DNA of 55,039 nt, the filler included, from Squatina squatina (lineage: Eukaryota): the NCBI GenBank assembly GCA_031763465.1. It is 4 parts of 4 records of this genome, joined end to end, with 100 filler letters (N's around TTAATTAATTAA, not from the genome) between each part and the next. Parts side by side here need not be neighbours in the genome. Positions count along the whole stretch, not along the records: positions 26,146 to 42,501 come from JARFOE010000176.1; 3 more parts are not named here. The stretch is one strand, 5' to 3'. The notes under the pieces were generated by a model that worked only from the letters and a program-made list of their open reading frames with translations, did not search any database and had not been told where the DNA came from. Positions within the stretch are counted from its first letter, which is position 1. Every line of letters begins with the position of its first letter. Shown here piece by piece: positions 1 to 55,039 of the stretch. Both the position numbers and the translations under genes were made by a program.

Positions 1-537
1 CAGGACAGTTCAGCGGCTCCGTCGCCAATGAGAATTCTCCTCCGTTCTTCACTGGAAACATCTGTCATGCCAAAGAATGTGCCAGTCCTCCAACAGATAT
101 GTGAAGAAGATGAAGAAGAAGAGGAGGAGGAGGAGGAGGAAGAAGACAATGCAGAAATGGAGGTCAAAGCCACACCTTTGCCGAATGTGATGCAAGCTCC
201 AAGCAGTGGCGTTAATCACAAGGACAGCAGTGTCACCACGTTGGGCTGTCCCAACAAAGACAGCGATGAGGGTGATGGCAGCAAACTCTTTCATGAGGTG
301 TGGAACTGTCAGCGTGAAAACGGGGCCATGAGCTCTTCAGCTGAGGTCCAAGGATCAGTCGGACCACTTTGTTGCAGCAGGTGGGCCGAGAAAAGCGAGC
401 AGCTTTCAACTTACTTTGGAAACAGGCCAATCAACCTGATGAACGAGAGTAACAACAACAGCACCAGCAAAGGTGTCCTTCGAGCTCCAGTGGACGTCAC
501 CGATATCAGTGTTTTACCTCGAATTGGGTGCCCTTAG
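1..537 (+). CDS. 3' part of a terminal coding exon, probably the C-terminus of an SNF-related kinase-like (SNRK-like) protein; 5' end lies outside the window
   Basis: Open frame from base 1 to TAG at 535-537. VPVLQQICEEDEEE resembles the SNRK C-terminal LNQIFEEGESDDE motif (recalled). Convergent with an ANO10 paralog, as SNRK and ANO10 are in human. No kinase domain is visible. Confidence 0.45.
   Translation, partial: QDSSAAPSPMRILLRSSLETSVMPKNVPVLQQICEEDEEEEEEEEEEEDNAEMEVKATPLPNVMQAPSSGVNHKDSSVTTLGCPNKDSDEGDGSKLFHEVWNCQRENGAMSSSAEVQGSVGPLCCSRWAEKSEQLSTYFGNRPINLMNESNNNSTSKGVLRAPVDVTDISVLPRIGCP
103..144 (+). repeat. GAA/GAG trinucleotide run encoding a poly-Glu tract
   Basis: gaagaagatgaagaagaagaggaggaggaggaggaggaagaa read directly. 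Confidence 0.9.
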
Positions 538-1026
538 ACTTTAGGAGATTACACTCTATCATTACTGCATCTCTTGACACACATGTGCTGGGGGTATAAT
601 CTTAAGGGAGAGGGAAAATTTTAAAAATTGGAGAAAAAGTATTTTGAAATTTTTTTATTGTATGGTATCAGGCCATGTGACTTTAAATAATAGAAAGCAG
701 AAGAAGCAAGCAAGTAAACCAACTTAAACAAGGAGTTAATGGAAGCAAATGGGAAACATTAGCTGCATGACAAGAAGATATTGCAATAAACTTTGGTCAT
801 GCCTACGAGAAGATACAAGAACCGTAAACGCTAGCTGGGTGAATGGAAAGGAACAGATAATTGACTTTTAAGAGTGGTTGATAAAATGTTGCATACAGGA
901 GGAATTAGTTTTCTTTACAACAAGAGAATTTTTTCAGGTACATGTAAATTACACAATTGGTCAGAATCTAAAAGCAGGCAGTAAAACTTTTGGAGCAAAC
1001 ATTAATTGGGATTCAGCTAAATTAGA

Positions 1027-1560
1027 TTTGAAGTGGGGGAGGACAGTACCTGAGGAGAGGAAACCGTTAACGACGTCAGCTGACATGGGAGCCAGAAAAG
1101 GAAGTTGGGTGGCCAGCAGTTTAGTGGGAAATAGGGTCGAGGGAGCAGGAAGTGGGTCTCATGGACAAGATGAGCTTGGACAGGTCAAGAGGAGAGATCG
1201 GAGAGAAACTGGAGAAAGATGCGAGTTCAGGGCTCGGGCAGGGAGGGATCCTCAGAGGACGTTTAGCCCAGTGGGCCAGGGGAAGGAAGCGAAATGGCAG
1301 AGGCGGCTGATTGGATGGTCTCAATCTTCGAGACAAAGAAGTCCATGACCCCCTCACACTTGTTATTGGAGGTGAGAGTGGAGAAGACAGGAGAGGGATT
1401 TAAGGAGACGGTTTGCAGTAAAGAATAGAAGCTCAGGGTTATCTTTGCATTCCAGAATGATCCTAGAATAGTGAGACATTTTTGGCAGACATGTCAGGGC
1501 CTGATTTATGTGATCCAGCCAGATCAGGTGGTGAATGGCTAAACCAGTTTCCCCACCAGG
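1027..1560 (-). mobile_element. Degenerate L2-clade LINE ORF2 fragment (between endonuclease and RT)
   Basis: Minus-strand peptides TGLAIHHLIWLDHI, HYSRIILECKDNP.LLF.TANRLLK, LSKLILSMRPTSCSLDPI and KLLATQLPFLAPMSADVVN..LSSGTV, with frameshifts. Confidence 0.8.
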
Positions 1561-2019
1561 GTCCCTGTGATCCCAGCAGGGTGAGCTCCCCAAACTCCGA
1601 GTCCATGCTGACTCTAGGAATCATGCTTCCTGTTGACCTCCCCTTCATTGGCTGAATTGTTGTGGCCCATCTTTAAATCTTTGTTTCAAATTCTCTGCTG
1701 ATGTTGTGTGTGTCTCTGGGCCTCGCTCCCCCTCCAGCCCTCAAAGGAATCTGTGAATGCTGCCCACAGTGTAGGTGCTGGGAGGGGTAGGTGCCTTGGG
1801 TAAAGTGACCCCTTGCAGGAGGCTCACATCCTAACAGCACAGAGACTGGGAGAGTGAGCTGCCTGAGCCTGGCCTCCTGTGACACTGGGGAACTAACACC
1901 CTGTACCATCCCACCACACACCTGCAGGTGGCCCATTCCACCTCGAGCAAGGATGAAGGCTCTCGTGGTTGGCATGGTGATCGGACTCGGGATCATGTTC
2001 CCAATTCCCAATTGAAGTC

Positions 2020-2254
2020 TTACTACAATTATCACAGGGCATTGGTGAGGCCACACCTGGAGTATTGTGTACAGTTCTGGTCTACATACCTAAGGATATA
2101 CTTGCCATAAAGGGAGTGCAGCGAAGGTTCACCAGGCTGATTCCTGGGATGGCAGGATTGTCGTATGAGGAAAGTTTGGGTCGATTAGGCCTGTATTCAC
2201 TAGAGTTTAGAAGAATGAGAGGGGATCTCTTTGAAACGTATAACATTTTGACAG
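2020..2254 (+). mobile_element. CR1 LINE ORF2 C-terminal fragment, cut by gap
   Basis: RALVRPHLEYCVQFWS and VQRRFTRLIPGMAGLSYEE.L.RLGLYSLEFRRMRGDL are typical CR1 motifs. Confidence 0.92.
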
Positions 2255-2711
2255 NNNNNNNNNNNNNNNNNNNNNNNNNNNNNNNNNNNNNNNNNNNNNN
2301 NNNNNNNNNNNNNNNNNNNNNNNNNNNNNNNNNNNNNNNNNNNNNNNNNNNNNNGGAAATTGATGTATCTGGATCAGAAATTCTATGGCATAGGAAGAAA
2401 TGGAAATAGATTTCATTGTGGAATATTATAAAACAGGGAATGATTTGATTTATTGGACTTGGATTTAATTAGACAGAATGGGAAACTATTTAGTTCACTA
2501 ATTGGATCAGGGCCACAGACTGAATTTAATTCTGTTTCCTCATGGGAGGTGCTGCCTTCAAACGAATATATTAACAATCTTACGAAAAATGCACAAATTT
2601 GGGCAAAATCATTTAATTTCTAGAAATGTTCAGAAGTTGCACATCGTAAAAGAACTATCGAGGAGCAGCTCAGAGGCAAACCTCATGTTCACTCTCAGTC
2701 AAAGGACATAC

Positions 2712-2827
2712 CAGAGCTGGGTAGGATGGATATCCCCTGCATTTTGCCCAGACTAAATCCAGAGACTCCAAAGGACTGTCCTCATCATCTGACATCCAGC
2801 CTGTAGACCGGCTCAATCCCTTGCGCA
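2712..2827 (-). CDS. BRPF1: Peregrin/BRPF1 internal exon, start of the PWWP domain
   Basis: [39 protein letters not shown] matches recalled BRPF1 [39 protein letters not shown]; acceptor tttcccataacAG, donor GTATGT; 116 bp. Confidence 0.88.
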
Positions 2828-5800
2828 CTGTTATGGGAAAGAGATTTAGTACATTCAATAGAGATTTAAGAAGAATAGTAATTCTTTACGCAGTTGTGCC
2901 ATATGGCAGGAATCCTAGCTCTGCATCGAACTTCAATTCATTCACATTTTTCTTTAAAGGTGGAGGATACTGAACATGTTTTTACAGACAATTCAATTCA
3001 CTTGACTTTATACTAGGGTTCATAGTTAGATCCAGATCTTTCATTTCAAATCAAGTGTTTTGCCACAGATAAGGAAAGATTGGAGGAGGTTAGAGTGGAG
3101 CATAAATGCCAGCGTGGATTGGTTGGGCTAAATGGCCTCTTTCTATGCTGGTACGTCCTCACATCCACATGCAATATACCACATTTTATATATGCTTTAA
3201 AGCCCATTCGATTAGTGCACTAGACGAAAGGCATTATGGAATAATGCATCAAAATAAAAGTCATTAAGTTCCATTTGGCTCATTTTCAAAATGTTAAGAA
3301 AATTAACACCTGGAGTGACTCTCCTTCCCCAGTGATACCATATTGGGGCCACAATGCAAAGTGTAGGTAAGATTTGTTAGAGAAGGTCTCATTTCACTTG
3401 GAATCTACATAACTTTCACACAGTATGAGGGAGGAACACTATAAAACCAACACAGCAAATACCTCCCCCCAGCATTATGCCTAACCTGCTTGCACCAACA
3501 AATGTGATGCTAGTAGGGTCGGCTGTAGTAGTATGTGCATACAGATACGTTCTGCATTACAAGTGAGAGGGAAACAAAATGGTCGCAGAGAGTATGCGCA
3601 AAGCAAATATCCAAGAACCTATTAAAAGACGTGTAACACAACAGAACTGGTCAGAGTAATTCAAACCCTGACGTTCACTTGAATCTTGACCGTGCGTAGA
3701 TATAAAAAGAAAATCTGCAGTTGCTTAAGAAGTGCGAAGGGCTAAGTCTGGAAAGTCCAAAGCACTTGATTGACCGAATGGCAGAGAACAGTGGGTTAGT
3801 AAACGACAGTGCGTGCTTTGACAGCAGTGCAGACCCTGTGAATAAATTTGACCCTGCCCGATCGAAGAATGTAAATATCAGGGACAGGATTCTGCAGATC
3901 CCACTTTGTGAGAAAGCCCTTTCCTTTAAGATAAAACCAAACTCTAAGGAGAATCTGCTCTCTTTTGGACAGTTCAACTGTTGTCATGTAATTTAGTTTT
4001 TTTTTAAATTATATACTTTTGTGTGTGTCTACACACACTCTGTGTAAATATGTATCATCTTTTACAGAAAAGGGGTGACACTGAGGTAAGGTGTTAGAAA
4101 GCAATGACTTTTGAGGTCCCTTTCTGATTTTGCGCTCCCAGAGGGGAGCCTTGCACGCCATGAAAGCATATTGAAAACTAGGGCATGCACTGCGCATGAC
4201 TTCCTGGCCGTTCATTTAACTGATAGGACAGCCATGCGCAGCACATGCTTGAATTAACGATACATGGACCAGGCTCCCATCCAAAGTGTAAAGTTGGAAA
4301 AATCCCACTAGGATTAGGTTCAGTCCTGCACAAATTAACAGCATGTTCAGTGAATCTTGAAAGAGCCTGGTTAATTCTTTACTATCTGAGATACTTGTCA
4401 GTGTTTGAGGTCAATTAATGTGTTGTGTGGAAATGGAAGGAAGCATTCAGTGGAATACAAAACCCAGGTGTGATTCACGTCGGGGTTGTAGAAAGCAGTA
4501 ATCTAGAAATAGCATCGCAACTGAGTAGTTAGCCATTAAACAAATAAACCATTGTGGGTTCTTGGACCCTTAAAATATGATGCTAGTTCTGCAGCAACAG
4601 TGTATTTGGCTGGAGGTATTGGCCCTGGTATTTACAGGGAACAGGGGGGGGGGCGCGGCTGGGGACCGCAAAGGTCCTGCCAAATGTAATGACAGGACCT
4701 TAGTTGAATTTCTTTTTCTCTGTTTCTCGGCCGGTAGCCAGCAAGGTTGAGAGGCTGGCTGGCTGTCGGGCGGGAAGGCCTGCTCTAGAATGCCGCAGTC
4801 AAAGACTGGAAAAGAGGTAGGGAAGAAGGGGGATTGCTGGGTCGGTGGGTGGGAGCAGGCAGAGTTCACCGGCCAGTGTGGAGAATGGCAGGGGGTGGAG
4901 GCGTTGGGGTGGGGGGAGGGGTGGAGGCACNNNNNNNNNNNNNNNNNNNNNNNNNNNNNNNNNNNNNNNNNNNNNNNNNNNNNNNNNNNNNNNNNNNNNN
5001 NNNNNNNNNNNNNNNNNNNNNNNNNNNNNNCGTATGTCTGTGGCTGGCACTCCAGGTCTGTGGAGAGTACTGACATTGACATGCCCTGAGTGACTCTCTG
5101 GTTTTCGTTTCTCGCTGTGGGGAGAGCCTGGCTTTGCTCAGTAACTTCACACAGCGGCATGGTTGAAACTTGAGGCTCAGTGTGTGGTAAGTGAAGGGTG
5201 TTGACGTGTGCCCACACATCGTATGGGGGAGAATGTTGGCATGGGGTCGTGCTACAACTTGGAGACTGCGTACTAAATGAATCATTCCGCCTGCACCACA
5301 GCCCAGCCCAGTTTATAGCCTCCTGCTGAAATGTGGGGAGAATTATTTCTGGCTTTGTTCATGGGCGTTGATTCTTTACCGGTTCCAATCAAGCTCAAAT
5401 GAAAAGTACAAGAGCTTGCTCTTAATAGAGTCATAAAAGTGATTTATTTCCAACACATTAATCACTTCAGAGTTTAAATAATTAATAGCTCCTCATTTGG
5501 AAGTGGCTTGCAGTTCATTAATTGAATAAATGCCATTCAGAGTGTTGTAATTAAGCAATACCCATTAGTCGCACCACATCCTGCTTCTCCCAGTATGGTC
5601 TTTGACCTTTGTCTATTTGCTGACTTAAAAAAAACAGCTATTACAATATATCATATTTATAGACAAGGGTTCTCGTTTGGAAAGATTATTCCAGNNNNNN
5701 NNNNNNNNNNNNNNNNNNNNNNNNNNNNNNNNNNNNNNNNNNNNNNNNNNNNNNNNNNNNNNNNNNNNNNNNNNNNNNNNNNNNNNNNNNNNNNCAGAGC

Positions 5801-6027
5801 ACTTGTGATGATATTACTTTGAGTTGTATGGGTCACTAGTACTGGTGGGTTACATTGTGTGATCACTGCTCTGTGTGAATGAACTCTGCTTTGCACGGGT
5901 TACTGTTAAGTTTCTGACACTTGTGTTGTGCGTCTAACTTATGAAAAAGGAAATGTGCTTTTATGTTTCTTATGCTAGTGCTGGCGTATCACTGTTTCAT
6001 AATTTACTGGCAAGACTTAGAACTTAC

Positions 6028-6162
6028 AAATCGCTTCTCCTGGATAGAGAGATTTTGTGGGATATCCTGGAATATACTTCTCATCTACGGCCTTTATATT
6101 CTCTAATGTGCGCAAAATGATGAACTGACGCTCAGCTAATGTCAGAAATTCATTTATGTTAT
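6028..6162 (-). CDS. Anoctamin-10-like (ano10b-type paralog) exon
   Basis: DNINEFLTLAERQFIILRTLENIKAVDEKYIPGYPTKSLYPGEAI aligns to ANO10 [41 protein letters not shown]; ttctAG and GTAAGT; 135 bp, phase 1-1. Confidence 0.88.
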
Positions 6163-6256
6163 CTAGAAAGAAAACACAAAGAATAAAGTAGTTTAACAAA
6201 TAAGCAAAACAAAGAAAACTAAGATGATTTTTCTTCTTTCAAAGTGGAAATGATAC

Positions 6257-6430
6257 CTGCGTTTTTAAAATTTCTCCTGTCCCTGTAGGAAAATGAGATC
6301 ATGGAGCCATCTTTGTACAGTTTATAAAATCCCAGAACCTCAGCTGCCCTCAGGAGAGCATGTTGAGATGCAGAAACTAGAATCATATTCCCATCATCAT
6401 CTTCACCAGGATGGACCATTAGCTCAGCAC
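6257..6430 (-). CDS. Anoctamin-10-like exon
   Basis: GAELMVHPGEDDDGNMILVSASQHALLRAAEVLGFYKLYKDGSMISFSYRDRRNFKNA aligns to ANO10 [39 protein letters not shown]; cccAG and GTATCA; 174 bp; phases join to both neighbouring exons. Confidence 0.85.
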
Positions 6431-7795
6431 CTGGGCAAAGGAGGGGGAGGGGTGAGAAAGAAAATCACAAGATTAGTTTCAGATGAAGAAAGCCCTTTGA
6501 TCTAGTCGATCTTATCCTTCTCGAATGCCAACCCAACTGACATACTAATACAGCACCTAGATTAGCTGTGATAGAAGTCAGAGAGGCAAATAGATAGTGA
6601 GCAATGAAAGAAAATGAAGAGGCAACGTAAAGTAGATTGAAATAAAGGGAAAGATATATATGATATATGTGTATACATAGAGTGTGTGTATATAAAGACA
6701 AAAAAAGAAAGAAAAAAAGTGAACGAGAGACTGAGTGGGAAAACGGGAACCAGAGTGAACCAGAGATTGAGAAAGAAATGGAGAAAAGAAGCAAAAGAAA
6801 GCATGAAGGTGAGACAAGGTTCCAAAAAGAGGCAATAGAANNNNNNNNNNNNNNNNNNNNNNNNNNNNNNNNNNNNNNNNNNNNNNNNNNNNNNNNNNNN
6901 NNNNNNNNNNNNNNNNNNNNNNNNNNNNNNNNNNNNNNNNNNNNNNNNNNNNNNNNNNNNNNNNNNNNNNNNNNNNNNNNNNNNNNNNNNNNNNNNNNNN
7001 NNNNNNNNNNNNNNNNNNNNNNNNNNNNNNNNNNNNNNNNNNNNNCATTGCCCCGAATTCATCTCTGGATGTCAAGTGCAAATATCAAACGGCCAGAAAA
7101 ATAATTCTTTCGCCAAGCCATCAACTGTAATGCTTAACGTAAAAAGAATTTAAGTTTCTAGATACTCGTTTTGTTGAACTAAAACAATATTGCTGATATG
7201 CAGATGCAATTTTCTCTTCACCGTTATAAACCAAGTGTGTTGCTGCAGCTTCAGAGATACAAATGGAGAGAGGCAAGTTGCCGTAGCAACTGTCAGTTAA
7301 TATATAATCTACTGTGAAAGTGTTAAGGCAAAATTGCAGTGTTTCATATATCGCAGCGCTCTCGGAAACATAACTCATTGTCATTCGTGAGGAGAAACTT
7401 GAGGTAGTCCCTTTTCACAATGCCTGTTTTTCGAATGTGTTTGAAGACGTTAAGATGATTTATTCGTTATTCCAAAAATTGCCATCATGCAGTCTCCAAA
7501 AACAAGGAAGATTCAGTTCTTTCCAACTTGGAGGGGGTGGGTGGTGGTGGGGTTGGTCCAGCGGGCAGCCATGTTTTTGGCAGATGGAGCAGGTGAATGC
7601 CAAACATGTGACCAAAGTGGCACATTTCATCTGTCTGCCCCATGTAAATGTGATTCTCTCCCACTGACCCAGCAAATTCTGGTGGGGGTCAGTGCTAGGT
7701 GGCATTAGTGGGTGCAATCCCAGCTTAACATGTGGAATTTTAGGATTAGTGTTTCTTTAAACCTCTTCACCGTCAGTTAATCGGCACTGTCATAC

Positions 7796-7964
7796 CGCCA
7801 ACTATCTTGTCTGCCTGGATTCTGGACATCAACCATCGCTTGGTTTCCATGTTGATGTTCTCGATCAGCTCCAAGGTGACCAGAGGCTGTACTGCGCTGG
7901 AAGTACAACATTTACAGGTAGACCTGGTCCAAGAACCCATGGCTGCTGGCTCCTTGTGCTCCAT
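7796..7964 (-). CDS. Anoctamin-10-like, probable first coding exon (start codon uncertain)
   Basis: QPLVTLELIENINMETKRWLMSRIQADKIVGG aligns to ANO10 [31 protein letters not shown]; phase-1 donor GTATGA matches the next exon. Confidence 0.8.
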
Positions 7965-8944
7965 GAAAAAGAACACAGAGTGTTAACCAACAAAAAGTTA
8001 TAACCACAAACAGCAATCAATAAAATAATTACAGTAATGAGTTCAGCTTATAAAATAACGATCCCTTAATGATAATGGATCATAGAGGGAGCTGTTAACT
8101 TTAATGATAGACAGACTGTTGCTATTTGAAAGGACTGTTGTGGCTGAAGTTGCAAAACGAGGCGAACATCAATCATGCACTGTATTGTACTTTTGTCCCT
8201 AAGACTGTTCTGAAAATAGTTTTGGAATGTAGGAAGAGGTTGCAACAATACAATTTGTCTTGGGTATCACCTATTGATGTAACACTACCTCTTCCCCCAA
8301 CATCTTTGTGGAATTGACCTATACTTACTCCCTCCTTGAAACTGATGATAAACTGAATAAAGGGCTACTGATGCAGCAGTCAATATGGTAATAAGGAACC
8401 CTTGGGGGACCTGTGTCAGCTCTCATACCAATGTGATGAATTACAGTTAAAAGTCTGAATCATTTTTCACAACTNNNNNNNNNNNNNNNNNNNNNNNNNN
8501 NNNNNNNNNNNNNNNNNNNNNNNNNNNNNNNNNNNNNNNNNNNNNNNNNNNNNNNNNNNNNNNNNNNNNNNNNNTAATTTTTGGGGGTCAATGCAACATT
8601 GTCACACTAACCCGATGCTGACCCGGTACCTGGAACGTAGCGTCGACAGGCGTGGCCCCGCCCCCTGAGTTAAAGGTGAGGGCCGCCGGTCGCCGCCACG
8701 GTCCCCCAGTGGCCGACGTTGGGCCACCAGGTAAAGTAGTGAACGGGCCACCGGGCTGCCATGCCAGTGAACATTCCGGCAAACATCCTAACGCCCGCTG
8801 GGGGGAACGGCTGCCATGGATCAACCAACAGGAGATACTTCTAGCAGGACCAGAAATTCCCATGCATTCCTACTTCCTCTTTCTTATTCTCTTATACTTG
8901 CTTTTTTTCCGCCTATTTTCTGAAGTGATTGTGCAATTATACAG

Positions 8945-9220
8945 CAACAAAGCATCAGAGATTCATTCCACTGACAGACTCTTCAATAGTGGCTGAAGTC
9001 CTTTGGCCTTTTGATAGTATTCCCACCTTTGAGTCAGTGTTTGAACACCACCCCAGACGGACCCAGCGAATGGAGACTCTCAATTCTGGGATGACCCAGT
9101 GGGATACTTGTGCCCCACCCCACACCTCATCGTATGGGCTGTGGGAGTTCATAAAACCCTCCCGCCGCATAGAACTAACCACCGTACCGGCTGGTATAAA
9201 GATGGTTACAGCCATGGAAG
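8945..9220 (+). CDS. Putative internal coding exon of an unidentified gene
   Basis: Long pyrimidine tract 8870-8920, acceptor atacAG, 276 bp open frame (phase 1-1), consensus donor AAG|GTGAGT; no family recognised. Confidence 0.45.
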
Positions 9221-9465
9221 GTGAGTTCATGTCGCGGCCTGTCAGACTGTTAATCAGTCTGCGAAAACTTCCTCTACTTCATACTGTTCTCCAAGGGAAG
9301 AATATGAAGATACGAAAACATCCACAACATCTCATCACCCAAGCCTATATAAAGTCAATCCATTGGATTTAAATCCTATCTTTAAAGTGGACAATGAGAT
9401 CCTGAAAGTTTGCAAAGAAATTTGACTCATGTGTTCTAAATTTTTTAAAGTTATTTTTGTTTATT

Positions 9466-9713
9466 ATTCGTTCTGGAATGTGGACGTCACTGGCAAGGCC
9501 AGCATTTCTTGCCCATCCCTAATTGCCCTTGAGAATGTGGGGCTGAGCCATCTTCTTGAACTGCTGCAGTCCATGTAGTGAAGTTGCTCCCACAGTGCTG
9601 TTAGGGAGGGAGTTCCATCATTTTGACACAGCGACGATGAGGAACGATGATATATTTCCAAGTCAGGAGGGGAACTTGCAGGCGATGGTGCTCCTATGTG
9701 CTTGCTGCCCTTG
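9466..9713 (-). mobile_element. 3' end of a common shark LINE (CR1-group) retroelement
   Basis: gtcactggcaaggccagcatt..gcccatccctaattgcccttgagaa..gaactgctgcagtcc is a recalled shark LINE tail; related pieces at about 11920-11965 and 53615-53680. Confidence 0.65.
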
Positions 9714-10504
9714 TGAAAGTCAAACAAGTTTTATATATTAGCTAGAAAAAATAGAAGTAAAGTTAAACTAAAAATGAGAGGGAACGGGGAAAGAATATTA
9801 GTTGTGGTGTAAAACCACCATTTTACCCGATCCCGTGGGCTTCCCGATGGGTGGGTTTGGTTAAAATGAACCAAACTACCACTATGGATTTGATTCTCCC
9901 GAAACTTCGGCGGGAACCCGAGATTGACAAGTAAACAGGGTTTCCGCCAATTTTAAGGTTATGTGATGGTGGCCAATGGGAGAACCTGCAAGGAAATTCT
10001 CAGCATATATCTCAGAATCCATTGCACCTAGCCTTCCCAAAATTCGATTTGCTTAAGGGAGCATCTCTCAACCACTGAGGCACCATGTCAAGACAGCTAT
10101 AAAAAATAATTTTCTTCTATTAAAGATCGAAATTATAATTAGTACAACAGAACTAAACAGAAATCAAGGGAATGAGAAAAGGATCCCATCTCACACCAGG
10201 GAATGCTGCTAATTCCTGAATTAGAGAAGCTGTGAAATCCTTGGACACATCGAGGTGGATTTTCAACTTACTGCCCGGGATTACAACTGGTGTTCAAATC
10301 GGGCGGCCATTATAAAAATCATACAATTTTCATTCATCAACGCCAATTTAACACTCGGGTGGCAACTTGAAAATCTACCCCAGTGTAAACCCAGTGCACA
10401 TGAAGGAGCTGATAGGTCACTTCTGTCAAGGATCGCATGCAGTTTGTTTTAATGTGTTAACGTTTCATTTTGTTTAGCATTTGACACAATTGAATCTTTC
10501 TTAG

Positions 10505-10620
10505 ACTTGTCTACAACCGGACATCACAGAGAACTTCCAATGCACCTGGGGTGGAGACCCGAGTTCCTGGTTTTGGAAAGACTTACTCCGTGGAATATCT
10601 GGATCCATTGAAACTAGCAG
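10505..10620 (+). CDS. LCAT: Lecithin-cholesterol acyltransferase, exon 3 equivalent
   Basis: [39 protein letters not shown]; SNAPGV and [13 protein letters not shown] are LCAT-type rather than PLA2G15-type; ttAG and GTTTGG; 116 bp. Confidence 0.85.
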
Positions 10621-10742
10621 GTTTGGTTGGGAAAGCTGGCAAACGCTGTAATTTTTCTAAACCTTCCTCCTGTAATTAGTGCACCTTGAATTCTGTAACT
10701 CTGGAGTCACACAGTGTTGCTGCAGAATAATGGATCCACTGC

Positions 10743-10946
10743 AAAGAAAGAAAGGAATTGCATTTCCATAGCTCCTTTCACAACCTTAGGATGTCCCAAA
10801 GCACTTGATAACCAATTAAGTACTTTTTGAAATGTGTTCGCTGTTGTAATGTAGGAAACACAGCAAGGTAATTTGCACACAACAAGCTCCCACAAACAGC
10901 AATGTGATAATGACTAGATAATCTGATTTAGTGATGTTGATTGAGG
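10743..10946 (-). mobile_element. Deu-SINE (SacSINE1-like) 3' half with L2-derived tail, cut by gap
   Basis: tgcatt..atagc.cctttcacaacct..ggatgtcccaaagcact ... ttgtaatgtaggaaac ... aagctcccacaaacagcaatgtgataatgac matches the recalled family. Confidence 0.75.
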
Positions 10947-11101
10947 NNNNNNNNNNNNNNNNNNNNNNNNNNNNNNNNNNNNNNNNNNNNNNNNNNNNNN
11001 NNNNNNNNNNNNNNNNNNNNNNNNNNNNNNNNNNNNNNNNNNNNNNGAATGGCCTTCTTCTGCGCTGCAACTATTCTATTCTTCTCAGCACCCCAGAACC
11101 C

Positions 11102-11169
11102 CCCTTACCACCCCCAAAGGAAGTGGAGCGTGCGAGATTGCACTCCGTTTCCTTTGGGGGTGGTAAGGG
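11102..11169. repeat. Near-perfect inverted repeat (hairpin) inside a GC-rich element
   Basis: cccttaccacccccaaaggaagtggag (11102-11128) pairs with ctccgtttcctttgggggtggtaaggg (11143-11169) at 25 of 27 positions. Confidence 0.9.
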
Positions 11170-11329
11170 CGGAGGTGGGACGTTTGCGCCGGGTGCAGAA
11201 TGTCCCGGCCCCAGAAGGTTACCGCTCCCAATTGGGGCACAGGGCAATTTTGCCCCCAAAATCTTTTATCATTGAAGAGAAAGGTGATTTTAAGTTTGTG
11301 TTTTCCTTTCTTCAATACCCATTTTCCAG

Positions 11330-11578
11330 GGGACAACTATGGCCTCGCTCTTGACCCCCTGAAGGTACGGGAACAGCAACGAACGATGACAACCAGCTCT
11401 TGGCTACTTCCCACCAGACGGGCCTGGCCAGCAGACCACATCTTCATCTCCACCCCGATCTACAACTACACACACAATGACTACAGGAAGTTCTTCACTG
11501 ATATAGGATATGAAGATGGCTGGTCCAAGTGGCAACACAGCACAGGCCTTCTGTCTGAATTGCCTCCACCGGGGGTGG
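11330..11578 (+). CDS. LCAT: LCAT-family last exon, 5' part (truncated by gap); most likely LCAT
   Basis: GDNYG..PLKVREQQRTMTTSSWLLPTRRAWPADHIFISTPIYNYT...LPPPGV; AWP.DH.FISTP is LCAT-like; acceptor ttttccAG, phase 1. Confidence 0.7.
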
Positions 11579-12059
11579 NNNNNNNNNNNNNNNNNNNNNN
11601 NNNNNNNNNNNNNNNNNNNNNNNNNNNNNNNNNNNNNNNNNNNNNNNNNNNNNNNNNNNNNNNNNNNNNNNNNNNNNNTAGTATAAAATAAAATTTGAAA
11701 ATATCAAAGTGAGAGGCTGCCACTTCATACTATTTTCTCTGACCTGCAGCCGGAGATTTACAATCACCGCCAATCTGTAAATTTACCTCACCACCAACAA
11801 TTGCAAATTGCCACATCCCAAGGTCAAACTTTATGCCCTTAAACGCGGCAGGCCAAGTTAAAGACCGCTTCGCTCCAGCAGCAGAACAATAATTCTCGGA
11901 GCAACTACGGATGGGCGGCAAATGTGGCCTTGCCAGCATTACCTGCATCCTAAGAATAAAATAAAAATGTTCTTTGCCTTTACAGAAAATAAAGGGAGTA
12001 TCTGTAAACCGGCTGGTGTGTCTACTTTCTCTTACCCTGCTGTATACTTCAAAACTATT

Positions 12060-12325
12060 GCTCAATGGCTCAACATGTTTATCCAGTCAGTAAATGGACT
12101 GTATGGGTCTGGAAGATCCCAGGTAAAATCCCAGGTCTCTGCTGAGTTAACTTATTTGGGATTGGGTGGCAGTAGGAGAATCAGCCGGGTTTACTGCTCC
12201 TGATTGCTGTGCAGCAACGCCTGCTTGAAGAAAGTGTGAATGGACAGCGGATGAGGACAGGGTCTTTATCGCCCTCCCCCTCAGTGCCTGCCAACACACT
12301 GTCTAGGCTCGCGTGAACAATTGGG
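12060..12325 (+). mobile_element. Old tRNA-derived SINE, AmnSINE2-like
   Basis: ggaagatcccagg..ggtctctgctgagttaact ... aatcagccgggtt..tgctcctgattgct ... tgaggacaggg ... acactgtctaggctc matches a recalled consensus; family name not verified. Confidence 0.55.
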
Positions 12326-12624
12326 TGTGTGTCTGGTGGCTGTGGAGCTGGACGCTGAGATGGAATAAACAGCTTCCCAGAGGACAGGAAAGATGAGGAT
12401 TAGTGGGAAAGAAACTGCTGTTCAGACAGTCACTGCAAACAGGCGTTTTGTAGAGAAAGTTCCATAAAAGGTTAAAAAGTAAAATGCAGTCAGGATCTGC
12501 AGGGCTTTTCCTTCTCCCACATTTACCACTGTTGACCTCGTTTTGTGTATGTGGGTGGCGACAGTAGCTGGTGTAGATATAGATTTGATTGCTAGTTGTA
12601 ACTTTGTTGTTTTGGAATTGGCAG

Positions 12625-12781
12625 TTCCAGGTGACCTGGGGAACCAGCTGGAGGCTAAGCTGAACAAACCGAGCGTAGTGCACTACCTGTGCACCAAGAA
12701 AACCGAGGATTATTTCACCCTCTGGCTGAATCTCGAGCTGCTTCTGCCCCTCGTCATTGACTGTTGGATTGACAACATCAG
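12625..12781 (+). CDS. PLA2G15: Lysosomal phospholipase A2 (group XV), exon 2 equivalent
   Basis: [53 protein letters not shown]; PGDLG, VVHYLC and WIDNIR are PLA2G15-diagnostic; ggcAG and GTATGG; 157 bp. Confidence 0.93.
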
Positions 12782-13136
12782 GTATGGCATGAGTAATNNN
12801 NNNNNNNNNNNNNNNNNNNNNNNNNNNNNNNNNNNNNNNNNNNNNNNNNNNNNNNNNNNNNNNNNNNNNNNNNNNNNNNNNNNNNNNNNNNNNNNNNTAG
12901 AGGTGCTATATAAATGTTGCTATATATATGGATTTGTGTTGATGTATTTTTATAGACGGGTAGGAGCTAACTTGGTGTTTTCAACAGTAGCAATTTCTGT
13001 TTAGCATTATGCAGTTAAGATTCTTTAAAAGTGCATTGTTATACATCATTTTAATTGGGCCATGTGGGAGGAAAATGTAAATCTTATTTTATTCTTGAAC
13101 AGCACAGTGAGTTCTCTCCTTTTTCTTTATCTCCAG

Positions 13137-13361
13137 ATGAAAATGGCCAATATTTCAAGGATCTACAGAAGATGATTGAATCAATGTACGAAAAGTATGG
13201 TAGTCCCGTTGTCCTGATAGCGCACAGTATGGGAAATCTCTACACACTCTATTTCCTCAACCATCAGCCGCAGGAGTGGAAAGACAAGTACATTAAATCC
13301 TACGTTGCACTGGGGGCTCCTTGGGGAGGTGTGTCGAAGACTTTGCGAGTGTTGGCAACAG
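13137..13361 (+). CDS. PLA2G15: PLA2G15 exon 5 equivalent with catalytic serine
   Basis: ENGQYF...[18 protein letters not shown]...[18 protein letters not shown]; AHSMG nucleophile motif; ctccAG and GTTGGT; 225 bp. Confidence 0.93.
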
Positions 13362-13553
13362 GTTGGTCATAGGGACACGTCCAGCGCGAGAATGTAAAAA
13401 CACTAGAGTGTTCTTCACTAACTGACAACATTGTAAATGAAGCATGCATGTGGTTGTGTTGCTTTCATTTGCGATTATACTAAAACATTTCATAATGGGA
13501 AGAATAATGGCACAGTGCGTTGGTGCATAAGGCATTATGGCAGAGAAATGTAG

Positions 13554-13653
13554 NNNNNNNNNNNNNNNNNNNNNNNNNNNNNNNNNNNNNNNNNNNNTTA
13601 ATTAATTAANNNNNNNNNNNNNNNNNNNNNNNNNNNNNNNNNNNNNNNNNNNN
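13554..13653. other. Artificial scaffold linker
   Basis: 44 N + TTAATTAATTAA (13598-13609; stops in all six frames) + 44 N. Confidence 0.97.
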
Positions 13654-15419
13654 TAGTAAGTTTTGCCAGTGCTTTTTTCACCCTACTAAAGCTCAACTTC
13701 ATCCAATAAATGCATTTTAATGCAAAACCTGTTCAAATATATACCCTTTAATGTAGATTTAAAAAAAAAAGGAATATCATCTACTTTGCTTGGAGGAGGT
13801 CAGTAAGGCAAGAAAGAAGAGCGGTAAGTCAGATATTATTGACAGGAAGACAGTGCAGAATACAACACTGTTTGGTCTTTGGTGTCATATGTACATTGTT
13901 CCATGCTGTTATTGCCAATCTTCTTTTTGTATTCTGACACCAAACATTTCCCTAGTGGCTGTTGTCACAGAAAAAAGAGAATTATCAATATTGCAGTTAA
14001 ACTCAACTTTCAAAGATGATAGCAACTCATTGCAGGGCTCTGATTTAATGAATTTTCTTTGATTTTTGGTGAGTTTTTAAACATCAAACAATAAATTGGC
14101 CAGGGTGCAGTAAAATATTTAGATCTATTGACTGTAGCTGTGAGATGGAGACGGCAAAAAAAATCACTTGTGGTTTGATGTTGATAAAATCTGAGCACTT
14201 TAATTCACTTGAGTTTTTCCTTTTATCAGCCTGAATTTCTGTAAAAAGGCTAAAGAAAGATTTTTCAGAAGTATTTTAATATTTAATTATACATTTACTA
14301 CAGAGCTAGAGATGAGTAGGCCCTTGCTGAACACGTTCATTTTTGTGATAATTGTTACCAGCAAAAAATTTGTATGCATGCAGGTCCGATAGCCTCCTAG
14401 GGGAATGTGCTCTCCTACATCCCATACGCCTTATGTCCAGCCCAGAGCATGAAAAATTAGTTCACTCAAGACCCAGCATTTCCATAAAAATTGCATCACA
14501 GTATTTCTATCTTGTAGATATTTGCTCGGCCATGATATTGCTGGCAGAGCAACAGGGGAAATGTGAAATCTCACTTCGTAAAGTCAAAGCCCTGGAATAA
14601 AAAGAAAGCTTAATAAAAGAAAAAGGAAAACCTGACTTTTTTTTGTAATATTTCCTCAGAAAACAAATTACTTTTTATACAAGTGATGCCTTTACTTTCT
14701 AAAATTGGATTTTAGAATTGCACTCTTAAGTAATGATCAGCACTACTTAGATTGCAGTTTCTCTCCTTTCCACCCCACCACCTGCCCTCATAGCCTGTTT
14801 TTTTCTTCGACAGTCCCTGTACTATTGAGCCACTCAATAAGTTGTTACCAGCAATGTATTGTGTAAAGCAGAAGAATAACATTTAAAAGGGGCCACGCAC
14901 CATAATAATAAATTCAACAGTACTCTAGCACCATGGCTCTGTGTTAAGACCCTGTTTATAATATTCTGTGTTATATAAATAAATTGTCATGAAAAAAACC
15001 TATCTGTGTGGATATTACAGATATGGAGATAGAAATTGGTATGTGTGCACCCATTTTTCGGGCACAAAGCATACCAAATTATCAGTGGGATGGACACGTG
15101 CAGAGAGAGATTTGGTTGTAAAGAAAGGCAACATACCTTTAGAAAAAGGGAAGCACTTTCCAAAATAGTCTACTTCACCTTTAAAGTCAAAATTGCCCTA
15201 CCATGTTACAATAATTAAAGTGGGGTCGCTAACTAGCATCCTGCAAACTGCATGTGGCTCTTTGCACCATTCAATTCTGATTTGAGAAATACAGATTAGA
15301 CACAATGAAACAGGCAGCCCTCCTTGCATTTTGACCCAATGGATACATCTGCAACTACTACCATCCTCTGTACCAGAAAAGAAACCAGATGTTGTCACCT
15401 GGAATAGAAGTGCTACTCA

Positions 15420-15495
15420 AGTAGGGTACAGTAGCATAGTGGTTATGTTAGTAGACTAGTATTGCAGGGGCCTGGACTAACAATCCTGGGAACAA
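15420..15495 (+). mobile_element. tRNA-derived SINE 5' head fragment
   Basis: gggtacagtagcatagtggttatgttagtagactagt carries an A-box-like motif typical of SINE heads. Confidence 0.5.
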
Positions 15496-18400
15496 AGCAT
15501 GTCAAAAGTCACATTGTTGTGCTAGGTTTCAAAAACTCTTTCTTGATTACTTGTACTAGCTGTATTGCTGTGAGGATATCTGTGAAGAAGCTAATGTACT
15601 ATATTTAAAACTTGTGGCTCTTTATCAGAATATAATTTCTGTTTCTGGCTCTTGAGATTTGAAAGGTTGACCACAGCTGAAGTAAATGAGAGAAAAAAAA
15701 TATTCTGTTTTAAAATTCTTACTATAACATTAGCTCCCAATTTAATTAAACATATTTTGAATGTATATTTAAAAGAAATGCATTCTCTTCAGGCTAAATA
15801 AAGCCCAAACCCAATAAAATCCTTCATCTTCAAACCTTACTATCTTAATCCAGATTAGGAATCTTCAATCCATTTAAAGTCCACATCCACACTTCAGGCT
15901 CTTGCTCCATTACTTAAGAAAACAGTAAACATATCTGTGTGCATGAGGTGGCCCAGCAGGGAAGGAAACCTCAACCTCGCTTACCTTCCAGGCTTTTTTA
16001 AAACAAGTCGGACAAAGTTTTGGTGAATGTTATTTCTCTGTATGAAATTGGGGAGTACTTTGAATAAAAAGTACGCTCTTAGATGTGCCTTCCCTTTTAT
16101 TAATAATTATTTATTCAAGTATTTTGAGTACTTATTTCTGTTTATTTCATTATTTAAAAAAGCAATTTTACAAAATAACATTTTAACCCTAAGTGTAATA
16201 CAGAATAGTTAATATGATTTCAGCACTTATCCATTTTATTATTACTACTTGTTTGTTTGACATTTTATCTATAAGCTTACCATTGATTATTTGGTATTAT
16301 TAGCAGGTGATTTTTTGAGAAATAAATGATAATTAGACTTTTTGAACAAATAGAACGTCCAATATTACACATAAGTTACTCTAAGATTTTATGCCTATTT
16401 GAAAATTAGAATAAAGAGACACTGGAATATTCCAAATTTCTCATTTTTGGACATAGTGCAATGAGCTCAGATCACAAATGAAAAAACAGATTTGTTATTT
16501 TTTTAGGATATTTTAAGACGATCCAGTAAAACTTGCAACAAAGGAGTTATTTTATTTGACCATTTTTGTAACATATCAAGCTGTAACTATTATACTTTGT
16601 TGTAAATATTCAGAATAGGATTGTTTCAAGTTCTTTTACTTCTGTACTAAGTGTGATATGGCAGTGAAATAGATTTAATAGTAATATTCATGCACCCAAA
16701 ATCAGCAGTTGGACAGAGAAATTAATAGCTGCTGAGTTTTATTTATGTAGTGTGTCGGATATTAGTAGGGATAAAAACATAGTTTCATGTGATGTGTTGC
16801 AATAAATGGTTCCCACATGCCACACATAATGTTCAGTTTCATGTCTCAGAGTGACTTTCTCTCTTTTCATTTAAATGCGCCTTTGTCCCACTTTACTTTA
16901 GTCATACCAGAATTACACCTGAGTGATGTAAATTCGGAGCACTGGAAGGGGCACTGAAGGTGATTGGAAGTTTCTGACTCATCTGATCAGTGATCTGGAG
17001 TTTTTAATTTATAAATGTCTTAAGTATTTTCAATAAATGTCTTTGCTTTAAACTAACATGCAGTGTCTGTACCTCATAGGTTTTGCGTTAGGCCAAGAAC
17101 CCACATTGAGATTGGTAGAGAATTATTACATCTCACAAAAGTTATCAGTGCTGATATAAAAGGGTTATTTCCCAGACAGCAGAATAACTTTGAAAACCAA
17201 CAATAGTCACCCTCTAACCCACACGTAACCCACACATTCCTTCACTCTCACTCAATCTTTTCTTCTTTCCCTCCTAGCAGGACACAAGAGCCCACAACAA
17301 CAGGGGNNNNNNNNNNNNNNNNNNNNNNNNNNNNNNNNNNNNNNNNNNNNNNNNNNNNNNNNNNNNNNNNNNNNNNNNNNNNNNNNNNNNNNNNNNNNNN
17401 NNNNNNATGTGATAATGTTAATGAGTTTAGAGAGAACTGTGGTACCTAGTTTACATAGTACAAATTACATTTCTACACTGACTCTAACATTAAAACAATT
17501 TTGTTGTGGTGCAAGGGCAGTAAAATCTAGCACCAAATGTCCCATATAGCATGAATTTATGTTCATCCAGAATTCTTGATATCCTAATACATCTCCACAC
17601 AACATTTATGTAGATCTGAATTGTTTATCAAGCAGCCTTTTTTGCCTGGAAGAATTTCCCTTTAACAGTATTGGCAGATTATTCAGGCACCACTGTATTT
17701 TATATGCTCATTTTACATGGTGCATTTTTACAAATGACCCAAAGGTAATTGTGTTATGAGATTTTGATGTTTGTAATACATAATAGTGTCTGCTTTCTCT
17801 AAAATTACTGTGATATTGCTGACTTTCTCTGGAATCATGCAATGGTTACAATCCGTCACATTTTTCTGATTTTCTTTATTTTTATTGCTGACATTTAACA
17901 GTAGAATTATACTTCTACATATCTGTGTAGTGAAATGGTAATTCTTTTGAAAGGATCTTATTAGCTTGAATGTACCTAAAGCTTTTAGTGCAGAAGAAAA
18001 ACACAGATTTTTAAAAAAAAAAGACAGAATCACATCAATAGCNNNNNNNNNNNNNNNNNNNNNNNNNNNNNNNNNNNNNNNNNNNNNNNNNNNNNNNNNN
18101 NNNNNNNNNNNNNNNNNNNNNNNNNNNNNNNNNNNNNNNNNNACACAGATTTGTTTCTAGAAATGCAAGATTAAAGACTTTCATGAAGAAACAGTGATGA
18201 ACAAGAAGTCTGTATGTCTGTTGAATAATACACACCCGAATTAATTTTGATGTGAGGTAAAGCTAAGTGCTGAAATAGCTGTGAATATCAACACATCACT
18301 AATTCATGCCCACTTATTCATTGGCCACTCACACCCACAGTACTAGATATCCATGACTATTTTACATCTGTATTTTAGTAATAAACACCTATTTCTGTTG

Positions 18401-19113
18401 AATATACCCAGTGAACTTAGACAAGAAGGTATATCTTTCAGCCAGTTTTCTTAAATAAATCATTGTTATCTCTGTGTTTAGATGCATTTTCTTTCCATGC
18501 TGAACTAGATTCCGAATTGAAAATTATATTTTACAATTTTTTTAAATCAATTACTTTACATTAGCCAAGTCTCATTTATTTCCAAAGATGGCCACCAATT
18601 TTTAGTCTTCATATCTGTGTTGAAGTGGGAGAAGCAACAAATTACGACTTCAGTGGGTTTGTAATTAATATCACTGTTTCTTTTTAAAATGTTCTAGCTT
18701 TGGTAAGACTTTGGCTAGTGCTATATCATAGTAAAAGAAAGAAAACATTTATTTTTCCACAGGGTGGCAGTGTGATACTAACAGCTTGCTTGTTAAATAC
18801 TTCAAGATCAAAACCAGTTACTGCATGTATATAACTTGCGCTTGTCTTTAATGTTTTACTGTGCAGGGTTTTTAAATGCAAAGACATGGCCTAGAGACTG
18901 CTTAACCACAGTGCTTTGAAAAGCTTGTTGTAGACATGGTCATAAGAATTTAACTGCTCAAGGGTTTAAGGAAAGTATTCTAGTGACTTGAGAAGGACTC
19001 CTGGCAACTTTTAAAAAAAATTCAATCAGATAATACTACACTATCTTTTTAAAATTCTCAGTGGCTGTTCTGAATTACTGATTTATTTGCAACAAAAAAT
19101 CAATTAGTCTTAA

Positions 19114-19398
<285 letters not shown>

Positions 19399-21165
19399 AN
19401 NNNNNNNNNNNNNNNNNNNNNNNNNNNNNNNNNNNNNNNNNNNNNNNNNNNNNNNNNNNNNNNNNNNNNNNNNNNNNNNNNNNNNNNNNNNNNNNNNNNT
19501 TTCAAAAGCGTCTTGTGTTGTGCCTGCATCAGGGTTAGCATAATATGGTATTTAAGTTCATCTTGAGCAATATGGTGCTGCTTGTAATTGTCAAGAAGTC
19601 ACCAGAATGTAATATGAAATAAATAGCGTTTTTTATCAGGTGACAATATTTTATATTTGCTACCAACAGAAGGATGTTTACTACCATGAAGTGCTAATTT
19701 GGAATAAAAGGGATGGTGTCTCTGAACTTGTAATTGAATGAAAGAATTTATTAAAATTGCACTGTTCACTATGCTGACCCCCGTGTATAATACTGGAGAC
19801 CAATACCACTCAATTTCCTACTTTTTGACTAATCACATAATGTGTAGTCTATAGCCTACAAGGGTAAATGCCCCTGGGATGTAAATGTTGCTCGTGCCCA
19901 TTTGTAAATATCTTGCAAATATCGTTAACATAGAAACATTCCTGAACAAACACAGCGGCTCGGAATCTGCAAGACAAAATGCAAATACTTTCCCTCAGGA
20001 GCTTGTCAACAAGAATTAAATGCAGGTTTTAAAGCTTGAATAGCTCAGTAGGGGACTAACCAGAGAAGGAAATATTCTCTTCAGTAATTGACACTTTTTT
20101 TATTATCTGCATTTCTCTACAATCCATCTTAAAGGTATTCAAATTGTGACAACATGGTTCTGTTCCACTCTGTTTTTTTTCTTTTTTGCCTGTGTTCTCG
20201 GTGCTGTGGCATTCGCAGGGTTGAACCTGTCCCAGTGTTCGTTGCTTGNNNNNNNNNNNNNNNNNNNNNNNNNNNNNNNNNNNNNNNNNNNNNNNNNNNN
20301 NNNNNNNNNNNNNNNNNNNNNNNNNNNNNNNNNNNNNNNNNNNNNNNNNNNNNNNNNNNNNNNNNNNNNNNNNNNNNNTGATCCATTTGATATGGCATTC
20401 AAGCAAGACTGTACTGAGTAAAATGATGTGTCTAACAGTCTAATTATGGTGGCATGGTAGTGATGTAGGTTGTTAGGATACCAACATGTTGCACCATAGA
20501 GTGGTAAAAAGTAGTTTTGTGCCCAAATTTTGCATGTGCTGAGTTCCTAATTTCCTAATGCCACCATGGAGAGATTATCTTTCCCACAGGAAAGTAGAAA
20601 GTTATCCTTTGATCTCTCTTTGCCAAACACTGTTTCACAGTTCTTAATTCTCTGCAAAGTGCAATAGTATCCATCAAGTTGAACATGGCTATTACACCCA
20701 TATCTTGGGAGTCTGTTCTACCACCACCTTGATCGCACTTTGGATAGGATGCAGAGATTATCAAAGGCAATTCCTCTGAACCCCACCCCACCCCGCCTCG
20801 TTGTTGTAACCTATCTTGTCCTTATTTTGTTAATATCATGTGCCCAATACTGTTCTGAATTTTACACTCTTTATCTCCTAAACCTGCAAATATGCTTTCT
20901 AACACATACTTCTTTCTCCCTGCACCTTGCCAAAAATCCAGTAGTCATTGTACACACACTTAGTTCATCCATTCCCAAGATCTCCATGTGATGGGACTCT
21001 TTACTTCCAATTATTTCAGCTTTTTAAAACTCAAGCTTGTTATTCCCCCAAATCTTCACTTCCTGATTTACTGTGTCTTCTGTCTCTTACTCTTAACCTC
21101 ATTTCTTCACCTTGGTTTCCCAGTTTAAAAAAAAATTATGACTGGAACATTTTGTAACTGCCCTA

Positions 21166-21720
21166 GCGGCCCCAGTTCGACTGTGTTGAAATCGGCCGCA
21201 GCATTCGGGGCCCCACAGCTGAAAGTGCACCGCGTCACCAGCGAAGTACAGTGAGGCGGCCTTTGTGACTTTGTCACCGTTCCGGATCGGCGTGACGTGG
21301 CGCTGACCAGGCGGTGACCCAGCCAATGCTACCACATGCAACTGTGCATACGCAAGCTGTGGCCTTGCCCCCTGCCTTAAAGGCAGGCTTGCCATCGCGT
21401 GAGGAATCCAGGAAACGAGGAAATCAGTCATTACCGACACTAGTTGCGTCGCAGGGCAGGCTGCCTCCAATTCCGGAGGTGGCGCCCCCACAACACACAG
21501 TGGTATCGCAGGTGGGCACAGAGAGTTTGGAACGCGATGTTATGACATCGTGCATCCAACGCCGGTGCCAACTGCCTCCCCGGTGGTGGGGCATCTACGC
21601 CGCCGGGGCGCCAGGCCCAATAAAGGATTTTTAAATTTTGGACTCTATGCTGATTTCACGTCCGGCTAGCGCCGATAATCGATACTACCCGAGCGTGAAA
21701 TCATACCAATTGGGGGCCCC
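21166..21720. mobile_element. GC/CpG-rich non-autonomous DNA-transposon-like element with imperfect terminal inverted repeats and a subterminal hairpin
   Basis: Sharp GC island in AT-rich DNA; left end gcggccccagttcg versus right end ccaattgggggcccc; hairpin tgatttcacg...cgtgaaatca at 21651-21703. Confidence 0.55.
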
Positions 21721-23789
21721 TTGTGTTTAACAATAACCTGTTGGTAATTTCTAATCTAACAATATCAAAAATGCCCCCTTTCAATTTGTTTTGTTATCAC
21801 AGGATGAATAAACTCTGATTTATTTTGATCCTAAATTATATATTCCTCAAATTCAAACATTTTTCTTTTTGTATTTCATTATATTGTCCCATTATTGAGG
21901 TGTTATAGCTATACTTGCTCACAGAGATACACAGGTAAGCCATTCCAGCAGCGAAGCCTTTCAGCAGGACTTAGACATTTTTGCACAAAGAAATTAATTT
22001 TAACATAGCAGTTAGGAAAAGGAAGCTCACTAATGTCTGAAACTGCACCCCAGCCTGAGTCACTATCTTCAGGACAGAATGGAAGAACATTTGGAGGAAA
22101 AGGGAGGTAAATGCTATAAAACATCGTCCTTTCTGATCCTCTAACTATATAAATATTTTCTTCAAGATTGCCCTTGAAAGTTCAGTGCTTCAGATTTCTA
22201 ATCAAAAATTTCAGATTGCCAAATCAAATAGTTGGTTAGAGTTTGACCAGACTCTCTCTTCAATTCACAGCTGACCTTCAGATGCTTTAATGATGTTCGG
22301 TGAGGCAGGTGCAGTTGAGCTATTGCCATGGAGTATTTGCCAAGCTACAAGTAGCTCTATACCCCACTGTATTCAGTGGGTGGTATTTAGCAGGTCTAAA
22401 GGCCACTTTGTAAGTCCTAGCTATGAAGTACACAAATCCAGTAACTTTTATAGGTGGGCAGTTGTCGAAGGCGACATGAGAAGATGCTTGATTATCATTT
22501 TGAGGTAGAGATTAAGCTGCTTGTAACACTTGGCTGAATAAAAGGGTTAAGGTGATCAGTCCCCTGTTAATTTATTGATGGCATGAAATATAGCCTGGAG
22601 ATCTTGAGAATTTGTTGTTATTTGCAATGTTTACCTAAAACTTTTTAAATGTGGCTTGATTGTAATGTGATTTACTTGACAGTTTCACCCTTTATTACTG
22701 TACTGTATTGGATCAGAGTGCCAATTGACACCTTAGTCTATATGAGGACAAAAAGTAAGTGATTTGTACATGATCCTTACTTTTCTAGCACTAGCAGGCA
22801 GAAGTAAGGTAGTTAAACCTCTTGCTCTGCGTGAACAGTCAGAGGCCAGACAGGCGCTTTGCACCTTGACCACCTATTATGAAGCTCTTTGCTGCAATGT
22901 CATGTGAAAGCAAGTTAATTGGGTGAAGCTGTAGAGCATGTTAGGGGCATGGTAAAGGGTTGCTAACTGACAGTTGAGTGTCAGTGAGAGCTAGTCAAGT
23001 GTGGCTGAGGAGACAGAGGCCTGTCACAAAGTTCATGTGGACTACAGCACTGTTAGAGAGCTGAAATGTGGTTTTGTGTCAGAATTTAGCCTTATTGCAT
23101 GCAGACACCNNNNNNNNNNTTATTTCTTTTGCTCAGTGTTCCTGCATTCAAATGATTGGACAAAGCATTTCAGTGTTAGGTATAACAGAGTTATGAGATC
23201 ACATGGTATTGAGTGGAATGTGGATGCAGTTATGGGTGGAAAATAAACAATCTTGACTTTTTTTACTTTTTTAAATACTTGGAAATCAGTTATTAATTCC
23301 TAAATTGAGACAGTCTAAGAATAAATTCTCAATGCCATCTTTAGATTGTACATTATACACACGTGTCATTCANNNNNNNNNNNNNNNNNNNNNNNNNNNN
23401 NNNNNNNNNNNNNNNNNNNNNNNNNNNNNNNNNNNNNNNNNNNNNNNNNNNNNNNNNNNNNNNNNNNNNNNNAAGGTCAGTTCCTGAATGAGTGTCACTG
23501 TTGCAACTAATCCATTTAACATGTTCTCAAAGACTTTTTGAAGTAATTGCTACTTTGGCCTTTGTGGAGCAAAGAGAGACCGGCTTAGTAGCCTGGAAAC
23601 ATTGCAGTTAAGATAATCACACTGACCCCGAGCCATGCTCCAGATGCTGACTGGCACTCCAGAACTCCAATGCTGAATTTTGGCACTTTGATACCAGATG
23701 TGGAGCTTTACAACAGAGTAAAACTGTGTTACTGTGTCCATCCTGCCTCACAACAAGCACATACGGATTGCCATTTCTTTTTTATGGAA

Positions 23790-24436
23790 GTGATCGGGTC
23801 TACGTCCTATTTTCCCCCCCCACCCCTGCCACGTAGCTAACTGCCGGCGCTGACTGACAGATTTTCTTCCCTCCCGTCGGCCTCCCCCTCGCGTGCATTC
23901 CGACATGCAAGGCGCGAGCATTCAAGCCATCATCCTCGTCTGAGTTGCATTTGCTCGGTTTGCTGCTGTCGTGCGAGACGACATTGGTTGCGATCTAAGA
24001 GCTAAGGGTGTCATCATCCGCCCCTGCTTGGGTCAATACTTGAAGGGCAGGGGGTTGGGTGGGGGGTTTGCGCTATCGCCTCCCAGGGAATTGGCTGGGA
24101 GGTGGCGGAGACGCTAGGCCCTTACTCCCGCGCCGCGCCCCACAATTAGCACCCCGGGCCGGTGTGCAACCGACGATTACGTCCTCCTTGTGCGCGCCGA
24201 TCCCTCACTATCCCGCAGGAGAAATTGTCCCGCAAGGCCAGCGATGGCACCGGCAGCTTGCCGAGCATCTGCACCCGTGACGCCTCTTAAAGGGGAGGGC
24301 ATTTGCGCCCCGGTCGCCATTTTTTTTTTTTGTCGGTCGACCGATGGCAGCCCTCACGTCGACTGGGCGGCCATCCTTTAGCCTGGCACGCCGACTAGTG
24401 TGCCACGCGGTTGGCCCTGGTTGCCGAGTTGCAGCC
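23790..24436. mobile_element. GC/CpG-rich interspersed element, truncated by gap
   Basis: Abrupt CpG-rich segment with no credible coding frame or splice signals; similar in character to other GC islands in the window. Confidence 0.4.
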
Positions 24437-24536
24437 NNNNNNNNNNNNNNNNNNNNNNNNNNNNNNNNNNNNNNNNNNNNNNNNNNNNNNNNNNNNNNNN
24501 NNNNNNNNNNNNNNNNNNNNNNNNNNNNNNNNNNNN

Positions 24537-24600
24537 GAAAGAAAGAATGCAAGAAGGAAAGAAAGAATGCATGCAAGAAAGAAAAAAATGAAAGCAAGAA
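24537..24600 (+). repeat. Degenerate (GAAA/GAAT)n simple repeat
   Basis: gaaagaaagaatgcaagaaggaaagaaagaatgcatgcaagaaagaaa next to a gap. Confidence 0.8.
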
Positions 24601-26045
24601 TGTAATTTTTTTGGAATGCCCCCCCCTACCCCCAGCCTAAAAGAAAATTGTGCAGAATTAGAGCCGTAGCTGTTGCCCTGCATTTTCTGCTGTGTAGCAC
24701 ACAAAAGTAAAAAGCACACGTCAGGCCAAGATGTCAGGGAGTTGACATGAAGCCCCTGTGACATTTCAGCTCGAAAGAGCAAGTGTCTCGCAACCAACTG
24801 GTCAAATATCAAATAATAGGTCAGGCAGGAAGGAGCTGAGTGCTAACCAAGGCAGTCTCTGGTAACATCTTTGACAAGCTTTTAGGTGCCTGCAATTTAT
24901 GAAGTGATTTTCAGTTGGTCATCAGTATATAGTCCCTTGTTTAATGCTTTCAATAGATCAGTTGTTGACATTGGTTAGAGTCTTTAACCCCTTAAGCGTA
25001 AGCATAAGTTTCACCAGACTTCGATGAGGAATTTGCTTCACTGAAAATAAATATTTGGACCAAGTTATTTTTTTAAAACTTATTATGAACTCTTTAAGCA
25101 ATTGAGCACAGTGCTGTTTTTGCACAATCACTGGTTGGTAACAAAATTAAATTAGTTTTTGTTTTCAGCAAGACCATTTTTATATATTGTTCTTCTCGTT
25201 GTCTGGCACAATACACAATATTCATCATCAAGTTATTGAAATATTGTGAGAAATGTTTCATGCAAAATGTTTCAATCTGCAACCAAAAATCAGTTAATCA
25301 TCACAGAAGCAGTAGTGTACAGTAAGAATATTCAATAGGAAAAATAGTTTTACATTTCTAACTGTGTCTTTCCAGATGCAGAATAAATTTCTATTGTCAC
25401 TTCATTGCCCTTTTCAATTCACGAGACAAAAAATGGCAACAAGTATGAAGTGGCAACAACAGGGCTTGGATATAGTTTTACCCGAGGGAAACATTCAAAA
25501 TGAATCATTTTGCAATAAAATCACAGTAAAATTAAGCTCCTCAGATTTTACAGACATCTGCAGCAATTTATGGATATTTTGATGACAACCACCATTCAGC
25601 TCGAGCTGGGGACACGTATCTCACTGCTACAAAAAGGGAGGCTCAATGTGTATGAAAGTTTTGTCTGTCAGATATATATTTAAGGTGAACAGCGATTCGT
25701 GAGAAAGAATTGTAGACTCACAAAAGCATCATTAAGTGGTAGAAGTGAGTGTTTTTCCCACCTTTGTCTTTGCCATTCCCTGGACTGATGGAGAATATCC
25801 AAGTATCCTTTATAAACTAAATTGCATACACACCTTCCTTGCTAGATCATCACCAAACATGATCCCATCCCATCCCCCTGGATTGGCGAGCTTACCAAAG
25901 GTACCAGAGAGCAGAGGTACATACCCAGTATTAGACTAGGAATTAGACACATTCCAATAAACCACCAGCAGTTTGAAAAAAATAACCACCCTGTGTTGCT
26001 GTGGCTCTAGAATAAATTGTAGCTATTCTCTGGAAACTACCACGG

Positions 26046-26145
26046 NNNNNNNNNNNNNNNNNNNNNNNNNNNNNNNNNNNNNNNNNNNNTTAATTAATTA
26101 ANNNNNNNNNNNNNNNNNNNNNNNNNNNNNNNNNNNNNNNNNNNN
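26046..26145. other. Artificial scaffold linker
   Basis: N run with TTAATTAATTAA at 26090-26101. Confidence 0.97.
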
Positions 26146-27610
26146 ATGCCATCGCAATATATAGCTACATATACATTAAAGATTTTTTTAAATCACATTA
26201 AAGGAAAGAGACGGAATAAGTCCAGGTGAATGTGCTTTGGTGGTAGCCAGTTGTACAGTTAACCCCTTGCTGTGTGTATGAGTCTGATAATGTTACCTTC
26301 CAAAATGCTTTTAGCCAGGAGGCTGGGAGTCCGAGGGTAACGCTGGTGAGATGCTCTGCGGACTGAGGCTGTGCATTCCTTGCCACTCGCACCTTTCTTC
26401 ACCTTTTGAGACCAGGAATTACTTAATTAATCCCTCCTATAAATCACCTTATAAAACTCTAATGTTATACAAAACAGTGCATGCACCACCGTCCGAACAT
26501 CACCACGCCCTAATTATCTATTTGGTCGCTCTGGAACAAACCTTGGACTGTGAAATAAACCAACAACTTCCTATTCATTTGCTAAAAGTCTAGTTAATCG
26601 TCTGTAGTGGTCTTTTACTGACTATTCGTCTGTTGAACCCTTTATGATTTGATCAAACCGGATTTAAATTGCTCCCACTGTAAACGGCAGTTTAAAGGTT
26701 TGTTTTCCACAATACTTTATACAGATTTGAAGTTGGCCGCGCTTTAAATCGAGGTACCAGTGGATTTATAGTTTGTTTTTCAAAAATCGGCACCTGTACT
26801 GTTTCTGGAGCTAAGTATAATTGGAAATCTAATTCAATTTGTTCTGAGTGGAGTGAGGTACTGGTGCTAGAAGTTTACATTAGCTAAATAAAAGGATCTT
26901 TATTTCATTTATTATCAGAGTACAAAACATTTCAAAGGCATTAAGCCGTCGACTTCATCTTATTTCCTGAAGAAGTTAGCATTAATTATATATGCAATAA
27001 CTATAAAAAATTTAATTGTGAATATTAGGAAATGATTTATTCTGTTGACACAACCTATATAACTCCAGGAGCACAACAGGGTGAATAAAACACAGGTGTA
27101 ATTTGTAAAGTTAACTTGCTTATTACAGACCTGGCTTCGGAACAAAAATCTTATTAAATTGGTGCAGTAAGGTAAGTTTTAAACCTTGTCTCTGTCACAG
27201 CATGCCGGTGTTTAAACTGTCCTTGTGCATTTTAATAAAAGTTTTCCCATGATGAGACCTAAAGATCAGTGTTCAGCAACATTGAGTTCGTTCTCTGAGA
27301 TCAGCTGTTATGCTAGACTTCCTCACAACCTGTCCCGACCCCATTAAACCCATTCCAAAATTGCTAACATCACCTGCAAATGTTAAGTGACTTTATTTAA
27401 AAAGCCGAATTATCAACTTGCTGACAATTGAATCTGTTACAGTCTATCTTTATATGTTACTTGACTAGCTATTTTCGGGTACAATTCGCATTTGAAAAAA
27501 AATCCTAAATATATAATTAATCATGGGTGAGAAAGTCCAACAGAAATACTTATTAATATTGCTGATGGCCGAATACTCTTGGACCCCTGAATTAAAATGT
27601 GGAGTCTCAC

Positions 27611-27860
27611 CTCGGTGGCTTGCTGTCTCCTCAGAGCTACCTGGGCTGCCATCACCCTTTGCCTCTCCACCACCAGCAGACAGTTGGTGCACTGACAGTC
27701 TCTCCAACGACAGAACCTCTTGTGTCCTTGCAGACAGGAGACAACGCCGTGGTTCCTGCAGCGAGCGCACTTGGGGCTCCTGGCCAGCCTCCGCTGCTCC
27801 GGGGCCGGCTTCTTTGCCTTCTTGTCCCCATTAATCATCCTCTCCTCTTCCTCCTCCCAC
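27611..27860 (-). CDS. DMRT2: DMRT2-type DM-domain coding segment (dmrt2b-like); 5' boundary uncertain because it abuts a LINE fragment
   Basis: [61 protein letters not shown] is the DMRT2 DM signature; donor GAG|GTGAGA directly after QQATE. Confidence 0.88.
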
Positions 27861-27889
27861 CTTAGGAAAGCCTCCTGCTTCAAAGTGCC

Positions 27890-28226
27890 ATGGTACATTG
27901 TACCTGTTGGATAGGATCAGTTTCTGTGGATCCTCATTCTCTTTCTTACCTGGGTTCCCGTTATTCTGCACACTATTGGTCACACCAATCCCGTTCTGAG
28001 CCTGCACCTCTCTATGAAGTATGACTGAGGTCTGGAGCAAACTGTCCAGATACTCCTCCCTCTCCCTTATGTGTCGGAGTGTCTCCAACTCGCACTCCAG
28101 CTCAATGACTCTGAGCCAGAGAGATTCGAGATGGAGACATCTACTGCAGATGCGTTCGCTTAGGACTGTCTTGCCGTCCACAAATTCCCACATACTGCAG
28201 TTCAGACACACAACCTGCTCTGCCAT
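27890..28226 (-). mobile_element. CR1 LINE ORF1 N-terminal fragment (zinc finger / leucine zipper); probable 5' UTR extends toward 28462
   Basis: MAEQVVCLNCSMWE...ICSRCLHLESLWLRVIELECELETLRHIREREEYLD...LSNRY is the recalled CR1 ORF1 pattern. Confidence 0.8.
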
Positions 28227-28562
28227 ATCTTCGTTGAACCTTTTATATATTTAATTAGTTAAAATCTTTATTCAACGATTATATATAGTTATCAGAATAT
28301 TATATTAATACTTTTTAGCTCAGAAGAGACAGGACAGAATAGGGGAGGAATGGGAAGAGTAGGGGAGGGGGGTAAATAAATATATAATTCAGAGGACTGC
28401 AGATTAGCACAGAAAAAAATAATTTAGAGCGGCGCCTCTGTTGGGATGCTTCTTGCATTAATNNNNNNNNNNNNNNNNNNNNNNNNNNNNNNNNNNNNNN
28501 NNNNNNNNNNNNNNNNNNNNNNNNNNNNNNNNNNNNNNNNNNNNNNNNNNNNNNNNNNNNNN

Positions 28563-28704
28563 CCCCTTTTTCTTCTTCCTCTACACACCCCAGCCTATCG
28601 TCTTGGGAAAGGCAGTTCTCTAAACTTTCCACATCGATTTCCTCCTCGTACATCCCATTTGATTGCTCGAACAGCGAGTCCGCCTCAGAAGATTGAGCAG
28701 ACAT
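28563..28704 (-). CDS. DMRT2: N-terminus of a DMRT2-type protein, truncated by gap
   Basis: MSAQSSEADSLFEQSNGMYEEEIDVESLENCLSQDDRLGCVEEEEKG contains the DMRT2 N-terminal EIDVESLE motif; same strand as, and upstream of, the DM segment. Confidence 0.72.
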
Positions 28705-30084
28705 CTGGAGCACGCCGGCTGCTGACGCTGGAAAGAATGTCGACACTTTCGGGAAGTATTACAACTGTCGGTTTTCGTGGTTGTCAGCGCTGTGCTGTAC
28801 TTGGCCTCAAATGGTAGCTGGACGTTGAGTGGCAGGAAGAATCTACTTCTAACTCCGACCTCGCCAGGAGTTCCTCGCCTCCACCTCTTATTCCTGGGCT
28901 AAAGCGACGCAACACTATACAGTGACCGACCTCCCTGGCCCACGTATACCTGTCTCTCCAGACTTATCTCTTACGTCTATCGCTGCATTTAACGAACCTT
29001 CCTTGCATTTACCACCCTGAGTAACTTAACCACTCGCAACGTCACCGAGAACCTTGCCATCAGCAGACTTAACTCCTAGGGTGCTGGAGTTCATTTTGCA
29101 CCTTCAAACAATCCGATTGTCATACAAAGCCCACATATTAGAAGCTACGATTTTCCTAAGTGAGCTCTTAGAATCATCTCGAGTTTAAGTCCACTGGGCT
29201 CTGCTTCTGCTCTGTTTCCCATCTTTGAAAAAAATGAATAAAGTTCTTTAAAAAATAAAGATATTGGAGCATGAAAATACCAAAACATTGCTACAGCACT
29301 TGCTGAAATTAAACTTACACAGCTTCCATCGTGTAGTTTCACAGTGGTTTACTAAGATGCATGTTACATTTTAAATATGAGTTACTAATTGTGTGATTAA
29401 TTAAATCACGCCCTGATATTGGAACACTTGTATCTCCCAAAAGGTTGGGATTCGGAAGCTACGAAGAGATCCAAATCACAGGATGAGACATTCAACCGTA
29501 TCTAACAGGCTTCACGTGAACTCTGAAAAGCTTCACTGAAATTGTTTAATAATTGCTGTCTCCTTTTAAGTATTCACTTAGCTCGTGTCCCTTCACTTTG
29601 CTGCTCGCGCGGCGTGAATAAATCCTGCTCTGTGAATTTCATTTTAATTTAATTGGGCAAGACCTGAAAAATTTAAAGACAAAATATCGTAGTCTGGATC
29701 GCTGTAAATAAACTCTTCGCTAACCACTGTAGCAGTTAGCAGTGGTTTAAAAATAACAGCAGCACTGTTCGGGCTGATCGGATTCCTGAATATTACAACA
29801 CACAGTGCTGGCTCACTCACTCCACCACAATGCTTCTCTCCCTACACACATACTGAATTGGTAAATTTGCCATTGTCTTGACTTAATAAGACGGTGATCC
29901 ATACCTGATCTTTAGTTATTGTGTCTTTTTTAAAAGGTTTGGTAACGACCATGCAGATTATGTTTCATTTTATTTTTGTCCGTTTTAAATTTTGTCCCCA
30001 TATAAACTACGAAAGAGAAACTTTACTCAATATTTATGTATGGAGGATTATCGTGTAATCGACGGCCCTTTAATTCTCTTGATA

Positions 30085-30252
30085 CAAACGCGCGCATACC
30101 CACACAACAGTTCTACACACAAAACATTCCTACACATCGATATACACGCAGAGACGCACACACATACGCAGATACACAGATTCAAATACACACTCAGACA
30201 CACACAAACAAGCACACTAATACAGATGTACAAATATACACAAACACACGTG
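30085..30252 (+). repeat. Degenerate CA-rich microsatellite
   Basis: acacacatacgcagatacacaga-type low-complexity run adjoining a gap. Confidence 0.8.
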
Positions 30253-31321
30253 NNNNNNNNNNNNNNNNNNNNNNNNNNNNNNNNNNNNNNNNNNNNNNNN
30301 NNNNNNNNNNNNNNNNNNNNNNNNNNNNNNNNNNNNNNNNNNNNNNNNNNNNGTGAAGGTGAGGAGGCATAACGGGGGCTACTAACCTCTTAATGTCATT
30401 GATTCCCGATTCAATTGTGCATTTGGCTGTAACAAAACATTTAGGAAAGATTTGTTCAATAAACAAGTATTTCAAATGCTTGGCATGCGCGGTTGCAGCG
30501 TTTGGTTTAAAGTAAGCTGAACAAATGAGAGATTTTCCAGAGTTTGTGCCCAGGCTTGCCAGGGCAGCAGGACTATCGGGAAATCGACCGGGTGGACGGT
30601 GCAAAGGAACCCGCCTGATTTTCCGATCCAATGCACCCGGCCGCAGATTTTGGAAACATCTCCCTTCTAATATCCCTGCAGGGAAGCAAAACTATTCCAT
30701 GTTGTAGTCTCCCACGTTAACAATTTCCCCATCATTGGAATGGATGCAAGTCTCAGGATAACACAGAATACAGTACCCTTCCCAATTCTTAGAATAGATG
30801 CAACAAGCTGAAGAACATAAATTACGTCGAGGTTTTAAGTTGCCCCCCCACATGACAGTAACTGCGTTTCAAAGTCTAACTCCTTGGATGTGAGACTTTT
30901 GGAAGGTCCTGATAATGCGCAGTACCAATGCCAGCATGTTTTTTTTTAATCAGAGGAGGTGATAGTTGAAAAGACTTCAATAATAGAATGTATTACTCAC
31001 TCTGCCAACAAACGCGGCAAAAAAAATCAACTTTTGTTTAAATTCCGAGTGAGAGGCCACGAATGTTGTGTACAACAATCTGGTGCGGCGCAGTGTCTCA
31101 CACGAAGGGTTAAAGTCGAACACTCCTGGCGGCTGATACTGGGCCACTATACTGTTGTAATCATTGAATATTACTGTATTGCGAAAGTGCAAAGACTCCT
31201 CAGTTGTTAAAGGATCTTTTATATAAGCCCTTGCCTTGTAATTGTAGGCTGTTCGAATACACCGAGCTATGAAAAGCCTTGAAGCATTTCTGACCTGTGC
31301 TGAAATCCAATATTTCCTTAC

Positions 31322-31718
31322 CCGGTTGCTGAAGTGGGAGCGAGTCCGCAGGCGCCGTCTCCTCCGGGCTGTTTCCGCCTCCACCTGCTGAGCACAGTCT
31401 ATCCGGAGGGGCCGAGTCCTCGAGTGTCTCGGGGGCTGGATACATGGCTCTGTAATCCCCGGGAAGGACCAGATTGCAAGGATTCTCGTTGCTTTGCTGC
31501 CTCCTGAGGGCCACCTGCGCGGCCATGACCCGCTGTCTTTCCAGGATGAGGATGCACTTGTCACAAGTGCAATCTTTGAAGCGGCAGTAGCGTTTGTGCC
31601 CCTTCAACCAGGACAACACCCCGTGGTTCCGACACCGAGCGCACTTGGGAGTTCTCGGAGAAGGTGCTCGGGAAGACGCGCTGGGTATGTACAGGTACGG
31701 TGGGCCATAGCTATTCAT
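31322..31718 (-). CDS. DMRT3: DMRT3-like first coding exon with complete DM domain (divergent; candidate paralog)
   Basis: [10 protein letters not shown]...[54 protein letters not shown]; [20 protein letters not shown] is DMRT3-diagnostic; phase-1 donor G|GTAAGG. Confidence 0.9.
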
Positions 31719-31900
31719 GCTAAGAATGCACTGTACAGTTGGGAGTTCTGTATTTTTGCAACACAAGGCTCGATTTTCTCTACTACCTTTTTTAGAAAAT
31801 TAAAATTATATTCAAGCAAAAAGTAAAGCCCTGAAGCAAGCGCGAGCCTGATCCAGGACTAAGTGCGGTTCATGCATATCCCGGCCCAACCGCCTCGGTG

Positions 31901-31906
31901 TTTATA
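31901..31906 (-). promoter_or_regulatory. Candidate TATA box of the DMRT3-like gene
   Basis: TATAAA on the minus strand about 185 bp upstream of the ATG, followed by a GC-rich stretch. Confidence 0.4.
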
Positions 31907-33559
31907 AGCAGTTATTTCAAGTCACTCAACTGGANNNNNNNNNNNNNNNNNNNNNNNNNNNNNNNNNNNNNNNNNNNNNNNNNNNNNNNNNNNNNNNNNN
32001 NNNNNNNNNNNNNNNNNNNNNNNNNNNNNNNNNNTTCCACTCATGGTGTGCATTACAAGTTATTCAACTCTCTATAATCATCATAGATATAATAAAAATT
32101 AAGTAGAAGAAAAAAATTCAGTGGAAATCAAGTCTATTTCTCTAAATGCTGACAGTAAATAAAATTTAGAGACTGTTAAAAATTTCATTGGTTAACACTA
32201 GGTATTCTCTCAGGCCCAGTGTTATTAACTCCCAGTAGCCAATCTCTGCAATCTGAAGCACACCTTTACTGCTTAATATCTAGTTAAATATGACCTGGTG
32301 ATCATAAGATAGGCCTCATCACGTGTGGTGGATTTCACACATGTCACCATGTACATTCCACAGTCCCTTTAGAAGGAGGACTGAAAAACACACTAGTGAG
32401 AAAAGGTTGACTGTAAACCAACAAACTCGTTTAATACACGAATGAACAGAATACAGTTTTCCAGCAAAATACATCTGTCACCGCTCATTGTGTCACAATA
32501 ATAATACAAATACAAGTCTGAGCCACCGTGCTTGGCAGAATCTTTACAAATTATTTGTCTCTAAGCTAACTGGTCCGGCTTCCTGTGTTACAGACTGTAC
32601 ACATTCATATCTAGGTCTGCAGCCTCTCAGTTTCACTGATTCTCAAGCGTCAGTCAGTGAGTGCAAGAGAGAACAAAAGGAGAGAGTGAGCAAAGGAGGA
32701 TGTGAAAGACATTCCACTGATCCCCTCCCTTAGTGTGTGTGTTGAAGAGTGGCCCTGCTGAGCTGCCAAAGTTACCACCTTGAATGAAATGTAGCCCCCT
32801 TACTGAGGGGGCTTGAGGCAGCTTCATGCCCTGTCCAGTCAAGCCTTCTGCCGGGCACGTGCAATGAAATCCTATTCTATCATAGTGGCAAGGGAGACTT
32901 CAACAAACCTCATCGTCTCAAACCCTAATGTGAAATGAGAAAGTGAACAGCCTATGGTGGCTGCTGTGTCTGGTATTCTACCTTCGGAGGCAGCCACCAG
33001 TGAAGTCCTATGGAATGTACTCGGTGACTTCCCACTGATTGCAAAACATCCCAACTGGCTCTAAATATTTGGTTAAAAATGCTCCATCTCAGGGAGTTAG
33101 CCCTTTTGTGATGCTGAATCAAATCTGAATGAAATAAAAATCTCTTCCAGGCCATCGGGCTAAAAATCCCAAAACCTTACAGCACCATTACATGTTTTGG
33201 GGTTTCTTTCAGGCCTCTGCGTTTCATACTACTCTTGTAGGTGTGCTGTAGCTCCCCACGTCCCAGAGTGTTTACACTGGCCCAGATATCTAGGCACATG
33301 TGTCGTGCGTGTCGCTAGAGCTCTTCACTTTATTTCAGCTATTGGTTTCATGGTGTGATTCGGTTTGTCTTTGGAATGTGGTAGAATAGTGCTGCACCAG
33401 GCCGACACTAGTTTCAGTCTGGAAATTAACCAACAGTAAAAGATTAGCAGGCAAATGGTGATGCAACAAATATTTGTTACAGTCAGTGTTGGACTTTGCC
33501 AGTGCTTTGTGTATATTAGTTTGCAACTTTTTAAACTATGATATGAGGAACAGTCTTGC

Positions 33560-33877
33560 ATTACAGTTTTAAAGGGGTGCAGGAACAGAGAAACCTGGGG
33601 GTTAACATACACAAATCTTTGAAGGTGGCAGGACAAGTTTATAAAGGCTGTTTTAAAAAAAACTTACGGGATCCTTGGCTTTATAAACAGAGGCATAAAC
33701 TACAAAAGGTAAGGAAGTTTTGCTAAATCTTTATAAACCACTGGTTAGGCCCCAGCTGGAGTATTGTGTTCAGTTCCGGGCACCACACTTTAGGAAGGAT
33801 GAGAAGGCCTTGGAGAGGGTGCACAGGAGATTTACTAGAATGGTACCAGGAACGTGAAACTTCAGTTATGTGGAGAC
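33560..33877 (+). mobile_element. CR1 LINE ORF2 fragment (host of a nested L2 insertion)
   Basis: ctggttaggccccagctggagtattgtgttcagttc...agatttactagaatggtacca encodes LVRPQLEYCVQF and RFTRMVP. Confidence 0.85.
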
Positions 33878-34356
33878 TTCCCTCCGTAAACTTGAGGTGA
33901 TCCAAAACTCTGCTGCCCGTATCCTAACTCATACCAAGTCCCTGTGCTCACTGACCCACAGTGGCTCCCAGTTAAGCAACGCCTCGATTTTAAAATTTTC
34001 TTCCTTGTGTTCATATCCCTCCACGGCCTCGCCCCTCCCCATCTCTGTAACCTCCTCCAGCACCACAACCCTCAGATCTCTGTGCTCCTCCCCAATTTTA
34101 ATCGCTCCACCACGGGCAGCCCTGCCTTCAGCTGCGTCGGCCCCAAGCTCAGGAGTTCCCTCCCTAAACCTCTCTGCACCTCTTCTTCTTTTACGGCGCT
34201 CCTTAAAATCTTCCTTGTTGTCCAAGCTTTTGGTCACCTGCCCCAATATGTCCTTATGTGGCTCGGTATCAAGTTTTGTTTGGTAACGCTCCTGTGAAGC
34301 GCCTTGGGACGTTCAACTACATTAAAGGCGCTATATAAATACAAGCTGTTGTTGCT
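33878..34356 (+). mobile_element. 5'-truncated L2 LINE with intact 3' tail
   Basis: KLEVIQNSAARILT, WLPVKQRLDFKI..LV..SLHGLAP; tail gtgaagcgccttgggacg..ggcgctatataaatacaag followed by (tgt)n. Confidence 0.88.
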
Positions 34357-34435
34357 GAGACACCAGAAAAGCTGGGTTGTTCTCCTTACGGGCCAAATGG
34401 CCTCCTTCTGGGCTGTATGACTCTTTGATTCCATA
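34357..34435 (+). mobile_element. Resumed CR1 sequence and 3' tail
   Basis: gaaaagctgggttgttctcctta followed by gggccaaatggcctccttctg CR1 tail. Confidence 0.7.
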
Positions 34436-34829
34436 GCTTTCTCTTACCCCCATAGAGCTGTGGCTGACTACGTGTTTTCAAGGACTATACACACATTCCC
34501 AAAGTTGAAAACGACAGACTGATGAACACCTTAAGGAAACTGACCACGGCCCAATGAATTTCCACAACAGTTGCTGCTAATCAAAAAATATATTTGAACA
34601 AAGATGTTACAATTTGAATTGATTGCCTTAATTCCTCCCTTGGACAACTGCCCAGCCACAATGGTTTCTGCAATTATTGTATTCATAGAAACATAGAAAA
34701 ATAGGTGCAGGAGTNNNNNNNNNNNNNNNNNNNNNNNNNNNNNNNNNNNNNNNNNNNNNNNNNNNNNNNNNNNNNNNNNNNNNNNNNNNNNNNNNNNNNN
34801 NNNNNNNNNNNNNNCCAGGCAGATTATTG

Positions 34830-35092
34830 ACTGATGAAGGTGCAAACAGCAGGGGATGCAAGTTTAAAGAATGAAGTAGTTATCTGTAAGAAGGAAAGTC
34901 AAGTGGAACAATTTTACATAAAGGATAATAGAATTCTGGAATCTGTTACCAGGGAAGGTTGTTGCAGCAGACAATATAAATGGGCCCAATAGACAATTGG
35001 ATGTATTTCTGAGAATGGATTGAGGGATATGGTGGCTAAGTGGAATTGTGATCACTCCAATAGGAACGGATTTATTGGATTGAATGGCCTTT
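34830..35092 (+). mobile_element. Old, degraded CR1 3' fragment
   Basis: tggaatctgttaccagggaaggttgttgcagcaga ... ttggatgtatttctga ... tgaatggcct. Confidence 0.6.
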
Positions 35093-36802
35093 TACATTTT
35101 CCTAAAAAAAAGTGTTAATTTCTAACTGCTGGACGATCTTTATTCTGCCCCATACTTGCTGTATTAGGTTTGGCATTTGTTGGGATGGATTCTGATGATC
35201 TAGTTGCCCTGGTAACATAGAAGTGATTGGAAAGCCTCTGTGTAGCTGGGTTCTGCACCAGCTCTCCAAAGAGTTATACAATAGCAGGTATCTAAGAAAC
35301 ATCTTTTGAATCTGACCTTGCAACAAATGATATCAGCATTGTCTGACATGACATTACACAGCTTCCAGAGTGCGATTTGTGCAGCTATAATCCAAGCTTT
35401 CTAGTCTTCGACTGAACTGCTATTTGACACATTGATCCACAATTATTAAAAGTTTGAAATGAGGAAAAGCATGATAAAGACTGATTTGTGTTTTGCTTCA
35501 CAGGAAATGGCTGCTGTTTCTCTTTGGCATGCAGTGTTATGTTCATGATGACAAGCTTTTTTTAAAAAAAATCTTGTTTCTTTTTTTTTTCCTGAAGACA
35601 CTGACTCCTAGCTCATATGGTCACCCTTCAGGTAGCTTGCCCAAATGGCCATTTTTTTTTTTCTGTGCATTATTTCATTCGGAGAGCAGGAATCTTAGTG
35701 GACTCTTTCGCTCTTTCACTTCCCTCTGCTCCCTCCCTCCCTCCAGCCCGTCTCCAGCCCAAGGCCAAGTGCAGCACTTGTTGCACTGCTCCAGCTTATT
35801 ATCAGCAAACTGAGCACAGAACAGAGATCAAATCCATGACCTTCCTGGATGAGATTATAATTATTTTTTGCACCATAATAACTTGTAAAGACTGCTCATC
35901 TTCTTGAGAGATTTCTTTTGCACGGTATTCAAGACACACTTNNNNNNNNNNNNNNNNNNNNNNNNNNNNNNNNNNNNNNNNNNNNNNNNNNNNNNNNNNN
36001 NNNNNNNNNNNNNNNNNNNNNNNNNNNNNNNNNNNNNNNNNGTGCTCATCGTCATTTAACTATTGTTTAAACCACCTTTTAGATCCAATTCGGCAAATGA
36101 AAGCTACATTGGCTCGAAAGCTTTGTATTGCATATTCTTGATGAATTGTTACTTCAGTGGCAGTATTTGTGGTCCAGCTAAATGTTAGTGACCTAGCAGA
36201 AACAATTTTAATAAATAGTTCAGAGGCAGAATTTATAGACAACTGTATAATAGGTTCCTCCACATTTGTGTGGAATCATTTCAACTAAAGGTTGCCACCC
36301 ACCTGTGTTTCTCTAACCATATGTAGTGAAAACAGAAGAAACATTTCTGCTTCATACTCTCCCTTGCAAGCTCTTCTCTTCAAAGTGCTGAAATCAAGGC
36401 TCAGTGCTCCTACTCAACTCACTCTTTCTTGAGAGCTCAAAAGTGAGGTGCTCCTTACTTCTCTCTTCTTCTACAGTCTTGAGGGTTTTAAATCTAAAGC
36501 TTGGCAACCCCTAATCAATGGCTTTCTGATTTACCTTGTCTTCTGTTCTACTCCAGCCGTGGTTGTGTCCTGCACCATAGGCCTTAAACCTTCATTCAGG
36601 ATCTTTCATTTAAAGAAATATACATAGCATTAGTACATGTGGTGTAGTGACTGGACAAGGTGATTTAGGCTGATGCAAAACCTTTCCTTAGACGGCTTGT
36701 AGATCATGTAGACCCAAAAGAAGCCAGGCTGGAAAAGAACAGCAGAATTGCTCACTTGTGGAGCAAGTGCACTCAGAATCTTTTCTTTCCCGTGTGGTAC
36801 AG

Positions 36803-36925
36803 ATAAATTTACGTGCCCACCCGACAAGTTTGGCTGTCCCAGTAACCGATGCATCCCAATGTCGTGGCAGTGCGATGGTGAGAAGGACTGTGAAAATGGA
36901 ACTGACGAGTTGAATTGTGCAGCTG
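36803..36925 (+). CDS. LRP8: LRP8 (ApoER2) exon encoding one LDL-receptor class A repeat
   Basis: [36 protein letters not shown], six cysteines, closest to recalled LRP8 repeat 3 ([11 protein letters not shown]); tacAG and GTGAGT; 123 bp, phase 1-1. Confidence 0.85.
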
Positions 36926-37024
36926 GTGAGTGTGTAAACTACCTTCTTGCGAATTTTGGTTAAGGCTCAAACCCTAAACCCTTGCCATCAGGTTTCCCCC
37001 CCAATGTTCAGTCGAGAAATTAAC

Positions 37025-37120
37025 TACCATGTGTGTGGTACTGAGCCATACAGACCAGAGGGTACCATGTTCCGTCCCAGGTAGTGTTGAGTTAGCCCAG
37101 CTAAGCAGAGGAGCACTGCA
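37025..37120 (+). mobile_element. AmnSINE2-like SINE 5' fragment
   Basis: gtgtggtactgagccatacagaccag...gtgttgagttagc; related to the copy at 12060-12325. Confidence 0.5.
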
Positions 37121-37275
37121 GGTCAGCTGGCTTTTGTGGGGTGGGTGATGGAGGGGCGAGAATTAATAAGCTAGGNNNNNNNNNNNNNNNNNNNNNNNNN
37201 NNNNNNNNNNNNNNNNNNNNNNNNNNNNNNNNNNNNNNNNNNNNNNNNNNNNNNNNNNNNNNNNNNNNNNNNNNN

Positions 37276-38537
37276 ATTAGGCAGAGTCAATGTGTTCTTA
37301 TGAAAGGAAAATCATGTTTGACAAATTTGTTCATTTTTTTGATGATGTAACCAGCAGGGTAGATAAAGGGGAACCAATGGCTGTAGTATATTTGGATTTC
37401 CAAAAGGCATTTGATAAGGTACCACATAAAAGGCTGCTAGGCAAGATAAGGGTGCATGGGGGTGGAGGTAATATATTAGCATGGTTGAAGGATTGGTTAA
37501 TGGACAGAAAACAGTACAGATAAACGAGTCATTTTCAAGTTGGTAGCCTGTAACTAGTGGGGTGCCACAAGGATCAGTGTTTGGGTCTGGATGAAGGGAC
37601 CGAGTACATTGTATCCAAGTTTGCTGATGATACAAAGTAGGTGGGAAAGTAAGCCATGAGGAGGACACAAAGAACCTAGGAAAGGGATTATAGACAGGTT
37701 AAGTGAGTGGGCAATAAGGTGGCAAAAGGAGTATAATGTGGGGAAATGCGAACTTATTCACTTTGGTAGGAATAATAGAAAAGCAGAATATTTTTTAAAA
37801 GGCGAGAAACTATTAAATGTTGGTGTTGAGAGAAATTTAGGTGTCCTCATACAGGAAATACAGTTAGCATGCAGGTACAACAAGCTATTAGAAAAGCAAA
37901 TGGTATGTTGGCCTTTTTTACAAGCGGGTTGGAGTACAAGAGTAGGGACATCTTGCTTCAATTGTACAGGGCTTTGGTGAGACCACACCTGGAGTACTGT
38001 GCAAAGTTTTGGTCTCCTTATCTGAGGAAGGATATACTTGCCTTTAGAGGCGGTGTAGTGAAGGTTCACTGGATTGATTCCTGGAATGAGAGGGTTGTCC
38101 TCTGAGGAGAGATTGAGTAGATTGGGCCTATACACTGGAGTTTAGAAGAATGAATGGTGATCTCATTGAAACATACAAGATTCTGAGGGCGAATGATGGG
38201 ATAGATGCTGAGAGGTTGCTCCCCTTGGTTAGGAGAGTCTAGAACTGGGGAGCATAATTTCCGGATAAGGGTGTTGGCCTTTTTAAGACTGAGATGAGGA
38301 AGAACTTTTTCACTCAGAGGGTTGTGAATCTTTGGAATTCTCTACCCCAAAGGGCTGTGGATGCTGAGTCATTGAGTAGATTCAAGGTTGAGATGGATAG
38401 ATTTTTGGACTCTGGGGGAATCAAGGGATATGGAGATCGAGTGGGAAATTACAGTTGAGGTTGAAGATCAGCCATGATTTTATTGAATGGCAGAGCAGGC
38501 TCGAGGGGCCTACTCCTGCTCCTAATTCTTATGTTCT
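37276..38537 (+). mobile_element. CR1 LINE, RT region through 3' UTR; frameshifted and non-functional
   Basis: KGKSCLTNL, VYLDFQKAFDKVPHKRLL, SGVPQGSV, KFADDTK, YRALVRPHLEYC; tail cctactcctgctcctaattcttatgttct. Confidence 0.95.
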
Positions 38538-38814
38538 AAATCTGGCTTCCGTACCCCAGCAGCAGACTTGTAAACCCTATGAGACTGTTGTACACCTTTC
38601 CTCACCCAGTGTCCACGCAACTGAATTTTCCATCAGAGTCACTGGATGCCAGTTAGCTGCAGGAATTTCAGTCTCTCCTTTCCCAAGGAACATGAGGCCA
38701 TCTTCCGTCACCTTTTTTCACATTTAGACTCCTAACATCTGGAATTACATTGATTGCTCACCTTGATTGGTTATATATTTGGAAATGGTTTGCAAATAGG
38801 GCACAGATACTACT

Positions 38815-38938
38815 TTGACAAAGGGTCATCGACCTGAAACTCTGTTTCTCTCTCCACAGATGCTGTCTAACCTGCTGAGTTTTTCTAGCATTCTCTGTTT
38901 ATTTTTCAGATTCCGGCATCTGCAGTATTTTGCTTTTG
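38815..38938 (+). mobile_element. Common shark short repeat (Penelope-like terminal segment)
   Basis: gaaac..ctgtttctctctccacagatgctg...cctgctgagt..ttctagcatt; reverse-complement copy at about 50575-50634. Confidence 0.6.
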
Positions 38939-39016
38939 CACAAATACTACTCTTGGGTTAACTTGGACAGTATTGTCACATTGAACTAAACACTTGTTCC
39001 ATAATCTGTGATGCAG

Positions 39017-39238
39017 TGCCCCTTTGGATAAAGCCAGTGATCCAAGCCAGCATATCCACCTGATCGAGCATGACCTCCACACTCCCGAGTGCCTAGCAAT
39101 AGATTGGGTTCACAAAAACATATACTGGACGGATTCTGGCACTAGGTCTATCTCCATGGCGACTGCAAATGGAACCAAAAGAAAGATCCNNNNNNAGCTC
39201 GAAAAGCCCAGAGCCATCGTGGTTGACCCAATACGTGG
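39017..39238 (+). CDS. LRP8: LRP8 YWTD beta-propeller exon (contains 6 N)
   Basis: [12 protein letters not shown]...[19 protein letters not shown]...[11 protein letters not shown]; DKASDP and DWVHK are LRP8-type; tgcAG and GTAAGT. Confidence 0.9.
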
Positions 39239-39335
39239 GTAAGTACTGATCAAGCCTCTTGCAGAATGCAGTGCTACTGATTTGGGTTGTGTCTTGCTAC
39301 CAGTCTCTCACATGCTTTTGGTGCTTTTTGATTAG

Positions 39336-39454
39336 GTTCATGTATTGGTCAGACTGGGGTGACCCGGCAAAGATCGAAAAAGCTGGGCTGAACGGGGTCA
39401 ATCGTCAGCCATTAGTCACGGACAACATTGAATGGCCAAATGGAATCACTTTAG
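39336..39454 (+). CDS. LRP8: LRP8 YWTD exon
   Basis: [39 protein letters not shown]; attAG and GTAGGT; 119 bp. Confidence 0.93.
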
Positions 39455-39854
39455 GTAGGTGATGTTACAGCAATGTATTAAATTTTAGTGAAATTGGTAT
39501 AGATTGGGGTGGGGAAGCAAAGCAGAACACGGCATATTTTTCTACTTTTTTATTTAAGGAATTTTCTTAATGTGAACACACAAATTGCGGTGAATACAAA
39601 ATATATCTGCCACGAAGAGCTCATACTTATTTGAATAACACAGCTACAGACCTCCATTAGTCAGGGAGAACTGTATACATAGCATACAGGGTAAGGGGCT
39701 GTTCACAAGAATATTAGCATTTTAAAGAGCTGGAACAGGTCAGTTGGCTGAAGAAGCCACTCATTTTCTGCCAATCTGCCCTTTAACCATATCCCTCAAT
39801 CCCTTCTATCTGCAGCAAAGGAATAAAATTGTCTCTTGAGTCCATTTGCATTAG

Positions 39855-39940
39855 GGTTAGGCCACAGGAGTCGGCCATTCAGCCCCTTGACTCTGCTCTG
39901 CCATTCAATGAGATCATGGCTGATCTGCAACCTAACTCCA
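39855..39940 (-). mobile_element. CR1 LINE 3' tail, cut by gap
   Basis: ggccattcagccccttga..ctgctctgccattcaatgagatcatggctgatct. Confidence 0.8.
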
Positions 39941-41645
39941 NNNNNNNNNNNNNNNNNNNNNNNNNNNNNNNNNNNNNNNNNNNNNNNNNNNNNNNNNNNN
40001 NNNNNNNNNNNNNNNNNNNNNNNNNNNNNNNNNNNNNNNNNNNNNNNNNNNNNNNNNNNNNNNNNNNNNNNNNNNNNNNNNNNNNNNNNNNNNNNNNNNN
40101 NNNNNNNNNNNNNNNNNNNNNNNNNNNNNNNNNNNNNNNNNNNNNNNNNNNNNNNNNNNNNNNNNNNNNNNNNNNNNNNNNNNNNNNNNNNNNNNNNNNN
40201 NNNNNNNNNNNNNNNNNNNNNNNNNNNNNNNNNNNNNNNNNNNNNNNNNNNNNNNNNNNNNNNNNNNNNNNNNNNNNNNNNNNNNNNNNNNNNNNNNNNN
40301 NNNNNNNNNNNNNNNNNNNNNNNNNNNNNNNNNNNNNNNNNNNNNNNNNNNNNNNNNNNNNNNNNNNNNNNNNNNNNNNNNNNNNNNNNNNNNNNNNNNN
40401 NNNNNNNNNNNNNNNNNNNNNNNNNNNNNNNNNNNNNNNNNNNNNNNNNNNNNNNNNNNNNNNNNNNNNNNNNNNNNNNNNNNNNNNNNNNNNNNNNNNN
40501 NNNNNNNNNNNNNNNNNNNNNNNNNNNNNNNNNNNNNNNNNNNNNNNNNNNNNNNNNNNNNNNNNNNNNNNNNNNNNNNNNNNNNNNNNNNNNNNNNNNN
40601 NNNNNNNNNNNNNNNNNNNNNNNNNNNNNNTTCTTTGTATGTTGTCATTTTCTGCGAGATCACAGTGAGCTTAAGGTACATTCACATTCTAAGCAGTTCT
40701 TCTGCAACTGGGGTAGGTAAGACCTTATCCCACTGGAGATGAGGCATGGCGCTTACCTAGGTCCAGACTTTGTTTTCTCTGCCCATTACCCCCTCCCCTG
40801 AAGCACTGACTCATTTCTGGGGTAATTGATGACCACTCTCCAATATCTTGTCCAAATGAGAGCATCACATTCTAACCCAAGCCTGTCCTCCTTCAGCGTC
40901 TACATGGGTGCACCTTCCAGTAAGTGATACTTGAACAGCAATGAGAAACAGGAACCCTGGCTTTCCCTATTTCCTTCCTTGCTCCCTATCCCCAAACCAA
41001 GGGCACTTTCTAGTACCCCAATGTGTTCCTTTTCTCTTTGTATGCTGTAGCCTCGGAGAACTCCATTATAGAGTAGAATTGGGTGTATTGATTCCAAATC
41101 GCGCGCAGGAGTGGTTCTGCAACCACCTCCCACGCACTGTTTATTACTTGTAAAATTTAAATCAAATTTATTTTTGCACCACTGTTTTTTGATGTAACAA
41201 CCATGTTTTTTTTTTCTGTTGCTTTTGCCTGAATATGAAATAGCAACACTTCATAAATATGACGGGCACAGACCAGGTTATAATTTAAACCTCTGACACT
41301 GTGGCCAAACGCAGTATTTGAGCTGCGCTCGAAACCTAGTGAGTGAGAGCTGAACACCGTGTGAGTGCCAGCCACAAGTACACTGAACTTGGCCTGTGCC
41401 TGTCAGATCCATGAGGTGTAGGCCGTCAACACTAAAGAGAAAGTAACAACCAAGACATTCCAGCACCATAATGCCGGTGTTTTCAGTTTGACAAGCGAGC
41501 AGTGAGGGGGAGCAGATTGCAAGTACAGCAGTATATGAGCAATCTTAACAAAACCTCAATATTCAAACACATTTGATGTTCTCCCTCACAACCATTTCTG
41601 TTAACTGCTTACATTGTATATCATTATTTTATTTTGCTGTTATAG

Positions 41646-41787
41646 GACAAGATTTACTGGACTGACAGTGAGCATGACACTATTTACTGTGCAAATAGAC
41701 TGACTGGGAGAGATGTGATGTCACTTGCAAGTAATCTGAACAGTGTACACGATATTGTCATTCTCCATGAACTAAAACAACCCAAAG
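41646..41787 (+). CDS. LRP8: LRP8 exon, last propeller blade
   Basis: DKIYWTDSEHDTIYCANRLTGRDVMSLASNLNSVHDIVILHELKQPK; tatAG and GTAACT; 142 bp; absent from the ORF track. Confidence 0.92.
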
Positions 41788-41910
41788 GTAACTCCCGTCC
41801 GGATCTGCTTACAGTCTAAATCCTGAAACTTGTACTTAATTATTGAGCCTTTTTTTTTCCTGCATTTGTCCAGATTTTAAGCCTGAAAGGGTTTTTTTTT
41901 CTGTAAATAG

Positions 41911-42063
41911 TTGTAAACTTTTGTGCGCATGGTATTACACCAAACGGAGGCTGCCAGTACCTGTGCTTACCTGCTCCCCAAATCGGCACCCACTCTCCAA
42001 GATACACATGTGTTTGCCCTGACAACATGGAGCTTAGTTACGATATGAGAAGGTGTTACAGAG
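41911..42063 (+). CDS. LRP8: LRP8 EGF-C exon
   Basis: [51 protein letters not shown]; aatAG and GTACGT; 153 bp, phase 1-1. Confidence 0.92.
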
Positions 42064-42329
42064 GTACGTGTATCCTTTCCGCTTATGAATTTTTAATGGT
42101 TCAGAGAATTTCTCAGCTCATCAAAGACAGAATTTCTTCACATGCTGTGGCTCTTTTCTCTAGAAGACTGAAGGGCAGTGTTCCCTGTAATTGTTTTGGG
42201 CGTTTCACAGCCTCCTTTAAGGGCCATTCAAAATAGTGCGCATGCATGGTTTGTACGTGGAAAAGTCAGCTGTGCAGGATCCCTGAAGCACTATGCGGCT
42301 TAAAGGTAACATTGCTGAGGGGTGACCTA

Positions 42330-42501
42330 AATCTTTAAGGTTGTGCAAGAGTTTGATAGGGTAGACATAGAGAAGATGTTTCTACTTGCGTGTGAGATCA
42401 AATTAGAGACCATAAATATAAGATAGTCACTAATAAATCCAATTTGAAATTCAGGCAAAACTTCTTGACCCAGAGACTGGTTAGAATGTGGAACTTGTTA
42501 T
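42330..42501 (+). mobile_element. CR1 LINE 3' fragment
   Basis: tttgatagggtagacatagagaagatgttt ... aatatAAGATAGTCACTAATAAATCC ... ggttagaatgtggaact. Confidence 0.75.
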
Positions 42502-42601
42502 NNNNNNNNNNNNNNNNNNNNNNNNNNNNNNNNNNNNNNNNNNNNTTAATTAATTAANNNNNNNNNNNNNNNNNNNNNNNNNNNNNNNNNNNNNNNNNNN
42601 N
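42502..42601. other. Artificial scaffold linker
   Basis: N run with TTAATTAATTAA at 42546-42557. Confidence 0.97.
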
Positions 42602-42675
42602 AGGGTGTGAATACAATTTCCAGAGGCCCCCAGTCAGCCTGCACAACACAAATGTTGCAATCCAGATTAACTCAC

Positions 42676-42802
42676 CCAGTTTACTGTTTCCATCCTGCTG
42701 ATAATCTGGGAACTGTCCCTCGGATGGAACGCTGACTGTACGTCGCAGCATTCGTCCTTTTGAGGATTCCATCTGCTGGTCCTGCAACATGTCGACATGC
42801 AC
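42676..42802 (-). CDS. RASAL2: RASAL2 (nGAP)-like N-terminal internal exon
   Basis: VHVDMLQDQQMESSKGRMLRRTVSVPSEGQFPDYQQDGNSKL matches recalled RASAL2 KGRCLRRTVSVPSEGQFPEYPPEGATKL; atgcAG and GTGAGT; 127 bp. Confidence 0.82.
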
Positions 42803-43271
42803 CTGCATGAAAATGAGAATAGGTAACAACTCCATCAATATCAAGCAAAGTTTAACGTCAGCACTATGACTATTAGAAACTTGAGGCACTCTTTTCTATG
42901 TATTGAAACAGCCAGACACGAGAGAAAAACCAGCATTTTAACTGCTACAACCTAATTTGCAAGAACTCTCAAGAATTGACCTCCCACACAAATGGGCCCA
43001 AGCATGTGTAACCAGTGTGGTTTACGTTCAAATCCTGCAGACCTGAAAATGGAGGGCTCAGACCCATGGTGTCCCTTCTACAAAGCAGAGCAATTAACTG
43101 CTTCACTTTTCACATTATACCGGTACTTCGGGGAGAAAAGGGGCAGAATAAAACCCATTTGGCTTCTAAATTATGCCATTGTCCAGAATTTGGGCTGTGA
43201 CGAACAGGCTTCAGATCCCAGAGTTGGGTCAGCTTTCAGACCAGCCAGGAAGTGGTCGTCTTAACTGAGGA

Positions 43272-45077
43272 GATGGAAAGCAAGTTGCTCTCACTGCCAT
43301 TTACCTAGTGAATGGTGAGGTAAAGTTTGGAGACAGCAGTGTCATTGGATCGTTTGAACATGTCAATGGTCTTCATTGGGGTTCTGTTTGTTGTACAGGG
43401 GCTCTGGCATTACTTGCTGTTCAGCATAAAAAACATGTAACTGTATGGCAGTTACAAAACAGTACATTAGAACACAACAAACTTTTGGTTTCCCAAACTT
43501 GTGAACTGGGAGAGATTTTTCCTATATTGCAACAAGGCTGTGTGTGGCATCCAAAACATGATGCTTTAGTGGTACTAACAAAGAGAGATGCCTCAGTGTT
43601 GTTTGCAGTGCAGATTGACAATCGTAGAGTTAAAGCAGATATCAAAGGTAGTGGTTTGATTCACTGTGCCTGTTGGACTGCAGATGGGAATCGTTTAGTG
43701 ATTGCTGTAGGCAGTGCCCTTCATTCTTACATTTGGAATAATACTCAAAAGACACTTCATGCATGCAATTTCTGCCCTATGTTTGATGTCGGAGGATGCA
43801 TCTGTGCAATAGAGGCTTGTTTGGATTTGCAAGTGGTTGTGACAACTGAATTACCCCTTGATAAAATCTGTGGTCTCAATGCTGGTATTGCCTTTGATGT
43901 TACACCGACGTCAGAGTCTGGATCTTTGATCTCACGACCCACAATGCTGGCTGTTGATGAAAACCGTTACATGGATACAAGAAGAAAATCAATAGATTCT
44001 TCAAGGTCTTTGGCAGAAGACCCAATGCTTTCATCATCTGGTCCTTTAGATCTGACGCATCTTCTGGCAAATCATCGAAAATCTGATCCCAATCCCCTTA
44101 TTCACCTGAAGCACAGGGATTGCCTTACTGGAAGTGGTCACGACTCTTCACATCTGATTCTAGTAACTTTTGAGAGAAAGGTGACAAAAACTAGAAAAGT
44201 AAGCATCCCTGGAATTCTGGTCCCTGATATCGTATGTTTTGACCCTCATCGATGTACAATTGCTGTATCATCCAACACTTGTAACATGATATTGGTATAT
44301 TCAGTGACCCCTTCAAGTATGCCCAACATTCAGCAAATTCAGTTGCAAAAAAATGAACGGCCAAAGGGCTTGTGTTTTCTAACTGAAAAACTATTATTGC
44401 TTTTAGTTGGGAGGCAAAAAACAAATGATCTGGCTTTTCTCCCATCTTCAAATTCAGATCGTTATTTCATCAGACTTGTGACTAAAAAGCTATTGTTAGA
44501 TGATGCTTCTGTATTATCGGAGACTCATCAATTTGGGCAGCCTGGTATTAACATCTCTGGAATGAAGAAATATTTTGAAAATCTGTCCAAGGAAGAGCCA
44601 GTTACAGGAAAAGAACTATTATTGCCAGGGAATGGCACAATTCAATTTCCAAACAGTCGACAGGGATTAATAGAAGAAGTAAAGAATGGTAGTAGTGAGC
44701 AGAGCTCAGAAGCAAGCACTCCAAAGCTAACAGAAGGACTCTCGCCCTTTGAGTCTTCAGTGATTTTGAGGAGTTATGGTGCAGAACCTGTAAATAGCTC
44801 CATAACTATGCATGGACCTGGGACACCAAATAGGGATTTAATGAGCCCAATCTTGTTTAGGGGAGACCAAAATACACAGTCACATGCCGGTTCTTTACTG
44901 AATAGTGACAATGCAAATGACAAAATTGAACAATTGTCTAGAAAAATGGAAAGATTATTTGATGGTTTCTCCGAGATGAAGCAGCTCCTTTCTCAAATAT
45001 CAGATTATACAAGAAATGGAAAGAAGTCTTCAATGGCCTATCCATCTGATCCTTCCTTTCTTTATGTCATCTGTCAG
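43272..45077 (+). CDS. WDCP: WD repeat and coiled-coil protein WDCP (C2orf44), large coding exon lacking its first ~28 codons
   Basis: DGKQVALT...GEVKFGDS.VIG.FE, LLAVQH.KHVTVWQL, QGCVWHPK, IHCACWT.DG.RLV.AVGS.LHSYIW, TELPLDKICGLNA; about 600 uninterrupted codons; donor CAG|GTAATT. Confidence 0.93.
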
Positions 45078-46369
45078 GTAATTTTTTTTTCTCTACAATA
45101 TTAACTATGTTGTCAAAAGGTAGATGTTTAGCTCATGCTCTTGGTTACAGAAGTCCAAATTCAGCTTTATTTGATTATGAACGTCATCTCTACTACATGA
45201 AGACTTCAAAATTTTAATCTTCACACTGTATTTTAAAGAAGCTAAACTTAATCCAACAACAGTTGAGACTGCACAAGGCTGCTGTATCATGTGATAAGCT
45301 ATAAAACGGTACTTATTAACAGTTGAAACTTGTTCTTTTAAAACACTTGTTTCATTGTTCTAATTATTTGGTTAGATACTGATTCATTATTTACAATTGG
45401 ATGTGTATAGATGTGAAAGACTCACCATTCAATTTTTATTTCATGATGGGGCTAATCAGATTGGCTCTAAATCATTTTAGCATGAAACAGCTGAAAATAA
45501 AACATTCAAGTGCTTTCAAAATTTAAAAAAAACTTCTGCATTGGAATTCCTATCTTTGGCAATAATGAGGACACAAAAGAGCAGGTATTCAAATTGTCAG
45601 GTGTAAACTCCTTTAGTCAGAGGCTTCCAACATGCTGCCTTGGACGATAGGCGGCCCCCATGCCCTAGTAATCCGGCCCTTGAAAGCCAGGCTTATCTTC
45701 CTCATTTTCTGGTTTGTACTGTTTTAATTTTGGGTGCCCCTTGATTTGGAAAGCACTGTTGCATATTGGCAGATAAATCCTCAATCAGATCAACATTTAT
45801 TATAAGCAACTTAAGATATATGCAAATAAGTGTGAATGCCGATTTAAACTTTGTATGTAGCCCCTGCCCCGTTGAACTATTTTCTCAATCCCTGCAGCTT
45901 CCCTCCTCTTGCTTTACTGTCATTCATCTCACCCTGAACCTCTACCCAGCCCTCTTCTCTCTTATTTTTCAAACCTCTATTTGTTTGTCTGTCTGTCTCA
46001 CTCACAGGTGTAAGCAATAGTTAGTAACTACCTTTTCTATCAGCAAAATAGGTGGAATGGGTGGGAACATGCCAGATGAAATTCAACGCAGAAAATTAAA
46101 AGGTGATACATTTTGGTTGGAAGAATGAGGAGAGGGTACAGAAAAGATTTTTTAGAATGGTTCCAGGTTCCGCTTACTCCCTGGCATTTTTTCAAGGAGC
46201 CCGCTCCCTTCCCGGCTTTTTAAAACATTTTTAACAAGCCCGCACCCGTAACGAAGCGAAGGTGTGCAGNNNNNNNNNNNNNNNNNNNNNNNNNNNNNNN
46301 NNNNNNNNNNNNNNNNNNNNNNNNNNNNNNNNNNNNNNNNNNNNNNNNNNNNNNNNNNNNNNNNNNNNN

Positions 46370-46580
46370 GATTTGGGATGCACTGCCTGATGGGGCGGTG
46401 GAAACAGATTCAATAGTAGCCTTCAAAAGGGACATGGATAAATACTTGAAGGAGAAAAAATTGCTGGGACATGGGGAAAGAGCAGGGGAGTGGGACTAAC
46501 TGGATTGCTCTTCGAAAGAACTGGTACAGACTCAGTGGGCCAAATGGCCTTCCTTCTGTGCCGTACTGTTCTGATTCTAA
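46370..46580 (+). mobile_element. CR1 LINE 3' end
   Basis: gcactgcctga..gggcggtggaaacagattcaatagtagccttcaaaaggga ... gggccaaatggcct..ttctgtg. Confidence 0.85.
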
Positions 46581-48764
46581 AACATATGAATTAAACAGTT
46601 AGCTTCAAAATTGGCATTAGCATGAAAACTTGACCTCTGACCCCTATCTGACTGTCTGTCTTCTCATCTCTTAATGTACTTTCTAAAGTTTATGGAATAT
46701 AAAAAAAAGCTACAACATGTGTATCAGATCATTCTCTGTCTCACATACACAAGCTCTTTTTTATTAAAAAAAAGCACTCAATGTACATTTTGCCTCAATT
46801 GTTTTTCAAAATTATTTGAGAAAAGCTACTCAATAGAAAGTGCTAGAAGTTCATGAAAAATGTCCCATCAGTACAGCTGACTTGAACGGTGCTGATATAG
46901 TCCGGAAAGTTAGGCACACTGGCTATTTTCAGACTACATAATCAAAATTCAACTCATGAAGTTAGAGCTCTGGCCAAAAATACCAAGCCCAAACCCAAGC
47001 ATTAAAAGACAATTCAGTGGATATATTTAATCTTTTTAATCTTTAGACCCTTATTTTGAATTTTGACATTTAAGTTACTGATTAAACAATGCATAAAAAT
47101 TTGAGAGAATTTTAAGCAATTTGTGGGAATTTGGTGGCCAGATTGCACGATAACAGTGGCAGATTTATGTAGGCAAATCCCGTTCTAAATCTGGACGTAG
47201 GAACTTTTCAATGTGGAAAAAGTTGACACAAAAATGTGACAACAGAAGTTATGTTGTGTAGATAGGAAATGCAAACATCAATATATTATGAACAGATAAT
47301 GCAGTGTGAATACATTTGTTATATCACACTACTTTGTTGAAGAAAACTCCATATTAATGCAAGATGCCTCCACATTGATCAATGTAGTAGTCACAAGCAT
47401 ATCAAGTATTGAAAAAAATGGCCTTTTAGCAGTAATAACATTTTTGATTTTAAATGTAACTCATTAGTGGTTTACAATATTTTAAAAATTATGCAGCGGT
47501 ACTGACATTTAATTGGATCCTGCTGGTTATTGACATAATTTGTAATTTTAGTTCTGGCATGAAACATTTGCATTTATATTAAGCCATTGTTCAATACGCA
47601 AACTCGCATCAGTGATACCAAGAACCTTTAACACCTGGGAACTGCCAGTTCTGCACAGTGTTGTCAACATAAATATTATTGAAGCTTGAATATCTGCTCT
47701 GAAGTGTTTTATGTTTAAGCATGCATTGTTATCGATGTTCCAAATGTAACATTGGGCTTTTCAAAGCATACTTCTACGGTGCTGTGTATTGACTTGTCTC
47801 TATGGTTTCCAGGATGATCAATCCTGCTGTCACTTGAGTATGTAAGAGTGTGCTCAGCATGCGCTTTTGCCCAAACAGTGATGGAAACTACCAAAACCTA
47901 GTCAATTTCCAACAAGTCCAAGAAGACAGGGATAGAAGCTTAGACAGTCTGTTTCTTTCATTCAGGGATTGATGGTTGGTGTAAGAATACCCAAAATTAA
48001 TTTACAAAATAGAATTTTTTTTTCCCATTCAGCTAGGATGGCTATGAATTAATCCATCTATAAATAAAATACCCCCACAATACCTTACTTGCAAATATTT
48101 TACCTTGGGTGTTAAAACTATCAATCTTCTTGAGGGACATATTTATTTTATTTTACTGTTTGATGTATTTATGTGCTCATTAAAATGATATGCTGGTGCG
48201 AGGAAATGGAATGCCCTTCCAATTTGGGACCAGTGTCCGCATCAGGCACACTCCAGTTAGATACATCATAAGTTGGATGGAGGATAAAGACCCCTTACTT
48301 TATAATCACAATATATCTTACATCCAGCCGAAAGACTTCCCCTACTGCTTGACATTTCCATTTACCACACCAACTGTCCTTCTGGTCTAGCTGAGTGAGA
48401 TTGCTATTTAACTGAGATTATGAGCAGCTGTATTTATAGATGTGCATCCACTAGGAACTAGATTGAAACAGTTGAAAATAATTTTGCTTAGGACCCCTAT
48501 GGGCATTGGAGAAAAAACTTTTATCAGTCTGGTCTGGATTCAACCTTAGGACTCTGTAGTCCAAGGACAGTATTCCAACCCATAGTATCATCTATGTGGC
48601 AAATGTGCACATTTTAATGAATTCTCATAAAACATGTGTAAATTGTAAGGTCATCCAAGATAGTTTATTAAATTACTATTGTCTAAATTCATTTAAATTG
48701 TTTGGTTGAAAAGAATTACATCTGTAACACATAACATTGCTTTGAATCTAAATTCTTTTTGAAG

Positions 48765-48885
48765 AAAAAGCTGCAAGAAAATATGGTTGTGGATGAAAAA
48801 CGAACCTTTATCCTTTGTGAAGGCAAGCTTCGTCTGAGTACAGTTCAAGAAGTTTTTAATCTCTTTGTTGTTGAAATGTTTTATG
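48765..48885 (+). CDS. WDCP: WDCP next coding exon
   Basis: [40 protein letters not shown] matches recalled [18 protein letters not shown]; phase-0 start fits the previous exon; donor GTAAGT. Confidence 0.9.
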
Positions 48886-49973
48886 GTAAGTGCTTTCAGA
48901 TTGTACATAGGAATTGTATTACGCCTTTCTCTGTAGCGACACAAGTATTTTTGGCATTAGAAACATTAGGCAAATTCTGGGTATGAGATGTTTGGTCCTG
49001 AATCAGAGATGTCAGCTCCGGTTGAAAACATAATTGTGGTTAAAAGCAATAAGCTGCATCCATCTTTCAGATTGTGCTGGAGAGTATGTTTGTGCTTCAA
49101 TCTGAGATTCCTATGCTGTTACTACTGATATAACTGCAGTCACTTATTTCCTTGATTCGAGAGACCGAGCCACCCCTCTTGTTAATGGTGGAAAGATGAT
49201 CACTATCATCTTTCAGTGCCAGTGAGTAGCATTNNNNNNNNNNNNNNNNNNNNNNNNNNNNNNNNNNNNNNNNNNNNNNNNNNNNNNNNNNNNNNNNNNN
49301 NNNNNNNNNNNNNNNNNNNNNNNNNNNNNNNNNTGCAACACTGCATACATTTTCATTACTGCAACTTTATAAGAAACAGATGCAAACAATCATTTTGTCT
49401 TTGAAGTTGGAGTTATTTTGGGAAGCAATTCGGAATGAAATGAAAATGGGACACAGACTCGTAATTTTTATGCTGCTTTCTGTTTTGCTAGTTTAGATGC
49501 AGTTACTATAGATAGAGAAAATTGTACATGACTTCCTTTGTTCGTGGTTACGCTGATAATTATGTTATCCCTTTGACCATTTATTATGATAACTAAAATG
49601 GCTTCTGCAGTTGCAATAACATAAATTGCATTTAAATAAACATTTAACAATGCAACAGAGGACAAAGGAATAAACTAAACACTGGGGGGTAGAAATTTGT
49701 CTTGGGTGGAAGTGCAAGTCAGGAGCTATCATATCGCCGTTTGTTAGAACGCCCAGCATGATATTCAGTTTCATTGACTTCAATGGAACTGACTATCGGG
49801 CGTGGAGTATAATGGGCGGCCAATCTGATACCACCTGCTTAATGCTACTACTCAAGGAATTTCTACCTCGAGAAGTTCACCACACAGAAGCGGCCCATTG
49901 GGCCCATTGTGATGTACTGGCTCTTTGATTTGAACAAACAATACAGCAGACCATTAGGTCAATAAATATGTAC

Positions 49974-50150
49974 CTTAGTTCTTGGAGCGCCAATTTGTTT
50001 CTCATTCGGACTTCTTCTGTTATTGGGTAAAACTGGAATATTAATAACCCAATGACTATCAATCCTGTAGGTGCTGCTCCCACTAGCAGTTTTAGGGTGA
50101 ACGCCACAGGAGGGGGCTGGGAGCATGCTCCAGTTTCATAGCCTGCAAAA
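49974..50150 (-). CDS. MFSD2B: MFSD2-family lysolipid/S1P transporter, penultimate exon; MFSD2B by synteny
   Basis: FAGYETGACSQPPPVAFTLKLLVGAAPTGLIVIGLLIFQFYPITEE; actAG and GTACAT; 177 bp; convergent with WDCP as in human. Confidence 0.85.
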
Positions 50151-51919
50151 CTAGTACACAAACAGGTCGCATCATAAAGCTTTTCTGACACCTATTCTTC
50201 AGCATGCATTTCTCATGTTATGTTACCCCAGTATTGTTATGACTCTAAATGTTATAATTGCAGACAATTTGTACTAGAAATGTCATGTCAAAGTTCTTAT
50301 ACTAGATAGACGGATGAAGTTACAGTCAAAACAGCCATTAAATCTCAAGACAGAATATTCTGCAGGATTTAGTGTCAGCCAATGGAATGAAATCGTCAGA
50401 TCCTTAGGTAATGTAATACCCCATGAACTTCCCCAAATTACTCAGTTTTATGGAAAACCAGAAGGAGAACACCTAGTGTCTCTCTTGCACGTCCCAGCAG
50501 TTAGTTTCAGAGTGACATTTTAACAGATCATCCACTTGCCAGTCCTCTCAATCATGTTACATTACAAACAAAAATTGCTGGAAAAACTCAGCAGGTCAGG
50601 CAGCATCTGTGGAGAGAAAAACAGAGTCAACGTTNNNNNNNNNNNNNNNNNNNNNNNNNNNNNNNNNNNNNNNNNNNNNNNNNNNNNNNNNNNNNNNNNN
50701 NNNNNNNNNNNNNNNNNNNNNNNNNNNNNNNNNNGTATAGGCCAAATGACAGACTCCCCACACTCCCAACTTTCAGTTATCCAATCTACCCCCAGTCTGT
50801 CATCAATATACAATCCTTCAGATATTATAGTATGGACAAAAATTAAAATATGCATTTCATAGGAATCTCTTTCACATCCAAATTACATAGAATCCCCATA
50901 CAATTCATCTGTAGTAATAATTGGATCTTGTGTAAATGAAGAAAGCAAACTGATGTTTGTGCAAAAATGCAATATTTAGATTTTTTCCAGGCAAATATGT
51001 TATGACCCCACACTTCTGTTTACAGATCTTTAATTGTAATATTGACACTACTGCTCAGAAGCAATTATCAGAACTGGTGAAAAAATATGTCTTTAATGCT
51101 TTCTGTCTACAATTTTCAATGGATACTAAGGTGATTTTATTTCTCCCAAGCCATCTATTGTAAGATGCAAAATTCAGACCCTCCTTACATTTTCAATGTG
51201 GAACAGTATAGTCCCTTGTGTGATGCAGATTTAAACATTCAGGATTACCTGAAGGGCCAAGGATGTGAAGAGAAAAGTTGTAGTCAGCTTCACGTAGGGG
51301 CCATGTCTCATCACAAGTTTCATTCCTTTTAGGAAAGGAATTGGTTTGTCTGACTTCACAGTGTAGGGGTCTAACCAAGAAAATGGAACATCAAACTACT
51401 TACCCTTAACATTTCATTAAACAAGTCATGTAATAGTAATAAATAAAAAAATCCCCATCAAAAGACAGCATTGAGTTAGTTAATTGGGTTGGAAGGCTTT
51501 CAGAATCACTTTCAAGGATAGGGTCATGTCCTCTCTCTCTATCTCTGTATTTGTACCTGTTAAGGTCTCTATCGGTCTTCAAAGTGGTTGATTTTGAAAC
51601 ATTTTTGAGAAGCATGAAGAAATGCTGTATAAATGTAAGTCTTACCCAGCGGGAAACTGACAGGACCAGACTGGCTGCCTGTTTTACACAAGAGGTCCAT
51701 TTTACCCGTTGGGCGAGCTAAGTTAAAATGACCTACTTTATTTTTTAACCTTCTCTCTGACTGAAATTTTAATCACATTCCTATTTTGTTTTGTCTTCTT
51801 TAAAAGTAACCTGCACCACTCAATTCTTTCTTCACTCATGCATTTGAATTTTATCCCAAGCCCTTTATTATTTTAAATTTTTTCAATATAGCTCTCTGTA
51901 ATGATATTTGAATTCATAC

Positions 51920-51971
51920 CTTCAAGTTCTGCTTCTGCACAACGTCTCTCATCAATTTTTCTCTCTTTCAT
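51920..51971 (-). CDS. Possible short first coding exon (UBXN2A expected here by synteny)
   Basis: ATG AAA... MKERKIDERRCAEAELE then G|GTATGA; position and strand fit UBXN2A but sequence similarity is not recognisable. Confidence 0.25.
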
Positions 51972-52528
51972 TGGGATAAGGAGGAACTGGAGTCGCATCA
52001 ATTCAAAATGGAGATATCAGTTACATATGTTCTACCAAACTGTTCTCCAACACTGACCCAGTGACAGGTCTAACCCATCCAGATTCCATTAGTGAGCCGC
52101 ATACACTTTCTATATTTCTCGTGGTATTGTTAATCCTAATTTTATCTTATACCTCCCTTTTTAAAAAAGANNNNNNNNNNNNNNNNNNNNNNNNNNNNNN
52201 NNNNNNNNNNNNNNNNNNNNNNNNNNNNNNNNNNNNNNNNNNNNNNNNNNNNNNNNNNNNNNNNNNNNNNGAGACCAAGCAGGTGTCAATCCATTGAAAC
52301 TTCCAACAATAATTAGCCTGTAATTGACCTCAGGACTTGCTTAGACCATTTCCTCACAGAGAATACCTGAGCAATAGTTTTAAAAAGACACAGACCTGGC
52401 TATCAGCTAAATTTAAAAAAAAAAGTGTTGCAACATCACAGAAGATCTCTGTATATCTAAGTACAGCTACTTCTAAAACTTATAAATGAAAATGACAATT
52501 GTTGGTAATCCATTGCTATCCTAAAAAG

Positions 52529-52682
52529 TTCTCAGAGCTCCTGGAAGTCGACGTGAAAGCCAAGAGGATGGGGACCATTCTCACATGAATGGTGATTCAG
52601 AAGTTAGAAGAAGTGGTCGAGCAAGGAGGAACAAATTTGAAACCCTCAACCAAAGCCTTCTGTTTGATCAACTGGTAAACAG
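52529..52682 (+). CDS. ATAD2B: ATAD2B N-terminal exon
   Basis: DGDHSHMNGDSEVRRSGRARRNKFETLNQSLLFDQLVN matches recalled NGDMEVRKSCRSRKNRFESVNQSLLFDQLVNS; donor AG|GTATAG; acceptor could be a few bases off. Confidence 0.88.
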
Positions 52683-53614
52683 GTATAGTAGATGTGTTCT
52701 TTTTATTAAGCGGCATTCAAGGTATTTTTCTCTTTTTATGGCTCTGACTATATGCAGTGGGTTTCACCCTGATTAAACAGCTAAAATGGGAGAAGTCAGC
52801 CTTTGTTTAATAATTCAAATGCTTACCATGTTATTAGAAGGTGTCATGCATAAATCAAAAAGGCAGAAATTGTAATACAGGAGAAAGAACTTCTATAAAA
52901 AGTTCCCATCAATAGTTCCCACTGTCAAAGGGGCTTCTTGTAACCAGTTGAAAGGTGACATTGGAAGATGTTTGGAAGCAGGTCATCTGGCTGCACACTT
53001 GGCTTTAAAATCATTTTTGTACGAGATACCTCAGAACTAAATGTATTTATATTTGGTTACTATATCTTAGCGCAATATAGTGTTTACATGCACTACAGAA
53101 ATCATTGCAACAACTTTCTATCNNNNNNNNNNNNNNNNNNNNNNNNNNNNNNNNNNNNNNNNNNNNNNNNNNNNNNNNNNNNNNNNNNNNNNNNNNNNNN
53201 NNNNNNNNNNNNNNNNNNNNNNAGTCAGTGGAGTGAAAAGGCTGGGCCGACTATTGGGTCTACCCATACCAATATGGCTTCTGGTTGCGAGAATAATGCT
53301 TCAAAGATCCACAGTGACACTTGGTGACTTTAAATTGATCAATTATCAGATTCAACATTGTAAAGCGCATTGTGACTGCTTTCAAACTTGACCTTCGTAA
53401 CAGCCTTCACTATACTATACCAGCTCTTTCAGCAGCTGATGATATGGATATTTAACATTGAAAACCTTCATCACAGGGCTACCTATAGGCATTATTGGTC
53501 CTGCAAGTAAATGTTGACACATTTTAAATGCATCTTATAATTGACACACAACTTTTTAATGCATTTTCAAATGGAATGTTGAGACCCACTCAATGATTTT
53601 AAAGTATAACAGAT

Positions 53615-53925
53615 TTGTTCTTGGGATGCGGGCTTCCCTGAGGAGGTGGTTGGTTGTCTTGAACCACTGGTTCGTAGCAACAGTTTTAACAACTGAGTGG
53701 CTGGCTCGTCCACTTCAAAGGGCATTAAGAGTCAATCGTGTACTGTGGGACTAGAGTCAAGTGGTATGAGTCAAGTAGTTTCCTTCCCTGAAGAACATTA
53801 GTGAACCAGTTAGTTTTTTACAACAATCCAGCAGGTTCCATGGTAATTCTTTCTGGTGTCAGCCCACAAATGACCAGATTTTGTTGAATTCACTTTCACA
53901 ACTTGCCATGGTGCGATTGCTTGTC
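53615..53925 (-). mobile_element. Degraded LINE tail plus SINE fragment
   Basis: gggcattaagagtcaa..gtgggactagagtca ... ttccttccctgaagaacattagtgaaccag ... ttcacaacttgccatggtg. Confidence 0.6.
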
Positions 53926-54337
53926 CACCACCATAACCACAAAACTTGTATGCTTCTAGGAATAAAATGCACAGAAAGATTACTGCACAACTTGCAATTT
54001 CATTTACTGCATGTTTGTGTAGAGATGTTTGGGCTTTCACAAGCCTAGCTTGCCTGCACAGTCTGCCTGGCTCCTCTGTTTATTTAAGTTCTTTTTAAAT
54101 AAAGATCAAATTTGTGATTCGGACATCCAACTGTGCTACTTGCAGATCCCAAGTCCCCAATACCCACCATTTTGCAGGCCTTAGCACTGGAGACTACCTG
54201 GACCTGTATTTCTACACCTGCCATCCTGACACAGACTGACCTCCTCCTGGGCCTATTTTCATTTTTTTCTGATCCTAATAGAAAAGATCAAATTTTGAAA
54301 TCATTAAATATTGTTTAATTTTTGTATTTTAATCTAG

Positions 54338-54446
54338 CACTGCAGAAGCTGTTCTGCAAGAAATGGATAATATCACAAGTAACATTAGGCAAAACAGAAG
54401 ACCAGGAGAAGTGGAGCGACTCAGGATGTGGACAGATACAGAGTTT
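54338..54446 (+). CDS. ATAD2B: ATAD2B exon
   Basis: TAEAVLQEMDNITSNIRQNRRPGEVERLRMWTDTEF; tctAG and GTGAGT; phase joins the previous exon (AG|C = Ser); absent from the ORF track. Confidence 0.92.
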
Positions 54447-55039
54447 GTGAGTATCTGTTATTTTTGAATCAGCAGAGTGAGCATTCTGAAGATGTAGCTC
54501 TCCACAAAAAAAACACAAATGATATAAGATTGTTGCCAGATTGCTATAGTATTTGAATGCTAAAAGCAAATAGTATGTGCAGAATGGAGAGTACTTCCCA
54601 TCTATTAATACTCCACCATACACGCATATAATGCTTAAAAAAAACTCCTATCCTACAGAAATGAATAACCTTTCCCTATGCAAAATGCCATTTTGCTACT
54701 TTAGACTCAGTGGGGAAGCAGCTCAGTTTATGGCAGAAAACGGGCATCATAGGAGGAGACTGCAAATGTGATATACTTACTGGTTAACACCACATTGGTA
54801 GCTCCCTGCTGAGTATGGAGACCTGAAATGCTAGGTCTTTATCGTGGAGGAAAATGACACTTAAATTTAGAGTTTTTGATTTTTTTTTTTGTCTGGAGGG
54901 GTAGTACTTTGAAAATATTTTTGCACTTTCCCCACCTTCTGCTTTAATCATAGACCTCCATTCCTTGGTCCCTGCATTGTGATAGACAAAGGCAACATGT
55001 CAGTTCTTGTAGATATACAGAACATGTTCTTTCTGATCA

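Follow-up and report, generated by a model that had tools for sequence, protein, structure and literature searches.

An elasmobranch dmrt3b gene on the dmrt2b chromosome, the probable central gene of a cluster paralogous to dmrt1-dmrt3-dmrt2

DMRT3, which controls locomotor interneurons, is the middle gene of the DMRT1-DMRT3-DMRT2 cluster, where it lies upstream of a DMRT2-type gene and near VLDLR. The paralogous cluster has been described with two genes only. In the available sections of PMC6737965, gar and coelacanth are the only two of six vertebrates with a conserved dmrt6-dmrt2b cluster, and the coelacanth interval between the two genes is about 45 kb; its linkage to lrp8 is given in the part of PMC7689362 at hand, where dmrt3 is missing from the drawing of the second ancestral DMRT cluster. 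Table S1 of the former paper, published in 2019, does list dmrt3a and dmrt3b for the little skate, with contig ids only, and the main text, in the portion available, contains no discussion of skate dmrt3b. This skate gene is likely the same as the one described here, and RefSeq models called “DMRT3, truncated-like” are dmrt3b as well. A literature search found no paper on a three-gene dmrt6-dmrt3b-dmrt2b cluster, and the term “dmrt” is absent from the main text of PMC9605692. The gene, which the initial annotation could not confirm as undescribed, is thus known in part, through RefSeq and likely through that table.

The window, i.e. the whole stretch of 55,039 nucleotides of Squatina squatina DNA that was analysed, contains one record at 26146-42501 that is flanked on both sides by 44N-12bp-44N spacers. 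This record consists of nine pieces of 0.7-2.7 kb each (15,060 called bases) with N runs between them, six of which are exactly 100 N. Its coding content comprises a DMRT3-type exon 1, dmrt2b in three pieces and five exons of LRP8 type, and all features that had been named initially (DMRT3-type, DMRT2-type and five LDLR-family exons) were recovered at their positions. The second exon of dmrt3b, the last dmrt2b exon and the whole of DMRT6 were not found within the window. The features are:

26297..26402, minus strand: next coding exon of dmrt2b, AG...GT, 35 codons plus 1 base
27611..27856, minus strand: dmrt2b, DM half of the exon, phase-0 GT donor
27857..28462, minus strand: high-copy repeat within the dmrt2b exon, a real insertion or a misjoin
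28563..28704, minus strand: dmrt2b, half of the DM exon that encodes the N-terminal side, stops at a 100-N gap; matches Heptranchias P0351 with 81% over 47 aa
31322..31718, minus strand: dmrt3b coding exon 1, with ATG, codons 22-68 as DM domain and a GT donor in phase 1
36803..36925, plus strand: LA-repeat exon of the LDLR family, likely from LRP8, although the exon alone leaves the paralogue ambiguous
39017..39238, plus strand: LDLR-family YWTD propeller exon, likely LRP8, with a 6-N gap inside
39336..39454, plus strand: LRP8 propeller exon (LRP8 81.3 bits, VLDLR 69.1, LDLR at most 67.8)
41646..41787, plus strand: LRP8 propeller exon (LRP8 64.7 bits, LDLR 55.5, VLDLR 50.2)
41911..42063, plus strand: LRP8 EGF exon (LRP8 70.9 bits, LDLR 62.7, VLDLR 46.6)

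The exon at 31322-31718 runs for 132 codons without a stop, and its DM domain matches Pfam PF00751 over the full length (1-47/47, E 3.7e-25) and aligns gap-free with human DMRT1 (4YJ0), which places it in the DMRT family; the intact DM domain and the phase-1 donor that had been noted initially are thus both seen. The DM box and the N-terminus are of the DMRT3 type, and the canonical DMRT3 P0180 is the best representative next after the exon's own cluster. In comparison with DMRT3 of gar (P0040) and coelacanth (P0154), the N-terminal pattern is the same and the DM box differs at about three positions. An intron after the DM exon is shared with vertebrate DMRT3; in relatives, this also applies to the DMA motif of exon 2, which is present in the dmrt3b orthologues P0004, P0003 and P0123. 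An atlas search with P0004 matched DMRTA-type clusters. The fold of the DM domain is known, and outside this domain dmrt3b is likely disordered. A clear difference to canonical DMRT3 is found at the C-terminus: among proteins of at least 400 aa, the acidic tail motif occurs in none of 26 b-type proteins but in 143 of 156 a-type proteins. The possibility that dmrt3b genes are pseudogenes in general was considered and rejected, as the ORFs are of full length in relatives, the DM regions are identical in 23 of the 30 b-type proteins, and all nine amino-acid changes listed between the window exon and a related organism fall outside the DM box. Logan contigs of the skate cluster (1.6-1.9 kb) carry full-length ORFs that span the junction of dmrt3b exons 1 and 2, which would imply spliced RNA. 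The matches listed in a search for sequencing runs comprised five DNA rows at a share of 0.07, from two studies, and no RNA runs.

Several observations agree that, as had been proposed, this gene is an additional DMRT3 and not the canonical copy. Of 478 collected proteins, 30 are b-type; those with a species name all come from elasmobranchs and cover 22 shark and ray species. In a tree built with DMRT3-type rows only, the window exon falls into the b clade with a support of 100/99. Shark and ray dmrt3b proteins are 79-83% identical to each other (3 pairs), whereas they share only 41-42% with DMRT3 of gar or coelacanth, which are 75% identical to one another. Both gene types can be found in the same organism: three of three sequencing runs (from at most two samples of one related organism) contain a full orthologue of dmrt3b exon 1 and a second contig that aligns to the window exon at the DM box only. 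The second contig has the canonical DMRT3 residues at codons 53 and 59, 16 of its 18 changed codons are synonymous, and its flank is canonical-like. As judged in this related organism, dmrt3b is not the only DMRT3-type gene of its genome. Among the matches listed in protein searches, and in one paper's table, dmrt3b was found neither in bony vertebrates nor in chimaeras. Retention in sharks, as claimed initially, is correct, but it is not limited to sharks, since rays carry the gene too.

The neighbour of dmrt3b in the window is dmrt2b. The split between dmrt2a and dmrt2b has a support of 100/100, the DMRT2-type gene of the window lies within the shark 2b clade (100/99), and it groups with teleost dmrt2b and with coelacanth XP_006013578, which is dmrt2b in the available part of PMC6737965, apart from dmrt2a. 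The “DMRT2-like” gene can thus be named more precisely. Its DM exon is split by the high-copy repeat of about 600 bp and a gap; the summed depth is 21,500-27,900 in the bin 27784-28329 and 14-20 in the two preceding bins. The repeat, which has no Pfam match, presumably resembles the start of a LINE ORF1. One contig (run X1 record 2) joins the half at 28563-28704 straight to 27855, so that both halves of the dmrt2b exon are contiguous in it. The DM box of this gene has Gln in place of an almost invariant Lys; this Gln occurs in one of 460 collected DM boxes, the window's own.

For chromosome-level genomes, gene neighbourhoods were deduced from the lengths and accessions of the records, from fused gene models and from the tables of one paper. 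In all 15 species for which both genes were retrieved, dmrt3b and dmrt2b are on records of identical length; as the records are chromosome-scale, this means the same chromosome and says nothing on adjacency. The RefSeq accessions of the two genes are adjacent or one apart in five of these species and not adjacent in the other ten. In two of two catshark species, dmrt2a is on another record. The linkage of the two genes noted initially therefore extends to 15 elasmobranch species, and dmrt3b, while being located upstream of a DMRT2-type gene like its canonical counterpart, is on a different chromosome and not at the canonical position between DMRT1 and DMRT2a near VLDLR. Fused gene models of Pristiophorus (P0003) and Heterodontus (P0123) have a DMRTB1-like (DMRT6) part directly upstream, at the 5' end of dmrt3b, and the Amblyraja copy of dmrt3b is named DMRTB1. 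As dmrt2b shares the record in all 15 species and DMRT6 is fused 5' in two shark models, elasmobranchs likely keep a dmrt6-dmrt3b-dmrt2b cluster as sister of dmrt1-dmrt3-dmrt2. The idea that the duplicate cluster is fuller than in bony vertebrates would agree with this likely arrangement, the cluster described for gar and coelacanth being dmrt6-dmrt2b.

The relation to LRP8 is less direct. In a comparison with solved mammalian chains of LDLR, VLDLR and LRP8, which covered the exons at 36803-36925, 39336-39454, 41646-41787 and 41911-42063, LRP8 scored highest in three of four, the LA-repeat exon being ambiguous. The initially described head-to-head arrangement comes down to a divergent orientation across gaps of undefined size. 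Of the DMRT genes, dmrt2b is the most distant from LRP8, and the place between LRP8 and dmrt3b is likely taken by DMRT6. LRP8 beside dmrt3b in sharks is seen only across the gaps of the window record, and as this record consists of nine small gap-joined pieces, the link is a candidate one. Repeats swamp the contigs of the related organism, and among those listed none connects the DMRT part with the LRP8 part, which is neutral evidence. For the skate, the gene ids of Lrp8 and Dmrt2-1 in the available supplement of PMC10115646 agree in their numeric range only.

How did this gene arise? We consider it probable that the window contains exon 1 of an elasmobranch-conserved, dmrt2b-linked dmrt3b, likely the middle gene of dmrt6-dmrt3b-dmrt2b, and that this cluster is the likely 1R sister of dmrt1-dmrt3-dmrt2. 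A three-gene ancestor would have been duplicated at 1R, elasmobranchs would have retained both products, and a likely loss of dmrt3b in bony vertebrates would have reduced the cluster to dmrt6-dmrt2b in gar and coelacanth, and to a single gene, DMRTB1, in mammals. Evidence for ohnology comes from the dmrt2b link, from dmrt6 in two models, and from the paralogous skate segments: in the consulted parts of PMC10115646 and its supplement, Dmrt3-3, Dmrt2-2 and Vldlr are located within 62.9-63.9 Mb of Leri_3C, whereas Dmrt2-1 is on Leri_10C, and the segments LER3 (2-alpha) and LER10 (1-alpha) are sisters from 1R. The skate dmrt3b is on a record of 61.86 Mb, which is too short for Leri_3C, if the assembly is the same. 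The proposal of a whole-genome-duplication ohnologue is therefore the best reading of these segments and of the dmrt2b-linked neighbourhood.

The same ohnologue could in principle stem from the jawed-vertebrate 2R and have diverged fast early on, which we regard as improbable. In the best tree, dmrt3b is outside of cyclostome plus bony DMRT3 (94/87), which fits 1R, but the stem branch of dmrt3b is long (1.82) and can pull the gene toward the outgroup. AU tests rejected neither a clade of a and b (p=0.108), as a 2R origin would have it, nor a grouping of b with cyclostomes (p=0.121), and with such long branches the tree by itself therefore does not date the split. What speaks against 2R are the 2-alpha and 1-alpha labels of the two skate chromosomes, together with the position of cyclostomes next to canonical DMRT3 in the best tree. 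Still more improbable is a duplication of DMRT3 within the chondrichthyan lineage, with a move into the dmrt6-dmrt2b interval and quick divergence thereafter. Such an origin would agree with the occurrence of dmrt3b in elasmobranchs only, among the matches listed, and with the single dmrt3 given for elephant shark, gar and coelacanth in the accessible Table S1 of PMC6737965, and the tree contained no shark canonical protein with which dmrt3b could have grouped as sister. However, the duplicate must then have landed in the exact slot and orientation that DMRT3 has in the sister cluster, and the canonical DM box and flank of the related organism are closer to bony DMRT3 than to dmrt3b. A plain shark orthologue of DMRT3 with an LRP8 link made by scaffolding, which the initial annotation had itself named as its refutation, is very improbable and already largely refuted: the window is heavily gapped, NCBI calls the Stegostoma copy “dmrt3a”, and no shark protein, hence no full-length shark canonical DMRT3, is among the 120 matches listed (of 454) to gar DMRT3, but a second, canonical DM box is present in all three runs, skate Dmrt3-3 is beside Dmrt2-2 and Vldlr, Table S1 has two skate dmrt3 genes, and dmrt3b is linked with dmrt2b rather than dmrt2a.

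As the DM domain is almost identical, DMRT3b is predicted from its sequence to bind the DNA sites of DMRT3, as a zinc-finger dimer. Its most likely job, to which we give slightly better than even chances, is a share of the ancestral neuron-specifying role of DMRT3, with different partners or a different output. A main role in gonad or germ line, with control shared with dmrt6, perhaps by read-through transcripts, appears rather doubtful. It would be in line with the fused dmrt6 and dmrt3b models in two species and the name DMRTB1 in a third, and DMRT6 is a spermatogenesis gene according to the available part of PMC7689362. However, DMRT1 and DMRT3 models are fused likewise in two teleosts (P0008, P0014), and the fusion may therefore be a prediction artefact. 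None of these observations links dmrt3b to sex determination, for which the initial annotation had suggested a relevance. Dmrt1 was not found on the elasmobranch X in the accessible part of 10.1101/2025.03.13.642935. Beyond the shared neuronal role favoured here, it is possible, though we propose it only tentatively, that the whole 1R sister cluster beside LRP8 was kept, and that selection has maintained the tail-less DMRT3b for a novel function, in which it would compete or pair with DMRT3 at sites common to both, in locomotor neurons or gonad.

In the consulted part of PMC10115646, 19 ohnologues such as wnt6b were retained by cartilaginous fishes while bony fishes lost them, and dmrt3b has the same differential-loss pattern. 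As sharks often keep ohnologues, and as the gene was already listed and predicted, dmrt3b is less surprising than it first seemed. Nevertheless, it fills the missing slot of a much-discussed DMRT paralogon. RefSeq names of the gene (dmrt3a, DMRTB1, “truncated-like”) are misleading, and laboratories working with catshark and skate gain an unstudied paralogue of DMRT3. If the elasmobranch sister cluster is complete, DMRT1 and DMRT6 would be ohnologues from a three-gene cluster that predates the duplication, and if the whole 1R sister cluster was kept, that three-gene cluster, with the ancestor of DMRT1 and DMRT6, would be older than 1R. Such an ohnology, if true, would bear on how the main testis gene of vertebrates originated.

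The DMRT3-type gene in record 26146-42501, dmrt3b, is real and conserved. It is likely an ohnologue of DMRT3 from the first vertebrate genome duplication (1R) and a member of a probable shark and ray cluster, dmrt6-dmrt3b-dmrt2b. The DMRT3-, DMRT2- and LRP8-type exons claimed by the initial annotation were all found, with canonical splice sites. The relevant features are:

31322-31718, minus strand, dmrt3b exon 1
28563-28704, minus strand, dmrt2b piece
27611-27856, minus strand, dmrt2b piece
26297-26402, minus strand, dmrt2b piece
36803-42063, plus strand, five LRP8-type exons
13554-13653, spacer (44 N, 12-base AT linker, 44 N) between records
26046-26145, spacer of the same build between records
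42502-42601, spacer of the same build between records

As the spacers separate the four records, genes flanking a spacer should not be taken as linked. Record 26146-42501 itself consists of nine pieces of 745-2,680 bases each (15,060 called bases in total), and of its eight joins, six have exactly 100 N; we read these as gaps of unknown size. Exon 2 of dmrt3b, the final exon of dmrt2b and DMRT6 were not found in the window, and the gene order in this gapped record is therefore scaffold order; among the contigs listed for a related organism, none spanned the DMRT and LRP8 pieces. Three LCAT/PLA2G15-family exons (11167-13369, plus strand) show a scrambled profile order (175-271, then 1-26, then 96-175), and represent either two tandem genes or pieces mis-ordered across 100-N gaps, which in the latter case would call for caution with scaffold order in this assembly. 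Where the last record begins, an open frame of 611 codons (43269-45104, plus strand) presumably resembles the large exon of WDCP, and a short frame without a Pfam match (6222-6464, minus strand) is one that we take to be similar to an anoctamin (ANO10-like) exon.

The closest full-coverage relatives of dmrt3b exon 1 are elasmobranch proteins with 77-91% identity, and relatives and cluster members come from 22 named shark and ray species, so that the proposed retention in sharks holds but describes too narrow a range. Of 478 stored proteins, 30 are of the b-type; those with species names are all elasmobranch, and the remainder are the window's own and Logan proteins. A typical model is 412-456 aa long and has both a DM and a DMA domain. 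The Heptranchias copy (P0004) shares 79-83% identity with three further elasmobranch copies and 41-42% with the DMRT3 proteins of gar and coelacanth, these two being 75% identical to each other. When 1.84 billion 50%-representatives were searched, one b-type protein scored 819 bits, and the next match was a canonical DMRT3 with 238 bits. An acidic tail motif occurs in 143 of 156 long canonical (a-type) versus none of 26 long b-type proteins. In a tree of 29 rows chosen from the stored proteins (11 b, 12 a, 3 cyclostome, 3 invertebrate), the window exon falls into the b clade (support 100/99). NCBI names these proteins inconsistently: dmrt3a in Stegostoma (P0012), DMRTB1 in Amblyraja (P0128), and “truncated-like” in most others.

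A search with gar DMRT3 returned no shark among the best 120 of 454 matches. Whether two copies coexist was addressed with dmrt3b exon 1 against contigs of a related organism, taken from three sequencing runs that represent two samples at most, and in each run exon 1 matched three contigs. The first is a full exon-1 orthologue (23-24 differences in 430 bases), the second belongs to dmrt2b, and the third, of 3.4 kb, matches in the DM box only (29 differences in 165 bases). The 20 differences listed for the latter, assigned by depth, change 18 codons, 16 of them silently, and the two non-silent ones (53 and 59) lead to canonical DMRT3 residues; residue 53 by itself does not discriminate, as some canonical DMRT3 proteins carry its b state. 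The downstream loose end of this contig, translated by hand, agrees with the canonical and not with the b flank. The anticipated second DMRT3-type copy in one genome is thus borne out in the related organism, with a canonical-type DM-box contig beside the dmrt3b orthologue in all three runs. For little skate, Table S1 of PMC6737965 lists both dmrt3a and dmrt3b.

The DMRT2-type neighbor is dmrt2b, as 2a and 2b separate at 100/100 and the 2b side contains the coelacanth accession named dmrt2b in PMC6737965. Linkage was compared in the 15 of 22 dmrt3b species from which both genes were retrieved: all 15 have them on records of equal length, with accessions adjacent or one apart in five species and not in ten. 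In two of two catshark species, dmrt2a is on a different record. A DMRTB1-like protein (0.96 by atlas naming) is fused to the 5' end of dmrt3b in the Pristiophorus (P0003) and Heterodontus (P0123) models, which reflects either an artefact or conserved read-through. Two teleost models from automatic annotation (P0008, P0014) likewise join DMRT1 and DMRT3. The DMRT6 parts of the shark fusions look intact; skate dmrt6 is a pseudogene according to PMC6737965. LRP8 outscored VLDLR and LDLR for three of four exons searched, and LRP8 adjoins dmrt6 in gar, catfish and higher vertebrates (PMC7689362). One would expect LRP8 to lie divergent from dmrt6-dmrt3b-dmrt2b, and the window fits this order if DMRT6 fell into a gap. 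Of the suggested DMRT cluster beside LRP8, the dmrt3b-dmrt2b link thus stands, and the LRP8 adjacency in sharks is a candidate one, seen in the window across gaps.

In the window, the two halves of a dmrt2b exon are parted by a high-copy repeat (27857-28462) and a gap; intact shark dmrt2b proteins are unbroken at this point, and one contig of run X1 from the related organism joins 28563 directly to 27855. The DM box has Gln where 455 of the 460 stored DM boxes have Lys and 4 have Arg. Split and rare Lys-to-Gln exchange indicate either local decay in Squatina squatina or an assembly error (misjoin).

With respect to age, the supplement of PMC10115646 places skate Vldlr, Dmrt2-2 and Dmrt3-3 on Leri_3C at 62.9-63.9 Mb and Dmrt2-1 on Leri_10C at 49.8 Mb, and the paper assigns LER3 to 2-alpha and LER10 to 1-alpha, 1 and 2 referring to the pan-vertebrate first duplication. 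The skate dmrt3b record has 61.86 Mb and thus, if from the same assembly, is not chromosome 3 with Dmrt3-3; we infer chromosome 10. The best tree puts dmrt3b outside cyclostome and bony DMRT3 (94/87), but AU tests reject neither alternative topology (p=0.108; p=0.121), and the 1R dating therefore comes mainly from synteny. The proposed origin by whole-genome duplication agrees with synteny and best tree, with these alternatives left, and dmrt3b is likely the 1R ohnologue of DMRT3. The putative DMRT3 proteins of hagfish and lamprey (P0047, P0073, P0215) are placed by the best tree on the canonical side. Yet they have DM codon 53 and a Pro after the DM helix in common with dmrt3b, and the hagfish protein also two C-terminal motifs.

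The gene has already been listed once and auto-annotated, and apparently not analysed so far. A search without supplements and with few subscription papers yielded no publication on the three-gene cluster in elasmobranchs; among full texts, the term “dmrt3b” turned up in two, which concern sea cucumber and sole.

What might dmrt3b do? Its DM domain can be aligned with the solved DMRT1 domain without any gap and differs from that of canonical DMRT3 at about three positions. DMRT3b would recognize the same DNA sites in the same dimer mode as DMRT3, and its effector output may be changed because linker and tail differ. Full-length dmrt3b open reading frames on short Logan contigs point to spliced transcripts in skates, whereas a 4.7-kb contig reads into the intron. 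Nothing supports a role in sex determination. A function in the gonad, linked to dmrt6, competes with a neural function, which is our best guess for dmrt3b by analogy, because DMRT3 acts in dI6 interneurons and in the cortex.

Follow-up and report, generated by a model that had tools for sequence, protein, structure and literature searches.

A CR1-like fragment splits the first exon of dmrt2b in a Squatina squatina assembly, probably through a chimeric contig join

The window analyzed here is a stretch of 55,039 nucleotides from the Squatina squatina assembly GCA_031763465.1, and its top protein matches are shark proteins, Heptranchias foremost. The sequence is non-continuous genome: it consists of 32 contigs of 253 to 3,668 bases and contains 34 runs of N (23 of exactly 100 N, 5 of other sizes, and 6 of 44 N). 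The six 44-N runs enclose three identical 12-base linkers (13598–13609, 26090–26101, and 42546–42557), so that each of three identical 100-base spacers (13554–13653, 26046–26145, and 42502–42601) consists of 44 N, TTAATTAATTAA, and 44 N and has a stop in every frame. The TTAATTAATTAA spacers are artificial linkers between blocks of unrelated genes, and searches for their origin found none. Between the second and third linkers, the minus strand carries the first exon of a dmrt3-like gene together with a dmrt2-like gene, and the plus strand carries an LRP8-like exon (Table 1). Much of this block is lost behind gaps: the later part of the dmrt3-like gene is absent (the Pristiophorus model P0013 matches its first exon only), and tblastn and local alignments place neither residues 166–461 nor the last exon of the dmrt2-like gene anywhere in the stretch. 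Elsewhere in the window, PLA2G15-like exons (group XV phospholipase A2) occupy 12555–13372 on the plus strand (best PDB match 4x90, E 7e-29; Pfam LCAT), and an open frame with a poly-Glu run (...EEDEEEEEEEEEEDNAEMEVK...) spans 1–330 on the same strand. Two copies of another repeat piece, at 2018–2251 and 37951–38186, are 79% identical, and their translations look, by eye, like the C terminus of a LINE reverse transcriptase.

Table 1. Coordinates of the features discussed, counted along the whole window
Feature	Position	Strand	Evidence or remark
dmrt2b second coding exon	26297..26402	-	Open; AG/GT intact; V>A, S>C, Y>H vs four relatives
dmrt2b first coding exon, 3' half, complete DM domain	27611..27858	-	Pfam, tblastn; GT donor at 27610 intact
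CAA (Gln) for the invariant Lys of DM motif LKGH	27728..27730	-	Motif count, structures, relatives' contigs
Junction purine tract	27846..27858	-	dmrt2b poly-Glu codons; other frame VGGGR, like CR1 VGGGK
34 bases read as CR1 ORF1 resumed (HGT...QEA)	27859..27892	-	Protein-level inference from motif spacing
CR1-like LINE ORF1, N-terminal 111 codons (Cys-rich motif, coiled coil, ...SNRYNV)	27893..28226	-	30 homologues, alignment A1, depth
AT-rich, 5' UTR-like stretch upstream of CR1 ORF1	28227..28337	-	Depth, loose ends; UTR identity inferred
Leader at start of junction contig	28338..28462	-	Outside the high-copy repeat; depth 4–13 in bin 28338–28474, 4/4 runs
100-N gap	28463..28562	.	Size nominal; flanking contigs are neighbours by scaffolding, not by sequence
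dmrt2b first coding exon, 5' half, residues 1–47 plus 1 base	28563..28704	-	tblastn with P0006, 81% identity; phase 1 end
dmrt3-like paralogue first exon, intact DM domain	31323..31718	-	88% to P0013 over 155 aa; Pfam DM
LRP8-like exon, synteny marker	41910..42070	+	Best PDB match LRP8 5b4x, E 9.8e-19
WDCP long exon, abrupt start at residue 33 inside a contig	43272..45077	+	Pfam and homologue comparison; used as control

Which DMRT gene does this block hold, and in what state? On the minus strand, the reading from ATG 28704 to the contig end at 28563 runs MSAQ...EIDVESLE...EEEEKG plus one base, and this contig terminates on GGGG exactly where the first exon is split. The Heptranchias dmrt2-like protein P0006 maps by tblastn with residues 1–47 at 28704–28564 and residues 48–131 at 27856–27605; the two halves thus abut at residue 47/48, with zero residues lost or doubled. 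The DM domain of the 3' half is recognized by Pfam (PF00751, E 2.5e-23) and is of the DMRT2 type, at 96% to P0006. All three pieces of the gene are open, with no stop, frameshift, or splice loss over 492 coding bases, and the three splice sites seen (donor 27610, the acceptor before 26402, and donor 26296) are all intact. The N terminus gives local scores of 153–196 to five of six dmrt2b-type proteins of sharks and rays, and 65 to the sixth, as against 34–49 to six dmrt2a proteins; for exon 2 the scores are 139–153 and 84–100, respectively. Judged from these scores and from the LRP8-like neighbour rather than from a tree, the gene is of the dmrt2b type, dmrt2b and lrp8 being linked genes. Both starting claims of the preliminary description, that this is a dmrt2b-like gene and that its first exon is split, are thereby upheld: the N terminus (28704–28563) and the DM half are parted by the gap plus 607 real bases. 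About 44 bases are also missing at 27601/27602, 8–9 bases into intron 1, with the donor itself intact; they are present in run X7, from one of the relatives considered below, and by record offsets probably also in the runs of the other three.

Cartilaginous-fish dmrt2b (Heptranchias perlo XP_067845835/6 and Heterodontus francisci XP_067892581; P0272, P0006, and P0009) is the best match for all three pieces, with 96% identity over the DM half, 81% over residues 1–47, and the same exon junction after QQATE. The dmrt3-like and LRP8-like neighbours are a further shared feature. The window gene differs from its shark counterparts in the split at 47/48 with a CR1 piece, in three substitutions (K>Q, S>C, and Y>H), and in the absence of the last exon. 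The dmrt3-like gene lies directly upstream of dmrt2b, near the LRP8-like exon, and looks like a second dmrt3 kept in sharks, an assignment made without a tree; in the Pristiophorus model P0013 it is fused to another DM gene. Gar and coelacanth have a dmrt6–dmrt2b cluster, and the accessible text of the source describes the locus as dmrt6–dmrt2b only (PMC6737965). The same source records an earlier loss of dmrt2b in tetrapods (PMC6737965), and in zebrafish the gene is needed for pharyngeal cartilage (PMC6310889). Among the papers listed by literature searches on shark dmrt2b, we found no report of a broken copy.

Is the exon whole in related animals? A search of sequencing runs listed 15, the best of which shared 0.10 of sampled words, and four were used, one per organism code; no RNA run and no sexed DNA run appeared on the list. 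Because none exceeded 0.10, the source animal is not among them. The four runs were compared over 26146–30252 at 80% likeness, and their flanks differ from the window by 6.9–8.5% on one side of the insert and 7.5–7.9% on the other; at 6.9–8.5% they represent other species. In each of the four, 27855 and 28563 follow directly on one another within one contig, free of any insert and with 707 positions of the window skipped, and these bridging contigs extend 206–254 bases on the shorter side. The insert is absent from these relatives, which are species other than the source animal, and the whole exon 1 is the ancestral state. The view that the first exon is normally one unit is therefore correct.

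What, then, separates the two halves? The 607 real bases include a high-copy repeat, whose summed contig depth over 28064–28200 reaches 9,617–61,142 in the four relatives' runs, compared with about 6–17 in single-copy flanks. The leader (28462–28338, 125 bases) is at or under single-copy depth in the relatives, and other copies of the repeat diverge at 28231 and 28292. The open reading frame from ATG 28226 matches 30 library proteins at E ≤ 0.001, and these ORF1 homologues share the Cys motif, the coiled coil, and NR[FY]. It also matches, at 73%, a repeat piece inside the Heptranchias model P0121. A weak match, P0148 from Pristiophorus japonicus (E 5.7e-4), continues into a GDSL esterase domain; of the two marks of a CR1 ORF1, the insert itself thus has the Cys motif, while the esterase occurs only in this homologue. 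CR1 ORF1 is described as carrying a zinc-finger-like motif, and the esterase is named in the title of a reference cited there (PMC4316615). Pfam returned no family for the ORF1 piece, and Atlas no usable match. As a sequence, the insert fits a CR1-like LINE ORF1, to which we assign no subfamily name. CR1 ORF1 pieces also occur joined to host domains (tetraspanin, Ig, zinc finger, and ILEI) in seven public shark-type gene models (P0121, P0126, P0128, P0132, P0134, P0149, and P0150); these are probably annotation errors, with some possibly true exonisation.

The CR1 piece is a 5' part only, without the esterase domain, ORF2, the 3' hairpin, or the microsatellite tail. Usual CR1 copies have lost the 5' end and kept the 3' end (PMC4316615; PMC4255032), and the preliminary description was right on both counts, that the 5' part of a CR1 lies between the dmrt2b halves and that a copy keeping this end is atypical. 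The downstream junction falls inside ORF1, and because the 5' end is kept and the 3' end lost, the reverse of usual CR1, retrotransposition did not make it. The relatives' copies leave the window sequence at 27893, as loose ends, and their consensus continues ORF1 in frame. In three of the four homologues checked (P0129, P0123, and P0148), NR[FY] and HGT are 23 codons apart, compared with 16 nt in the insert, whose ORF1 accordingly looks, at the protein level and by motif spacing and alignment A1, as if it had a 53-nt frameshifting deletion. The longest CR1 pieces in the relatives (nine pieces) differ from the insert copy by 14.6–19.6%, twice the flank distance, a figure biased upward by the tendency of long Logan contigs to represent old copies. 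Matches at 95% or more are numerous among short records, a count that includes a microsatellite.

The junction between CR1 and the DM half sits, as first described, inside one contig (26146–28462). Its first three bases (GGG) are also the last three of the N-terminal contig, and in all four runs three letters fit both sides; a check for a target-site duplication (TSD) returns the same three bases, with the upstream junction falling in the gap. Alignment A1 sets KVGGGR of the insert against QVGGGK of P0129, and the same bases begin the dmrt2b poly-Glu run. Judged from the proteins only, CR1-like and dmrt2b sequence thus appear to overlap by about 13 purine-rich bases, at 27858–27846. The junction, initially placed at about 27860–27895, thus lies at about 27858–27846 and not at 27895; the direct match to CR1 ends at 27893. 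When the 25-residue junction peptide was compared with P0129 by BLASTP, no alignment resulted, and scans of metagenome contigs for CR1 DNA downstream of the junction gave 478 pattern matches with the window ORF as query and 199 with P0129, none of them confirmed. Because these searches came back empty, the assignment of HGT and VGGG rests on motif spacing and alignment A1. The HGT-to-GD spacing is equal (21) in the window and in P0129; we considered long in-register homology as its meaning and rejected it, since VGGG can be matched only after a shift of 2 bases. Relative to the DM domain, the CR1 ORF1 lies in another frame, and it stops at TAA 27833–27831.

Does the window contain other breaks of this kind? 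The long exon of WDCP starts abruptly at 43272, within contig 42602–46269, and its residues 1–32 are nowhere in the stretch, although the region is present in 120/120 homologues among the matches listed. Among 11 Logan ORFs inspected, from other species, several whose reading reaches or passes the 3' end of this exon carry the N terminus in one frame with it, so those species have no intron at this point. An intron as the cause of the break is accordingly unlikely, though less firmly so for sharks, and there is no pyrimidine tract. Conserved-site changes in WDCP number 5/352 in the window, compared with 2–26 in eight other cartilaginous fishes; with only 5/352, the gene looks functional and the break looks artefactual. 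The WDCP junction that the preliminary description had pointed out is thus real in the sequence, and the break at 43271/43272 is probably a chimeric join. It follows, by this reasoning, that mid-exon joins are not rare in this assembly. About 470 bases from the start of the WDCP exon, an opposite-strand exon of 41 residues (42677–42799) matched no Pfam family and had no usable Atlas match; we take it to be RASAL2/DAB2IP-like. The next WDCP exon is at 48762–48887 on the plus strand, and an MFS_2-type exon, below the Pfam cut-off, lies tail to tail with WDCP at 49880–50188 on the minus strand; MFSD2B and WDCP are linked genes.

The DM-side contig differs from the relatives in its coding sequence as well. 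Its DM domain keeps the zinc ligands but reads LQGH at a motif whose lysine presumably contacts DNA in DMRT1. All 121 motifs that could be matched in a set of 151 proteins have lysine at this site, and so do DMRT1 (4yj0), Dsx (1lpv), and all contigs of the four relatives' runs. In place of the whole first exon and the invariant DM lysine of dmrt2b, the window has a split at 47/48 and K>Q. Among the rows listed, exon 2 shows V>A, S>C, and Y>H plus two silent changes against all four relatives, and S>C and Y>H fall at sites invariant in 8/8 orthologues. On the DM side, conserved-site changes total 3/81 in the window, compared with 0–3 each (sum 10) in eight orthologues, and in the N-terminal half 0/12. 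Scaled from WDCP, 0.48 changes would be expected as against the 3 seen (Poisson P 0.013, Fisher P 0.039), in a rough, post hoc test with a single control gene. These counts suggest relaxed selection on the DM-side contig. Damage-type errors were rejected as the source on two grounds, the clean state of WDCP and the kinds of change involved (A>C, C>G, and twice T>C).

How did the join arise? We weighed the readings by judgement, not by computation, and we think it rather probable that CR1 and the DM half were joined chimerically within a contig, via microhomology, by a fragmentary short-read assembly or already in its library; the fusion is real in the file but probably not in the animal. On this account, a decayed old CR1 copy at another locus would have in common with dmrt2b exon 1 a short purine-rich tract, which in the gene encodes poly-Glu, and the assembler would have written out a path from the CR1 5' part through the shared tract into the DM half as a single contig. 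What is truly the 5' half of the exon would remain as a contig of its own, ending where the shared tract begins, and the scaffolder would place both contigs adjacent across a 100-N gap. Three parts of this account are inferred: how long the microhomology is, that the CR1 copy belongs to another locus, and which assembly step produced the join. The observations on which the account draws are the split, the relatives' intact exon, the 3-base overlap, the decay of the CR1, the WDCP junction, and the missing exons. It is favoured because WDCP shows a second in-contig mid-exon break, without decay, in the same 55 kb, and because the window is so fragmented, with 32 contigs, 23 fixed 100-N gaps, three N44-TTAATTAATTAA-N44 linkers, and missing exons. 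It is also favoured by the N-terminal contig, which stops no more than 3 bases from the junction and has no foreign base; most real insertions would be expected to leave part of the insert there. Further points in its favour are that the CR1 piece has a 5' end and no 3' end, that it is decayed (the 53-nt deletion) and stands 15–20% from the relatives' longest copies while the flanks differ by only 7–8.5%, that the CR1-like reading runs through the junction bases, and that the dmrt2b pieces are open, with intact splice sites and 0/12 changes in the N-terminal half. The chimera account is weakened by K>Q, S>C, and Y>H, for which it does not account, and by the 3-base overlap, which is unlike plain de Bruijn contigs and needs a trimming step. 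Of the four readings offered at the outset, a chimera is thus the best supported, and disruption of the gene draws some support from K>Q and the two other conserved-site changes.

The same substitutions lead into the alternatives in which the fusion exists in the animal. The sole dmrt2b copy may really be disrupted, fixed or heterozygous, through a rearrangement or a microhomology-trimmed CR1 insertion, with the gene decaying. K>Q, S>C, Y>H, and V>A, all where the four relatives retain the conserved residue, are consistent with this, as are the loss of about 44 bases near the start of intron 1, a GGG that could be a 3-base TSD (coelacanth CR1 TSDs have 2–10 bases; PMC4255032), and the precedent of dmrt2b loss in tetrapods (PMC6737965). 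Yet a decaying gene sits poorly with 492 coding bases free of stop, frameshift, and splice loss and with the 0/12 of the N-terminal half; the LINE end is the wrong one, a breakpoint on the shared purine tract would need chance, and WDCP has the same kind of break without decay. We consider such a disruption unlikely; under it, a shortened protein from ATG 27838 would keep the DM domain, with K>Q. An intact dmrt2b might instead coexist with a decaying copy of only part of the gene (the DM half, intron 1, and exon 2), which microhomology-mediated repair attached to an old CR1, the assembler having kept this duplicate beside the true N-terminal contig. One step would then explain both why the N-terminal contig stops at the tract and why the join falls on microhomology, and also why conserved-site changes are confined to the DM-side contig. 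However, the contrast of 3/81 with 0/12 is too slight to carry weight, the flanks have diverged alike on both sides (6.9–8.5% and 7.5–7.9%), and self-BLAST of the stretch finds only the dmrt3-like DM domain and no second dmrt2b copy. This duplicate, too, we hold to be improbable.

Two further readings keep the gene at work. In one, the insert is a new TE-derived intron, removed by splicing between a GT that would open the gap and tccaacAG, with 16 residues added to the acidic linker. Both acceptors suggested earlier exist as AGs, and only this one (27905–27904) is frame-compatible: the N-terminal contig ends in phase 1, which the acceptor needs, and it has pyrimidines at 10/18, equal to the true exon 2 acceptor, but the second (ttcctaAG, 27862–27861) misfits the known end. 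The required GT donor would lie, unseen, within the gap, and a gene rescued by splicing would be expected to retain the invariant lysine; the intron is very improbable. Hardly more credible is a functional, truncated DM gene driven by the CR1 promoter, possibly sex-linked, in the manner of dm-W or figlaY. The in-frame ATGs named for it, 27898 and 27838, do exist and are both in frame with the DM domain and exon 2, and TE-shaped truncated duplicates have precedent (PMC9250109, PMC13232571). Against it, the out-of-frame CR1 ORF1 would act as an upstream ORF, K>Q alters the invariant lysine, and the source is dmrt2b, with its role in zebrafish pharyngeal cartilage (PMC6310889), not dmrt1. In its fullest form, a real partial dmrt2b duplicate would have had its 5' end replaced, via microhomology, by a CR1 promoter and ORF1 fragment; once transcribed, it would yield a DM protein that is shortened at its N terminus and altered at the DNA-contact lysine; this protein could be a dominant-negative DMRT partner, possibly encoded on a sex chromosome. 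To this we give only the slightest chance. In the group to which this shark belongs, no male-determining gene was found on the Y (PMC11406177).

Both parts of the fusion are known as sequence, dmrt2b on one side and CR1 ORF1 on the other. Low-coverage short-read assemblies yield repeat-mediated chimeric contigs, and the window resembles these in its join at a short low-complexity tract between a high-copy repeat and unique DNA, in its orphaned partner contig, and in the second case at WDCP. It departs from the usual chimeric contig in that the k-base overlap is missing (3 bases only) and in that the amino-acid changes need a separate cause. The insert shares with CR1-clade ORF1 (e.g., P0148) the Cys-rich N-terminal motif, the coiled coil, SNR[YF], HGT, and a very high copy number; unlike a CR1-clade LINE, it is a 5' part only, with a 53-nt deletion, and meets the host sequence at a purine tract in its interior. 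Xenopus dm-W is similar in outline, in that a pair of DM-domain exons is joined to transposon-derived sequence (PMC9250109). However, dm-W derives from dmrt1, keeps its DM exons whole, takes its 3' coding exon from a hAT DNA transposon, is W-linked, and has been shown to work (PMC9250109), whereas in the window the donor is dmrt2b, the TE is a LINE on the 5' side, and the case is known from sequence alone. Likewise, the likeness to tilapia figlaY is one of outline only (PMC13232571); what defines dm-W and figlaY is duplication, sex linkage, and expression.

If the join is a chimera, the locus is a warning: at least two in-contig mid-exon joins within 55 kb mean that gene-loss or TE-fusion calls need read support. 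A major result would follow only if an expressed, sex-linked duplicate were true, and the chance of that is small. If the fusion is real in any form, an outcome to which we give, in total, appreciable but lesser weight, it would represent a lineage-specific loss of dmrt2b or a decaying duplicate in a lineage whose close relatives keep the gene. It would then offer a dated natural knockout of a gene that zebrafish need for pharyngeal cartilage (PMC6310889).
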